A stretch of 64,000 nucleotides of DNA from Octopus sinensis (Eukaryota): positions 26,908,001 through 26,972,000 of the forward strand of contig NC_043006.1 of NCBI RefSeq assembly GCF_006345805.1, given 5' to 3'. How positions within the stretch are numbered: position 1 is the stretch's first letter; the number at the start of each line of letters is the position of its first letter. Both the position numbers and the translations under genes were made by a program. The notes under the pieces are model-generated. The model saw nothing but the letters and a program-made list of their open reading frames with translations, did not search any database and was not told the origin of the DNA. Below are positions 1 to 64,000 of this stretch, piece after piece.

Positions 1-1060
1 AGATCTTTCGTCTATAAAGTTTGTAAGGAGCTAGAGACTGAAGATGGAAACATATCACCAGTATCAAAGCATAAAAAGCATTCTAAATGCTCTGAAATCA
101 TCAGAACCCTTGAATTTATCCAGCAAGTTCAACAGACCATTGATTACAATCTCAGAAAGTCCATGAGGTGAATTGCAAAAGATCTCCATGTGTTAGAAGG
201 AACAGTGAAAAATGTTGTCCACAAAGACATCAGATGTCCACAAAGACATTGAGGTCTTATATGATGAGGTATGGTCAATTTGTCAGAAAAAGCAAAAGAA
301 AATCACTACATCAGATCTAAATGGTTCTTAAACAAACTGAAAAATCCAGCAGAAGAAGATTTGATTTGGTTTTTCTCAAACAAGAAAAACTTCAACAAAG
401 ATCAAAAAGTTAACAGAAGAAATGACAGATGGTTATGTGCAAACCCTTCTGAAGTTCCAAGTGTTATGCATACAAAATTTCTTGCAACTGTCATGGCTTT
501 AAGGGTTGTCTGCAATGAAGGACATGTGATGCCTCCTTACTCCTTTCCACAAGGCCTTAGAGTTAACTGCCACCTACATTGAGGTCCTGGAAATAATTAT
601 GAAGCTCTGGATAGACAATATATGCAATGGAAGGCCATACGTGTTTCAGTAAGACTCTGCACTATCACACATGGCTTTAGTAACACAGGAATGGATGGCT
701 GAAAATTTTCATGATCACATAACCCCTAATATTTGACCTCCTAATTCCCCAGATTGCAATCCATTGGACTATTACATGTGGAGCATTGTTGAGAGAGAAG
801 TCAATGAACATGCCCATAATACCAAAGATTCTTTGAAAGCTGCCATAGTCAGAGTAATGTCCAAAATGAATCAGGACCACTTGATTCAAGCATTTAGGTA
901 ATTTAGATCTCATATAGAAGCAGTTGTTGAAGCTGAAAGTGGCTTTATTATCGAAAAGAAGGCTTATTTTTATCCTCATAGCATTTTTTGATAAATAAAG
1001 ATATTATATATCTGTTTTTTTATAAACATAAATCTGTCCTCAAATACCTTACGCACCCTG
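1..1060 (+). mobile_element. Degenerate maT (DD37D) Tc1/mariner transposon, left end not identified in window
   Basis: FSNKKNF (degenerate FSDEK), FQ*DSALSH...PPNSPDCNPLDY with 37 residues between the last two D. Ends in cgcaccctg followed by TA. Confidence 0.85.
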
Positions 1061-1349
1061 TATATTCATGTATACATGCTCATATACTCACGCAGATACA
1101 CTCATATATATACCTTCATACATATACAATCACTTTACATATGTAATATATACACATACATATACATCTCTGGGCATCCCCATATATATATATATATATA
1201 TATATGCATACTTATATACATACAGCAGTCAACAAATACATGCACAGACATACATTTATTTACATATATGTATGTACTTAGGTATATACATATACATATA
1301 GGATGAGAAGAATGGCGGGGGACTGAATTATAATTATTATTTTTATACA

Positions 1350-2770
1350 TCTTGAAAATGCATACTTGGTGCAGTGGTTACACCTTGGAACTTTCTCGTC
1401 GTGTTTGTTTACTAGGTTCTTATTACTCAGCAGTATACTCAATGCTTCCTCAAGGCTAAGGTCACATTTACCAGACAGCAAATTACATAGGTGTGCATTT
1501 TTTATTATTGGCCATTTTATTTCGTATTTAATTTTTGATTCTTTCAGTCTCCATATTAGGTCTGCCAGTGAAGTTGTGTGTCATCTGTTTATTTTATCGA
1601 ATGACGAGATGTAGTGGTGATAACAGACTTTGAATTGGTTTTCCAAGGCATCTATGTATGTATATCTATGTTGGGATGTGGAGATTGTGCATTTGTATAT
1701 TATGTTTTTTGGACACATTGGTTCATGAGCGGACAAGTAGATTTTCTACAGCATATGCAGTTATTTGTACTATCATTATATTTATGTTTATCTGGTAACT
1801 TTTTGATTTTGTTTTCATGATGTTCTATTTGATTGTTAGTGTCTAAAGCATTCTGGAATTGGCTGTCTTTTTTGTTGCATCTTTTTCGATGATTCATTCT
1901 AATTTTATTACCTCCGTCTTGTACGTTATCTGAGTTATTATGGTCTATCTTTGGTTTATTTTTGTTATTGGTCTTAAATCCTGTGATGTTTTGATTTGTT
2001 TGTTCTTTGCCAGCAGACAACATCATTTGTATGTTTAAATTCCTGTTGTTTTATTTATGTATGAAGTACTCCATGTTGTAAGATATTGCATACAATATTT
2101 TCACTGTGTGTTTGTTGAATAAATAGTAGTATTTATGTGTTTCAGGGAAGTATCTATTTAATGTTGCAATGAATTGCTTACCTGTCTTGGATGATATTTG
2201 CAGTCCAAAAATTGGATTATACCATACGACCTCCAAATTTTTGTACCTTTTGTTTGGCTTCTTCTTCCTATTTTGTATGTTGTTGTGATTATGTGTGTCT
2301 GTATTCCAATTATTTCTATTCTTTTGGGTTATATCTGTTTTCTTCCTTTCAGTTTTTCTTCGTGTTTTCTCTTTTTTATTGTTACTCGTTTGTTGATGTC
2401 ATTTGTGTTTTGTGTGTATTCTACCTTATGTGCATTTGTGTTATTGTTATTTGGGTTTACGTTATTTTCAAACTTTGATTTTTCCTTTATATCTGGCCCT
2501 AACTAGTGCTTCATTGTAGTATGGTTTATATTGGTTGAATATTTCCTCTGTGGCTGATAATCTTGATATTCTGGTGGCTGTATTCTTAATTATTCCCTTA
2601 GTTATGGATGATGGGTGATTGGAATTTACATTTATGTATCTTAAGCTCTCATTCAGCTTTCGGTATGGTTCATATAGGCCACTTTCCAAATTAAAAGTCG
2701 CATCTAGAAAATTTGCCTTATGGTAATTACTGTCTATGGTTACAGAAAGGCCAAAACGTCTAAAAAACAT
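1350..2770 (-). mobile_element. Degenerate Penelope-like element (RT C-terminus, linker, GIY-YIG endonuclease)
   Basis: NFLDATFNL..YEPYRK..SNHP; WYNP..HKYYYLFNK; CICCRKSTCPLMNQC followed by IYK..YID..FK and C-terminal CDLSLEE..CNH. Confidence 0.85.
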
Positions 2771-5700
2771 ATGGAGTTCTTTTCTATATATTTCTATCTT
2801 TATTTTTGTACAGTTTTCATTAGAAAAAGAGCATTATCCTTGTACAGACTTCCCATTATCAGTGGGAATTTGGATTTGATCTGAAATAAGAGGAAGATTC
2901 CAATGATATCTGTTACTTGAGCTGAGTCACTCAATCCCATTGTTATTTTCATACACAAAAAATGCCCAAATCTAGACTTGGAAGTATATTATACTACTGG
3001 CTGTTTGGTAATTCTAAGAGTGAATGAGCTCTATTTTGTACTATGCTATGTTCTGAACAGAATATAATTTATATATATATATGTTATGTATGTGTGTGTG
3101 TATGTACATATATCTACAGGTATGTGTGTGTGTGTATATATATATATCTGTAAATGTAATATGTGACAATTATTTGGTAGCCATGATAAAACTCCAAGTT
3201 TTGGATGTCTGGCCAGAAACCCATGCTGCCAACTCTTCAATTATCCAGCCATCGGAAAAAAATGCTATGAAAATGACTGTTAAACAAAGGGAAATTATTG
3301 TTTTATCATGGCTACCGAATAATTGTCACATATTACATTTACAGATAAATTCCTCTATTTACATAATATTGAGGTCTCTTTCATTCTTTTGTTGTCTTAC
3401 CATTTCTATCAGTATGTGTGTAGAAGTTACATATATCTATCTATCTATATCATACCTATGTGTGTGTGTTTGTGTATGTATATTTATCATCATCATTTTT
3501 ATATCCACTTTTCCATACTCGCATGGAGTGAACAGAATTTGTTGAAGCAGATTTTCTACAGTCAGACACCTTTCCTCTTGCTAATCCTCATCTGTTTCCA
3601 AGCAAGGACATTTTCTTGCAGAATACTGAAAGTGAATTTCACTGATGGTATGACAATAACAATAATTTTACAACTATCATGCAATGCCAAAGCAAAGAAA
3701 CACAAGCATATTCACACACACACGACAGTCTTCTTTAAGTTTGTCTACCAAATCCACTCATAAGATTTTGGTCAGCCCATTGCTAAAGTACAAGGCGCTA
3801 CACAGTATGACTAAATTTGGAATGATGAGGTTAGGAAACAAATTTCTAATGACACACTCATGCCTGCACCTATAAATATATATGTATTTCAATTCCAGCT
3901 AATGGAACACATTCTATGAGTGAAATTTTTATGTTTATTATAGGTGTAGTGATTGGTAACTTAGGAAAAGTAGTAATGAATAAGCACCATTGTCATATGT
4001 GGAGATTTTACCAGCTCAATTTTTGTGACAGATGCTGTTTAAATGTTAAAATAGGTTACAGTGTGATGTACCAAAATCAAATGATGTACATGAAAAAATT
4101 CTCAAACAAAATTTTAGAGAAAGAAAACTAAACAAAACCATGTTATGCTGATGGGGTTCAAAACCTGTCAGCAGCTCTTCCCTAGCCTGCAAACAAAAAT
4201 CAGATTTCCTCTTAAGCATGTAAACTTATTTCATGAAATTCTTAACTTTTTCAAAAAAATTTTAACTCATGTTTGCATTCATCATTCAGTACATCACCCT
4301 TGATGTGTACCATTGGCCCTTTTAAGCTTGTTCCCTCAATTCATATTATTTTTCCTGTTTGAGTGTCAGAATCACAGAATTTGAACAATGCTCATGAATT
4401 TTTTGTTGAGAAATACTGTTAAAATTTGTTTTATTTTAAATGTTTTCTTATCTTTATAGAGAAATTACAGCAGTAGAAGTTTGTTGCCTAAGCAAAGATC
4501 AGGTAAATGAGACAAGTGGAAATTCAATCCAGGACATCAAAAACACATGTACATTAGAATGACACTAGACTGCTGTAAAACAAATAATTCCAAAAAGTAG
4601 CAGACCAAGTAAAGCAGATAATTATCAAAATGTTATTTCTTTTATTAATTTTGGTCATATTCTTTTATTATTTTCTAAATCTTAGTATTAGTAGTACATG
4701 TAGGAATTTAACATATATATATATATATATAATTTATTAGGTATATGAAATATAAATAGTTGAGCTCTTGGAGATTTTGTGATGAGGGAGTATTTAATAC
4801 TTGAGATAACAGAAATGGCTGTGCCAGACTAAAAATGCTTTACTGTAGTTTTTATCCCTCTATTCAATTCTCAATTTTATTTTACTATTTTTGAAAAAGG
4901 TATGAACATGCTAATCTAATTCTATAGTCACTATCAAACTGCAAACTTAGACTGTCCCGTTGATATTACAATATTACATCCACAGTATAACCAAAAGAGT
5001 AGAATTCTCACTATAAGCACTGCTTATCTAGGAGGAATACTACATGCCAAAAATGAGTATGCTCTAATTTCCTCTTATATGAAACAAATGCAACTATTGC
5101 TAATACTCTCTTTTTCAACTAAGTTAATTCTTCCTTTTTGGACAGCCTTTCTCATTATCTCTATATTGTTGTGTTAATTAGATGTTTTGTGATCAGCCCC
5201 AGTCACCATTCTTCAGATTTATGAGGCTCATACTTTACTATTATATAACACTGGGCTGCATTTTAAAGTAGAAACTTTTTGCTTTTGCCATGAAAGGCAT
5301 CTATCTTATCTAATTTGGGGTTGTTGATTTCAAACTGTTAAATGTTAGCAATAAAAAAGTACATGTATTAGAAGTTATAATTATCTTGTGCTAGTACAGT
5401 CATTTTAGCTGTTTTATGGGAAGAATATAATCCCTTTTGGCAACATTGAGGTACATATTTTAGGCTAATATGTATAAAAATTAGATACTTTATAAAATGT
5501 TGCACTATCCACCCATGAAATCTGTCAATAAAATACATCAGTATCACTGAAATAACACAATAATAAATAGTGCTACATTCTCCAAAGAAATGCATTTTCC
5601 AGTCAACAAATTTCATCCATTTCGTGTTGAGTTTATATCTGATGATGTAGAGTTAGTATGAAAACAAAGCTAGTTTGTTTAAAGCAGCAGCTTTCTTTTC

Positions 5701-5949
5701 TTGGATTCTTAGACATAGTCACTTCTATTATGTTTCCTTATTAGGCATCTACAATAGTTTGCCATCATGTTCAAATTCCACCACCACTGGTATCTTTCTG
5801 TGTCTTAGTGAAATGCAAAGAGTGTTTCCACCAACAGCTCCTTAACTGGCAGTTTAAATAGCTGTTGAGGAAATGCACTTTGATATTCAAACTACATCCT
5901 CACTTCTGGAAAAGAAAAAGGAACTAATTCACCTGATATTCATAGATTT

Positions 5950-6740
5950 TGTATCTTTTGTTGCACAAAGGGTCATCCACATCTGTTGATGTTATCTAGG
6001 AATTTTTTCTCAATAGGTTTAAGTAAACTTGTAAATAGCTCATCTTTGATCAATACTTTATATTAGACCTGTCTAAGATACTTGCTTTCAATTTCTTTCA
6101 ACTTAAAGTAGGAAATTCTCCATGTAAATATTTGGAAAAAGAAATCTAAACTTTATCAAATTGTTTCGTGAAACCCAGCAAGATGTTTTCCAGCTTTAAA
6201 AAATCTTTTTTCCCAACCATTCCTTTCTTACACAGTGATCTTGAGTTTGTCTCATAAACACAAACAACAAAGAAATTTAGTGTAATTGCTTTTCAATTGA
6301 GCAGCTTGTAAACCACTTTCAGATTTCTACATGTTTTTTAAACAATTTGCACACGCAAGTGCTACCATCAAGAACTCCGCATGCCATTTTGGAGCTTGCC
6401 TCTTGACAGCATCACTGCGCACCTCACTAATATGAGGTCCTACTTACTAGATCAACTGGTTATTAAATACAGCTCAATGTTCCTCTAGCCATCGCTCATC
6501 GTCTCTTTTTAACCAAATCCAGTGACTAGCCTTCTCCACTGTAGTTTGGATATCGGTCATGGTGGTATTTACTTTACGATGAGTTAGGCCTAACGATAAC
6601 AGGTATTTGAAGTATTTGAGCTTTTTCAATACAACTTTCATGGTTTCATAACTTCCTTTTAATTGTATTGAGTGACAAGCTGGTACAGAATTAAATACAT
6701 TTCCATTGCTCCACAAAACACATTAAACTGGCCTTTGAGC
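5950..6740 (-). mobile_element. Chapaev3-type transposase remnant
   Basis: NGNVFNSVPACHSIQLKGSYETMKVVL and YLHGEFPTLS*KKLKASI resemble the fuller copy at 7751-9801. Confidence 0.6.
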
Positions 6741-7750
6741 TGTCAATGAAAAGTTACTAGTTGCTTGATTCATATTACCATCACATTTAACAAACCATTA
6801 ATATCATTACAATAAATAATGTCATCTTCCATACTAGAGAACTGCAACAGATTTTTTTTCTCTATGTTAACAAAAACTTCAGCATGGATCCCAATAATTC
6901 TGCTGAAGTCTTTAAATTATGTCCTAACTTAATTCGAGTAACTATGTTTCAGCAGATTACATGCAACACTCAAATTGATGACATCTAACTTATAGCAAGA
7001 ACAGGTACTCTGACATAATAAAGTACAATTCTAATGGCAAGTTTGAGTAATCTGTCTACAAATTAGTCCTGAGGTTATGTCCAGAAATATCAACCATACA
7101 AAAATAGCAATCTTCATGATGATTTGTCAGTTCTAGTCCAGTCCATTAGCACACTGAAGTTCATTCTTTTAAACTTTTACCTTTGGTCCATTGCCTCAGA
7201 TGTATGAAGCAAACTGACAAAGTGAGAAGCCTTGGTTTGTTTTGACTACTCAATTTCACTCAAAAATACATGAATACAATATAAAATTTAATTTTCAATA
7301 GGTCTAAGTATTAGAAGATCCAAGCAGAAGTAAATAAGGAAACGTGTCTTGAATTGAGTTAGCCAACGTGGGAAAACTAAGAAACCAACATTTAGAACTG
7401 TTCTACTCCTGCAACTGTTCAAAGTTTACAGGTTATTCTTTTCAAGGGGTTTACGACCATTCTCAGCAGTTATGAGTTGAAACTTTCTCTTTCAAAAAGC
7501 TTTGTCAGATACTCTTTGTTTTAGGGAGTTAATCTGGAAAACATTTTCTTGAACTACTCTGTATTATATGCTTTATAGTTGATGTAACTATTTGTCTTTA
7601 TTACCTAGCAATTGTTCTTTGATTCTTTCATTGTAATATAGCAACTAAACAGTTGTAGCATATAGGCTTTGTAAGATATTACTTGAATTTTAAATGAATA
7701 GAATGGGTTGAAATGAATTAATACCAACTAATTTTTTTAAATGCCAATAA

Positions 7751-9801
7751 CACTGGTCAACACATTTTTTGCTGACTTCAGTTTTATGATTGTTTTTAGT
7801 TAATTTTGAGATGCTGATTCCAAATATGGTACCCATTTTCCCACCTAACACATCAGGCTTGCATTCTATAGCATACCTCTATTTTTTGATGTACTGTATA
7901 AATTATTTACTTGGGTCAGGATAGTTTACTAAGTCTTATAGCTTCAAACCATAAGTTATAAATGGGAAATGGAAGATAGCATCACCTTTTACAAAATACT
8001 TTGTTAATTTTCTAATATGATGGATAAAGCACAAACCATCATACATATATCTTCATATTCATGGAACAAATTTTCACTTGGAGTATTTCATGTCTACATA
8101 GTCTCTTTGAATACTCCAACAGTAGTCTGCTGTCACATGTGTGTTCCATTGGCCTTGATATCTCTCCGCTTGATGAAAACGCTCACCATGCTCATCACTC
8201 GTGTCTCCAAGATTAGCAGGAAATCCACTGAGATGGCTATTGAGGAAATGAAGCTTTATGCTCATGTTGCAGCCTGAAAGATGAATCCTTGTAGTTTTCA
8301 ACCTTTTCACTGCCCTCAAAATCCTTTCCCAACAGTCACAAATGAATCCCATGTTCTTTTTTTCTATGTCAGCCATCAAGCTTGCAAAATTCTGGCATTT
8401 TGTTAACTTTCTGATCTGTGGCCCATCAAAAACACCAGCAAATGTACATATGAATTTGAAACAGTTACCTTCCACATTAAGAGCTTTGACAAATTATTTC
8501 ATTAGTTCTAGTTTAATATGAAGGGGTGAAAAGATGATTTTCTTTTGTTCAACAAATGGTTGGTGTATGATATTCTTTTCCCCAACAATCAAACTTCCTA
8601 ACTGGCCAGAGTTTATATTCCCAATGTTTGTCTCTCACTTGGCTATCTCATAAACACAGGAAACACAGATATTTTGTATACCCTCCGTGTTGACCAAGTA
8701 AAAAGTTGACCATTTTAAGATCCACACGTGACCCATTTGTGTTCATCATACTTAAGTAAATTTAATACATCTTTTATGTGATCATAATTCTCTTTTAAGT
8801 GTAAAGAGTGACCAATAGGAAGTGGACCAAACAAGTTTCCATATAGAGTAATACACATTTTAGAGTTCATTGAACTATCTATAAAAAGCCTCCATTCACT
8901 AGGATCATATGGTTCAACACCCAACACATTTAACAGTCCTTCCACGTCACAACAGTAAACAAAATTGTTTCCAATTGTAAAGAATATCAAGAGAACCTTT
9001 TCCTTGTTCTGATAAAAAGTCACGTTTTTTTTCTTTCTGCAACAAATTCTTCTCTTTAAACCTAGAAGCTAACAGTTCTGATAACCCTTTTGACACTCCT
9101 AGATCTAACTAAATGATTAAGTTCTGCCTGGTTGAAGTTTCCATGTTCCTTGGTTGAATGTTTCTACAAAGTCTGTATCACTGTCATCTTTATGATTGTC
9201 ATCTACTTCACATATATCACTTTCACTTTGCACTCAAGGCAGATCCTTGAAAGCAAGTACTGGTATTCCATTTGAGTGAAGCACTGGATGAATTGCTGAA
9301 TCCAGATTTGGGTAACTTATTTTCTGTCATGTTCTGTTGCTATAACAAGTCATTGCGAGACAAAAGTAGCAATTGTTTACATGGTTCTTTGGCTCCCACC
9401 ATATCATAGGAATGTCAAATGTTAGTTGTTTCCTTGTGCCTTTTGTCCATGGGTGTACATTTTCGACATATGGTTTACATACATTGTGTGGGTCCACAAT
9501 TTATCCTGATCACCAACTTTAATCTTTAAGCCAAGTAGGATCTTCTCACCATGTCATTGACATTCATCCTTTGACTTGGTACTGTAAAACACCCACATAT
9601 GTAACAAAAAGAGTCAGGGGAATTCAAACATTTCAAAAATGAAGCTACAGATGGGGCCAATATGGGCCAGCCCGTAGAAAAAAAAAACTAGACATGATAC
9701 AAAAAAACTATTGCCATTTTAAAACTCAGTGAGCCCAAATTACTCCAAAACCAGCTCAAACTTAGGTCAGCAGATAAAATGTTAGAATTTCTTGGCCAGT
9801 G
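7751..9801 (-). mobile_element. Chapaev3 (CMC superfamily) DNA transposon, bounded by both termini but decayed
   Basis: CACTGG terminal inverted repeats and a 3-bp TAA TSD (7748-7750, 9802-9804). Motifs ICG..VGDQDK..PMIW.EP.NH..CYFC, EWRLFIDSS, GVFDGPQIRKL, SDEHGERFHQ, ADYCW. Confidence 0.85.
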
Positions 9802-10383
9802 TAATTGATAAATTCACATCTCTACTAGGGTGATGCTTATTTGGAATCAGTACCCTCAAATTAGCTTCTCCACAAACTGCTTTCACCTACAAAGAAGCAA
9901 AATTGTTACAGACCAGTGTAATCTAATCTAATTTATAATATAGTTTATTTAAACTCAACTTATATATTTCATTTATTGTCTCAGTTTAAAGGGAAAAAAA
10001 ACCTTCAGATTTAACAACTCATAATTTTTGTATCTTCTTTCTTTTAGATAGATCTAGCTTCACATGTTTAATCTTGTTAAGGCTTAATTTCTGGATATAT
10101 ACTAGATTTGTTGTCACTTTGAGAAGATCAAAGTAGACTCAACTTTGTATATGACAGTAGAGAAATTTGGTGCTTTCTTTTGATGTACTCTCAGTATGGA
10201 CACTTTTCTTTAGTTAACTGCTTAGAGGATAGCCATTGCTTGTCTGCTAGCTGTATGAACATCCAAATGTCTTAGCTCAACTTCTGCTTTATAGCTAGTA
10301 ATATTCAAAACTCCATGTAAGAGGAGGATCACCAAAATATTACTATTGTTGCAATGATTTTAAGTGCCTATAGCAGTGCTTAA

Positions 10384-10980
10384 CCCTCTAAGGCCAAGTA
10401 CAAATAGCAAGTCTTTTCGTGTGGGACAAAAAAAAAAAAAAAAAGTGGCTGTGTGGTAAGTAGCTTGCTTACCAACCACATGGTTCCGGGTTCAGCCCCA
10501 CTACATGGCACCATGGGCAAGTGTCTTCTACTATAGCCTCGGGCCGACCAAAGCCTTGTGAGTGGATTTGGTAGACTGAAACTGAAAGAAGCCTGTCGTA
10601 TATATGTATGTATATATATATATATATATGTGTGTATATGTTTGTATGTCTGTGTTTGTCCCCCCAACATTGCTTGACAACCGATGCTGGTGTGCTTACG
10701 TACCCGTAACTTAGCAGGTTGGCAAAATAGACTGATAGAATAAGTATTAGGCTTACAAAGAATAAGTCCTGGGGTCGATTTGCTCGACCAAAGGCAGTGC
10801 TCCAGCATGGCCACAGTCACATGACTGAAACGAGTAAAGAGTATGATAATCAAATAGCTTTTAACGCAAATGTGGCTTATATACTTTTCTTCACAATTCA
10901 GTAGTGTGTCAATAAGCGACACCTGTCCTCTGTGGAAGAGAGGTTGTTGTGTCAATAAGCCACGCCCAATCTTTAAAGGG
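10384..10980. mobile_element. piggyBac-type MITE with a nested SINE
   Basis: TTAA|CCCT...AGGG|TTAA termini. Confidence 0.7.
10445..10843 (+). mobile_element. tRNA-derived SINE with an internal microsatellite. Other copies near 13065-13215, 42680-42850, 47730-47870, 48961-49438 (minus) and 60135-60490
   Basis: A-box (tggctgtgtgg) and B-box (ggttcagccc) head, conserved gggcaagtgtcttctactatagcc core, many dispersed copies in this window. Confidence 0.8.
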
Positions 10981-11589
10981 TTAAGTAACCCTCACAATAG
11001 AAGGGTGGGTGTGTTGATCATGTATTCAATGAAGTTATGAAGATGGGAAAGATTACTGCTACAGGAAATCATGTAATATTAATATGCTTCCAATTTATGT
11101 TGGTTAGGAAATGTTTATTTTGATGAACTAAATGAAGTCAAGAGTATATTTCATAAAGAAGGAAAATAATTTTGTTTAATATGCTGATAAAAGACAAAGA
11201 AAAAGCTACAAGATTGTTTGGAAAATGCTGAGTTTTAAAAGGAAATATTTAAAGCATAAAATGCTGCATTACAGAAAATTAGAAATTTTCATTTACAATG
11301 CATACTAAACAGAAGCAAGATGAACACTGTTTTAAAATAATTCCCATAAAGTACATTGCTTTCTTTTAATAATTCTAGCAATAGTACATAATTTTTACAA
11401 ACGAATTAAATTTCTTTATTTACAATGAATAAAATACTTGATAAAAATAGAAAATGCAACAACTTGAGATCCTTTTAGACTCAAGTATTTCAAATGTTTT
11501 TAATCAAAAGAATAAACTGAATTTGGAGTTAACGTACAGAGGTCTTTTGTATATTTGTTTTACTTTTTTTTTTTTTTTTGACAGTTTTC

Positions 11590-11800
11590 ATCATCATCAT
11601 TATCATTTAGCGTCCGCTTTCCATGCTAGCATGGGTTGGACGGTTCAACTGGGTTCTGGGAAGCCAGAAGGCTGCACCAGGCTCCAGTCTGATCTGGCAA
11701 TGTTTCTACGGCTGGATGCCCTTCCTAACGCCAACCACTCCGTGAGTGTAGTGGGTGCTTTTTACGTGCCACTGGCACAGGTGCCAGACGGGGCTGGCAC
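11590..11800 (-). mobile_element. 3' tail of RTE LINE family (SINE-like fragment ending in (GAT)n)
   Basis: Same sequence as the 3' end of the RTE at 38974-41230. More than 10 copies in the window. Confidence 0.8.
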
Positions 11801-12417
11801 TATTCAATTTATAGCAATGCTCAAAATGAAGTAGAGAGTTATATGATCCCAGAAGTAAAAAAAGTAGCAGCAGCACTACTACTACTCCTCCTCCTCACAG
11901 AAACGATACTTTGATTGACATTGAATAAGAGAAAAAAACATGCATTTGGATAATCTTAAATACATTTGAACAGTTACCTACATTCTGTTGTGTGATCTGG
12001 TGATAGCTGGTCAAATACTTTGGTGTAACTCACATATCCAACACGTTAGATATTTCATATCCCCATCTGAATGTTATGTAGTCCAAACTCTTCTGAGATC
12101 AGAACAGTTCTGATTCAGAAGACACAATGAAAAACATTCCATGTGTAACCATTCTGTCTTTTATCAAGCAGTATATCTTGGACTTTCCTTTTAAAATCAT
12201 AACATGTAATTTGAGGCAGATATGGCAACTATTTTTAGGAGATTAAGAATTGTAATGCCTACTGCTGTATATTAAAGATGGAGTTAGTCTAGTCATATTA
12301 TGTCATATACTGCTTAATCTACTCTTATTGGTCTCCAAGATATAGTGAGAGAACCTTTATGCAGCCACAGTACTACAAGTAACAGCAGATTCAAACTGGT
12401 CCCAGAATGCTTGTTAA

Positions 12418-12626
12418 CCCTTATTTTGAGATGTTCTGTGTTTCTTTCACTTAATTTTAAATATAACAAATGATTTAGAAAAATAACTTACTTATCATTA
12501 AGCTGGTGTTACGAACATAAATTGTGACTAAGGTTTGGTGGAAGATTTTAATTCAAAACTTGTGAAAACAAGACATTTGTACTACAGAGCCAGAGGTGGT
12601 TTCAGCCAGGTTGGAATCGAAAAGGG
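12418..12626. mobile_element. piggyBac-type MITE (same family as 44432-44651, opposite orientation)
   Basis: TTAA|CCCT start and AGGG end. The body matches the reverse complement of 44432-44651. Confidence 0.75.
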
Positions 12627-12739
12627 ATAAATTGACTGATACTGGCTCCCACTCATGCACTCAGTTTAGTAAATAGAAAAATATAATTACATTTATATGT
12701 AATTAGAAACAAATGAACTCATGATCTACATAAATTATA

Positions 12740-12745
12740 TTTATT
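12740..12745 (-). terminator. Candidate poly(A) signal AATAAA for the shugoshin mRNA
   Basis: tttatt on the plus strand, about 110 nt past the stop codon. The region is AT-rich, so a chance match is possible. Confidence 0.4.
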
Positions 12746-12856
12746 TGGTAAAATGCATACACAACAGTTATTTATATAATGTTCTATAGATAAAAGAAAT
12801 GTAAAATTCTAGATATTAAAAACAGAAGATATTAAATCGGAAAACTTTCCTATCCC

Positions 12857-12915
12857 TCAGTTCACATTGGTTACGTTTTCAAGGACATTACGTTTCTTCA
12901 CTTCATCTCTGTACA
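12857..12915 (-). CDS. SGO: Shugoshin terminal coding exon 10 (VYRDEVKKRNVLENVTNVN-stop)
   Basis: Acceptor ttttcttctttttgtag, phase-1 start matches exon 9, TGA at 12857-12859, AATAAA about 110 nt downstream. Confidence 0.78.
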
Positions 12916-13228
12916 CTACAAAAAGAAGAAAATCATTGAGTCATATTAAAAATACGCTTGTTTTGCCTAGAGACAGCTCTTTATTATCCTCCACCCACCC
13001 TTTATTATGATCTTAGCATATACAATAAGAATATCAGAAAATTTATTTCTAAAGATGCAGATACAGTTTTGTAGTAAGAAGTTTGCTTTACAACCACATG
13101 GTTCCAGATTTAATCCAACTACATGACACCTTGGGTAAGTAGCTTCTACTATAGTCCCTGGCTGATCAAAGCCTCGTGAGTGGATTTGGTAGACAGAAAC
13201 TGAAAGAAACCCATTGCATATATTTGTA

Positions 13229-13740
13229 CATGAAGTGCATTAAAAAAATATGATATTTTCCCCATCAAAATTTATGCCGCATGGGCAAAATCTCTTGGGT
13301 GGGATGTGACACCACCCTTCCTGCACATGACTATTCATCAAACCTTCTCAATTGAGTCCTTGTTTCAGCTTGTATCTACAAGCCTGCTTAAGTGTGCCTC
13401 ACTCTCCAATAAGATGCAGTCATGTTTGAAGTGGTTGTACCACTTACTGATCTGAGTTTTACCCTTAGTGTCATTGCCAAAGGTTAGCTGAATCTTCTGC
13501 ATGGTTTAAGCATGAACATCAAGTCTCTGGCAAAACTCGATGCAATATCTCTGCACTGATGCATTCAATAAAAACAAAAACCTTAGAAGTGCAAACTACT
13601 TGCTAAACTCTAAGCACAACAACTGGGAATTGACACAGCCTATTTGAAGGATGGTGTCACCTCCCATTCAAAGGATTTTACCCATACAGCAGTAATTTTG
13701 GCAGGAAAAAACAAGTCAGATACTTTTTGAATGCACTCGG
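13229..13740 (-). mobile_element. Internally deleted mariner element
   Basis: Imperfect TIRs (agtgcatt.aaaaa.tat) with TA on both flanks. N-terminal HTH remnant TMQKIQLTFGNDTKGKTQISKWYNHFK. Confidence 0.7.
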
Positions 13741-15589
13741 TATGTATAAATGTGTGTGTTTGTGTATGCGTGTGTGTGTGTGTGTTACTGTCTCCTTGCC
13801 TTGATATTGTATGGTAGTTGTAAATGAACATCAGTGTCATGCAAGCAGTGTCCATCATTTCCAATATTCTGCAGAAATGTCTGGTCATGGGGAAATAGTA
13901 ACCTACTTGGAAACAGGTGAGGGTTAGTGGCAGGAAGGACATCTAGCCATAGAAAATCTGCCTTGACAAATTCCATCCAGCACATTTAAGCATGGAAAAA
14001 TGGGCATTAAACTGCTGTAAAGTGATTGAATAGCATCCAGCTATAAATATGCTAAAGCGGATGTAGAGCATGATGCAGTCTATGGATCACTGGAGCCTGT
14101 TAAATCTTCCAACCACTGCCAGCATAAAATATGAATGTTAAATGATAACAATGACTCAGATATTGGGTTAAATTGAAGTAGTTGTGAGCATTAAGGGTTT
14201 TTTTCACTGTTTTACAATCATGTTTTGAAGTATTTAGAATGGCAAGTCAAAGTGTGTGAATGAATCGGAAGACTGAGAAGCATTTGCTAAACAAAGAAAA
14301 TCGGGGAAAGTGAATAAAACAAAATGAAAAATACAATAACAAGAAAAACTACCAGAAACAATCAGGATGGATTTGTGTCAACACTTTCCTGTGATAAAGA
14401 AGGTAAAGAAGTTGTACTAAAGAAGAGAAATTAAAGTGGTTCCTGAGAGATCAAGTGATAGCAGTTTGGAACAAACCCAAAGATTCTGTATTCCTGATAA
14501 GAGATTTGCTAGAGAAGCAATAAAGTGTTTGGAGCTTCATTACACATTAGAATATTTTCAAACATTTCTAAGAAAAACCAATAACAAAAATATTCTCAAC
14601 TTACTTCTTGACAGGGTTCAGTATAACCCAATCCTTAGAGCAGAATTTCAAACTTTAATAAAAAAAAATCTAAAGTTGAACACAGCCAAGAATAAAAATA
14701 ATCCTAAAAATTTCAGTAAGATTTCTCTTTCACCAATAAATAAAAAACATTTTCTGTATACATCTGGACATCTGAGATTTTCAAATTTTGGCACAAGACC
14801 AGTAATTCTAGAGGAGAGGATAAGTGGAGATCAACACCCCTACCTGCCACTGCTCAACTGGTACTATTTATCAACCCCAAAAAGATAACAGGCAAACTTG
14901 ACCGTGGCAGAATTTGAACTCAGAATGTAACAATGGACAAGATGCCACTAAGCATTTTGCCCAGCGCACTAGTGATTCTGCCAAGAATAATATTAGTCAT
15001 CCACTGCGTGGCACTTTGGGCAAGTGTCTTCCACTATAGCCCCGAGCTGACCGGAGCTTTGTGATTGAATTCGGTAGGTGGAAGTTACTGCCGTGTGTGT
15101 ATATGTGCGTGTAGGTGCTTGTGCCTCTCCGAAAGAGAGAGAGGGATATGGCCTGTTTTCAGATTTCACTGAAGAATTGGATATATGTTCTGCTAATTAG
15201 AGGTAATAGTTCTATATTTAAGAGATAAGGAATTATGTACATTATTTATAGTGAAGCTATCAATTTATATAGTAACTAGGGTTAAAAAGAGATAAAAGAA
15301 TTGCTACGTCTGTTGATAACTAAAGATTTATTACTTTGGTTACATGACATATTAGTGAAAAAGTATGAAATGATGGCAAAGAAACAAGGTAAGGGGAAAT
15401 CGTAATTTTAGGTATAACAAATGCACTTGAGTTACTTCAAACTACAGCTTTGAACTAAGATTTAATTAACCCTGCAAATGGAATTATTTAACAGAAAAAA
15501 AGTTAGATGAGGTAGGTAAAAACCTTTCTACAAGAACAATCTAAATGAGGCATATTTAGTAAATGTATAGATATTAAACATATGGAGAT

Positions 15590-15669
15590 ATATATATATA
15601 TATATATACAGATATATAAACATGGATACATATATAGAAACATAGACGTATAGATATATGAACAGATGG

Positions 15670-15702
<33 letters not shown>

Positions 15703-15900
15703 ATATCTATAATACATATATAATATCTATATATACATATATATATATAATATCTATATATACATATATAATATCTATATATACATATATATATAATATC
15801 TATATATACATATATATATAATATCTATATATACATATATATAATATCTATATATACATATATATATAATATCTATATATACATATATATATAATATCTA
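15590..15900. repeat. Compound AT-rich mini/microsatellite (tataatatctatatatacata)n
   Basis: Directly visible tandem units of about 24-28 bp. Confidence 0.9.
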
Positions 15901-17720
15901 TAGAGCAAGATTCTGTTCAATGTACTTTTCTTGTAATTGTCTAACAGTAAAGATACAATCAGCTGTGCTCCTGGAGGAACGATGAGAGTCAGACACTATA
16001 TTTGGAACTATAAAGGTATTTAAACGTTCTAACAAAATGCAGCCAAGTACCTTTCCAACCACAGACAAAAGCGAAATCCCTCGAAAATTACCACACACAT
16101 CTTTTGGCCCTGATTTATACAAGGAGACTAAAATGGCATCAATCCAGTCTTGAGGCACTTTCTCAGTTCTCCAACAGTGAGGAATTAATATATTTAAGAG
16201 TTCAAACATTTTGTCACTCCCATATTTCAAGACTTCTGCACAGATCCCATCAGACCCTGGAGACTTATTGTTATTCAGTTTATTCACAGCTAAATAAATA
16301 TCATTCAGTGCTGGTTCAAATACCATCTCTTCTATAACTGGAAGGTGTTCAATTTTTTCTATTGTCCTCATGTCAACGGATGATCGTCTATTCAAAAGTC
16401 CAGAAAAATGTTCTACCCAACACTTATGAATAGAAGCGGTGTCAATCAGAAGAAAATGTCTATTTACTGTTCTCACTGGAGCTATTGAGGAAGATTTTGG
16501 GCCATATACCTCCTTAACATAAGAGTACAAACCCTTGGCATCATTTCTATCAGCTGCTTCTTGTGCCCCTTTTGCTCTATCATTCCACCATTCCTGTTTA
16601 ATTTTCCTTAGAGCAGTCTGCACTTTCCTTTGCAGCTTTATGTAAGTTTCATTTGAGTTGGAGTTCAAGGACTGAGAAAGAAGTGTATTGCCTAAGTTAT
16701 GTTTTTCTAAAAGTAGATCATGAATTTCTGCTGATCTATCTGAGAAACAGGCACTGGATTTATGAGATTTAAATCCCACTGATGAACTTGCAGCCTGAAA
16801 TACTTTTGTTTTGAAACCTTCCCATAGATTGTTTGGGTTAAGATTGATACTTTCTATAGCACTGTGGAATCTTTGTAAGTTGCTTGATAATTTAAAGTTT
16901 GCAACATTTAACTTTTTGGATACATTAGGACACGACTGTCGATTTTTAGGCATTACTGCAAAATCTGTTTTTCTATGCACTAGATGATGGTCAGTCCAGC
17001 TCTCTGCCCCTCTCAAGACCCGAATGCTAGAAACGTCTTTCATATCACGTTTCCTGATCAGAATATAATCTATAAGATGCCAGTGCTTAGGTCTTGAGTG
17101 CATCCAGGTGGTTTTATATTTATTTTTCTACTTAAACAGAGTGTTGGTGACAACCAGATTATTCTCAGTACAAAACATCAAAAGAGCTACTCCATTTTTA
17201 TTGCATTTTCCAATCCCACGTCAACCTAAAACAGGCCATGAAACAGTCCTTTCCAGCTCTTGCATTGAAATCTCCCAGTATGACCAGCTTGTCAGAAGAA
17301 ATTGGTACTTTCCTCAATAAGTGAGCTAGATCGTCATAAAACTGTCCTACAGTTTCATCAGAATGGGACATTATTAGTGCATAAATACTGACAACGGTAA
17401 GAAACCTACCATTTGTCAGTTTAATACGGCATGACATGATCCGTTCAGATATACCACTTGGAAGCTCTGCAATGGAGGATGCTAATGTATTCTTGAGAGC
17501 AAACCCAACACCAGATTCTCTACGCTGACTCTTATGTCAGGTTGCTCTTGATTGCTACTGGTAACATGTAAACCAGTACAACCTGTTGCATGATTAGGTT
17601 GTCAGCAACTAAACTGGCAACCACACCAGGCTTTCTTGGTGAGGAGGGTGTTTTTGGATATTTTGTAGGATGAAAAATAAGACCTGTCAAAGAATGGATG
17701 AACTCCTGAACAGTCAACGG
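15898..17720 (-). mobile_element. RTE/BovB-like LINE: APE endonuclease and N-terminal RT, 3' part missing
   Basis: LVILGDFNAR, HWHLIDYIL, WTDHHLV, KSPGSDGI, NFRGISLLSVVGK, RQLQEK. Confidence 0.9.
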
Positions 17721-17944
17721 CCATCCAACAAAATGTCTGTAAATATGTATATATCTTCTTTGTTTTTTTATATGTGTATATATGTATAATTTTACTTTAT
17801 ATATACATATTTTTTAATTGCATATCTTACTTTTTTTATATTTATATATAATTCTTATTTACATTTGCAAATCACATATCGTACACACATATATACACAC
17901 ACATATATATACAAACAAATATAGATATAAACTCATATATATAG

Positions 17945-17977
<33 letters not shown>

Positions 17978-19397
17978 TATATGTATATAGAAATCTAAAA
18001 AATAAAACAAGAATGCAACAGATTACAGTAAAACATCTTGACAGATAGCGATGCACAGACAAACAGGAAAAAACAAGGAAGAGTCATTTATGGCCTTCTC
18101 TCCCCAGTCAAGTTTCCAGATTATCCTTACAGCTTTGGCTGGTTACACTCGGAACTGTTCAAATCTGGTTGGCCCCACAAATCTAAGCTAAGGGTATTAA
18201 ATATTTTGGGAGAATGCAAGCAAATGTATATGACAACAAAGACAACAAAAAAACAGAGAAAATGTTACACAATTACAAATGACAAGTAAATAACAGATGT
18301 CTTTCAACTAATAGAGGCAAATCAAATGGAGCTGGTGTGTGTGGAGTGAAAGCTGCTTTGGGGCTGGAACATCGATGAACGTAAGAGATGAAAGTCTTAC
18401 GTTCACGAGAAAGGAATATAAGAGATGCTTTGCGGCCAGCAGTTACGCCAAGAAAGAAAGATCATGCTTGGCCGAACACCAGTCATGTGGAAGAATTAAA
18501 GGGAGAACGAGAAAGAGAATCAAAGGGACACGGAGAAGGTACAAGGGGGATAAACGAGGAAAAGTAGGTAGATTAAAGAAAGAGAAAGCCAAGACCTGTA
18601 CAAGAAGGGGAGTGAGAAAAGGAAAAGAGGAAAGAAAGGAAGTCTGAGAGGAACTAAAAGAAAGAGTGGAAGAGTCGTACAGAATTCAGATACATATTTA
18701 AAAGGTGGGCAAAAGTATACGTATGCCAGTATATGTTAATGGTACTTTTGCTGAAAAGGCCTATTTTCACCCCAACTTTACACTCAATTCTCTCATCAAA
18801 ATGCTTCCCAAACATACTTTCTCTACACTCCCATTCCCATCATGTGAAAATTCCCCCAATTAATCATCCAATTCAACAAGGTAAGTTAGTGACATCCCTC
18901 ATATCATCCAATGCACTAGCATTTCCTTCAATCCTCAGCCAACACTTTAGTCTTTCTTTCTCTACAAACATGAAGCTGGACATGAAGATGAATTCAAAGA
19001 CCATAAATTCAATGAAACTGGTGTAGCTGGACATGACAGTTCTGTTAAGGACCAGAAGAATTAGCTGAATGCATAAAATTTGCTAAGAAGCCATAATGGA
19101 AATGGTGATGTGATCACCAAAATGCAGTTTTTATACTATTACAACGAAGATACCTCGAACCAAACTGGAAATATTTACATGAACCTCACAAACCCATCAG
19201 ATTCCTTGAAATTTGCATGGTGGACTATTACTGACTCCATGAGTGATAGTGGATATTTACATCAACCGGTACAAAAAAAACACAAGGCAGATAAGGCCAC
19301 CTATATTTATGCCATCCAATTTAAAACATGTACACAGCATGTATAAATTTACATCAACTGATGTCATGAGATTAAAAGTAAAATTAATCTTCCTTAC

Positions 19398-19456
19398 CAA
19401 AATTGCCATTTTCAAGAGCTTTAGCCACAAATAGTTCATCACCTTGCCGGAGTTTC
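19398..19456 (-). CDS. SGO: Shugoshin exon 9, second half of SGO motif (KLRQGDELFVAKALENGNF)
   Basis: Acceptor tttttcatatttag, donor gtaagg, 59 nt, phase 2 to 1. KLRQGD corresponds to KLRRGD. Confidence 0.92.
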
Positions 19457-19621
19457 CTAAATATGAAAAACAATTAAAAAACTTTTAGAATGCTAGACAA
19501 TTAAGAGGGATTAGAACACAAAACATTATCTTTTGTTAACATTTCTTTAAAAATAAAAAAATTAAAAAAAACTTCCTTTCTGAAAACAAATTTTTAAAAA
19601 TTGAATCACATAAACTTTTAA

Positions 19622-19840
19622 CCCTTTAGTGTTTAGACCGGCCATATCTGGCCAAAATATTCTACCTATTTTATGTTCAAACTGGCCAGATGTGGTCATT
19701 CATAGCTACCTTATTGTGTCATTTTAAAAATAAACAATCACATCATTGAAATCTCAAAGTCATGAAATGATGCAAGATTAATTTTACATGGTGTGAATAC
19801 ATAAGCTTTACATTTGACAGAATAATCTGAATGCTAAAGG
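19622..19840. mobile_element. piggyBac-type MITE, second family (also at 54437-54648)
   Basis: cccttt..accggcca..ttttatgttcaaactggccagat body and aaaggg end shared by the two copies. Confidence 0.6.
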
Positions 19841-20224
19841 GTGAAAGCAGTGACAGCAGCAGCTGAGAGAATGAGTGAGTGAATGATTGAGTGAATGATT
19901 GAGTGAGTGTGTGTGTTTCTGCTTATAACTGTGCTCACTTATATGAAAGACATAGCATCTGAGTAGTGTTGTTGTTAGCACTTTCATCAATAAATCATCT
20001 GCTCCCTTCGTGCTTTTGAAACTGTGTGGAACAAGAGATTCGTTATTTGAAAACCTGGTATGGGGAGACATGAGGAAGAATAGCCAGCTGTAAAATAATA
20101 CTTCAGTAACATATTAGTCTAACCTGTGCTGGCATGGAAAAATGAACCTAAAAATGGACAAAGAAAAACAATGCAACATTTTTCAGGCATAGAAAAACAC
20201 AATTTGTATGATTAACATAGCTGT

Positions 20225-20940
20225 ATGTATGCAGGCATCATAGAATCTGCCTTTCACCTCTCCCCCAGAATGAAAGGCAGACTGTATGATGCCTGTGTAT
20301 ATACAGCTGTGTTACATGGCAGTGAAACATGGGCTATGATTACAGAGGATTTGCGAAGACTTGAAAGAAATGAAGCTAGCAGGCTTCACTGGCTGGGTAA
20401 TGTCAGTATGCATGCACAACAGAGTGTAAATGAATTAAGAGGTAAAATGGGTATAAGAGGCACCAGATGTTGTGTGCGAGAGAGAAAACTGTGCTAGTTT
20501 GGTCAGGTGATGTGTATGGATGAGGACAGCTGAGTAAAGAAGTGCTGAGCTCTAATTGTGGAGGGTACCTGTAGAACGGGTATACCCAGGAAGACATGGG
20601 ACGAAGTGGTGAGAAAGGATCTTCGGATGTTGGGCCTCACTCAGGAAATGACAAGGGACCAGGAGATGTGGTGATTTGCTGTCCTTGATAAGGCATGTCA
20701 AGCTAAGTAAAATTGCTGTCTTCCACATATACAGGCTTGTCCTTTCAGGAGCCAGTGACACATAAAAGGCACCCAGCACACTCTTAAGTGGTTGGTGTTA
20801 GGGAAGACATCCAGCTGTAGAAACTATGCATCAACAGACAGCTGGAGTTTGTGCAAATCCCTGCAGTCTAGCTCCTTGTCAAACCATCCAACCCAGGCCA
20901 GCATGGAAAGCAGACGTTTAACAATGATGTATGATAACAA
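20225..20940 (+). mobile_element. 5'-truncated RTE LINE (RT C-terminus, 3' UTR and tail)
   Basis: KGRLYDACV..LHGSETWA, RKTWDEVVRKDL, followed by the family 3' tail. Confidence 0.85.
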
Positions 20941-22081
20941 TCATGTCGTCAGAGGTACCAGCAGCAATTTACCATTATTTGTCTGCGCCATCTTCCTTCG
21001 TACCTGGCTAGAAACATTGTAGCTCTTTTTGGGTGGTAGCCTTGATTAACACCATTACCTTGTCCTTGGGTGTTTTTAGCAGAGTTCACTCTATTTACAA
21101 GTAGGATACTGGTCTGAAGATAGCTTGATATCTACATTGCCTACCCCACTAACCTCAGAGGTTCATCAAAAGTCATAACACTCCCTTCCACCTCTGATTA
21201 AGCCATAAATACAGGCAAAAATCTTTAAACAGAAATGTCACCTTACCCTTTCTCATACCCAAACTACATTTTGTCCCAAATGACTACATCTTGCTCTGAT
21301 TGCCATCCCTTTTTAAATTAATTTAACCACTTCCTTAATTCATATCTATTACATCATTCTGATTTTCCTTCTTTTTTCATATCTTATTTTATGTAACAAT
21401 ACCTCACAGAGTGACAACCATGCCCAGCACAGTTACAGGTTGCCCCTTGGCAAGGTATAGCACCCATGGGACTGTAGCATGGTGGATTGTGAAGAGGGAG
21501 TGAAAGAGCTCAACTGAGCCAATGGTGCTTCTTACATTGATGCCGAGTAGAGAAATCCTAGAAGATCAATGGTCAGGATCAGCAACTTCTATCAAGAGTA
21601 GCTAAAATGCATCCATAGGAATGGCATCCATGGTTGGAAAGATTCACTATAACTCAAGCTCAAATTCATAATAATGGAACTGGATGGTAACAGAGAATCA
21701 TGGGAATCCACAAAAGCATTTTATCTATTTATTTTATTCTTGGATAAAATATATGATGTGATTGTGCTCTAAGTTGTTGTTTTTTTACCCTTGATTCACA
21801 ATCTATATGCAGCTTGTGTGTATAAATGTCTATTGCCACCATCATTTGAACCATGTTATCAATCTGAAAATAAGTTCTTTTCTTCCTCCCACCAGTATCA
21901 AAGGCCCTGAAAAGTAACAGATCTTCTATTTCTGACAAAACCATAAAAGAAAAATTAAGCTATACCAATAATCCCACTCTTAATTTGCAAATATCAAATG
22001 ATTTAGCTTTCATCTTACTCACTGTTCCAAATTCTAATTTTGAAGTAAAGTAACTCAGCTTCAATAGTCTCTTAAACATTA

Positions 22082-22580
22082 CTAGCAGTATCGCCCGGCG
22101 TTGCTCGGGTTTGTAAGGGAAATAACTATATAAGCATTTTTAGAGAGTTACTTCCCTTATAGATGCCAATTCGGGCTTTCTTAGCCATTTCTGTTTTGGT
22201 GTCTTCAAGCCATAAAGTCGTTGTTCTAAAAGAACGCTGGTCTCCTTGACAACGCTTTACGACGTTAATTTCCTTACACTCCCTTCCCCACAGCTTCACG
22301 AGGGAGGGAAGAAGGGGGAGAAGCAACACAGGTGTGAGCGTGGACGCCAACTCCGCCGCCATCGACACACGAAAAAATATGCGTTAAAATAGAATAAAAA
22401 ATGATGTTAAATTATTTTTTAAATCGTAGACGCGCGCTAATACCCAGACGGGCTCGATATGAATCACGACTATAAGATACCCGAATTTGGTTAAACTGCA
22501 CCGCAAAATGTGGGAGTAGTTAGGAATCTAAATCGTAGGAGACAGACACTCACACAACTACAGTTTTATATATATATAGA
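22082..22580 (-). mobile_element. Non-autonomous Helitron
   Basis: Minus strand reads A|TC...hairpin(cccgagcaacgccggg)...CTAG|T, the canonical Helitron termini at an AT target. Confidence 0.8.
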
Positions 22581-23189
22581 TATCATGAGCAATGTGATTG
22601 GCCCTTCAATATAATTTTATATTCTTGGTTTACATATTTAGTCACAATGGAAATTTCTTATATTAACCAATAAAAAAATGTTATAATTGGTACAAGTAAC
22701 TTTCAGCTACCCATTTTGGTTATCATCAATGTTATGCCAACTTTTTTTATGTTTAAATGAGTTAGACAAGTTATTGAGGCAATACTCTATGGTCACATAG
22801 CTTTCCAGTTGCCAACCTTACTTGCATTTCAAATATTTTCATTGCGCTGATCTTCATACATCAAAACCAACAAAACTACTAAGCTACAGGCTGTGTTGTT
22901 CACAGGAGTCATAAACAAATGTCACTGCAGCTCAAATAGTGTTTATGTCAAGATATGTAAAAAGGCTGTGCCATGACTTTTGCAGAACCTCTGAGGCTGG
23001 TAGGGCAAACAACGGAGACATCAAGTTATCCTCGACCAGTGACCTGCTTATAACAGAGTGAACTCTGCTAAAAACACCCAAATGTGGTATCAAGAGACTA
23101 TAAAGTAGGTTTACTACCCAAGAAGAGGTACAGTATGACAGGGTTCCATCTACCCAGTTTCATTTACAAGGCTTTAGTCAACCAACCAA

Positions 23190-23226
<37 letters not shown>

Positions 23227-24088
23227 ACACACACACAATAAGCTTCCATACAGCTTCTGGCAACTGAATTTCATTTGCAGGACATTGATCAGCATGAAGT
23301 TATAGTAGAAGACTTTGCCCAAAATGCTTCAGACCAAATAAGTGCAAAGAAAACTTTGCAACTACACAGCTATGCTTGCACCTATTTTATCATCATCAAA
23401 TTTAGTGTGTAACAAAATTTGAATGATCTTCATGCATCTGTGAATTTGAAAAAAAAAAACAAGTATGACTTACACAGACATGACTGACAACAGTTAGCTT
23501 AGAAAACAAATTTGAAGATTATCTTTTTGCGGAGAATATTGAAAATACAGGTAGACAAACTCTAGCAGTAATAATTTCCTTTATCAGTAGTGGTGAAAAT
23601 GAAATTGAAGCAATTCATGAAGAAAGTGATGCTGTGCTGTAATATCACTTGGTTTAGAAAATTGAGAGAGAGATTTTTAATATGTACTTTTCTCAGTGGC
23701 CAGGGAATATGGAAAAGAAACTTAAAACAATGTAAGTGATATGAGCAATTGGTTGGAGCAGTTGACAAGTGAACTTTGTAACCATATTTCCTTGTCGTAT
23801 TTTCCCATCTGAAAGGAGGACATTATGGACAATGCAGTCCTGGTTACAGTAAATATGAAAAATATGAAGATTGGATGGCCATGACAGGTGCAGCTATTCT
23901 GAAATAAAACCAACTGGAAGACAGGTGAGACTTTATGACAAGCTTCCTCTCTTCACCCATTCTCTGTAAATTGAGTTGTACAAAAGAGGCTAAGTCGTTA
24001 TAAGATATAGCAGAACAAAACTTTTACAAGTCCTGATTTCATTGACATTTTTATAGCAATTACATTATTAAATAATAGTTATACTTAC

Positions 24089-24163
24089 AAGTTTAATGCA
24101 GGCTCTCTGTATGATATTGATTTAATGGCATTTCTTCGAGGACGTTTAACACTAAAGGTGTCC
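24089..24163 (-). CDS. SGO: Shugoshin exon 8, first half of SGO motif (DTFSVKRPRRNAIKSISYREPALN)
   Basis: Acceptor ttttatttatcag, donor gtaagt, 75 nt, phase 2 to 2. Matches the SGO motif consensus RR..Y.EP.L. Confidence 0.93.
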
Positions 24164-25151
24164 CTGATAAATAAAAAATAAAAACGTGTTAAAAATTTTT
24201 CCTGATCCAAACAAGTGTTTTAACAATTCAGTAATATATTTCATTTTTATACATATTAATTTGCTGGAAACACGTTTAGCCTAACTGAAAATAATTATGT
24301 TGGAATTATACTACAAACATTTTCAACAACTCCACAACATATTACATGAGCTTTGTTAAGTTAGTCATCAATAAGTATGGGTATGACTTGTTTAAATGCT
24401 AACAAGGGAAACCTTAGCTTTGATCAATAAATTAGTATCAGTTAGGCACATGCCACAAATTTCAATAACTGACTATATTGATCCCCAGTATCTATGTTGA
24501 AAATTATTTGCTTAGGGAAGTTCTAAACAACTCTTCAGTCTTAATCTCTGCAAGTTTATGCATGTAAGAAAAAATTCTAATAGGATACATTTTCCAAAAG
24601 GAATGTTTGAGGGTTGACACATGGTAGAGATTATAAAGAGAAGTGAAGAAGGAATTAGGTGGCCTCCAGTAGAGGTGTTACAGAGATTGCTAGTTGTACT
24701 TTGAGAAAAATGAGTGCAGTCTGTTGAGTGTTTTTGTCTCCTCATTCACCATTTTCCAGTTATTACAATTTTACAGGAACAAAATCAAAGGAATGTACTG
24801 TGCTTTAATGTCACATTTTTGGCTTAGTTTCTACAACTGATCCTCTTCCCAATGCAAACCTCTTCACAAAGGGCATTGGGTGCATTTTACATGATACCAG
24901 CACTAATGAGGTTGTCATATAATTCACAAAACTAAAAAGCCTTTAAGTATATGTTTGACATATTGTTATAAACATTTAATAAATATTCATTTTCTGTAAT
25001 GATCAAATATGAAATTATAAACAGCCACGCAATTCCACAAGAACATAAGAGGATCTAATCCCACCTTTTAAATTAATTTTATTTTGCTTGTTTCATTCTT
25101 GCCATTCACAACCATTACTTTTGCGTCATGATCATTTTGCTATGAATTATT

Positions 25152-25575
25152 ATCATCATCATCATTTAACATCCACTTTTCATGCTAGCATAGGTTGGAC
25201 GGTTTGACTGGGGTCTGGGAAGCCAGGAGGCTGCATCAGGCCCAGTCTGATCTGGCAGTGTTTCTACAGCTGGATGCCCTTCCTAACGCCAACCACTCCG
25301 TGAGTGTAGTGGGTGCTTTTACGTGCCACCAGCACAGGTACCATGTGAGGCTGGCAATGGCCACGATTGGTAGGTGCTTTTTACGTGCCACCAGCACAGA
25401 GGCCAGTTAGAGTGGCGCTGGCAACGGCCACATTCGGATAGTTCTTCTACGTACCACCAGCACTGGTATCACAACTACAATTTCCATGGATTTTTTATCG
25501 ATTTCGATTTCACTTGCCTCAACAGATCTTCACAAGTAGAGTTTTGTGTCCCAAGAAGGAAAGGTATGCATTAAA
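25152..25575 (-). mobile_element. RTE 3' tail copy. Further copies at 25984-26125 (minus) and 26190-26454 (plus)
   Basis: catcatcatttaac...ggttggacgg...ggatgcccttcctaacgccaacc family sequence. Confidence 0.8.
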
Positions 25576-27189
25576 AATGTTCCAATATTTTTGAGCATCA
25601 GTGGAGAACCTTTTAGTGTCAAGGTAAATTGCAAGTTCCTAAGAACCTGTGAGGGAGAGTATAATCTCAACAAAAACAACAATATAGGCTTTCTGGTATG
25701 GTTTCTTATTACTGAATAGTGGAATTCCTAAAATGTGGTAGCTTGGGCATTAAAGTGGACATTAAAGAAACACTGGAAAATGAAGATAATTTCTTCTGAA
25801 GATTCAGAAGTATCAAAATCAAATGAAGAGTTTGCATGGTGTTCTATTTGCATTAGTGATATGCTTAATGCCACTAATAATACATAATGTAAGGCAGTAT
25901 AAAATTAGTAATATCTTAAGTGTAAATGTCAAAATTGATGACCATTAATGTAGAGGAATTAATCATACACATACTTTCTCAAATCATCATCATTTAACGC
26001 CTGTTTTCCATGCTGGTATGGGTTGGACGGTTTGACTGAAAACTGGTAAGCAGGGGAGCCCCAACAGGTTCCAATTTTCTTTGGCATGGTTTCTACAGCT
26101 GGATGCCCTTCCTAATGCCAACCTAAACTATGAATATTCACTGAGATATATGTATACCTTTTTTATGCAACAAATGTATTTTTAATGCATCAGCCTCGCC
26201 TGGCCTCCGTGCCGGTGGCACGTAAAAAGCACCATCCAATCGTGGCCGTTTGCCAGCCTCGTCTGGCACCTGTGCCGGTGGCACGTAAAAAGTACCCACT
26301 ACACTCATGGAGTGGTTGGCGTTAGGAAGGGCATCCAGCCGTAGAAACATTGCCAGATCAGACTGGGCATGGTGCAGCCTTCTGGCTTCCCAGACCACAG
26401 TTGAACCGTCCAACCCATGCTAGCATGGAAAGTGGATGCTAAATGATGATGATGAATTAAGCTATTAACTAAATCCGTATGAATGAGATAGCCTCACTGG
26501 AACACAAAATATATTTCATTACTTTTGATAGGAGAAATCCACTCATATTAAATATTTATATACTATATTCTCAAACAAACAAAAATATTTTTTACAATAT
26601 CTTAAACAGCACTTATCTTTTATATTTATTGCTGAAAGCTATTTAGAAATTTATAAACATTTATCCAAGACCTGATTATTAGCAATGCTTGAATAAACAG
26701 CTTAAATTTTTTTAACAGTGAATCACAGTGTATGAATGGTTCACATACAATGAACCAAAACAGGAACCGTTATGTGGTCACTGAGTCAATGTGAACATTG
26801 TTGTATTTACTGAATCAACAAAATAGTCACTGTGACTGATTTCTCAGACCACAGCCTATCTAGAAAAAAAGAGACCACATTGAATACTGTAGTCCAGCAC
26901 AGACTAGAGCTGTGGAAGAAAAGACTGTCTTGATGAACAATACCAACTGAAGGTTAATCAATGACAAGACTGAACCTCAATTATAGACAAATTAAACATA
27001 TATATTTAAAATAAATGTCAATGTATATTTATATTCTAGAATAACCAATAAAATTATGCAATGAATGAAATTTCAACTTCATATGAAAATAGTTCATAAA
27101 CATGAAAACAAACATTTTTATAAGTTCAGAATTTGCAACAAAACTCAAATGCTGATGATACTACATAAAAATTAAAAAAAAAGATTTAC

Positions 27190-27326
27190 CCATAATTATC
27201 TTCAGATAGACGTTTTGGCGTATTTTTGGAAAAATTTAAAGGACTTGTATTTCTTGAAGTGGCTTCTGCTGGCAAATCAGTGAGTTCCACATCAATATTT
27301 TCCTTGATTTCACAAATTAATGTTGC
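27190..27326 (-). CDS. SGO: Shugoshin exon 7 (ATLICEIKENIDVELTDLP...SEDNY)
   Basis: Acceptor ttttcttttccag, donor gtaaat, 137 nt, phase 0 to 2. Confidence 0.85.
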
Positions 27327-27532
27327 CTGGAAAAGAAAATTTGATTATGAACAGCAAACAGTATATCATTATAACTCTTCAAGTGACCAAAAATCTGAAG
27401 CTTTTTCAGTAATATTTACTCATGATTAAAAAAAAAAATAAATAAGTGAATCCCTCTTATTTCAATCTTATAATCCATTAGTAAAAAGTAATTATGAAAA
27501 GCATCTGAAAAAAAATTTTAGAGATGATTTAC

Positions 27533-28998
27533 CTTTCCTTTCACTTTAGAGTGAACATCTTTTTTCATTTTTAAAATGTCATCAGCATTAATCAAATCAG
27601 GTGTCTTTTCGCTGAAATTTTCTTTGTCCGTCTTCTCTGGAACATTTCTATGTGATTTTCTAGATCGGGATCTGACATTTTTTGTACTAATTTCCTGTTC
27701 TAATTTGCTAAGTTTTCCTTTACTTAATCTGGATTGTCTTTTCTCTTTTGTGATTTTAGTTGATGATAATTCAGAAAGCATTTTTTCATCTGAATTACAG
27801 CAGTCTGTTCCTGAATTGGTACTACCTGCTTTAACAGAAGAAGCTGATCGTGATCTATGTTTGGATGAACTAATTCTAGCATTTTCTGCAGTTGAGTTGG
27901 TCAAAGATTCTCTCCGTATATGACTGCTTGATCTGCCTCTCATCCTTAAGGGTACATTAGTGGAAACGTCATCATCTTGTAAAGCTTTTCTATAGCGCTC
28001 AAGAATGTCACTGACGTTACTTGATTGTTTTAATGAGGATACAGTTCCTTTTTCTAAATTTTCATTTGGTTTAGAATGCTTTTGTGCTCTGTCTTTGTGC
28101 AATTCATTCATTGTTGATTTGCTGTTGGAGTTAGAAAGTTCAGAAGTTTTCCCCTTGGGACTTTGAGAAGGACTTGAAATCACCATCTCGGAATCTTGCT
28201 TTAAACTATTTTTATTGGTTATTTTAGAATTTTCAGATTGTTTCATGCCTCCATCAGTCTTATCAGAACCAACCAATTCTAATCTCGTAGTAGTCTTTTG
28301 ACAATTTTTATTAATTTCTGGTGTAGCTTGTGGTTTTATAACACTTGTATCAAAACTTTCATCAACTTCTGCATAACTAACAACTTTTGACCGTGTTCTG
28401 CGGGTAAGAGTTCTCACAGGAACATTAGTTTCACATGTAGATATATGTTTGCTTTCATAGTCTTCATCATCATCATCATCTATTTTTTTCCTTGAACGTG
28501 ACTTTTTTCTAGCAACAGGCTGATCTTTAGTTAATGATTTCTTAGACTGTGAAAGTTTTATCTTTTCTTCATTGCACTCATTAGAAATTCTGGATACAGT
28601 TTGGTTATCATTAATAATTTTGTCTGAATTATCTTTGACATCAGTAATCTCTTCTTTTTTCTTCTCTTTTGCCATGGCAACTCGCTCACGATATTGACCA
28701 AGACTTTGGCATTTACCAAATGTAGAATCATTCAAAGAAACATTATAAATGCCTTCATCTTTTACGTCTTTCTTATTTAACAATTGAGGAGTTTTGTCAT
28801 GGAAATCAAACAAAGATTTTGGTTCTTCCCTGTCTTTTTTCTCTTCGTTAATTTTCTTTTTTGATCTGACATTGGGTGCAGATGGTCGAAGACCAGAAAA
28901 TTTTTTCCTTGTCGCGGAAAAAACAATCTTCCCAGGTTTTGGTAACCTTAACTCAATAACAGTTTTATTTTCATTATCATCAGTTTCTTTGCATTTAT
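27533..28998 (-). CDS. SGO: Shugoshin exon 6, large K/S/E-rich exon containing FDF-x3-TP, RRTRSKVVSYAE and a KEN box
   Basis: Acceptor ttttttttttctttttag, donor gtaaat, 1,466 nt open frame (includes ORF 27518-28813), phase 1 to 0. Confidence 0.9.
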
Positions 28999-29352
28999 CT
29001 AAAAAGAAAAAAAAAAGAAAGTTTCTTAATTCAAATTGAAAATGGACCAGTTTGTTTATTTTAATAGAGAAACAATAGGAGAAAATACAAACAAACTAAG
29101 TTACCTTGAAGTACTCAGTTTTCAATTTCATTACTTTGAAGCATAATATTTAATTACATCAAATTCATATAAGCATTTCCTCAAATAGATTCTGTAAATT
29201 TGTGACTGTAGACCTGCATTTTGTTTTGTAGCAGAAATTACGAATTACCATGTCAGTGAATGTTTTCACCTAAGCAGCATTTTTATATTTTGCATCCTTT
29301 CATTTCATTATAGAAAGGCAGTGAAACAAATTAGAAAAAAAGAAATACACAC

Positions 29353-30051
29353 CTCTTTCATCTTCCTTTTTATCCTTTGAGCTCTTTGACGATTTTTTGT
29401 TGCCTTTTGCTTTTACTTTATTAGGTGCTACTGTTGGTTTAACAAAAGTTTCTTTAGCAACAGTCGTATCTTTTTGTTTCTCCAGATTTATATCAGATGG
29501 ATGAACATCATTACCAGTTGGTAGATTTTGTGATGACTCATGCATTACGTCAGTGTTGTTTATTATTTCAGTCAATTCCATGTCAACTTCACCAGTTATT
29601 GTAACGTTGGGTATGGCATTATTTAAACCATTATCAGCATCATTAACTATTAAGGCTGTTTCTGCAGCTTTACCATTTGGCATTGATGCATCAGTACAAG
29701 GAATATGGTTAGAGTTATTTTTAACTACTTTATCCCTGTCAGCTGCATTTTCCAAATTAACTTCTTCTGCACAAGAATCTTTAATAACTGACGGTTCTAA
29801 AATATCCAATTGTTGGTGACGCTTTTTGTCAAGACCTGTAGCAGACAAGTGTAATGAAGAGCGGCGCCTTTTTCGGGTAGTTGGGAGATTTGAACCAAAA
29901 TCGATTTCATCCAGAGATTCCCGTCTAAATTGAATACTGGAACGTCTTTCTACATCAGGGCGACTTTTAGTAGCAATTTTAGGTTTTTCAATGGGGACGT
30001 TTAAATGATTTTCGTCAGCATTTTTACACAATTTTTCAGATTCCAATTCAA
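29353..30051 (-). CDS. SGO: Shugoshin exon 5, downstream copy (5A), 699 nt
   Basis: Acceptor tcattttttag, donor gtgtgt, open frame (ORF track 29300-30046). Phase 1-1 joins exon 6 in frame. Confidence 0.85.
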
Positions 30052-30557
30052 CTAAAAAATGAATAGGAAAAGAAAAGAATTAGGTTTTACCTTTATCATA
30101 GAAAACAAAATTATGAAAAATAATAATTTATTACTAGCTGGACCCATGAAAAATTCATGGAAAACATAAAAAATGTAAGCATGTGTAAATTGTGTGCTGG
30201 TGCCATGAGAAATGTTTCTATATTGTGACGGTTACAGAATATAGAAAGAAGTGTAAAACCGATAACTATATAATCCAACCAAAATATTTCAGTTATGCAA
30301 ACATAAACAGAATTACTGTTTAACCTTAAAATACATTGTACATATTCAAAGAACCTTTGTGGTTTAGTGGTATGGAACGTTCCTGTGATATTCTTTTGTT
30401 CCTTTACTTGTTTGTCATTTGATGGTGGCCATGCTGGAGCACTACTCTTTAGTTGAAGAAATCGACCCCTGGACTTAATATTCCCTGTAAGCCTGGTGCT
30501 TATTCCATCAGTCTCTTCTGCTGAACATCTAAGTTATGAGGACACAGACACACACAC

Positions 30558-30599
<42 letters not shown>

Positions 30600-30603
<4 letters not shown>

Positions 30604-31128
30604 ACGGGAACGAATAGCTTATTGCACTTTTTGGGTGCAGTTGGTGCAATCACTTTCCGTTGCTTTTAATATCCAGATTCTACCAGTCAGAAAACACAAG
30701 ACACAAACGTAAAAAATATATATACTTTATTCTCTTATCCACAGAACGAAATAAGTGGTGTATCTGGTATCCCTTGGTATGGATGTGTCAGAGCTGAACT
30801 TTATCGCTTGTAAGATTTTACAATGTTCAGCCGCTAAAAAACAGAACTAGTCAAAATGGCGTCCGGAGAGAGCGAAAAGACTACGTCTGCAACCTTCAGT
30901 CGCCGTGTCTCAAGTCACTGCCTACTGCTGCTATATCTCTCTGGACCCTTTTAAGGTTCACGCTCCCTTCGCCTAACAAGCCAAACGCCACGTCAGCAAA
31001 TTCCCTCTTCCGGTCTTTGCGCATGCGCGAGAGGGCTCTTCCCCTCTGCCTTGGTGAAAGCACCAACTCCGCACGCGCGAAACAGAAAAGGGCGGTGCGC
31101 GCGCACACCGTTGTATAGGATCACTACA
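30600..31128 (-). mobile_element. 3' LTR (LTR-A, 529 bp) of a minus-strand Ty3/Gypsy element
   Basis: TGTAGTGAT...CGTTACA termini. Polypurine tract ggggggggagc at 31131-31141. AATAAA at 30726-30731. Confidence 0.85.
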
Positions 31129-32200
31129 AAGCTCCCCCCCCAGTGCCTAAGCATGAACAATATTCCTTGTAGTGACTAATAAAAACTCAAGGTGGATACC
31201 AGATAACCAAAATAGCACACAATATAACAAAATGGCAGAATTTACAATATACACAAGAAAATTTACCAAAAGGAAAAAAGAGAAAAAATACTCAAAATGA
31301 GCAAAATCAAAGGTGCATGTGTGAATAAGAATAGCTTCCGGCCAACGTGAGAAATGATCGATAAAGTTAAATATATATGAGAACCCATTACTCACAGACC
31401 ATGGTCCAACCAAATCAAGGTGGACATGGCGAAAACGGGCTTCAGGAGAAGAAAACTGTCCAAGTGGAGCACGAACGTGTCCATGGACCTTAGCACTCTG
31501 GCACTTCAAACAAGAGCATGCCCAAGAGGTAATCGATCGTCGCATATTGGGCCAAAAGAACTGTGGCAGAGATACCTGGATGTGACAGTGAATGAAGAGC
31601 ATCAAACACAGAACGTTGATGTTTCTCAGGTACTAACGGTCTAGGAGAACCGGTGGATACGTCACAAAGTATAGAGCCTTCCGCTGAAAGGAGCAGAAGC
31701 TAGGCAAACTTACAGTTAATAAACCTAGGCGAAGTTAAATCCAACTCCTCTAAAGGTGGTTGATCCTGCGAAATAGCAGTTAAGTCAATTGCTGCAGGAG
31801 AGGAAATGGAATTGACAGATAGATCGCTAGTAACACAAAAGGCAGACAGTGCTTCAGCTGAAAGTGTAAGGTTAGCAAGGTGACAGTGCAAGCATGCTGG
31901 TGTGATGCGCGAGACAGATAATTTTCTCTGTTAATTACGTGACCAACAGGGGTCTAACAGGGAAAAAATTACGCCTAAACATGGGCGCAGTGCATGTGAA
32001 CATCCGACGTTCTTTGAGTCGGGAAAATAATTGAGCTGACGCAGACGTGTTGCAGAACAAGGCAGTACACGTGCAGAACAGAGGTGCATGAATGCAATAG
32101 GGCTTGCTAGACTGAAACACAGCAATGAATATGCCAGTGGTTAATGTAGTAAGGCTGAGGCTGCCAGCCAGTGCTTGAGCGATTATATGCCTCGGTCGTG
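31129..32200 (-). mobile_element. Internally deleted pol remnants (RT end, linker, integrase) of the minus-strand Gypsy element
   Basis: FFWPNMRR..C..CQ..HVHLDLVGP..FSRWPEA, SSPAAIDL..QDQPPL and LTLSAEALSAF match the plus-strand pol but are fused across deletions. Confidence 0.8.
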
Positions 32201-32422
32201 CAGGAACAAAAGTGTGACATGCTGGCGCGTTATAATGGACAAACAACTTTCTCTATGTATACGTGATCGACCTAGGGTCTTACAGAGATGAGTTGTGTCT
32301 ACAAAGGCAAATTGAGCATGGAAAAACAAGCGAGAAAGGCATGTGTGACGTATGAATGTGAGAGAGATAGATGTGTGTGTATTAACTATGTGTGTACGTG
32401 TGTGCGACAGAAGTACAAACAA

Positions 32423-32440
32423 GGTGACCCCGACGTGATT
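32423..32440 (+). promoter_or_regulatory. tRNA-Trp primer-binding site
   Basis: (a)GGTGACCCCGACGTGATT is complementary to the 3' end of eukaryotic tRNA-Trp. The first T of TGG is replaced by A. Confidence 0.8.
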
Positions 32441-33022
32441 CTGGTCTTAAACCAGAGATCACTTAACAACAAAAAAATCCAATGCGAGCAAAATAAAAAT
32501 ACACCGCATAGGAAAAAAAAGTCTCTCAGGGTATTTCAGACAAGATGGAGTTAATTTACCAGTCCGTAATAGCCTGATACATAATAGCAGTTCGTTCTGT
32601 AACAGAATGCTGAGATCACAAATGCAGATGCCGATTGAACACATGTCGTGTAGCGGTTGTGGCTTCAATGCTGTGACAGGTTAAATTGGTACAGAAGATC
32701 TCGCAGGTAGACTGTGCTGTTAATCCTGGTGTGTATACACTAACAGCGTGAAAGCTAAACTTCCGCGAGTTGCTATTTACATATTGTTGAGGTCGACGGT
32801 GTTGAAGGCGACAGTGACGGACTTGAGACACATTGTTGCTTAGTGTTGCTGGCGACGAAGATAACGACGACGTGAAGTCGAAAGACAACGATGGTGATGA
32901 CGACGGCAGAGAAAAGGCATCGATGATATGAAGGTGTCCGTGGTGTATGTTAGTGTCGTCATTATTGCTGTAAATAAGAGAGGCTCCTTTTATAACTGTT
33001 TGAGGGGACCGGAAACAAATCG

Positions 33023-33424
33023 TTGAAGGATGATGACTGTGCACAGTTGATCGTGTTCAGACTTGGCAGAAAAAACTGGATTTTTTTGTTCACAGCACTG
33101 GATTCTGTGTCTGTGGACCAGATCGCCACGATGGCCGACAAGGTGTTGGAGTTTTCGCGCCCATCTCCCTCGCGGGGCCTGTACGCATGTACAGGGCCCC
33201 CTCCGACGAACGATAAACTAGCCGAGAACATCTATGCGCTTACGCGGAGAATCGATGATCTATGCCGTGCGATCGGGCGCCTATCTCGCAGTCGTAGTCG
33301 CTCTATTTCCCGTAGTCGGAGTGACTATGTTTCTCGTTCCAGCTGGTGCTGGTACCATTCGAAGTATGCTGAAAAGGCAGATCGGTGTACCCAGCCGTGC
33401 ACTTTCAAGCCCTCAGAAAACTAA
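33023..33424 (+). CDS. gag: Gag C-terminal part with CHCC motif (CsRn1 clade)
   Basis: CWYHSKYAEKADRCTQPC is C-X2-H-X9-C-X3-C. RS-rich segment precedes it. The Gag N-terminus is absent. Confidence 0.85.
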   Translation: MKDDDCAQLIVFRLGRKNWIFLFTALDSVSVDQIATMADKVLEFSRPSPSRGLYACTGPPPTNDKLAENIYALTRRIDDLCRAIGRLSRSRSRSISRSRSDYVSRSSWCWYHSKYAEKADRCTQPCTFKPSEN

Positions 33425-36400
33425 ATCCGGAGGAGGTGAGCACGTCACCTTCTTCCATCTCGTTTCCCAAACATCGTGCATTCTTTGTAAAAGATCTGGT
33501 GTCGAAGAAATTCTTCATGGTGGACACCGGCTCCTGTTGCAGCATCTGGCCCCTTTGTCTGGCTGCAGACAAGCCCAAGCGCTCTTCGATTGTCTTGCAT
33601 GCTATTGACTCGTCTCCCATAACCACTTACAGTCAGATTTCGCTGCGCCTCGACCTCAACCTTCGTCGAGACTTTCAATGGGTTTTCGTCATAGCTGACA
33701 TCCCGCATCCTATTCTCGGCGCTGATTTCCTGGATAGGTTTAATCTATTGGTGGATGTCAGGCGTCGGAGGCTTCTTGATAGCACGACGTCGCTCTCTAC
33801 ACCAACTGAGAGTTCCACCACTGCGGTCCTTAGCCCGACATTCTTTGTTGCCACCTCTGGAGACCCTTTTCGCTCTCTTTTGGTTTCATTTCCGGAGCTA
33901 GTGGACATTGCCTTTAAACCGGAAAAGCCTACCCACTCGACCCTCCATTTCATCACCACCAATGGGCTACCTGTATTTTCACGACCACGGCGCCTTGCGC
34001 CAGACCGACTAAAAGCGGCCAGGGCCGAGTTTGAGCACATGCTTCAACTTGGCCTTATACGCCCCTCCACCAGCCCATGGGCATCTCCCCTTCATTTGGC
34101 GCGAAAGGGCGAGTCTGATTTTCACCCGGTTGGAGACTATCGACGCCTCAATGCCGTAACTATAGCCGACAGATACCCGATTAGAAATCTCCGGGACTTT
34201 ACGGCAAATCTCCATGGTTGTACCATTTTTTCGAAGGTCGACCTTATACGCGCGTACCATCAAATACCGGTCAACCCAGCCGACGTTCCGAAAACTGCGA
34301 TCACTACCCCCTTTGGGTGTTTTGAGTTTTTGTACATGAGTTTCGGTTTGCGGAATGCTACTAGCACTTTCCAGCGTTTCATTGATGAGGTTGTCCGTGG
34401 TCTTGATTTTGTGTTTGCCTATGTCGATGATATACTCATTGCGAGCGACACACGTAAAAATCATCTCCAGCACCTTTCTCAGCTTTTTCAGCGTCTTCGC
34501 GCTTATAGCATACGCATAAATCCCGACAAGTGTGTTTTCGGACGCTCTTCCCTAGATTTTCTAGGCCATCATATTGATTTGACTGGAATCAGCCCTCTCT
34601 CGTCAAAAGTCGATGCCATTCAACGCATCGCACCCCCCACTTCCCTGCGCCAGCTCAGGCATTATCTAGGGATGATCAATTTCTACCGACGTTTCATTCC
34701 CGGTTGTGCAGATAAGCTGCTACCTCTCACCAGGCTGTTAAAGGACTCTCCTAGAAAGGACAGTCAAGTCACCCTCTCTGTTGAGGCAGTGACAGCCTTT
34801 GAGTCCATTAAGAAGGAGCTGGCTTCTGTTTCTTTGCTTGCACATCCAGTTCCTGGTGCTTCTCTCTCTTTGACTGTGGACGCATCGGACACTGCGATTG
34901 GCGCTGTGTTACAACACAGTGGATGATCATATTCGACCTCTAGCTTTCTTTTCCCGTCAACTGCAACCAGCTGAACGACGATACAGCACCTTTGATCGTG
35001 AGCTCCTAGCGATCTATCTATCAATTCGTCATTTCCAGCATCAACTTGTAGGGCGAGATTTTGTGATCTATACGGATCACAAGCCCCTTACGTTTGCCCT
35101 GTTTTCAAAAACGGACAAACTCTCACCCCGTGCCTTTCGGCACCTGGATTCTATCTCTCAATTCACTAGCAACATTCGACACATACCTGGAAAAGAGAAC
35201 GTTCCTGCTGACGCTCTCTCTCGCCTTCCAGTTTGCGCCCTCTCGTCTCCGGCTGCTATCGACTTAGCTGCCATCTTGCAGGAGCAGCCACCTTTGGCGT
35301 CGTCAGACTTGACTTCTCCCAAGTTCTCCTGTTGCCAGTTTTCCTACCTTCCGCTTCCGTCAGCCGAAGGCACCATTCTTTGTGATACTTCCACTGGTTC
35401 TCCCAGGCCACTGGTGCCTGAGAACCATCAACGCTCAGTGTTTGAAGCACTGCACTCCTTATCACATCCTGGCATCGCTGCCACCCTTAAACTAATCACT
35501 GCTCGGTTTTTCTGGCCGAATATGCGTCGCACTATTACTTCTTGGACATGCACCTGCTCCAAGTGTCAACGATCCAAGATTCAACGGCACGTTCGTGCCC
35601 CGCTTGGTCAATTTCCCCCCATGGAGGCCCGTTTTCGCCATGTCCACATCAATCTGGTTGGACCATGGCCTGTGAGTCGCGGGTTCTCTTATCTGTTAAC
35701 TTGTGTCGATCGCTTCTCCCGCTGGCCAGAAGCCATTCCGATAGCAGACATTTCTGATGAGACTGTTGCGCGAGCTTTCGTTTCAAACTGGATTTCCCTC
35801 TTCGGAGTCCCGTCCCGATTAACAACTGATCGTGGACGTCAGTTTGAAGCCTCGCTATTTCGCGAATTGTCGCGAATTTTAGGTGTGCACCACATCCACA
35901 CTACAAGCTACCATACAGCGTCTAATGGATTAGTTGAGCGGTTCCATAGACAGCTCAAGGCCGCTCGTCGTGCCTCTTCAGACCCACAGTCCTGGATTGA
36001 ATTTCTGCCCATTGTGCTTCTCGGCTGTCGGACTGCTGTCGAGGCAGACCTGGGGTTTTCTGCTGCAGAGCTGCTGTATGGTACCACACTGGCATTGCCT
36101 GGTACGATGTTGGTGCCAGACACTTCCCAGCCCCATGATCCGGCGACCTATGTCACCAGACTACGTGCATATTTTTCGAACCTTCCACCCATGGTTCCCA
36201 GAAAGCAATCTCCACTGTCCCATCTTCCACCAGATATGAACACCTGGTCGCATGTTTTTGTTCGGGACGACTCTGTGAAGGGCCCACTTGTTTCTCCCTA
36301 CAAAGGACCTTTCCGTGTGCTTTCTCGCACACCAAAGGTTTTCACGATTGAGATAAATGGTCGTTCAGAGACCGTTTCCGTGGACCGTTTAAAGCAAGCA

Positions 36401-36703
36401 CATTTTGAGACGTCTTCATCTTTTGATGACAACCTTGACACACCCACCTATGCACCTTTAACAACACATTCACCTGCACAAACGCCTTCACCTGCACAAA
36501 CGCCTTCACCTGCACAGACACCTTCACCTGCACAGACGCCTTCACCTGCACAGACGCCTTCACCTGCACAGACGCCTTTGCCTTCACCGGCTCCTACAAC
36601 ACCACCCTCGCCGTCAACGGGTGCCCCGAGCACACCGTATGTTACAAAATCGGGCAGAACAGTGCATTGGCCCAAGAAACTTTCAAAGACAATCTACATT
36701 TAA
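33385..36703 (+). CDS. pol: Pol (protease, RT, RNase H, integrase) with a single frameshift near 34918
   Basis: MVDTGS protease; YVDD RT; DASD..IGAVL and YTDHKPL RNase H; HHCC zinc finger, DLVGP/TTDRGRQF/NGLVERFH integrase; GPF motif. ORFs 33385-34926 and 34898-36703. Confidence 0.95.
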
Positions 36704-36835
36704 CTTTCTTTCAAAAATTTTTCTTCTTGTATGATATTATGTACCAAGTCTTCTGGGGGATCGGCAAGCCTTCTGTTTTCTGCAGCACCACCACAAATTT
36801 TCTTGTTGTCGTACTTCGCACTCGGAGGGGAGCCT

Positions 36836-37240
36836 TATAGTGATGCTACTGTGTAGGGTTCAGCGCGCATGCGCAGAATGGGACTACTTCCGGGTGGCCA
36901 CCGGAAGTCTTCCCTCATGCGCATGTGCGGGAAACGTTCCCTCAAGCCCACCAAGCTCAAATCTTTCTCTCCGGCTCCACAGCTTGCCGCGATAGGACGT
37001 ACATTCAACGGCTCTGACAACCTCACTGATAGCCTCCATCGACCATCAACAAACTAACACGTAGCTGTATATCAGAGGCTGTCTTTCTCCCATCAGACAC
37101 GTACGACATCACAATAAATAAACGAACTGCTGTCTTTTTACCTTCAACCTGACTTCGTCTGTATTGTCTTATAAGATTATATGTGACTAGATCGGATATC
37201 GACACCTTTTCAGTGAATCGATAACAGATCCTTCGTTACA
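36836..37240 (+). mobile_element. 3' LTR (LTR-B, 405 bp) of the plus-strand CsRn1-clade element
   Basis: PPT ggaggggagc at 36824-36833. Starts TATAGTGAT (TG changed to TA), ends CGTTACA, contains AATAAA. Confidence 0.85.
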
Positions 37241-37385
37241 CCTTGTTTCCACACCTGAAACTTCTCCAGTTCTGATAGTGACTCAGCAATTAGAGCAAGG
37301 TCATCAGCATAGAGGAGCTCCTAGGGGCATCCTGTCTTGAATTCCTCCGTTATTGCCTGGAGGACTATGATAAATAGGAGAGGAC

Positions 37386-37433
<48 letters not shown>

Positions 37434-37444
37434 TATATATGTAC

Positions 37445-37475
<31 letters not shown>

Positions 37476-38615
37476 CATGCATATATATGTACCTTTTTCT
37501 TTCTCTATGCTACCCAAAAAAACATCGCCATTTTCCACCCGTTTCTCTTAAAGTACCTTCAATCCTTTAATTCGATCTTCACCATTCGCGGTGCCTTCAA
37601 ACCCAAAATTACCATTATTAGCCCCAACCAAACTTCCTTCTTCCCCAAACTCAGACTTCCGGTCAATCTATTTATATGCACCGTCTCTCCCCACTCCTAT
37701 CATTTCTTCTCCGATTCACAGCGATGTCTATAGCAAGCTAAGATTTCTCCCTTCTTTTTCATACATACATACATTTGCCTACCGTTTAAATGTTTTGAAC
37801 TTATACCACCAACAAGCTTTGCTTTCCTTTTTCTTTCTCTATGCTACCCCAAAAAACATCGCCATTTCCCGCCCGTTTCTCTAAAGTACCTTCAATCCTT
37901 TAATTCGATCTTCACCATTCGCGGTGCGCCCACCCTTTCCCACCCCCACCACCAATACCGGTGAACACTGTTCTCACTGTTCACACCATCTACACCGGAT
38001 ATGCCCTCCCCCACCACCATTATGTGTGTGTCTCTCCCTCCTACCACTCCTCCTCACATGCTTTCACTGTGTATTACCCCTCCACCACCACCAAGACAAG
38101 CAGCTAGCGCTGCAGCTCATCAACTGCCCCACCTATCCTACGTTTCCTCCTGTTATTGAATCTGTCACTGCCTCAACCGGCTATCTCCTTCCAGTCCCCT
38201 CCCCCACTCGTGATGTCCTACGTTTTATTTCCTACGAACCTGCATCAACCCTAGCTGTCATCGTTCCTCCTTACTCCAACCCTCCCCACTGGTGCTTCCC
38301 TATATTACCTGCACCCCCAAAAGCACCATCTGAACGTGGCCGATGCCAGCGCTGCCTTGGCTGGCTTCCGTGCCGCTGGCACGTTAAAAGCTCGAACCGA
38401 TCGTGACCGATGCCAGACCCACCCTGGCACCTGTGCAGGTGGCACGTAAAAAGCACCCACTACACTTGCGGAGTGGTTGGCGTTAGGAAGGGCATCCAGC
38501 TGTAGAAACTCTGCCAGATCAGACTGGAGCCCGGTGCAGCCTCCTGGCTTCCCAGACCCCGGTCAAACCGTCCAACCCGTGCTAGCGCGGAAAACGGACG
38601 TTAAACAATGATGAT

Positions 38616-38678
38616 ATGTGTGTGTGTATGTATATATATATATATACATGCATATATATGTACATATGTATGTGTGTG

Positions 38679-38719
<41 letters not shown>

Positions 38720-38776
38720 GCATATATATATATATATATATATACATGCATATATATGTACATATGTATGTGTGTG

Positions 38777-38813
<37 letters not shown>

Positions 38814-38885
38814 GCATATATATATATATATATATATATACATGCATATATATGTACATATGTATGTGTGTGTATGTATATATAT

Positions 38886-38944
<59 letters not shown>

Positions 38945-38973
38945 GCATATATATGTACATATGTGTGTGTATG
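38616..38973. repeat. Compound (TA)n/CATG/TGTG microsatellite array
   Basis: Visible directly. The same motif recurs at 37390-37490 and 41235-41380. Confidence 0.9.
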
Positions 38974-41230
38974 TCATCATCATCATTTAACGTCCGCTTT
39001 CCATGCTAGCATGGGTTGGACGGTTCAACTGGGGTCTGGGGAGCCCGAAGGCTGCACCAGGCCAGTCAGATCTGGCAGTGTTTCTACAGCTGGATGCCCT
39101 TCCTAACGCCAACCACTCCGAGAGTGTAGTGGGTGATTTTATGTGCCACCGACACAGGTGCCAGACGAGGCTGGCGAACGGTCACGCTCGGATGGTGTTT
39201 TTATGTGCCACCGACACAGGTGCCAGACGAAGCTGGCGAACGGCCACGCTCGGATGGTGTTTTTATGTGCCACCAACACAGGTGCCAGACGAAGCTGGCG
39301 AACGGCCACGCTCGGATGGTGTTTTTATGTGCCACCAACACAGGTGCCAGACAAGGCTGGCAGACGACCACGCTCGGATGGTGTTTTTATGTGCCACCGA
39401 CACAGGTGCCAGACGAGCCTGGCGAACGGCCACGCTCGGATGGTGTTTTTATGTGCCACCGACACAGGTGCCAGACAAGGCTAGCAGACGACCACGCTCG
39501 GATGGTGTTTTTTATGTGCCACCGACACAGGAGCCAGATTAGGCTGGCGATCGGCCACGATTGGATGGTGATTGTTACGTGCCCACAGCATGGAGGCCAG
39601 TCGGTGCGGTACTGGCTACGGCCACGTTCGGATGGTTTTCTTGTGTGCCACCGGCACTGGTACCACAAGGATACAAATTCCATTGATGTTCATCTATTTT
39701 GATTTTGTTTGATTTTCACCTGCCTCAACAGGTCTTCACAAGTATCACAAGAAGGAAGGTATGCACAGGTGGACTGACTACGTCCCAGGTAGGGGCCACG
39801 GGTTATGGCCTGACTAGTCTTGCCGGGTCTTCTCACACACAGCATACTTCCATAGGTCTCGGTCTCTAGTCATTTCCTTGGTGAGACCTAAACTTCGTAG
39901 GTCGTGCTTCACCACTTCGTCCCAGGTTTTCCTGGGTCTACCTCTTCCACAGGTTCCCTCAACTGCTAGGGTGTAGCACTTTTGCACACAACTATCTTCA
40001 GCCATTCTCGTCATATGACCATACCAGCGCAGCCGTCTCTCTTGCACACCACAACTGACGCTTCTTAGGTTCAACTTTTCTCTTAAGGTACTTACACTGA
40101 CGATTATGAACACTGATATTACACATCCATCGGAGCATACTGGCTTCATTTCTTGCGAGCTTACGCATATCCTCAGCAGTCACGGCCCATGTTTCACTAC
40201 CATGTAGCATGGCTGTACGTACACATGCATCATAAAGTCTGCCTTTTACTCTGAGCGAGAGGCCTTTTGTCACCAGCAGGGGTAAGAGCTCTCTAAACTT
40301 TGCCCAGGCTATTCTTACTCTAGCAGTTACACTTTCAGCACACCCACCCCCGCTACTAACTTGGTCTCCTAGGTAGCGGAAGCTATCAACTACTTCTAGT
40401 TTGTCTCCCTGGAACGTGGTAGAAGTTGGTCTCTGCACATTTCCAGTGTTTATTTCTCCTGAGCATCTGCCACATACGAAAACTATCTTCCCAGTTAGCC
40501 TACCTTTGACATTGCTGCACCTCTTATGTGTCCATAGCTTACACTTGGTGCACCTTATAGAGTTTCTACGTACACCTTTTTTACAGATCGAGCAGGGCCA
40601 TCTACCTGAAGTCGTTTGTGGTTGGTCCACCTTCCTACTTATTAGGACTTTGGTTTTGGCTAGGTTGACTCTAAGGCCCTTTGATTCTAATCCTTGTTTC
40701 CACACCTGAAACTTCTCCAGTTCTGATAGTGACTCAGCAATTAGAGCAAGGTCATCAGCATAGAGGAGCTCCCAGGGGCATCCTGTCTTAAATTCTTCCG
40801 TTATTGTCTGGAGGACTATGATAAATAGGAGGGGGCTGAGGACTGAACCTTGGTGGACCCCAACCTCTACCCGGAATTCTTCACTGTACTCGTTGCCAAC
40901 CCTCACCTTACTAGCTGCGTCTCTGTACATGGCTCGCACAGCTCTCACTAACCATTCATCTATCCCTAGTTTCCTCATTGACCACCAGATAAGGGATTGG
41001 GGGACCCTGTCAAAGGCTTTCTCCAAGTCAACAAAAGCCAGGTACAAGGGCTTACCTTTGGCTAGGTATTTCTCCTGCAGCTGTCTTACCAGGAATATAG
41101 CATCAGTAGTACTTTTCCCTGGCACGAACCCAAACTGCATATCATCTAAGCAAACTCTCTCTCTCTAATTAACTGGGCTATAACCCTCTCCGTAACCTTC
41201 ATTACCTGATCCAACAGCTTGATGCCCCTG
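38974..41230 (-). mobile_element. 5'-truncated RTE-clade LINE: RT ORF with PHD-like insert, long 3' UTR, (GAT)n tail
   Basis: QFGF.PG.STTDAIF, DLEKAFD, GVHQGS.LSP, LYADD, RYLG, RPRKTW. One frameshift near 40070. Confidence 0.92.
39137..39570. repeat. 62-bp tandem repeat, about 7 copies, inside the RTE 3' UTR
   Basis: atgtgcc recurs at 39141, 39203, 39265, 39327, 39389, 39451 and 39514. Confidence 0.9.
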
Positions 41231-41266
<36 letters not shown>

Positions 41267-44200
41267 GCATATATATGTACATATGTGTGTGTGTATGTAT
41301 ATATATATATATACATGCATATATATGTACATATGTGTGTGTATGTATATATATACATACACAATCATACATATGCATACATATTTATATACACCTATGT
41401 ATCTGCATACATATACAAATATATATATGCATGTGTGAATGTGTGCACACATGCATGTTTTAGATTGAAGTCAGTAAAATACATTATCCTATAATTAAAA
41501 AAGGAAATAAGGACTTGTATCATAAAGGGCAAGCATGGAAAAATGAACCAAAACAAAAGAAAAAGAAATGTAAGTATATAAAAAAATGTAAGTATATATA
41601 CAAATATATATCTACATATGATCATTCACATAACATTTATATATATATATATATTATATATATAATATATATATATATATATACACTGATATAGATATAT
41701 ATGATATCATCATCATCATCGTTTAAAGACCACTTTCCATGCTGGCATGGGTTGGATGGTTTGAGTGACGGCTGGCAAGCCAAGAGGTCGCACCAGGCTC
41801 CAATCCGATCTGGCAATGTTTCTACAGCTGGATGCCCTTTCTAATGCCAACCACTCTGAGAGTGCAGTGGGTGCTTTTCACATGCCACTGGCACAAGGGC
41901 CTGTCAGGCAGTACTGACATCAGCCATGCTTGAATGGTGCTTCTTATGTGCCACCGGAAAGGAAGCCAGTCAGGTGGCACTGGCAACAGCCACACTCGAA
42001 TGGTGCTTTTTACATGCCATTGGCACGGGACCAGTCAGGCGACACCAGCATCAACCACACTCGAATGGTGCTTTTTACATGCCACCAGCACAGGTGCCAA
42101 TCAGGTGGTACTGTCATCGAACAGAATGACGACTTCACTTGCCTCAACAGGTCTTTGCAAGTGCAGTTTATTCCCCAATGATTGAAGGGTACTCTTTGAT
42201 GGGCTGGTCATACTGCACTGGCATAGGCCACGGTTACGGTCTCACTAGGCTTGCCGAGTCTTCTCAAGCACAGCATATCTCCAAAGGTCTTAGTCAGTTG
42301 TCATCACCTCGGTGAAGCACAAAGTTTGATGATTGTGCTTCAAGTGAATGATAATATTTTGAAAACAAAAGTGTTTAATATTCAATTTCATATACATCTA
42401 TTTTGTGTGTGCGTGTGTGTGTGTGATAAACTAAACTGATAAACTAAATACAATTTACAATAAAACTCTGCAGTTTTATTTTGATTAAAATATCAGCTTT
42501 TTCAGAGCAAAACCATTGAATGCTGTTTGCCTGCCTTTTAGTGTCTCTGTCATTCACTGCCACTCCATTTACAGTTGTTTCCCTAGCATGGCCAATGAAA
42601 CACACATTGCGCTTTATTATATGTAAGATTAAATCAATAACATGGTCTACTGGGCTAAATTTAGGTGTGTAGGCATAGTACAGGAACAGGCAGGGTTATA
42701 TGGTTAAGAAACTTGCTTCCCAACCATGTGGTCTTGGGTTCAATCCCAATGTTTGACACCTTGGACAAGTGCCTTCTACTATAACCCCAGACCAACCAAA
42801 GCTTTGTGAGAGGATATGGTAGAATGGAAACTGAAAGAAGCCTATCGTCTGACAAATGTATCATTTTTACTACTTTTATGGCTGGGTACCCTCTCTAATG
42901 CCAACCCCTATAGTGTACTGGATGCTTTTTACATGACGCTGGCACTAGTGAAGTCACTAAGTAATTAAGACCCCTCAACTGAGTTGGATAGTAGGACTGA
43001 GGAAGTAGCTTTATATTAGGTGATGAGAAGTTAAATTAAGATAGGAATCAGAAACAGGTGTCTTTCTATAGGGGAGCTACATAGTTACCCTTGTTGGTCA
43101 AGAAAGAGAATGGTAATGAAGATGCTTCAGGGCATAACTTCAGATTACAGGAAGGTGAATAAAAGAGATATGGGCAGGTAAGTAAGTTTGTAGGAATGTA
43201 AGAAGTGAGTGGCAGATGGATAATGACGGGGATAGAGGGTAACTGCAGTGAGTGATGAACATGATGGAGGCATGGTCAATTGTGAATATTAGGTGGAAGG
43301 AATGTTGGAGGAAGTAAGTGTTGATCAGGAAGGTAATAGATGGCAGCAAAGAGGACATGAAATGGAGTGGGGTGCAAAAGTGATGCAAAGTGCCAGGGTA
43401 CAGAAAGGTGGAAATAGTAGGAGATAGAAAGAGGTAATGGGGTGGGTTTATTAACATTATTCTTTGAGCAAATAAGATCAGTATTTGAAAACACTGAAAA
43501 GAAATTTGTAACTAAATAAGCAGTGAGTGGCTTTTTAAAATTTAATTATCAGTTAATCTCATTTTACAGCATCACTTCAATTTTTCTAATAAACATTCTG
43601 CACAGCAAGCTTGTTGCTACACAGCTGGCTAGCAAAAGTAGACAATATTCTTCTACTGATGAAGCCTGATAACATTGGCCAGAGAAGAATGTTAGATAAA
43701 CCATATTTTTTTTCTCAATTGAACAGCTACAAATTTCATCTTACACTTCATTTTGACTCTTAATAGTTCTTATAATTTGACTGACATACTCTTTTCAGTA
43801 CAATCCCTTTATCCACAGAGCAACAGATGATGATACTGGTACTCCAGTCTTTATAATAATACTTTGTCTAATTTCATTAACTCAACAACAATTACTCAAA
43901 ACCCTGCAGCTTTCTGTCTTTTGTATCCTATTCACTGCCTGATATTTCAAGCATAACTTGTCGTATTTCATTCATGCTCTCCATATAGCAAAATAATTTA
44001 TAAATTACTGTGTAATTTATAAAAGCAACAAAATTGGCCATTTTCTCTGTTGCTGGGTACATCAAATGATGAAGTACCACAACAAGTGGTAACATGCTGA
44101 GATACATCCAACCCATGCTAGCATAGAGAGCTAGATGTAAAACGATCTGCTTATGTAAATATTTTTCTCACCAAGAGCCCTGTGCTGGTGGCATGTAAAA

Positions 44201-44431
44201 AGCACCCATGCCAGCACCATATAGTAGTGCCCATGCTGGCACCACATAAAAGCACCCATGCCAATGCCCCATAAGGAAGGATCCCAGCCATCTCTGTAAA
44301 ATGGTTGGCATTAGGAAGGGCATCCAACTGTAGAACTCAAACCACATCAAAGTGGAAACTGGTGCAGCTCTCCTGTCTGCCAACTCTGGTCAAACTGTCC
44401 AACCCATGCCAGCATGGAAAACAGACATTAA

Positions 44432-44651
44432 CCCTTTCATTACCAACCTGGCTGAAACCAGCTCTGGCTCTGAGTACAAATGTCTTGTTTTCATAAGTTT
44501 TGAATTAAAATTTTCCACCAAACCCTAGTCACAATTTATGCTCCTAACACTAGCTTAATGATAACTAAGTTATTTTACTAAATTCTTTGTTATATTTAAA
44601 GTAATTGAAAGAAACACAGGGCATCTTAAAATAAATACAGTAACAAAAGGG
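44432..44651. mobile_element. piggyBac-type MITE
   Basis: TTAA|CCCTTT...AAAGGG|TTAA. Confidence 0.8.
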
Positions 44652-44769
44652 TTAAATAATGACGATAGTGACTCTTCTGCAAAGTTTTCAAAAGCATAAA
44701 ACATTTGTTTATACAATACTTTTGGCAAATTTACTGTGAATATCTGGAGTATTTAAACATGGGATATTT

Positions 44770-44925
44770 TTAGAGTTAATCAAGTGTATTTGAAATAAAA
44801 ATCCAGCTTGATAAAAAAAAAAAACACAGCAAACAAGCTTAGACCATTAAAAATCTGGAGATATACATTTTTCTTCAAGACAACATCACCCATGATATTT
44901 TTATAGAGTAAAACCTCTTTTTTAG
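44770..44925 (-). pseudogene. Decayed duplicate of shugoshin exon 4 (pseudo-exon)
   Basis: Translates as KKEVLLYKNIMGDVVLKKNVYLQIFNGLSLFA versus exon 4 NEKVLLNKDAIGDVALKKNVNSQICDELSFIA. About 21 mismatches in 91 aligned nt. Acceptor and GT donor are missing, and a poly-T run shifts the frame. Confidence 0.8.
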
Positions 44926-45198
44926 TAAATTTGACATTGGAGAAATTTGAACTCAGACACTAAAGTCTTGGAATAAATGCTGCAAGACCTTCCATCAAAT
45001 GTTGTAATAAGTCTTAATTCCCCACCAATAGAATTAAAGCAATTTATTCTCACAGAGCACTACATTTTGTTTTGTAGCAGAAAATATGAATTACCATGTC
45101 AGTGAATGTTTTCACCTAAGCAGCATTTTTATATTTTGCATTCTTTCATTTCATTATAGAAGGGCAGTGAAACAAATTAGAAAAAAAGAAATACACAC

Positions 45199-45897
45199 CT
45201 CTTTCATCTTCCTTTTTATCCTTTGAGCTTTTTGACGATTTTTTGTTGCCTTTTGCTTTTACTTTATTAGGTGCTACTGTTGGTTTAACAAAAGTTTCTT
45301 TAGCAACAGTCGTATCTTTTTGTTTCTCCAGATTTATATCAGATGGATGAACATCATTACCAGTTGGTAGATTTTGTGATGACTCATGCATTACGTCAGT
45401 GTTGTTTATTATTTCAGTCAATTCCATGTCAACTTCACCAGTTATTGTAACGTTGGGTATGGCATTATTTAAACCATTATCAGCATCATTAACTATTAAG
45501 GCTGTTTCTGCAGCTTTACCATTTGGCATTGATGCATCAGTACAAGGAATATGTTTAGAGTTATTTTTAACTACTTTATCCCTGTCAGCAGCATTTTCCA
45601 AATTAACTTCTGCACAAGAATCTTTAATAACTGACGGTTCTAAAATATCCAATTGTTGGTGACGCTTTTTGTCAAGACCTGTAGCAGACAAGTGTAATGA
45701 AGAACGGCGCCTTTTTTGGGTAGTTGGGAGATTTGAACCAAAATCGATTTCATCCAGAGATTCCCGTCTAAATTGAATACTGGAACGTCTTTCTACATCA
45801 GGGCGACTTTTAGTAGCAATTTTAGGTTTTTCAATGGGGACGTTTAAATGATTTTCGTCAGCATTTTTACACAATTTTTCAGATTCCAATTCATCAA
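45199..45897 (-). CDS. SGO: Shugoshin exon 5, upstream copy (5B), 699 nt
   Basis: Acceptor tcattttttag, donor gtgtgt, open frame (ORF track 45146-45889), symmetric phase 1-1. Confidence 0.75.
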
Positions 45898-47174
45898 CTA
45901 AAAAATGAACAGGAAAAGAAAAGAATTAGTTTTTCTCTTTATCATGAAATAATGATAAATAACAATAAGCAAATATTACATAGAACAGAATTCTATTTTC
46001 CCCAGGGTCTTAATAATGTGTATCAACTTTAATTACAATTTTATCATAATTATTAATTTATCTCTGTACCATTGATTTGTTTTTTGATAATGTCAAGCAA
46101 AATGGAAACATCAAGAAAATAGACTTGAAAAATGTTTCATGAAAAACATTCATGATATCTCAATCAGTATAAAACAATAAAAAAAAGTCTGAAAAAGAAC
46201 ATTACTTTTAAAATGGAACATAAAGTACATAAGAAAGTTTATAAGAAAAATCTGTGTAACTGCATTTTGATCTCATAATCATTGGGATCATTTTACTTGG
46301 AAAAAATATTCGCTACCACCATCAAAAGATAGATAACATTCCATAACTGAATATAGAGATCATCTTTGATGTTACAAAGTTCTCTAAAAAAAATATTGCT
46401 AGTAGATTAGCTTCTGCTGTTCCTCCGCTATATCGAATGTTCATAAATGAAACGTTGTGATGCCAGGAAATGAGATTGGTTAATTGATAATCTAATTATA
46501 AAGGGGAACCAAATACATAAGTATTTCTTTTATTATAATAATGGGGGCCTCTGCAGTCAAAGCTGATCATTCATCTGCAAGCAGGGGTGAGGTTTTTTTT
46601 TATTATTATTATTATTTTTTTTATTCATCCATGTAACTCTTCCCACTCCAATACCACCAAGGTTGCCTAAGGGAAATGCTGCTGAGTTGGCTGATGCAGC
46701 TTGATACCCTTGCCACCACATGTGTTTCTACAGTGTACAGAACCAGAAAACGATATTGTAAGGCATCTTCTTTGACCTAGCAGTTTAACAATCCACCACT
46801 CTGAATTAATTTTTCTTTGTCATCCTTGCAAAATTGAAAGGCAAAATTAACATCATCATCTTTTAACATCCACTGTCCATGCTAGCATGGTTAGACAGGA
46901 CCTCATGAAATTTGAGCACAGAGTTGGGACAAATACCACAAGGCATTTTATTCAACACTAACAGCTGTACTATTTTGCCTTTCATTATACTTCTAATGTA
47001 TTAAAGTGGTGTCAGAAAAAAACCTCCGAAATTCTGTAATAGATTTTATATAACATTTTATCTCAATTTTTTTTTATTCAAATTACAGGCACATACAGTG
47101 AAAATTACTTAATTTTCACCATATACAATAAACTGTTAGTAATTTATAATTTCATCAGTTTGTCCTTGTTTTGT

Positions 47175-48181
47175 TTACATTTTCTGACTCAATTTAGGCT
47201 GTAGTGGAAATTTTGGTTGAAATGATATCCTTGGAGTTATGTCCATCCTGATTGGTTCAGGTGGCATCACTGACAGCAGTTCATCAGTTAGTTCATATGC
47301 CTTTTTCTTCAGATGCTTGAGGAATGAAAAATTGCATGAGATTTTATAGGAACCATGTTCTATTGTTACCAAATTCCTACTTTTCTAGACAACTATAAAT
47401 GGGCTTGCCTTGAAAGGTAGAGACAGTCTCTTCATTGCTGTATGAGCACACTGTTGTCCATGAGAAGTGAAGAATTTGGGTGCATCAGATCTGGTCTGCA
47501 TATGTTTATATTTTATCACTGTTCAGAGCATTATTCAAGGTTATGCAGGAATGTATTAAACAAAGAAGTTTTATAATGCATGACACCAAGTAGACTGACA
47601 TTCATCTTCCTCCTATTAAGGGCCTCGAAGAGGGACACTGGTTGCACTGTGGGGAGTTATCATGCATTAGTAAAGAAAGTAGGGTAAATCTGCCTTCCAG
47701 TTTTGGCCTTCCATCACATATATATATATATGGTTAGGGAGCTTGCTTCCTAGCTATATGGTTTCGGATTCAGTCCCACTGCGTGTCACTTTGGGCAGGT
47801 GTCTTCCACTATAGCCCCGAGCCAACTGAAGCTTTGTGATTGAATTCGGTAGGCAGGAGCTACTGCCGTGTGTGTATGTGTGCTTATAGCTGCTCAGTGC
47901 CTCTCCGAGATATATATATATATATGTATATATATATGTATATATATATGTATATATATATGTATATATATATGTATATATATATGTATATATATATGTA
48001 TGTATATATGTATGTATATATGTATGTATATATGTATGTATATATGTATGTATATATGTATGTATATATGTATGTGTGTGTGTATGTGTGTGTGTATGTG
48101 TGTGTGTATGTGTGTGTGTGTGTGTATGTGTGTGTGTATGTGTGTGTGTTGTGTGTGTGTGTATGTGTGTGTGTATGTGTG

Positions 48182-48220
<39 letters not shown>

Positions 48221-48830
48221 TATGTGTGTATGTGTGTATGTGTGTATGTATGTATGTATGTATGCTAATAAATGTGTTCATAGTTCTCAAGAAACATTCA
48301 ACTTTGCCATTAGCATCAGACTAGTGAGTGGTGGCCTTCCTGTGGTGAAACGTAGACTGATTAACAAAATCATGAAAATCTTGACCTTGGGAAGGAGGCT
48401 CTTTATCAATTTTGACAATTGCTGGTAAGTCTTGTCAGCAAATATGGAATTCAGACAAGGAGTGACAACTTTTGTTGACTTTGATGACTAGTAACACCAG
48501 CTACCTCTGATGTTACCAGTACCATTCCTGATCTCAGGACAAACTGAGAGAGAGAGTTGTGGCTGCTTCCTCTGATGTCACTTCAGCCACAACTGGAGCT
48601 AACTCCATTGTATGGAACATTGATAGTGCTTGTCTCCATAGTTGTAGCTATTACTTCATCAAGAACTTAATTCAGAAATAGTTATCTGGCAAAGCTTTAC
48701 ATATAGCCCTTGTGGAAAAACAGCTTTGCAAAATCTGTGCCAAGATTTCTCTATTGACATCATAAAATTCCCATGCTGCAGTCAACAAGTGCAGCTTTAT
48801 GCAAGAAGAGTCTGTTCTCCAAGACTAAGA
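47175..48830 (-). mobile_element. Highly degenerate Ty3/Gypsy integrase region, interrupted by a SINE and microsatellites (47700-48265)
   Basis: TPCLNSIFA..LPAIVKIDKEPPSQGQDFHDF...ANGKVECFLRTM resembles the integrase core ..D.GP.F....NG.VERF. Confidence 0.6.
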
Positions 48831-49169
48831 GAAAAGATAGACTTTGCAATAGCCAGTCTTTTTTGGCATAAAGTAATCAGTCAGTGAATGTTTTATCATG
48901 TTCAGCAGAAACATCAGCACTTCTCACACTGCAGAGTACCAACACCTCTCTCTCTCTCTTTACTCTTTTACTTGTTTCAGTCATTTGACTGGCCATGCTG
49001 GAGCACTACCTTTAGTCGAGCAACTCGACCCCGGGACTTATTCTTTTGTAAGCCCAGTACTTATTCTATTGGTCTCTTTTTGCCGAACCGCTAAGTAACG
49101 GGGACATAAACACACCAGCATCGGTTGTCAAGCAATGCTAGGGGGACAAACACAGACAGACACACACAA

Positions 49170-49265
<96 letters not shown>

Positions 49266-50208
49266 ATATACGACGAGCTTCTTTCAGTTTCCGTCTACCA
49301 AATCCACTCACAAGGCTTTGGTCGGCCTGAGGCTATAGTAGAAGACACTTGCCCAAGGTGCCACGCAGTGGGACTGAACCCGGAACCATGTGGTTGGTAA
49401 ACAAGCTACTTACCACACAGCCGCTCCTGCGCCTATGTCTATCATTTTTCTTTTACAGACACTAGTCACATATGGTGTTCATGGCAGATTTTCAAAATGT
49501 TCTATTCATTTTCACTATCTAGAGCCACTATTGTTGTACACAGAATGGAAGAAAGAGAAGCATTACAGCTGACATTGAAATCAACAAATAAAGAAGAAAA
49601 TTCTTTATAAGTCTTGTTGCCAAACATATTTCCTCCAGTTCATGAGAAACATATACCGATTTTTCAATCACATTTTAAAAGATAAAAACAAGATACATTA
49701 ACATGATTTTTAGTTTAACCTGGCTGTCACTCTCTCTAGTACAAATGCTGTTTTATGGTGCAATTGTAAACAATACTACTCTACACTACAAATGGAGAAA
49801 ATCAAACTTACATTTACATTAGAAGTAAATATAGTTCCATATCCTTGTACAACAAATTTCACCTTATACCTTTGTTTTGACTCTTAATAGTTCTAACCCC
49901 TTTAATCTCCCAGTAGCAGATAATGATAATGGTACTTCAGTCTTTGGCAATATCTTTTTGTGTAACTGCATTAACATTGCAACAAGAATTCCTCAAAACC
50001 AAATTACACACAACCACAATAAGCGGTGACATGCTCTGAGTCACATATATCCTATGCTAGCATAGAAAGCTGGGTGTAAAATGTGCTGATGTAAATATTT
50101 TTTACATGAAATTAGTTACATTTCTGTACTTCTCCAAAACATTTGTAATACAATATTTTTGGTAAATTTATCATAAATATTTGTAATATTTAAACATGTA
50201 ATATTTAC

Positions 50209-50366
50209 CTTTAGACAACACATCAAGTGTATTTGAAGTATAATCCGTATTAATAAAAGTCTCAGCAATGAAGCTGAGCTCATCACAAATCTGGGAATTA
50301 ACATTTTTCTTTAAAGCAACATCACCTATGGCATCTTTATTGAGCAAAACCTTTTCATTAGGGGTT
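50209..50366 (-). CDS. SGO: Shugoshin exon 4 (TPNEKVLLNKDAIGDVALKKNVNSQICDELSFIAETF...DVLSK)
   Basis: Acceptor ttttcttttgtatttag, donor gtaaat, 158 nt open frame. Phase 2 to 1 exactly bridges exon 3 and exon 5. Confidence 0.85.
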
Positions 50367-51232
50367 CTAAATACAAAAGAAAAGATTGTAACATTAAATA
50401 ATGAACAAGTTCACTAAAGTATATACAGGACATAAAGTAAGAAACATGAAACAAGGTATTGCATTTAGCTTTGGCCTGTCCTGTGTATTACATATGACAT
50501 ACAGGACATATTTTCTGGGTGTCCATGCATCATATATGACACATCATCATCGTTTAACATCCACTTTCCATGCTAGCATGGGTTGGATGATTTGACTGAG
50601 GTCTGGCAAACCAGACTCCAATCTGATCTGGTAGAGTTTCTACAGCTGGATGCCCTTCCTAATGCCAACCACTCCGAGAGTGTAGTGGGTGCTTTTACGT
50701 GCCACTGGCAAAAGGGCCAGTCAGGCAGTACTGGTAATGGCCACGCTCAAATGGTGCTTTTTATGTGCCACCTGCACAGGAGCCAGTCCAGCGGCACTGG
50801 CAACGACCTCACTTGCCATGCTTGCATAGCTCAGATGGAATTTGGTGAAGCAGGTTTTCTAGAGTTGGATACCTCCTAACACTAACCTTCATCTGTTTCC
50901 AAAGTAATATTTTCAATGGCCAGACATTGTTTTTCACAGAAGACTGGAAAGAAACATCATTTGAATAACGGTGATGCTCATTTACAACCATCAGGTGATG
51001 TCAAGACAAGAGTACACACACGCACTCATATGTGTGAGTGTATCATCATCGTTTAACGTCCGCTTTCCATGCTGGCATGGGTTGGACGGTTCAACTGGGG
51101 TCTGGGAAGCCAGAAAGCTGCACGAGGCCCAGCCTGATCTGGCAGTGTTTCTACAGCTGGATGCCCTTCCTAATGCCAACCACTCTGTGAGTGTAGTGGG
51201 TGCTTTTTACATGCATGCACACACATACATAT

Positions 51233-51354
<122 letters not shown>

Positions 51355-51439
51355 TAAATTGTCACCATTTTATATTTTGAATTTCACACATGAGCATTGT
51401 TTATTTTTGATTTCGTCGACTACACAGAATAGTATGGTC

Positions 51440-51989
51440 AGTTAGCCAACGTCTATGAGAAAAATAGCACCATGATGCAATTCACTCTGCCAGAAATTTG
51501 GAAATGACAGGCTGTACTGCTTGGCATTCACACTGGAAGTTCCAATACAGACATTTCATAGTGCTTGGATATCAATCTAAGGACAATTCAATCTGAGAAC
51601 ATGTACCGAGAGAGACAATTTCTGTGACCACATCACCCCTAACATCTGGCTACCTAATTCCTCACACTCAACCCCCTTGATTATTATGCGTGTGGCACAG
51701 TTGAACAAGAGACTAATAAAACTCCTTGTAACACAAAGATGAACTGAAGGTAAGGATTATGGCAGCATTCACCAACTTAAACAAGGAAACCATCCAGAAG
51801 AGTTGCAGGAGATTCTGAAGCCGCCTGGAGACTGTGGTTGAAGCCAATGGTCATTTTATTGAATAAACTTACTTCTTAATATATCAAGATATTTTTATAT
51901 AATTTTGGTGTAAATATAAGTTAAAATGAGAGGCCAATGCTATTTTCATTTTTGCATAATTTAGATGACAATATATTCACCGCACCCTG
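51440..51989 (+). mobile_element. Second maT-type remnant (3' part)
   Basis: PNIWLPNSSHSTP/LDYY..VE.E.N region and the same terminal cgcaccctg|TA as the copy ending at 1060. Confidence 0.65.
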
Positions 51990-52367
51990 TATGTGTGTAT
52001 ACACACACAAGTCTGTTGAGTAATCTTGCTAGAACTTTTGCTGCAGTGGAAAGCAGGGTGATCCCTGGTAGTTTGAGCAGTCTGACTTTACACCTTTCTT
52101 TTTGTATGGTGTAATGATGACAGCATCGAGGAGAACTCATGGCAGCTTGTACTCTTCCCAGCATGCAACAAAGAGCTCATGGAGTTTAGCATGTAGGACA
52201 GGACCCCAACACTTCCATATCTCTTGAAGAAAGAGAAGCATTACAGCCGACATGTCGCATTAATGGTTTGATGGATCTTTTTCTCAAGCACAGCATAATG
52301 CTAAAGGTCTTGATCATTGCCTCCGTGAGGTCCAACACTCAAAACTAACTTGGCCATTTTGCCTCTG

Positions 52368-53166
52368 GGAGGCCCAATGCTCGAAAGGAACCCGTCCGGG
52401 AGGCCCAATGCTCGAAAGGAACCCGTCCGGGAGGCCCAATGCTCGAAAGGAACCCGTCCGGAGGCCCAATGCTCGAAAGGAACCCGTCCGGGAGGCCCAA
52501 TGCTCGAAAGGAACCCGTCCGGGAGGCCCAATGCTCGAAAGGAACCCGTCCGGGAGGCCCAATGCTCGAAAGGAACCCGTCCGGGAGGCCCAATGCTCGA
52601 AAGGAACCCGTCCGGGAGGCCCAATGCTCGAAAGGAACCCGTCCGGGAGGCCCAATGCTCGAAAGGAACCCGTCCGGGAGGCCCAATGCTCGAAAGGAAC
52701 CCGTCCGGGAGGCCCAATGCTCGAAAGGAACCCGTCCGGGAGGCCCAATGCTCGAAAGGAACTCGTCCGGGAGGCCCAATGCTCGAAAGGAACTCGTCCG
52801 GGAGGCCCAATGCTCGAAAGGAACTCGTCCGGGAGGCCCAATGCTCGAAAGGAGCTCGTCCGGGAGGCCCAATGCTCGAAGGAACCCGTCCGGAGGCCCA
52901 ATGCTCGAAAGGAGCTCGTCCGGGAGGCCCAATGCTCGAAAGGAGCTCGTCCGGGAGGCCCAATGCTCGAAAGGAGCTCGTCCGGGAGGCCCAATGCTCG
53001 AAAGGAGCTCGTCCGGGAGGCCCAATGCTCGAAAGGAGCTCGTCCGGGAGGCCCAATGCTCGAAAGGAACTCGTCCGGGAGGCCCAATGCTCAAAAGGAA
53101 CTCGTCCAGGAGGCCCAATGCTCAAAAGGAACTCGTCCGGGAGGCCCAATGCTCAAAAGGAACTCA
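52368..53166. repeat. GC-rich 31-bp minisatellite, about 26 copies
   Basis: Unit ggaggcccaatgctcgaaaggaacccgtccg. It explains the six repetitive ORFs in the track. Confidence 0.97.
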
Positions 53167-53237
53167 GCCACTTTACCTCCCTTTCTTTTAAGCATTAAAT
53201 TACCAAAATAATATTTACCAAAATAATATTTACTTAC

Positions 53238-53413
53238 TCTGTAAGAGATTTTACTATATTTTGGCCAATTTCTATTGAGTTTGATCTTGAGTTAACAGCT
53301 GATGTAGATAAATATGATACAATACTTTCAGAAATATCATTTACTGCTGAAGTAACAATGGTAAGATGTTCACCAATATCTGAAACCTTTTGCTTAATCA
53401 GCATCAGAATAGG
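53238..53413 (-). CDS. SGO: Shugoshin exon 3 (PILMLIKQKVSDIGEHL...VKSLT)
   Basis: Acceptor tttcttacag, donor gtaagt, 176 nt open frame, phase 0 to 2. Confidence 0.85.
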
Positions 53414-53883
53414 CTGTAAGAAACATGAAAAATATAATTTGTTAATTTAATATATACATTTTAAATACTACAATACACAATTATGAATTATAGTTTTAAA
53501 ATAAAGACAGAATGATCAGAAGCACAGCAGAAGGAAACTTCTGCATAGCTTAAAGGGAAAAGGAAAACTTCCATTTCTCTTTGAAAAGTAGAAAGGGCTG
53601 TAGTGGTTAAGTGTATATCAATGAACATAGATGCAAATGGAATGTGTATGTAAACAAATATGTAAATCGATCCATAATTGAAAAGAATTTAATTAAAGGG
53701 TTTGATTCATTATAGGTACACTACATACAAAATGTAGGCAACTGCTACGAATTGCTAGAAATACAGAGTACATGTGTGGGTGTCATATCAGGAATGAATA
53801 TGTTTGTGTGTGTGCGTTGTTCATTTGAAACAGTAGTCGTTCGTAGCACTTCGAAACATTTCTCTCAGTCTCTGCCAAAACCA

Positions 53884-54337
53884 ATAAATATTATTGTGGG
53901 TATCAGAAAATTACGGCAGAAATGAACCGTTACGCTAAATGTAAACAAAGCGAAAGAAAGGATAGTTTGTTGTTTCCCACAACCTTAAATGAAATTAAGG
54001 CCTATTTTGCCATAAATATTATTATGGGTATCAGAAAGTTACCCATAAATATTATTGTGGGTATCAGAAAATTACGGCGGAAATGAACCGTTACGCTAAA
54101 TGTAAACAAAGCGAAAGAAAGGATAGGTTGTTGTTTCCCACAACCTTAAATGAAATTAAGGCCTATTTTGCCATAAATATTATTATGGGTATCAGAAAGT
54201 TACCAGAATAACAAATTCTATAGTAAAATTTTGTTGTATACCCAATTGAATATTAGCTAATAACCCATTTTCTATAGCGATGTTTGAAACACATAAGGAG
54301 TGTATTTTGGTCAGAAATATAGTAATGAAAGGGTTAA
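53884..54337 (+). mobile_element. piggyBac transposase fragment tandemly duplicated (161-bp period), ending at gggttaa
   Basis: ITAEMNRYA...FPTTLNEIKAYFAINIIMGIRKLP resembles the piggyBac N-terminal block. Confidence 0.65.
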
Positions 54338-55974
54338 ACAAGGTGCAGTTTAGGTTTGTACTAGGATTGGGAGTTACTGATGCAATTTTTTTAGTGAAAT
54401 AGCTACAGAAGTTCTTACCTAAAAGCAATCTGATAAGCCTTTAGCATTTAAACCGGCCAGAAGTATTCTGCCTGTTTTATGTTCAAACTGGCCAGATCTG
54501 GTCTCTCACACTAACCCTACAATATCATTTTAAAAATTAACAGCTACCTCATCATAATCTCATAGCTACAAGATAATGCATGATAAGTTCAAAGCAATGT
54601 GGATAAAAAAGGATTAATTTTGGCAGAATAATGCAAACAATAAAGGGTTAAACATCATCTATTGACCCACAAAAAGCTTTTGACATGCTCTGTAGTTTGA
54701 TAAATGCTAAGAAAACTGGGGGTAGATGAATGGCTTGCAAGAGCCATGCAAGCCTTGTACAGAGGGTGCAGTCAGCAAAGTAAAAGTTAGCAAGAAGTTC
54801 AGTGAGAAACTTAGCATTTAGTTAGATGCTACCCAAGATTTGGTTCCTAGGTCACTTACCTTATTAGTTTTTCTAGGCCATAACAGGGGAATTCAAGACA
54901 GGTGTGTGATTACTTACTGCCCCTCTATACAGATTTGTATGGCCTTCACAAGCCATTTATCTCCAGTTCCCTTACCAACCACCAAATACGAAGCAAGGGT
55001 TTCTGTCAAAAGCCTTCTTAGATCGACACTTATCGAAGCTATGCAGTTATCTCACTAGGAATATAGCATCAATGGTACCTTTTCCTGGGACAAAATCAAA
55101 CTGCATCTTATCCAAACTAGTCCTGCCAGTAATCAGTTTCACAATTTTTGTCTCTAACTGGTCCAGCAGTGGATGAATTAAATGACAAACTAATATTCGG
55201 TAGATTGAAATAATGGTGATGATATTTAGTTTAGCTTATAATAAATATAAGTCTCCTGAATGATTTTGCTTGTTAAACAAGGGGACTCAAAAGCTGCTGT
55301 GTCGATGCAGTTAAAAACAGGCTATTCATTGAAAAAAAAAGTAAAAGGTGGGGTAGCTCTCTGAAAGAGAAAAATCTTCAGCGAACAGCCAAGCCAACTG
55401 AAACAACTTTTTGATGTGGATACAGCAAAACTCCATTATGCAGTTTGGAATGCTTCACAATTTTACAACTTATTTAATTTGATATAAAATTTTATTTTAT
55501 ACAATATTTTTTCAAGTTTACCTTGTTTTCAACTTTTTTTTATTTAAATACACACTTTCAATTAATCTACAAAATGAGTGACAAATTAAAATTATGTTAA
55601 TGAATTTCTTCTGTTCATGAATCGTTATTGTGTATGTTTGTGTATTTTCAAGTATGTCTGGATTTATTTCATTTTTGTATATTTTGTATTTATTTTTGTA
55701 TATTTTTTATATATGAACTGCAGTATTTTGTGCTATTTTGCCTTTATGGTATGCCTGCTTTGGATACAATACTGAAATTCCAATAATATGCCTAATTCTT
55801 CTATATTTCAATTTAGTTATATACTTGTCTAATAACATTTTTCACATAGTGATTGTAAAATGAAATTTTAAAAATTTTATCAACATTTTACTGAATTTCC
55901 CTATAATTAGCTTTGAGAAAAAATTATGTAACTGATTTAAAAGTATAATTAAGTTGTTCCAAAACCACCAAATA

Positions 55975-56728
55975 CAGTACCACACAAAAGCCTTTGGCCA
56001 CTTTAAACTATTGTTTAAATAAGTGAGAATTTGTCAGAAGGCCTCCAGAAAAGCGCAACAACTCACATTACATGACAAAAACAGTGAAGTTTGGGACAAA
56101 TTAAAATTATGTTAATTAATTTCTTCTATTCATGAATTGTTATAGTGTATGTGTATTTTCAAGTATGTCTAGATTTATTTCATTTTTGATGCTTTGAGGG
56201 TACATGAAAAGTGATGGTTCAAGAAAGTTGGTTAAAATTGACGGTAACTTGAACAGTGCCAAATACATCCAGTTATTGAAGGGCAGTTTGTTACCAGACT
56301 TGGATGAAGGGGAGATTTTTCAGCATGACAGAGCTTCATGCCACAGATTCTGTGCAACACAACAGAGTCTAGCTGATGAAGGTATTACCATATTGAAAGA
56401 TTGGCCAGCTGAGAGCCCTGACTTAAATATCATTGAGCAAATGTGGACAGAACTAAAGAGAAGAGTTCATCAGAAGAATCCACACAATCTTAAAGAGTTG
56501 TGGGAGCTCAGCTACAGAGAATGGCATTTCATACCTGTGAAGATGGAGAAGGATTTGTATGCATCTCTTCCCAAGCACATTGAAGCAATTATTCAAGCTA
56601 AGGGAAGCCACACAAAATATTAACAATGTACAGTAACTTCGTGAAATGAACATTATGTAATAAATTTTCTGTTTTAAAACACTATATCTTGATTGGTTTA
56701 TGTGAAGTGGCCAAAAACTTTTGCATAG
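55975..56728 (+). mobile_element. Internally deleted Tc1-like transposon with catalytic C-terminus
   Basis: TA|cagt start and caaaag..tttggccactt TIRs. FQHD..H...WPAESPDLNIIE with 35 residues between D and E. Confidence 0.85.
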
Positions 56729-57078
56729 CCATTTTTGGTGGTCATCTCACATATTCCCCTCTCATTCAGAACCCCTACTACAAAATATAATGATTAGGTA
56801 TGGGAATAACTCCAACAGGGCCAATGTTTCATCTGTAAAAAACACAATGTGAAACATTCACTTTAGTTGGCGTTAGTAGAAATTTACAATAGTTTAAAGT
56901 GGCCGAAGACGTCTGCATGCTACTGCATCGATAAATAAAAAATTATACTCGTTTTATGAAATCAGTTGAAGTCTTGATTATTTTAGAATTTAATTGAAAC
57001 GTATCTAGGGTGTTCTTAAAAATTTAGTAATTAAAGGTGCAATGAAACAAAGATAAATTATTTTGGATGCTTGCTTAC

Positions 57079-57287
57079 CTTCAACCGAGCACCAACTTGC
57101 TCTTCAAGACAATGTGAAGCCATATACTTATTGTTGGCAGCTTCAAGCATCATATTTCTATTATCCAATCTAAGAGAAGTGATGATGTTAGTGGCCAATG
57201 CTAAATCTTGTCTTGCAACCTGTAATGCGTGAGCTAGAGCTTTGTTGTTAGATCTCAATGTTTGTTTCATTTTTGTTGAAGCATTTA
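57079..57287 (-). CDS. SGO: Shugoshin exon 2, N-terminal coiled coil (NASTKMKQTLRSNNKALAHALQVARQDLALATNIITSLRLD...GARLK)
   Basis: Acceptor ttttattttcag, donor gtaagc, 209 nt, phase 1 to 0. The NNK-x-L-x-x-AL pattern matches the shugoshin N-terminal PP2A-binding coiled coil. Confidence 0.92.
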
Positions 57288-58172
57288 CTGAAAATAAAAT
57301 AAATTTAGAAAATACTTCAATTATAAATATTTTTAAAGTTTTGAAACACTTTAAATTTATTTTAGTATAAAAAATATTAATAAACAATTCCACATATGTT
57401 TGTACCACCAACATTAGTAAAACAAAGAGTTCTCTTATACAAAAATGAGTAATCTTGTTTTAATTTGAATTTGTATAACTTTGGAAAGTGTAAATGAAAA
57501 AAATAATTTTTTAATGAAAAGAAATTACTCAAGGAAATCTATTGTCAATGATATCTTTCAATATAGTCAAGTGTAGAAGCCAGACATTAAAAGATGATAG
57601 ATTGTATCATTGAAAGTAAAAGTTTGTTGCCAGCAGTTTCATATTACTTAGATCTCATTAGCAATGCAGAAGAAAATATGTTATCATCATCATAACCATT
57701 TAACGTCAACTCTTCCATGATTGCATGGGTTGGACAAAATTTATTGAAGCAGATTTTCTACAGTCAGATGCCCTTTCTGTTACTTGTTACTAGGCAGGTT
57801 AATATTCTGCATGACCAGACAAGTTTTCATGGAAGATTGGAAATGAAATATACTGCTTCTATGGTGATGTAATTCATTTACAACTATCATATGAAGTCAA
57901 CACAAGAAGGCAGTAACACACACACATACATACATATATATATATAAATAAAGATCAATCAAATATAGTATCACTTCAGAACCAATGGACCTTGAAGTGA
58001 CATACAGAATTGAACTCTGATTATGTATATCAGAAAGAATATTTACAAGTTGAAACAATTTGGACTTTTACGGTTTATATAATTATTTATATAATATTAT
58101 GTTTGGAATTCAAACACATTACAGCATTTTAACTTATTTAAATGTATATATCTGCAAACAGAGGGCTATATC

Positions 58173-58403
58173 TATTTCTTTATTACCCACAAGGGGCTAA
58201 ACATAGAGAGGACAAACAAGGACAGACATAGGTATAAGTCGATTACATCGACCCCAGTGCGTAACCAGTACTTAATTTATCGACCCCGAAAGGATGAAAG
58301 GTAAAGTCGACCTCGGTGGAATTTGAACTCACAACGTAACGGCAGACGAAATACTGCAAAGCATTTCGCCCGACGTGCTAACATTTCTGCTACCTCGCCG
58401 CCT
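58173..58403 (-). mobile_element. tRNA-derived SINE with a 15-bp TSD (partial relative at 14820-14990)
   Basis: acagagggctatatc at 58158-58172 and 58404-58418. B-box gagttcaaattcc on the minus strand. Confidence 0.85.
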
Positions 58404-58608
58404 ACAGAGGGCTATATCATGAAGTATAAAGCATACATAATGCATGAGCACATAGATACAAACTAAAATAATTTTGAATTTCTTGTGTTACCAATAGTAA
58501 AAAATAGTTAATGTATAATACACACACATGCACATGTAAACATACATACACACACACACATGCCAAAAACACTACTTTTTACATTCAAATCTTGACCTTC
58601 ATACTTAC

Positions 58609-58729
58609 AGCTGCAGTTAAAACTGCTGTTAGAACGATTTAAATTTTTATGCTGTCGTATATGGACTTTTTTCTTCACAACTTTTAGTTTCACTTTACTG
58701 AGTCCTTTTAATTTTGAGGATTCTTCCAT
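58609..58729 (-). CDS. SGO: Shugoshin coding exon 1 (MEESSKLKG...FNCS), ends in phase 1
   Basis: ATG directly follows an acceptor-like tttgtttag, so an upstream exon may exist. Donor is gtaagt. The 121-nt length gives phase 1, matching the next exon. Confidence 0.8.
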
Positions 58730-58974
58730 CTAAACAAAGAAAAATCAAACATTAATTGAAATTTTAGAAATAATTACATGACTCCATCAATTTAAATAAT
58801 ATACTTAGTGCTAATACTTTCATGCATACATTTCCTTATTTGTGAGAGAATATTTTCAGTATTACAGAAATGCTTTCTGATATTAAAGACTAATAATAGT
58901 ATAAAACAGTTAACAAAAGTCGTAAAAGAGAAAAGTGGAACACCATCTGTCTATCCATCACATCCATGAGAGGG

Positions 58975-58977
58975 TGA

Positions 58978-59056
<79 letters not shown>

Positions 59057-59102
59057 TGTGTGTGTGTGTGGTGTGGTGTGTGTGTGTGTGTGGTGTGTGT
59101 GT

Positions 59103-59187
<85 letters not shown>

Positions 59188-59218
59188 GTGTGTGTACGTG
59201 CGTGTGTGTGTGTGTGTG
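58975..59218. repeat. (GA)n(GT)n microsatellite
   Basis: Visible directly. Confidence 0.95.
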
Positions 59219-59989
59219 ATAGAGTGTTGTCACCATAGTAACTAAAAAGTTTTGATTTAAATTGCAGAAATTTTAAGTGAAAGTGTCAACACATTATTTA
59301 CAATTGACGGATAAGGTATTTTTCGATGTTGTTGTTGTTGTTATTATTATTATTATCATGCAGGTCACTGCCTGGGGTTAGTAGCCTGCATTCTTAACCA
59401 CGGTATATGGCGTAGTGGTTAAGAGCACAGGCTACTAACCCCAAGATTCCAAGTTCAATTCCAAGCAGTGACCTGAATAATAATAACAACAACGCCGAAA
59501 AATACTTTACGATTGAGGGTAAATTTTCAGAGTAACACCTGCACGATTTTCACTAAAAAAAAAAAAAAAAAAAAAAACCTCAGATTTTTTGCGTGGAATC
59601 AAGTACCCTGACCTCGTAATATGCTGCAAATCCCATATTTTGGTTTGGAGGGGGGGGGGGCCTTACTTAGGGTCCATGTAGTGTCATGGGCAAAAAAAAA
59701 ATGTTTAACTTCTTGCCTAGCAATATTATATCTTCTCCACTATTTCAGTATTATGTGTTAAAAGTGAAACAAAAACATCTCTCTATTGTATGTATATGGA
59801 TGTGTATATACATGTATATATATAGATGTATATGTATACATGTATGTGTATAGCTGTATATGTATACATGTATATATATAGATGTATTTCTATAGATATA
59901 CATATGTATATATGTATGTTTATAGCTGTATATGTATACATGTATATATATAGATGTATTTCTATAGATATACATATGTATATATGTAT

Positions 59990-60079
<90 letters not shown>

Positions 60080-60624
60080 TATATACATGCATACATATAT
60101 ACACCCATACACACATACACCCACACATACATAGGTGCAGGTGTGGCTGTGTGGTAACAAACTTGGTTCCAAAACACATGGTCCTCAGTTCAGTCCCACT
60201 GTGTGGTAACTTGGCATGTGTCTTCTGCTATAGCCTCAGACCAACCAAAGCCTTGTCAGTGGATTTTGTAGACAGAAACTGAAAGAAATCAACTGTATGT
60301 ATATGTATGTATATATATAAGTCTATGTGTGTGTCTTTGTGTTTCTCCCTCATCACTGCTTCACAACTGGTGTTCGTTTATTTACATCCCCATAACTTAC
60401 TGGTTTCACAAGAAGAAACTGATAGGCTTATCAAAATATAAAAAAGCACTACGCAATGTCTCATATTTTTGTTTGCCCACTCAGTTGTATCTATCAATGT
60501 GTGTGCGTGTGTGCGCGTGCGCGTGTGCGTGTGCGTGTGTATATATATATATGGATTTCGTAGACAGTAGCTGAAACAAATCAATCGTATATATATATAT
60601 GTATGTGTATATGTAAGTGTATGT

Positions 60625-63353
60625 TTTGGTATTGGCAACATGAATGACAGTGGTCAGAGACTACTTGAATTTTGTACATACCATAACCTGTGCATCACCA
60701 ACACATTCTTTACCAACAAGACATCCCACAAGGCTTCTTGGAGACATCCAAGATCTCACCACTGGCATCAGCTGGATCTCATCATTACATGAAGATCCTT
60801 TCTGAATTCTGTTCAACTGACCCGTAGTTACCACAGCGTGGATTGTGACACAGATCATTCACTAATAAGAAGCAGGGTGAAGGTTCTGTCTAAAAAAGTC
60901 CATCATTCCAAGAAAATGGGCCGACAACGCATTAACACTGCCAGAACCTCGGACCCTACACTGCAACAATGTTTTGCTGTTTCTACCAAAGTTGCCCTCA
61001 GTACCTGCCCAACCTCCTCTGCTGAAAGTAGGTGGAATTATATCAGGGAAGCTTTGTATACTACATCAATAGATACTTTCGGTATGAGAGAAAGGCAAAA
61101 CTTAGATTGGTTCAGTGCTGGGCTCTCAGAGCTGGAAACAGTTATTGAAGCAAAGTGTGCAGCTCTGATGCAATACAAGAGTGATTCTTCTACAAAGTCA
61201 CTCGAAGAACTCAGAAAGGCAAGAAATAAAACCCAACTGACTGCCAGACGCTGTGCAAATAGGTATTGGCAGAAAATCTGTCAGAGTATCCAGTCAGCTT
61301 CTGATAGTGGCAACACCCATGGGATGTATGCCGGTTTGAAGAAGGCCCTCGGTCCATCCACAACCAAGTCAGCCACTCTGAAATCAACTACTGGAGATCT
61401 CATCAAGGACTAAAGCAAGCAAATGGATAGATGGGTGGAGTACTACCAGGATCTCTACTCATGGGAGATCACGGTAGCTGAGGCTGCAATCGAGGGTGTC
61501 AAGATCTTGCCAGTCACGTGTGAACTTGACAGTCTGCCATCTATAGCAGAGCTCACCAAGGCTATTGATTCCCTAGCAAGTAACAAGGCTCCGGGAAAAG
61601 ACGGCATCCCCTTAGAGATCATCAAAACCGGCAAAAACACCATCCTGCTTCGGCACCTTCATGAGCTTCTGTGTCAGTGCTGGGAAGAGGGTACAGTCCT
61701 TCAGGATATGCGGGATGCCAACATCATTACGCTTTACAAAAACAAAGGTGACCATGGTGATCGTAACAATTACTGTGGAATATCTCTTCTAAGAACTGTT
61801 GGAAAGGCCTTTGCTCGCGTTATCCTGTCCAGGCTACAACTGCTTGCTTCTCAAATTTATCCAGAATCGTAGTGTTGCTTTAGAAGAAGCAGATCAACTT
61901 TTGACATGACATTCTCCATACGCCAACTTCAGGAGAAGTCCAGAGAGCAGAAAATGCCATTATATATGGCCTTCATTGATCGGACAAAGGCCTTTGACTT
62001 GGTAAGTAGAAAAGTCCTCTTCATCCTGCTCCAAAAAATCGGATGTCCACCAAAGCAGCTGAGGATCATCAAATCTTTCCATGATGATATTCAAGGCACC
62101 ATATAACACAATGGTTCAACATCAGCCGCCTTCCAAATAAAAAACAGGTTAAAGCAAGATTGTGTCCTTGCTCCTACATTATTTGGCATCTTCTCGCTGC
62201 TGCTGTCACATGCCTTTGAGACATCAGATGATGGAGTGTTTCTGCACAGTAGAAGTGACGGGAAACTGTTCAATCTCTCGCATCTGCGTGGCAAGACCAA
62301 AATTAGAAGCGTCCTGATCAAGGAGATGCTATTTGCTGATGATGATGCTCTGGTATCACATACAGAAGAAGCCCTACAAAGGCTCATCAACTGTTTTGAG
62401 CAAGCTTGTAGCGACTTTGGCTTAGTTATCAGCCTCAAGAAGACCAACATCATGGGTCAGGCTACATCAGACATCCCAAACATACATATTGGAGATCACA
62501 GACTATAGGAGGTGGAGAAGTTTACCTATCTTGGCTCTACCGTCACCTACAACCTATCCCTTGATGCTGAGCTCAATATACGCATTGGCAAGGCAGCTGC
62601 TGTGATGGTCCAACTCTCCAAACAGGCATGGGACAACAATAAGCTGACCAAGACCACAAAAATGAAGATTTACCAGGCATGTGTATTTAGCACTCTACTG
62701 TATGAAAGTGAGACTTGGACGCCATACACACACCAAGAGCGTCGCCTAAATATCTTTCACCTGCGCTGCCTCCGGAAAATCCATCGCATCAAATGGCAGA
62801 ATCATGCCCCAACAAAGATGTCTTCAAGCAAGCTGGAATACCAAGCATGTTTGCACTCCTCACACAAAGACGTATGAGATGGCTTGGACATGATAGCCGT
62901 ATAGCAAATGGCAGAATCCCCAAGGACATACTTTACAGAGAGCTTGCTAAGGGCACTAGGTCTGTGGGAAAACCGTCCTTACGATACAAGGATGTTTGCA
63001 AAAGGGGCATGAATGCCTGCAACATCAATATTATCAACTGGGAAGCAGTTGCCAGCAACCATGGACATTGGCGATGTACCATAAATGAGGGAACACAAAG
63101 GAGTGATATATATATATATATAGAGAGAGAGAGAGGAGAAATGGAAAGACAAGACGTCAACAAGAAACTATGACATTACAACCAGCCAGGCAAAGTCTTC
63201 GCTACATTTACGGCACCTGCCAGAGGGAGTGTTTGTCCAGGATAGGACTACACAGCCACAGTAGATGTATTAAGACATGAAATGTAAAAGCCTGACTAGA
63301 TTATTTTATGCGCAACTCCATTGTCTCCCGAGACAAAAAGGATGCCAACAACA
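60625..63353 (+). mobile_element. RTE/BovB-like LINE, 5'-truncated within the endonuclease, with multiple stops and frameshifts
   Basis: HQLDLII..DCDTDHSL, KAPGKDGIP, YCGISLL..VGK, RQLQEK, KAFD, MLFADD, FTYLGS, GRIPKDILY. Ends in a (caa) tail. Confidence 0.9.
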
Positions 63354-63394
63354 ATATATATGGATTTCATAGACAGGAACTGAAACAAATCAAT

Positions 63395-63432
<38 letters not shown>

Positions 63433-63647
63433 AGTGTATGTGTGTGTGTTTCGCCCTCATCACTGCTTCACAACTGCTGTTCATTTATTTACATCCACAT
63501 AACTTACTGGTTTCACAAGAACAAACTAACAGAATAAGTACCAGGCTTCTCAACATAAAAAAAGCACTAGGCTGTGTCTCATATTTTTGTTTGCCCACTC
63601 AGATGTATCTGTCAATTTATCCTTGTATGTGTGTGTGTATATATATA

Positions 63648-63687
<40 letters not shown>

Positions 63688-64000
63688 CACCCTAATGGGA
63701 GCCTTAACTCCCAAATTTTAGTCATTTCTTTTCTGATCCAAAACTAGGTCAAAAGTACTGAATGGATCTTTATGAAATTTGGAAATTATATTCTATGCAT
63801 AAGGGCCATAACCCCCATGACAATTCATATGATTTTGCTGTTGATGAAATCTTAACCATAGATATTAGACGCAAATGAAGTAATATTTGTCAAATTTCAT
63901 CTTCTTACAAAATAGAAAGACTTCCATGGGGACTTAACACCCACAATTTTGTCATTTTATCTAAGCAAAAACGAATACAGTTGTGCTCTTGGAAGCTGTA

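What the first reader, a model, noticed from the sequence alone, without database searches (positions are those of the whole stretch)
29217..45946. A 699-nt shugoshin coding exon is present twice, 15.85 kb apart, both copies spliceable and in frame
Exon 5A (29353-30051) and 5B (45199-45897) differ by 5 substitutions (3 synonymous, plus N/K and R/Q) and two 3-nt indels that cancel, so both are 699 nt. Both keep AG and GT sites and are symmetric (phase 1-1). Shared sequence covers about 135 bp of downstream intron and about 45 bp of upstream intron, then stops. The gene could make a 1,052-aa protein (mutually exclusive use) or a 1,285-aa protein with a doubled 233-aa spacer that repeats the basic RKRRRSS cluster and RRSS/RRES kinase sites. 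That would lengthen the link between the PP2A-binding coil and the cohesin/H2A-binding end. I do not know of an internally duplicated exon of this size in a shugoshin.
Basis: partly seen in the sequence, partly recalled or inferred. Interest (0 to 1): 0.75.

Follow-up and report, generated by a model that had tools for sequence, protein, structure and literature searches.

The report
Duplicated central exon in octopus shugoshin
The octopus shugoshin gene really does carry its 699-nt central exon twice, and public gene models already splice both copies into one longer protein, so this is a real but ordinary tandem exon duplication, apparently kept near-identical by gene conversion.

Summary
Exons 5A (29353-30051) and 5B (45199-45897), on the minus strand, are each 699 nt, open and phase 1-1. 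They differ by 5 substitutions and two 3-nt indels.

The window is Octopus sinensis LOC115216772, a shugoshin homologue. It is not an assembly artefact: an independent O. vulgaris assembly has both copies with orthologous unique flanks.

It is already annotated. RefSeq isoforms X1-X4 and the O. vulgaris model contain 5B and 5A in tandem. X5 has 5B only. No 5A-only construct matched a database protein. Mutually exclusive use is therefore not supported. I saw no RNA reads; splicing rests on annotation.

A dead pseudo-exon 4 (44698-44925) and colinear intron pieces show an older tandem duplication of exon 4 to exon 5. The 0.9-kb near-identical tract is best explained by gene conversion shortly before the O. 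sinensis / O. vulgaris split.

The exon is not just a spacer. It carries two conserved motif islands, which doubling duplicates. Argonauta hians has a separate, partial doubling of the first island. Sepia and other molluscs have one copy.

Verdict: new member of a known kind, moderate interest.

The parts
29353..30051 (-). Exon 5A, the downstream copy. It is 699 nt, phase 1-1, and encodes 233 aa (VELESEK...KKEDER).
   Evidence: Open frame and AG/GT sites. Present after 5B in RefSeq isoforms X1-X4 and absent from X5. Orthologue in O. vulgaris within the match L003:31748-32635.
45199..45897 (-). Exon 5B, the upstream copy. It is 699 nt, phase 1-1, and encodes 233 aa (VDELESEK...KKEDER).
   Evidence: Open frame and AG/GT sites. 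Present in all five RefSeq isoforms, and the only copy in X5 / P0002. Orthologue in O. vulgaris within the match L003:21476-22362.
29214..30127 (-). High-identity tract around 5A. It spans 139 nt of downstream intron, the exon, and 53-76 nt of upstream intron.
   Evidence: 97.7% over 891 bp and 96.6% over 917 bp. Four-sequence site patterns with O. vulgaris.
45060..45966 (-). High-identity tract around 5B, the partner of 29214-30127.
44698..44925 (-). Pseudo-exon 4 plus the start of its intron, a decayed paralogue of exon 4. The acceptor AG and donor GT are lost and there are frame-breaking indels. It lies about 135 nt downstream of the 5B tract.
   Evidence: 73.5% identity over 234 nt to 50136-50361, E = 6e-34. 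It is the only other copy in the window. Splice-site loss is shown. It is also present in O. vulgaris at L003:22500-22724.
50209..50366 (-). Exon 4 (158 nt, ends in phase 1), the functional parent of pseudo-exon 4.
43729..44166 (-). Three colinear old paralogous intron pieces: 44076-44166, 43788-43903 and 43729-43770. They match 50013-50102, 49880-50000 and 49852-49894 in intron 4.
   Evidence: 74-88% identity and colinear. The last two pairs are unique in the window. The first partly overlaps a SINE.
30128..44697 (.). Intron between pseudo-exon 4 and 5A, mostly transposon-derived. It holds an LTR-retrotransposon pol (33385-36703, +), an inverted integrase fragment (31147-31605, -), a LINE reverse transcriptase (39998-41140, -), SINEs, microsatellites and 62-bp repeats.
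   Evidence: Pfam RVT_1, RNase H, rve and Integrase_H2C2 hits. Repeats. Blocks 37493-41231 and 34586-36540 are absent in O. vulgaris, which explains the 15.85 kb against 10.27 kb spacing.
27533..28998 (-). Exon 6 (1,466 nt). It begins with the 2 nt that complete the split codon from exon 5. It encodes the conserved LRLPKPGK...FDFHDKTP block and an internal SGO-motif-like RRTRSKVVSYAEV.
   Evidence: Homology to P0001, P0003 and P0004.
57079..57287 (-). Exon encoding the N-terminal coiled coil (SNNKALAHALQVARQDL...), the shugoshin PP2A-binding coil homologue.
   Evidence: Sequence. A profile of mollusc N-termini hits human SGO1 chain 3FGA_D with E = 6e-4.
24088..24162 (-). Exon encoding the first half of the C-terminal SGO motif (SVKRPRRNAIKSISYREPALNL). 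The second half, KLRQGDELF, is at 19399-19455. The conserved last exon is at about 12860-12925.
   Evidence: Pfam Shugoshin_C on P0002 residues 1013-1034, 17.5 bits.

Best explanation
**Identity.** The window holds most of Octopus sinensis LOC115216772, the octopus shugoshin homologue. It has an N-terminal PP2A-type coiled coil, a long disordered middle and a C-terminal SGO motif.

**Origin.** In the octopus lineage a tandem DNA duplication copied a segment running from exon 4 to about 140-270 nt past exon 5.
- The extra exon 4 decayed into a dead pseudo-exon.
- Transposons then expanded the intron between the copies to about 15 kb.
- Both copies of the large central exon stayed intact.

**Maintenance.** About 0.85-0.9 kb around exon 5 was homogenised by intragenic, non-allelic gene conversion. 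The last event fell shortly before the O. sinensis / O. vulgaris split, about 2.5 Mya. That is why the exon copies are about 99% identical while the rest of the duplicated unit is only 73-88% identical.

**Use (inferred from annotation, not from reads seen here).** Both copies are normally spliced in series, 4-5B-5A-6. This gives a protein of about 1,300 aa with a 233-aa tandem repeat. A minor form skips 5A.

**Effect on the protein.** Shown: the repeat doubles two conserved short motif islands, RRxSLDEIDFG..RKRRRSS and EVDMELTEI. Inferred: the consequence is a change in the number of docking or phosphorylation modules in the central region, not just a longer linker.
For: **The duplication is real.**
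- 891 bp at 97.7% identity.
- Both copies, their unique flanks and pseudo-exon 4 are found orthologously in the independent O. vulgaris chromosome assembly. Flank identity is 98-99% and the spacing there is 10.27 kb.

**The gene is a shugoshin.**
- The exact protein is XP_036362311.1.
- The N-terminal profile hits the human SGO1 coil 3FGA_D with E = 6e-4.
- Shugoshin_C lies at the C-terminus at 17.5 bits in Octopus. It scores 31.7 and 25.1 bits in the homologous Batillaria and Mytilus proteins.
- UniRef names the O. vulgaris orthologue 'Shugoshin C-terminal domain-containing protein'.

**There was an older, larger duplication.**
- Pseudo-exon 4 is 73.5% identical to exon 4, E = 6e-34.
- Colinear intron pieces are 74-88% identical.
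- The pseudo-exon has lost both splice sites.

**Gene conversion.**
- Identity comes in three tiers: 73-88% for the old unit, about 88% for the 76-nt upstream flank, and about 99% for the exon.
- In the O. sinensis / O. vulgaris four-copy alignment, the upstream flank has 8 fixed paralogue-specific substitutions.
- The exon has none, and the 139-nt downstream flank has only one, at its outer edge (29216). The two indels are the only other fixed differences.
- One site, 29471/45317, is species-specific in both paralogues.

**Use of both copies.**
- My constructs with 5B and 5A in tandem are exact matches to RefSeq X1 (1313 aa) and X2 (1302 aa). X3 and X4 also hold both, and X5 holds 5B only.
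- The O. vulgaris model, from a pipeline that used Iso-Seq, RNA-seq, protein alignments and ab initio predictions (PMC10700109), has the same 1302-aa architecture.

**Motifs.** DEIDFG..RRSS is conserved in all cephalopods sampled. DM[ED][LF]TE[IV] is conserved out to Batillaria and Mytilus.
Against: - No RNA reads or junction counts could be examined. The splicing pattern rests on gene models, which can be shaped by ab initio prediction or protein alignment.
- Evidence for purifying selection on each copy is weak. Since the last homogenisation there were 5 nonsynonymous against 4-5 synonymous changes (dN/dS about 0.3, P = 0.04-0.11). The exon is not significantly slower than the downstream flank (P = 0.25).
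- The O. sinensis 5B lineage carries 8 of 12 lineage-specific changes. This could mean relaxed constraint, although half are intronic and the whole B region diverges faster between species.
- The duplication junction could not be resolved.
- A second, recent 0.9-kb copy-and-replace event cannot be told apart from gene conversion.
Confidence: 0.7

Rival explanations
1. Mutually exclusive splicing. Each mRNA carries either 5A or 5B, giving two 1,052-aa proteins that differ at about 4 residues.
For: The two exons have equal length and phase, with duplicated intron flanks. This is the usual raw material of mutually exclusive exons (PMC9013439, PMC6071210). X5 carries only one copy.
Against: X1-X4 and the O. 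vulgaris model carry both copies. No 5A-only construct is in the protein collection. Joint inclusion keeps the frame, because 699 = 3 x 233, so nonsense-mediated decay cannot enforce exclusivity. The intron between the copies is 15.1 kb, so there is no steric block. No selector/docking complementarity exceeds shuffles (z between -1.4 and +0.1). Two proteins that differ by two substitutions and two 1-aa indels would offer little functional diversity.
Confidence: 0.06
2. Only one copy is really used. The other is a silent intronic relic that gene-prediction pipelines stitched in because it is open and has consensus splice sites, so the true protein has a single exon 5.
For: I saw no read-level evidence. 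X5 (5B only) shows that a single-copy mRNA model exists. The selection signal on the copies is weak. An open 233-codon frame can survive a few million years by chance when gene conversion keeps refreshing it.
Against: Two independent annotation pipelines, one informed by Iso-Seq, give the doubled model. All four copies in the two species keep the frame, both splice sites and only in-frame indels. The neighbouring pseudo-exon 4, from the same duplication, decayed completely. This shows what an unused copy looks like here.
Confidence: 0.17
3. Assembly or haplotype artefact. The genome has one exon 5, and the second copy comes from a mis-joined alternative haplotype.
For: High identity of the copies. 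Octopus genomes are repeat-rich.
Against: There are no gaps in the window. Only 0.9 kb is shared and the flanks are unrelated. Both copies sit at orthologous places in the independently sequenced O. vulgaris assembly. The two indels and 8 flank differences are fixed per paralogue in both species.
Confidence: 0.01
4. The doubling is ancestral to incirrate octopods. On this view it is shared by Octopus and Argonauta and kept by concerted evolution in both, rather than arising twice.
For: Argonauta hians also has two in-frame copies of the 5' part of exon 5, 2.5 kb apart. They share a 376-nt tract at 97.3% identity and then diverge abruptly. Both lineages double the same DEIDFG..RRSS island.
Against: Octopus pseudo-exon 4 is closer to Octopus exon 4 (71-74%) than Octopus exon 4 is to Argonauta exon 4 (59%). 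This points to a duplication after the split, unless exon 4 was also converted earlier. No pseudo-exon 4 was found in Argonauta. The tract boundaries differ. The apparent old intron matches in Argonauta are SINE copies.
Confidence: 0.3

Closest known systems
Tandem exon duplications in animal genes (Letunic et al. 2002 as cited in Ivanov & Pervouchine 2022, PMC9013439)
   Same: A DNA-level tandem duplication of an exon with its intron flanks inside one gene. The copies have equal length and phase. The result is an internal protein repeat and/or alternative isoforms. About 10% of animal genes are reported to contain such exons.
   Different: The exon is unusually long at 699 nt. PMC9013439 reports that duplicated-exon signal falls about fourfold from 20-nt to 220-nt exons. 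The copies are 15.8 kb apart because of later transposon insertions. The duplicated unit originally also held exon 4, which died.
Mutually exclusive exon clusters with competing RNA structures (Dscam, ATE1, srp; PMC6071210, PMC7797038)
   Same: Origin by tandem duplication of an exon plus adjacent intron. The exons are homologous and have equal phase.
   Different: Annotated mRNAs here carry both copies in series. No frame, steric or RNA-structure mechanism for exclusivity was found.
Human SGO1 large central exon 6 and its splice variants
   Same: A shugoshin whose large central exon encodes the disordered middle region with short docking motifs. In human SGO1 the cohesin-binding Y335-x-F337 motif lies in exon 6, with T346 close by (PMC10279526). 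Isoforms differ in content of the central region: full-length A1/A2 against the small C2/sSgo1 form (PMC4385833). That C2 lacks exon 6 is my own recollection.
   Different: No exon duplication is known there. Sequence equivalence between the octopus DEIDFG and EVDMELTEI islands and the human YxF/T346 segment was not shown. A 50-aa segment around the EVDMELTEI island gave no PDB match to SGO1.
Concerted evolution of tandem duplicates by non-allelic gene conversion
   Same: A short tract of near-identity with sharp edges sits inside an older, more diverged duplication. Paralogue-specific differences are shared by two species outside the tract but not inside it.
   Different: The converted unit is a single coding exon within one gene, not whole genes. 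Only one possible post-speciation conversion site was seen.

Membership tests
Shugoshin (SGO / MEI-S332) family | N-terminal coiled coil homologous to the PP2A-B56-binding coil | tested here: met
   A profile of 7 mollusc N-termini, including the window's, has human 'Shugoshin-like 1' chain 3FGA_D as its best PDB hit (E = 6e-4, 22.9 bits). The alignment is NNKaLAqaL...lr against NNKMLVLAL...LR. Pfam Shugoshin_N itself did not fire on single sequences.
Shugoshin (SGO / MEI-S332) family | C-terminal basic SGO motif (Pfam PF07557 Shugoshin_C) | tested here: inconclusive
   P0002 residues 1013-1034 match profile positions 2-23 of 24, but at 17.5 bits (E = 0.0037), below the curated cut-off of 23.3. 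The homologous Batillaria (31.7 bits) and Mytilus (25.1 bits) proteins pass. They match the window protein at E = 9e-14 and 1e-11. The motif lies at the expected C-terminal position.
Shugoshin (SGO / MEI-S332) family | Centromere localisation and PP2A-dependent protection of cohesin | not testable with these tools
   Needs cell biology.
Tandem exon duplication | Two homologous exons, same strand and order, within one gene, with homology extending into the flanking introns (a DNA-level event) | tested here: met
   The intron flanks of 139 nt and 53-76 nt are shared.
Tandem exon duplication | Copies keep length, phase and splice sites, so either or both can be spliced in frame | tested here: met
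   Both are 699 nt, phase 1-1, with AG/GT sites. All four combinations are open in the spliced model.
Mutually exclusive exons | Exactly one exon of the pair in every mature transcript | tested here: not met
   RefSeq X1-X4 and O. vulgaris CAI9728244.1 contain both copies. This rests on annotation, not on reads.
Mutually exclusive exons | An enforcing mechanism: a frame shift on joint inclusion, an intron too short to splice, or competing selector/docking RNA pairing | tested here: not met
   699 is divisible by 3. The intron between the copies is 15.1 kb. Duplex energies of the shared flanks against the unique neighbouring introns do not differ from shuffles (z from -1.4 to +0.1). Only about 0.2-0.5 kb of each neighbouring intron was scanned, using mononucleotide shuffles.
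Concerted evolution by non-allelic gene conversion | A tract of much higher identity with sharp borders inside an older paralogous unit | tested here: met
   73-88% for pseudo-exon 4 and the intron pieces, against 96.6-97.7% for the tract. The borders are at 29214/45060 and about 30104-30127/45949-45966.
Concerted evolution by non-allelic gene conversion | Species-specific substitutions shared by both paralogues, showing conversion after speciation | tested here: inconclusive
   Only one such site, 29471/45317: A in both O. sinensis copies and G in both O. vulgaris copies. Parallel mutation or lineage sorting could explain a single site.

The most novel reading that the evidence does not exclude
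Octopods have repeatedly gained, or have long maintained, a second copy of the shugoshin central module that carries the RRxSLDEIDFG..RRRSS island. It is full-length in Octopus and partial in Argonauta, and in both the copies are kept near-identical. On this reading, selection favours a bivalent docking or phospho-regulatory module in the centromeric cohesion protector. Regulated skipping of 5A (isoform X5) would switch between monovalent and bivalent forms, for example between meiosis and mitosis.
Probability: 0.2. Interest if true: 0.6.

Novelty: new member of a known kind. Interest (0 to 1): 0.4.

Why it matters
Shugoshin protects centromeric cohesin in mitosis and meiosis. Its disordered middle region works through short docking motifs. 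A natural variant doubles a 233-aa block holding the two motif islands conserved across the cephalopods sampled, and a single-copy isoform is also annotated. This is a ready-made test of how motif number and spacing affect shugoshin function.

The locus is also a clean example of three things seen together:
- an exon 4 to exon 5 tandem duplication in which one extra exon died and the other survived;
- gene conversion acting on a single exon inside a gene;
- transposons inflating the intron between the copies from an unknown smaller size to 10-16 kb.

For annotation, it shows that 'uncharacterized protein LOC115216772' is the octopus shugoshin. It also warns that read mapping and variant calling in exon 5 will be ambiguous.

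Tried and rejected
- **Pfam on single exons and on my first 901-aa model.** Nothing, or only E = 0.034 on the internal RRTRSKVVSYAEV motif. Identity had to come from full-length homologues and a profile against PDB.
- **Word-indexed protein search with exon 5A.** No hits. With exon 6 it returned only an ENA contig protein. The index clearly misses the RefSeq proteins, which the exhaustive HMMER search later found.
- **My first selection argument** (exon 0.7% against flanks 4.7%, P = 6e-4). I withdrew it as evidence of purifying selection. The four-copy comparison shows the contrast comes mainly from the older upstream flank lying outside the last conversion tract, and from O. sinensis 5B-specific changes.
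- **Old colinear intron matches in Argonauta**. These turned out to be SINE copies and are not evidence for an old duplication there. In Octopus, the pair 48964-49115 / 30400-30553 is also a repeat with a third copy and was dropped.
- **Duplication junction.** Between 45059 and 44926 there is no detectable similarity to intron 5 or intron 3.
- **Docking/selector RNA complementarity.** No signal. An earlier, larger run timed out.
- **Transposon-mediated capture of the exon.** No terminal repeats, target-site duplication or poly-A at the tract borders (read by eye), and the colinear older paralogy explains the layout better.
- **RNA-level evidence through the protein collections.** No Logan transcript-derived octopus proteins were returned.
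- **Self-BLAST for internal repeats.** It misbehaved and was replaced by a k-mer offset count.

Full report
**1. The observation**

The two regions were read directly and compared by BLASTN. A single match joins 29214-30104 to 45060-45949. It has 873 identities in 894 columns (97.7%), with 14 substitutions and 3 small gaps. A repeat scan of the whole window finds the same pair at a spacing of 15,843-15,846 bp and no third copy.

The gene runs on the minus strand. On that strand both 699-nt segments are open in one frame. Each is preceded by ...TTCATTTTTTAG and followed by GTGTGTATTT.

- Five substitutions lie in the exon: three synonymous, plus R/Q and N/K.
- Two 3-nt indels cancel in length.
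- Nine substitutions and one indel lie in the 192 nt of shared intron.

The window has no N runs.

**2. What gene this is**

Single exons gave nothing in Pfam, and word-indexed protein searches were nearly blind. A hand-built spliced model was open with one, two or no copies of exon 5. I searched it exhaustively with HMMER.

The best hit is 100% identical and is XP_036362311.1, 'uncharacterized protein LOC115216772 isoform X5 [Octopus sinensis]'. Further hits were:
- the Argonauta hians orthologue;
- a Sepia pharaonis protein, plus a Logan transcript-derived protein in the same 90% cluster;
- gastropod and bivalve proteins that UniRef calls 'Shugoshin C-terminal domain-containing protein'.

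Pfam Shugoshin_C lies at the extreme C-terminus. It scores 17.5 bits in Octopus, below the 23.3 cut-off, but 31.7 and 25.1 bits in Batillaria and Mytilus. A profile of the mollusc N-termini has the PP2A-bound coiled coil of human SGO1 (3FGA chain D) as its best PDB hit, E = 6e-4, aligning the NNKxLAxAL core.

The shugoshin call is therefore well supported, though the cephalopod C-motif alone is sub-threshold. The window holds the gene from its second coding exon (58729-58609) to the conserved last exon near 12.9 kb. The first coding exon lies beyond 64000, as inferred from synteny.

**3. The doubled form is already annotated**

I built 16 candidate isoforms from the window. I then looked ten of them up by exact sequence.
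- The constructs with 5B followed by 5A are exact matches to RefSeq X1 (XP_036362308.1, 1313 aa) and X2 (XP_029642200.1, 1302 aa).
- Their cluster also holds X3, X4 and O. vulgaris CAI9728244.1 (1302 aa). All of these contain both copies.
- X5 contains 5B only.
- No 5A-only or no-exon-5 construct is in the collection.

The O. vulgaris annotation combined Iso-Seq, RNA-seq, protein alignments and ab initio predictions (PMC10700109).

The public models therefore say: both copies in series by default, with occasional skipping of 5A. I could not inspect reads, so this is annotation-level evidence.

**4. Not an artefact**

The O. vulgaris locus (L003, GCA_951406725.2) carries a 5B orthologue and a 5A orthologue.
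- Each matches its O. sinensis counterpart together with that copy's unique flanks, at 98.7% and 97.9% identity.
- The two copies are 10.27 kb apart there.
- The 5.6-kb difference from O. sinensis is explained by two blocks, 37493-41231 and 34586-36540, present only in O. sinensis.
- The two 3-nt indels and eight substitutions in the upstream flank are fixed per paralogue in both species.

**5. The duplication is older and larger than 0.9 kb**

A tblastn hit of exon 4 between the two copies led to a 234-nt match. Positions 44698-44925 are 73.5% identical to exon 4 plus the start of its intron, E = 6e-34. This is a unique pair in the window. It has lost the acceptor AG and the donor GT and has frame-breaking indels.

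Three more colinear intron pieces at 74-88% identity follow it. The ancestral event was therefore a tandem duplication of exon 4, intron 4, exon 5 and the start of intron 5. The same pseudo-exon is present in O. vulgaris. The junction itself is no longer recognisable.

The interval between pseudo-exon 4 and 5A is mostly transposon-derived. It holds an LTR-retrotransposon pol, a LINE reverse transcriptase, SINEs and satellites.

**6. Why the exon copies are so alike**

Identity falls into tiers:
- about 99% in the exon;
- about 96% in the 139-nt downstream flank;
- about 88% in the 76-nt upstream flank;
- 73-88% in the rest of the unit.

In the alignment of O. sinensis 5B, O. vulgaris 5B, O. 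sinensis 5A and O. vulgaris 5A, the patterns are as follows.
- All eight upstream-flank differences are paralogue-specific and shared by both species.
- Across the exon and downstream flank there is no such substitution except at the very edge (29216). Only the two triplet-slippage indels are fixed there.
- Every other difference is specific to one lineage: O. sinensis 5B has 8, O. vulgaris 5B has 1, O. sinensis 5A has 1, and O. vulgaris 5A has 2.
- One site, 29471/45317, is species-specific in both paralogues.

The simplest reading is that the exon and its downstream flank were homogenised by gene conversion shortly before the species split. The upper bound on paralogue divergence at the split is about 0.36%, and the split is dated at about 2.5 Mya (PMC10700109). 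An earlier conversion may have reached slightly further upstream.

This retracts my first argument. The exon-versus-flank contrast is not good evidence of purifying selection. After the last homogenisation:
- dN/dS is about 0.3, on 5 nonsynonymous against 4-5 synonymous events (P = 0.04-0.11);
- the exon is not significantly slower than the downstream flank (P = 0.25).

What does argue for use of both copies is the contrast with pseudo-exon 4. That exon came from the same duplication and decayed completely.

**7. Mutually exclusive splicing**

This was tested and not supported.
- Joint inclusion keeps the frame.
- The intervening intron is 15.1 kb.
- The shared intron flanks show no complementarity to about 0.2-0.5 kb of each neighbouring unique intron beyond shuffled controls.

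The model tested in the last point is that of PMC6071210.

**8. What the exon encodes**

The exon evolves fast, at 27% identity to a decapodiform contig. It nevertheless contains two conserved islands:
- RRxS[LM]DEIDFG followed by a basic R[KR]xRRSS cluster, found in all cephalopods sampled;
- EVDM[ED]LTE[IV], recognisable as ADMEFTEI and SDMDFTEI in a gastropod and a bivalve.

By position they lie where vertebrate SGO1 has its cohesin-binding YxF/T346 segment. Y335 and F337 are in exon 6 (PMC10279526). I could not show sequence equivalence. Doubling the exon therefore doubles conserved motifs rather than merely lengthening a spacer.

**9. Other species**

A k-mer offset scan finds a long internal repeat only in Octopus (233 aa) and Argonauta (175 aa). 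It finds none in Sepia, Batillaria, Mytilus or Potamilus. A decapodiform contig (L001) has one exon 5 within 10 kb upstream of exon 6.

In Argonauta (L002) there are two in-frame exons of 525 and 942 nt, 2.5 kb apart. They share a 376-nt tract at 97.3% identity that covers the acceptor and the first island, and then diverge abruptly. Other intron matches there are SINEs, and no pseudo-exon 4 was found.

Octopus pseudo-exon 4 is closer to Octopus exon 4 (71-74%) than Octopus exon 4 is to Argonauta exon 4 (59%). This favours separate duplications in the two lineages. An old shared duplication with wider past conversion is not excluded.

**10. Verdict**

The finding is real and correctly measured. 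It belongs to a well-known class, tandem exon duplication (about 10% of animal genes according to the work cited in PMC9013439). The doubled protein is already in RefSeq and UniProt, though unnamed. I found no paper discussing it: a search for 'shugoshin' with 'cephalopod' gave 0 hits, and 'shugoshin' with 'exon duplication' gave one irrelevant hit.

The new points from this stage are:
- the older exon 4 to exon 5 duplication with a dead pseudo-exon;
- the gene-conversion tract and its dating;
- the conserved motifs inside the repeat;
- the parallel partial doubling in Argonauta.

Interest is moderate.

Noticed in passing
window 28349-28405 (-), in exon 6: A second, internal SGO-motif-like basic stretch, RRTRSKVVSYAEVDESFD. 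It is conserved in Argonauta (RRARSKVTSYKEIDESFD) and Sepia (RRARSKVISYKEEESDFD). It gave a weak Pfam Shugoshin_C hit (E = 0.034) in addition to the true C-terminal motif. Cephalopod shugoshins may carry two such motifs.
   Followed up: partly
window 14420-14515 (-) versus 12860-12925 (-): There are two alternative last coding exons. The conserved one (...VYRDEVKKRNVLENVTNVN) is used by X2 and matches Sepia and Argonauta. A non-conserved one (ANLLSGIQNLWVCSKLLSLDLSGTTLISLL) is used by X1, X3 and X5.
   Followed up: partly
window 37493-41231 and 34586-36540: Two blocks are present in O. sinensis but absent from the orthologous O. vulgaris interval. The first holds a LINE reverse transcriptase with a PHD finger, SINEs and a 62-bp array. 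One of a pair of 147-nt direct repeats lies just outside it (37241-37387) and the other inside it (40692-40838); they are 96% identical. The second block lies inside the LTR-retrotransposon integrase region.
   Followed up: partly
window 52323-53256: A 31-bp minisatellite of about 30 units lies in the intron between exons 3 and 4. It is open in all six frames, giving mechanical ORFs of 250-282 aa on both strands. It aligns to O. vulgaris in many registers, so copy number may differ.
   Followed up: no
window 36435-36614 (+): An 18-nt tandem repeat encodes (SPAQTP)n at the C-terminal end of the LTR-retrotransposon integrase ORF.
   Followed up: no
window 45060-46250 versus 28999-30400: Divergence between O. 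sinensis and O. vulgaris is about three times higher around 5B (16/1561) than around 5A (5/1405), P = 0.046. O. sinensis 5B carries 8 of the 12 lineage-specific changes in the tract (corrected P = 0.011). The cause is unknown. It could be deeper coalescence, local mutation rate, relaxed constraint or assembly errors.
   Followed up: partly
window 29471 and 45317: This is the one site where both paralogues share a species-specific base: A in O. sinensis and G in O. vulgaris. It is a candidate for post-speciation gene conversion or a parallel change.
   Followed up: partly
window 56204-56623 (+), 15898-17103 (-), 60838-62877 (+): Other mobile-element remnants lie in the gene's introns. One is a Tc1/mariner-type DDE_3 transposase fragment. 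Two are LINE-like ORF stretches without Pfam hits at the threshold used.
   Followed up: partly
L002 (Argonauta hians), protein P0003 residues about 560-690: The downstream exon 5 copy of Argonauta carries a 14-aa tandem repeat (SPKVKEVPVTKAVK-like, k-mer offset 14) that is absent from Octopus and Sepia.
   Followed up: no
P0019 (Mytilus galloprovincialis isoform X1, 1649 aa): The roughly 230 extra N-terminal residues of this shugoshin isoform look like a protein-kinase domain (HRDLK...). This is probably a read-through or fused gene model.
   Followed up: no

What the first reader, a model, noticed from the sequence alone, without database searches (positions are those of the whole stretch)
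43730..50366. Hidden dead copy of exon 4 shows an old exon 4-5 duplication with strongly discordant divergence (selective silencing plus likely gene conversion)
44770-44925 is a decayed exon 4 (about 77% over 91 aligned nt). The intron after it (43730-44770, once SINE and MITE insertions are removed) still aligns with the intron after the real exon 4 (49850-50208). Transcript order is 4, 5B, pseudo-4, 5A, 6, as expected from one tandem duplication of the 4-5 block. Exon 4 (158 nt, phase 2 to 1) would shift the frame if repeated, and it has lost both splice sites. Exon 5 is frame-neutral and survives. Yet the exon 5 copies, including synonymous sites and 136 bp of intron flank (4 differences), are 97-99% identical. 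The homogeneous tract ends about where the duplication junction should be (near 45060). Purifying selection alone cannot explain identical silent sites, so recent gene conversion or a second event is implied.
Basis: partly seen in the sequence, partly recalled or inferred. Interest (0 to 1): 0.75.

Follow-up and report, generated by a model that had tools for sequence, protein, structure and literature searches.

The report
Duplicated exon kept identical by conversion
An octopus shugoshin-family gene carries an old internal duplication in which one copied exon has decayed into a relic, while the two copies of its 699-base neighbour have been repeatedly copied onto each other and stay almost identical; this is a clean example of a process that is already well known.

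Summary
On the minus strand the order is exon 4 (50366-50209), exon 5B (45897-45199), a decayed exon-4 copy "psi4" (44925-44770), exon 5A (30051-29353), then exon 6.

- **Old divergence:** psi4 and about 360 nt of its intron differ from exon 4 and its intron at 20.6% of aligned sites (K2P 0.20-0.31).
- **Young divergence:** the exon-5 copies differ at 5 of 696 sites, and their 139-nt 3' flanks at 5 sites.

That species has the same order, the same psi4 and the same junction, so the duplication predates the species split by about 3.5-5 fold.

- **Inside the tract:** 38 substitution sites plus 48-nt and 3-nt indels are shared by the two paralogues within a species and differ between species. None follows orthology.
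- **In the flanks and in psi4:** the pattern reverses (12:0, 29:1, 37:0).

This is concerted evolution by gene conversion. Both lineages appear to have converted independently; the O. bimaculoides half rests on an assembly with gaps.

- **Refinements:** a 3'-truncated SINE head abuts psi4, which has no detectable acceptor in either species. It may therefore never have been spliceable.
- **Open:** whether both exon-5 copies enter the mRNA. The two O. bimaculoides annotations each use only one copy.

It is a new member of a known kind.

The parts
50209..50366 (-). Functional 'exon 4' (158 nt, phase 2 to 1), the parent of psi4
   Evidence: AG/GT intact. The translation matches O. bimaculoides XP_052826535.1 residues 208-257 at 92%.
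49852..50208 (-). First 357 nt of the intron after exon 4. It is the old paralogue of the intron after psi4.
   Evidence: Collinear BLAST blocks. Identity is 80-83% after gapped alignment.
45898..45979 (-). 5' intron flank of exon 5B. It is old homology to 30052-30134 and has not been converted.
   Evidence: 9 mismatches in 76 sites plus 2 indels. In the 49-column distal part, 12 sites follow orthology and 0 follow the species pattern. In the 28-column proximal part, 1 site follows orthology and 0 the species pattern.
45199..45897 (-). Exon 5B (699 nt, 233 codons, frame-neutral, open frame, intact AG/GT)
45060..45851 (-). Concerted-evolution (conversion) tract, B copy. It runs from about exon nt 47 to 139 nt into the downstream intron.
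   Evidence: Every informative site here is shared by the paralogues within a species (38 substitutions plus 48-nt and 3-nt indels); none follows orthology. The pattern switches at 45894-45851 and at 45063-45057.
45033..45059 (-). 27 nt of unassigned sequence at the duplication junction
   Evidence: No significant match to the rest of intron 5 or to the sequence upstream of exon 4. It is orthologous in O. bimaculoides.
44926..45032 (-). 3'-truncated, CpG-decayed head of a tRNA-like SINE, directly abutting psi4
   Evidence: It matches the first ~108 nt of the full SINE at 58403-58170 (z=10.3; 0 of 1000 shuffles reach the score). It is present at the same place in O. bimaculoides.
44770..44925 (-). 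psi4, the decayed copy of exon 4. It has no acceptor, its GT donor is deleted and its frame is broken.
   Evidence: 75.2% over 149 nt, z=35.6. tblastn to residues 212-248 at 51%. Against exon 4 in two species, 37 sites follow orthology and 0 the species pattern.
43729..44769 (-). Intron after psi4, the old paralogue of 49852-50208, interrupted by insertions
   Evidence: The insertions are the MITE at 44432-44651 and a SINE-like repeat at about 44302-44431.
30052..30134 (-). 5' intron flank of exon 5A (old homology, not converted)
29353..30051 (-). Exon 5A (699 nt, open frame, intact AG/GT)
29214..29352 (-). 3' intron flank of exon 5A, inside the converted tract
   Evidence: 5 differences from 45060-45198. 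8 sites follow the species pattern and 0 follow orthology.
27533..28998 (-). Exon 6 (489 codons). It joins in frame to either exon-5 copy.
   Evidence: 84% identical to the O. bimaculoides protein.
24089..24163 (-). Exon carrying the first part of the shugoshin C-terminal motif, which is completed by exon 19456-19398
   Evidence: Pfam Shugoshin_C scores 24.1 bits against a cut-off of 23.3.

Best explanation
**The duplication (inferred from anatomy and shared by two species).** An ancestor of this Octopus species and O. bimaculoides duplicated a block of a shugoshin-family gene in tandem. The block ran from the first few nucleotides of 'exon 4' to about 139-166 nt into the intron after 'exon 5'. 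The junction is filled by 27 nt of unknown origin and a 108-nt, 3'-truncated SINE head.

**The dead exon-4 copy (shown).** psi4 has no acceptor site at any detectable stage and lost its GT donor through a small deletion. It has since drifted neutrally.

**The exon-5 copies (pattern shown, molecular mechanism inferred).**
- Exon 5 is frame-neutral at 699 nt. Both copies keep open frames and intact splice sites.
- From about nt 47 of the exon to the end of paralogous homology, the two copies have been repeatedly overwritten by each other through non-crossover gene conversion. This appears to have happened independently in each species lineage.
- They therefore evolve in concert, while the sequence around them records the true age of the duplication.

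**Why the tract ends where it does (inferred).** The 3' limit is where homology ends. The 5' limit is probably held in place because the upstream intron is already too diverged, and too full of indels, to pair.

**Not shown.** Whether both copies are spliced into one mRNA, which would give a tandem 233-residue repeat.
For: **Shared ancestry of the arrangement**
- O. bimaculoides has the order 4, 5B, SINE head plus psi4, 5A, 6, with orthologous flanks at 87-92% identity.

**Site patterns in the four-way alignment**
- Exon part 1: 15 species-pattern sites, 0 orthology.
- Exon part 2: 15 to 0.
- 3' flank: 8 to 0.
- A 48-nt indel and a 3-nt indel are also shared by both paralogues within a species.
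- Distal 5' flank: 0 to 12. The TGA indel at exon nt 3-5 is copy-specific in both species.
- Beyond the 3' end: 1 to 29.
- Fisher test of 38:0 against 0:12 gives p=8e-12. The patterns do not interleave anywhere.

**Relative ages**
- psi4 against exon 4: 37 orthology sites, 0 species-pattern sites.
- K2P is 0.27-0.30 between the paralogues and 0.079 between orthologous psi4 copies.
- The duplication is therefore about 3.5-5 times older than the species split.

**Paralogue distances within a species are below the between-species distance**
- Window species: 5/696 in the exon and 5/139 in the flank.
- O. bimaculoides: 12/331, 0/282 and 8/137.
- Between species: about 5.5-13%.

**Silent and intronic sites are homogenised too**
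- pS is 0.020, and the flank differs by 3.6%, against 20.6% in the old blocks.

**The intervening sequence survived**
- psi4, the SINE head and the intron between the copies are retained orthologously. This rules out cycles of unequal crossover.
Against: - Only two species were compared, and there is no close outgroup. Substitutions cannot be polarised, so the donor copy is unknown.
- The O. bimaculoides assembly has gaps inside both exon-5 copies: 10 N in 5B and 218 N in 5A. The 0/282 figure for the second half could partly reflect assembly collapse. The window-species result does not depend on it.
- Between the first 357 nt and the last 82 nt of the duplicated intron, no paralogous similarity survives. 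A single contiguous tandem block is therefore inferred, not seen end to end.
- There is no transcript evidence that both copies are used.
Confidence: 0.88

Rival explanations
1. Two independent events: an old duplication that left psi4, and a recent separate copy of exon 5 inserted about 15.8 kb away.
For: Within the window alone this fits. The young tract is only 913 bp, and no detectable paralogous similarity lies beyond about 82 nt upstream or beyond 45060 downstream.
Against: - Both exon-5 copies, each with its own orthologous flanks, exist in O. bimaculoides. Both copies are therefore older than the species split.
- They are nevertheless far more alike within a species than between species.
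- The distal 5' flank is at the old divergence level and follows orthology, 12 sites to 0.
Confidence: 0.02
2. Homogenisation by repeated unequal crossing-over (loss and re-duplication) between the two exon-5 copies, not by non-crossover conversion.
For: Direct repeats 15.8 kb apart can recombine unequally, and the resulting sequence identity would look the same.
Against: - A crossover between 5B and 5A deletes or re-creates everything between them.
- psi4, the SINE head, the intron after psi4 and the repeat upstream of 5A are all retained as orthologues at ordinary between-species divergence.
Confidence: 0.05
3. Extreme purifying selection on the DNA or RNA sequence of both copies, for example to preserve structures needed for cephalopod RNA editing, keeps them alike without any exchange.
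For: The exon differs less than its 3' flank (5/696 against 5/139, p=0.015). Some constraint therefore acts on the exon.
Against: - Selection cannot make both paralogues share the same 38 species-specific substitutions and a 48-nt indel.
- The exon is weakly constrained between species: 22 non-synonymous and 9 synonymous fixed differences.
- The intron flank and the synonymous sites are homogenised as well.
Confidence: 0.02
4. Assembly artefact: one exon-5 copy is a misplaced allelic or collapsed sequence.
For: The O. bimaculoides assembly has N gaps inside both copies, which shows that the repeat is hard to assemble.
Against: - The window has no N at all.
- Each copy has unique flanks that are conserved in an independently assembled second species.
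- The copies carry copy-specific differences that both species share, such as the TGA indel and the 5' flank.
Confidence: 0.02

Closest known systems
Gene conversion between duplicate exons 26a and 26b of salamander Nav1.4 (Gendreau et al. 2021, PMC8476164)
   Same: An exon duplicated within one gene persists across species and is homogenised by non-allelic gene conversion. In both cases the conversion was detected from paralogues that share lineage-specific changes.
   Different: - There the copies are alternatively used terminal exons with transcript evidence, and the detected conversion tracts are short (56-77 bp).
- Here the exon is internal and about 790-840 bp is homogenised, intron included.
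- Here a dead companion exon dates the duplication.
- Here the use of the copies in mRNA is unknown.
Recurrent tandem exon duplications in plant CENP-C (Talbert, Bryson and Henikoff 2004, PMC549713)
   Same: A fast-evolving chromosome-segregation protein gains in-frame tandem exon duplicates. Duplication, loss and possible conversion occur among the copies.
   Different: - CENP-C is a different protein, and there exon pairs are duplicated and retained as diverging copies.
- In that paper conversion was only suggested.
- Here one exon of the pair is dead, and conversion is demonstrated by site patterns.
Long-lasting concerted evolution of duplicated genes by interlocus gene conversion (for example PMC2720389; reviews PMC3966226, PMC3924837)
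   Same: The diagnostic is the same. A bounded stretch is more alike between paralogues than between orthologues, and it is flanked by sequence that shows the true age.
   Different: Those cases concern whole-gene duplicates. Here both partners are exons of one transcription unit, 15.8 kb apart.
Rapid repeat turnover of MELT-motif arrays in the kinetochore scaffold KNL1 (Tromer et al. 2015, PMC4558858)
   Same: Modules of a chromosome-segregation protein that carry short motifs are duplicated and homogenised within lineages. Exon 5 contains a conserved 'DMELTE[IV]IN' stretch.
   Different: - KNL1 arrays are many short repeats inside exons.
- Here the repeat is a single two-copy, 233-residue, exon-sized unit.
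- The resemblance to a MELT motif rests on sequence only and is untested.

Membership tests
Concerted evolution by non-allelic gene conversion | The duplicates predate the species split: orthologous copies with orthologous flanks exist in both species. | tested here: met
   L002 carries 5B, psi4 and 5A in the same order with flanks at 87-92% identity.
Concerted evolution by non-allelic gene conversion | Within a bounded tract, paralogues are more alike within a species than orthologues are between species. | tested here: met
   38 species-pattern sites and 0 orthology sites, plus shared 48-nt and 3-nt indels.
Concerted evolution by non-allelic gene conversion | Flanking paralogous sequence shows the opposite (orthology) pattern and the older divergence. 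| tested here: met
   5' flank 12:0. psi4/exon 4 37:0, with K2P of 0.28 against 0.079.
Concerted evolution by non-allelic gene conversion | Silent and non-coding sites are homogenised too, which excludes protein-level selection. | tested here: met
   pS is 0.020. The 3' intron flank differs at 5 of 139 sites, against 20.6% in the old blocks.
Concerted evolution by non-allelic gene conversion | Shared polymorphism or patchy tracts between the paralogues in population samples | not testable with these tools
   No population data were available.
In-frame tandem exon duplication expressed in the protein | Two homologous exons lie in the same orientation, with the same phase, open frames and intact splice sites. 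| tested here: met
   Both copies are 699 nt and phase 1 to 1, with AG/GT intact and no stop codon in either species outside the N gaps.
In-frame tandem exon duplication expressed in the protein | Both copies are present in the mature mRNA. | not testable with these tools
   The RefSeq model XP_052826535.1 uses 5B only. The older UniProt model uses 5A only. 5A is broken by an N gap in that assembly.
Mutually exclusive alternative exons | The copies never co-occur in a transcript and encode distinct variants. | not testable with these tools
   No transcript data. The copies differ by only 2 residues and 2 single-residue indels, so exclusive use would yield almost the same protein.
Shugoshin family | C-terminal basic SGO motif (Pfam PF07557) | tested here: met
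   24.1 bits against a cut-off of 23.3 on the spliced window exons. 21.4 bits on the O. bimaculoides protein, which is just under the cut-off.
Shugoshin family | N-terminal coiled coil (Pfam PF07558, the PP2A-binding region) | tested here: inconclusive
   The exon at 57287-57079 encodes 'NNKALAHALQVARQDL...', which resembles the coiled coil from memory. Pfam and PDB sequence searches gave no hit.

The most novel reading that the evidence does not exclude
Both exon-5 copies are spliced into the mRNA. Octopus shugoshin would then carry a tandem 233-residue module, doubling two short motifs that are conserved even in a distant cephalopod: 'RRxSxDEIDFG' and the MELT-like 'DMELTE[IV]IN'. On this reading, selection for motif dosage in a fast-evolving centromere-protection protein favours continued homogenisation, in parallel with KNL1 MELT arrays and CENP-C exon duplications. 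The duplication would also have been viable from the start, because its breakpoint removed the acceptor of the frame-shifting exon-4 copy.
Probability: 0.2. Interest if true: 0.55.

Novelty: new member of a known kind. Interest (0 to 1): 0.35.

Why it matters
**As a worked example.** This is a tidy natural demonstration of gene conversion between exons of one gene.
- The dead exon-4 copy and the unconverted intron flank act as an internal clock. They show that the duplication is several times older than the exon-5 copies appear to be.
- A second species shows the homogenisation continuing after the split, apparently in both lineages.

**For annotation.**
- Dating exon or gene duplicates from their own divergence would be wrong here by roughly an order of magnitude.
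- Near-identical exon repeats break short-read assemblies. Both O. bimaculoides copies contain N gaps.
- They also lead gene models to keep only one copy. RefSeq uses 5B and the older UniProt model uses 5A.

**For biology.** If both copies are expressed, a segregation protein has doubled a conserved motif-bearing module. That would be worth a look in the context of rapid evolution of centromere proteins.

No new mechanism is implied.

Tried and rejected
**Searches that found nothing useful**
- A protein search with exon 4 plus 5B found nothing. This was a miss by the word index, because the exon-6 query later found the O. bimaculoides orthologue.
- Pfam and PDB searches on single exons, including the N-terminal coiled coil, gave no hits.
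- An exact look-up of P0001 found no contig.
- A literature search for shugoshin plus octopus found nothing relevant.

**Tests of where the 134-nt spacer came from**
- Against the remainder of intron 5: z=-0.5. Against the sequence upstream of exon 4: z=-0.7. Both rejected.
- An anchored test of the first 35 nt beyond the tract against copy A was not significant (159 of 2000 shuffles).
- The SINE is absent from copy A's intron and from upstream of exon 4. SINE-SINE recombination as the cause of the duplication is therefore not supported.

**Looking for more paralogous homology**
- None was found further upstream of the exon-5 copies.
- The repeat at 48959-49115 and 30395-30553 was considered as an extra old anchor. 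I rejected it because a third copy at 10444-10843 is unequally distant from the two.

**Tests of constraint on the two copies**
- dN/dS between 5A and 5B is 0.18, based on only 5 changes (p=0.07).
- Copy-specific changes across both species show no clear difference between 5A and 5B.
- Function of both copies cannot be inferred from this, especially since conversion itself would keep repairing a dead copy.

**The distant cephalopod contig L001**
- It shows one exon-5 orthologue within 10 kb upstream of exon 6.
- It is too diverged, and too short upstream, to serve as an outgroup.

Full report
**1. What is in the window**

The gene lies on the minus strand.
- Two 699-nt exons with open frames and identical splice signals lie at 45897-45199 (5B) and 30051-29353 (5A).
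- Exon 6 starts at 28998 and joins in frame to either copy.

Self-BLAST shows only one long, young repeat in the window. 29214-30126 matches 45060-45968 at 96.8% over 916 columns.

A collinear series of weak matches links 43729-44925 to 49852-50361. The strongest is E=4e-31.

**2. The old blocks**
- psi4 (44925-44770) aligns to exon 4 at 75.2% over 149 nt, z=35.6 against shuffles.
- Three intron blocks downstream of psi4 align to the first 357 nt of the intron after exon 4 at 80-83%.
- In total there are 96 mismatches in 465 aligned sites, with K2P of 0.20-0.31 and many indels.

The interruptions are genuine insertions.
- A 220-nt MITE (44432-44651) has 16-nt inverted ends and a TTAA target duplication. 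Another copy lies at 12421-12630.
- A SINE-like repeat at about 44302-44431 has several other copies in the window.

psi4 has no AG at the homologous position. It also has a small deletion that removes the GT donor.

**3. The young tract**
- 5A and 5B differ by 5 substitutions (3 synonymous, 2 not; pS 0.020, pN 0.0037) and two in-frame 3-nt indels.
- The 139-nt 3' flank has 5 differences and no indel.
- The 82-nt 5' flank has 9 mismatches in 76 sites and two indels. Its distal ~50 nt is at the old divergence level.
- Similarity ends abruptly at 45060/29214.
- The discordance is not chance. Old blocks against exon 5 give p=1e-34, and against the 3' flank p=2e-7.

**4. The junction**

The 134 nt between the tract end and psi4 matches neither the rest of intron 5 nor the sequence upstream of exon 4.

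Instead, 45032-44926 matches the first ~108 nt of a tRNA-like SINE.
- A complete copy of that SINE, with a 12-nt target duplication, lies at 58403-58170 (z=10.3).
- Many of the differences visible in the alignment sit where the full copy has CpG. This fits an old, decayed copy.
- The fragment is truncated at its 3' end exactly where homology to exon 4 begins, about 5 nt inside the exon.
- The SINE is absent from copy A's intron and from upstream of exon 4.

I read this in one of two ways. Either the SINE piece was captured as filler at the duplication junction, with the left breakpoint in the first nucleotides of exon 4. Or it is a later insertion followed by a deletion. Under either reading there is no evidence that psi4 ever had an acceptor.

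**5. Gene identity**
- The exons at 24163-24089 and 19456-19398 encode 'KRPRRNAIKSISYREPALNLKLRQGD'.
- This matches Pfam Shugoshin_C at 24.1 bits against a cut-off of 23.3.
- An upstream exon (57287-57079) encodes a coiled-coil-like 'NNKALAHALQVARQDL'. It recalls the shugoshin N-terminus, but Pfam and PDB searches gave nothing.

**6. Bringing in a second species**

A protein search with exon 6 found an 84%-identical protein. Its cluster includes XP_052826535.1, 'uncharacterized protein LOC106875105 [Octopus bimaculoides]'.

Its genomic locus, L002, is CM046609.1:33436449-33502224. It has the same order:

| Feature | L002 coordinates |
|---|---|
| exon 4 | 29558-29713 |
| exon 5B | 33393-34187 |
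| SINE head and psi4 | about 34466-34582 |
| exon 5A | about 36047-36954 |
| exon 6 | 37513 onwards |

- psi4 there has the same missing acceptor, the same abutting SINE head and the same donor deletion.
- The MITE is absent, leaving a clean single TTAA. It therefore inserted after the split.
- Mapping the O. bimaculoides protein onto the window gives this exon map, all on the minus strand: 58729-58609, 57287-57079, 53413-53238, 50366-50209, 5B, 5A, 28998-27533, 27326-27190, 24163-24089, 19456-19398, 12915-12857.

**7. The decisive test**

I aligned win5A, win5B, bim5A and bim5B and classified each informative site. A 'species' site is one where the paralogues agree within a species and differ between species. 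An 'orthology' site is one where the same copy agrees across species.

| Segment | Species pattern | Orthology pattern |
|---|---|---|
| Distal 5' flank | 0 | 12 |
| Exon part 1 | 15 | 0 |
| Exon part 2 | 15 | 0 |
| 3' flank | 8 | 0 |
| Beyond 45057 | 1 | 29 |

- The TGA indel at exon nt 3-5 is specific to 5B in both species.
- A 48-nt indel and a 3-nt indel are each shared by both paralogues of one species.
- The patterns never interleave. Fisher's test of 38:0 against 0:12 gives p=8e-12.
- For psi4 against exon 4 there are 37 orthology sites and 0 species-pattern sites.
- K2P is 0.27-0.30 between the paralogues, 0.079 between orthologous psi4 copies and 0.038 between orthologous exon 4.

The duplication is therefore about 3.5-5 times older than the species split.

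Paralogue distances inside the tract are below the between-species distance of 5.5-13%.
- Window species: 5/696 and 5/139.
- O. bimaculoides: 12/331, 0/282 and 8/137.

Both lineages therefore appear to have homogenised after the split. The heterogeneity in O. bimaculoides suggests more than one event there. One caution applies: that assembly has N gaps inside both copies.

**8. Mechanism**

*Shown*
- An old duplication shared by two species.
- A dead exon-4 copy.
- A bounded tract evolving in concert, surrounded by sequence evolving by descent.
- Retention of everything between the copies.

*Inferred*
- The homogenising process is non-crossover gene conversion. Crossovers between direct repeats would delete or regenerate psi4 and the intervening intron.
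- The 3' boundary is the end of homology at the junction.
- The 5' boundary is probably maintained because the upstream intron is too diverged to pair.

*Not shown*
- Whether both copies are expressed. RefSeq uses 5B only, and the older UniProt model uses 5A only.
- Constraint tests are underpowered. Conversion itself would keep a silent copy intact.

**9. Rivals**
- A second independent duplication is refuted by orthologous 5A and 5B.
- Sequence-level selection cannot create species-specific changes that both paralogues share.
- An assembly artefact is contradicted by unique flanks that are conserved in an independent assembly.
- Unequal crossover is contradicted by the retained intervening sequence.

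**10. Comparison with known cases**

The signature is the textbook one for concerted evolution (PMC2720389, PMC3966226).
- Conversion between duplicated exons of one gene is documented for Nav1.4 exons 26a and 26b in salamanders (PMC8476164).
- Recurrent exon duplication in a centromere protein is documented for plant CENP-C (PMC549713).
- KNL1 shows repeat turnover of its MELT-like motif arrays (PMC4558858, listed; abstract only read).
- No paper on this octopus gene was found.

**Verdict.** It is a well-marked new example of a known process and is of moderate interest.

Noticed in passing
window 58158-58415 (minus strand): A complete ~234-nt tRNA-like SINE (58403-58170) flanked by a perfect 12-nt target-site duplication, ATAGCCCTCTGT. 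It lies in the intron upstream of the coiled-coil exon. It is the family whose truncated head forms the duplication junction.
   Followed up: partly
window 44428-44655; L002 about 34715-34726: A MITE of the piggyBac type (TTAA duplication, ends CCCTTT...AAAGGG). It is present in the window species but absent from the orthologous O. bimaculoides site, which keeps a single TTAA. It therefore inserted after the species split. A second copy lies at 12421-12630.
   Followed up: yes
window 30135-43728: The intron between psi4 and exon 5A is about 14.7 kb and full of mobile elements. They include an LTR-retrotransposon pol (RT, RNase H, integrase) at 33373-36700 on the plus strand, another reverse transcriptase at 40001-41164 on the minus strand, and an integrase fragment at 31150-31632. 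The corresponding O. bimaculoides interval is under 2 kb as assembled, but it contains a 100-N gap of unknown true size.
   Followed up: partly
L002 37096-37126: Exactly at the 3' end of the converted tract, O. bimaculoides 5A has an extra ~27 nt. It forms a perfect 10-bp inverted repeat with the following sequence (GTAGACCTGC ... GCAGGTCTAC). It may be a footprint of break repair at the tract boundary.
   Followed up: no
L002 33932-33941 and 36438-36655; proteins P0001, P0003, P0004: The two O. bimaculoides gene models disagree because of the repeat. RefSeq XP_052826535.1 joins exon 4 to 5B to exon 6. The older model (UPI00071C1EEC, A0A0L8GSC6) starts in 5A and bridges an N gap. Both exon-5 copies contain assembly gaps. 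The gene is annotated only as 'uncharacterized', although it carries a shugoshin C-terminal motif.
   Followed up: partly
window exon 5 copies; L001 4756-5619: Two short motifs in exon 5 are conserved in a distant cephalopod whose exon 6 is 44% identical: 'RR(E/Q)S(L/M)DEIDFG' and '(V/I)DMELTE(I/V)IN'. The second resembles a MELT motif. That contig shows only one exon-5 orthologue within 10 kb upstream of exon 6.
   Followed up: partly
window 52264-53208 and 39132-39670: Long tandem arrays with a period of about 62 nt. One (93-96% identity between units) lies in the intron upstream of exon 4. The other lies within SINE-like tails in the psi4-5A intron.
   Followed up: no
The word-indexed protein search missed the O. 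bimaculoides orthologue when queried with exon 4 plus 5B, although long identical stretches exist. It found the orthologue with exon 6. A negative result from that tool is not reliable evidence of absence.
   Followed up: yes
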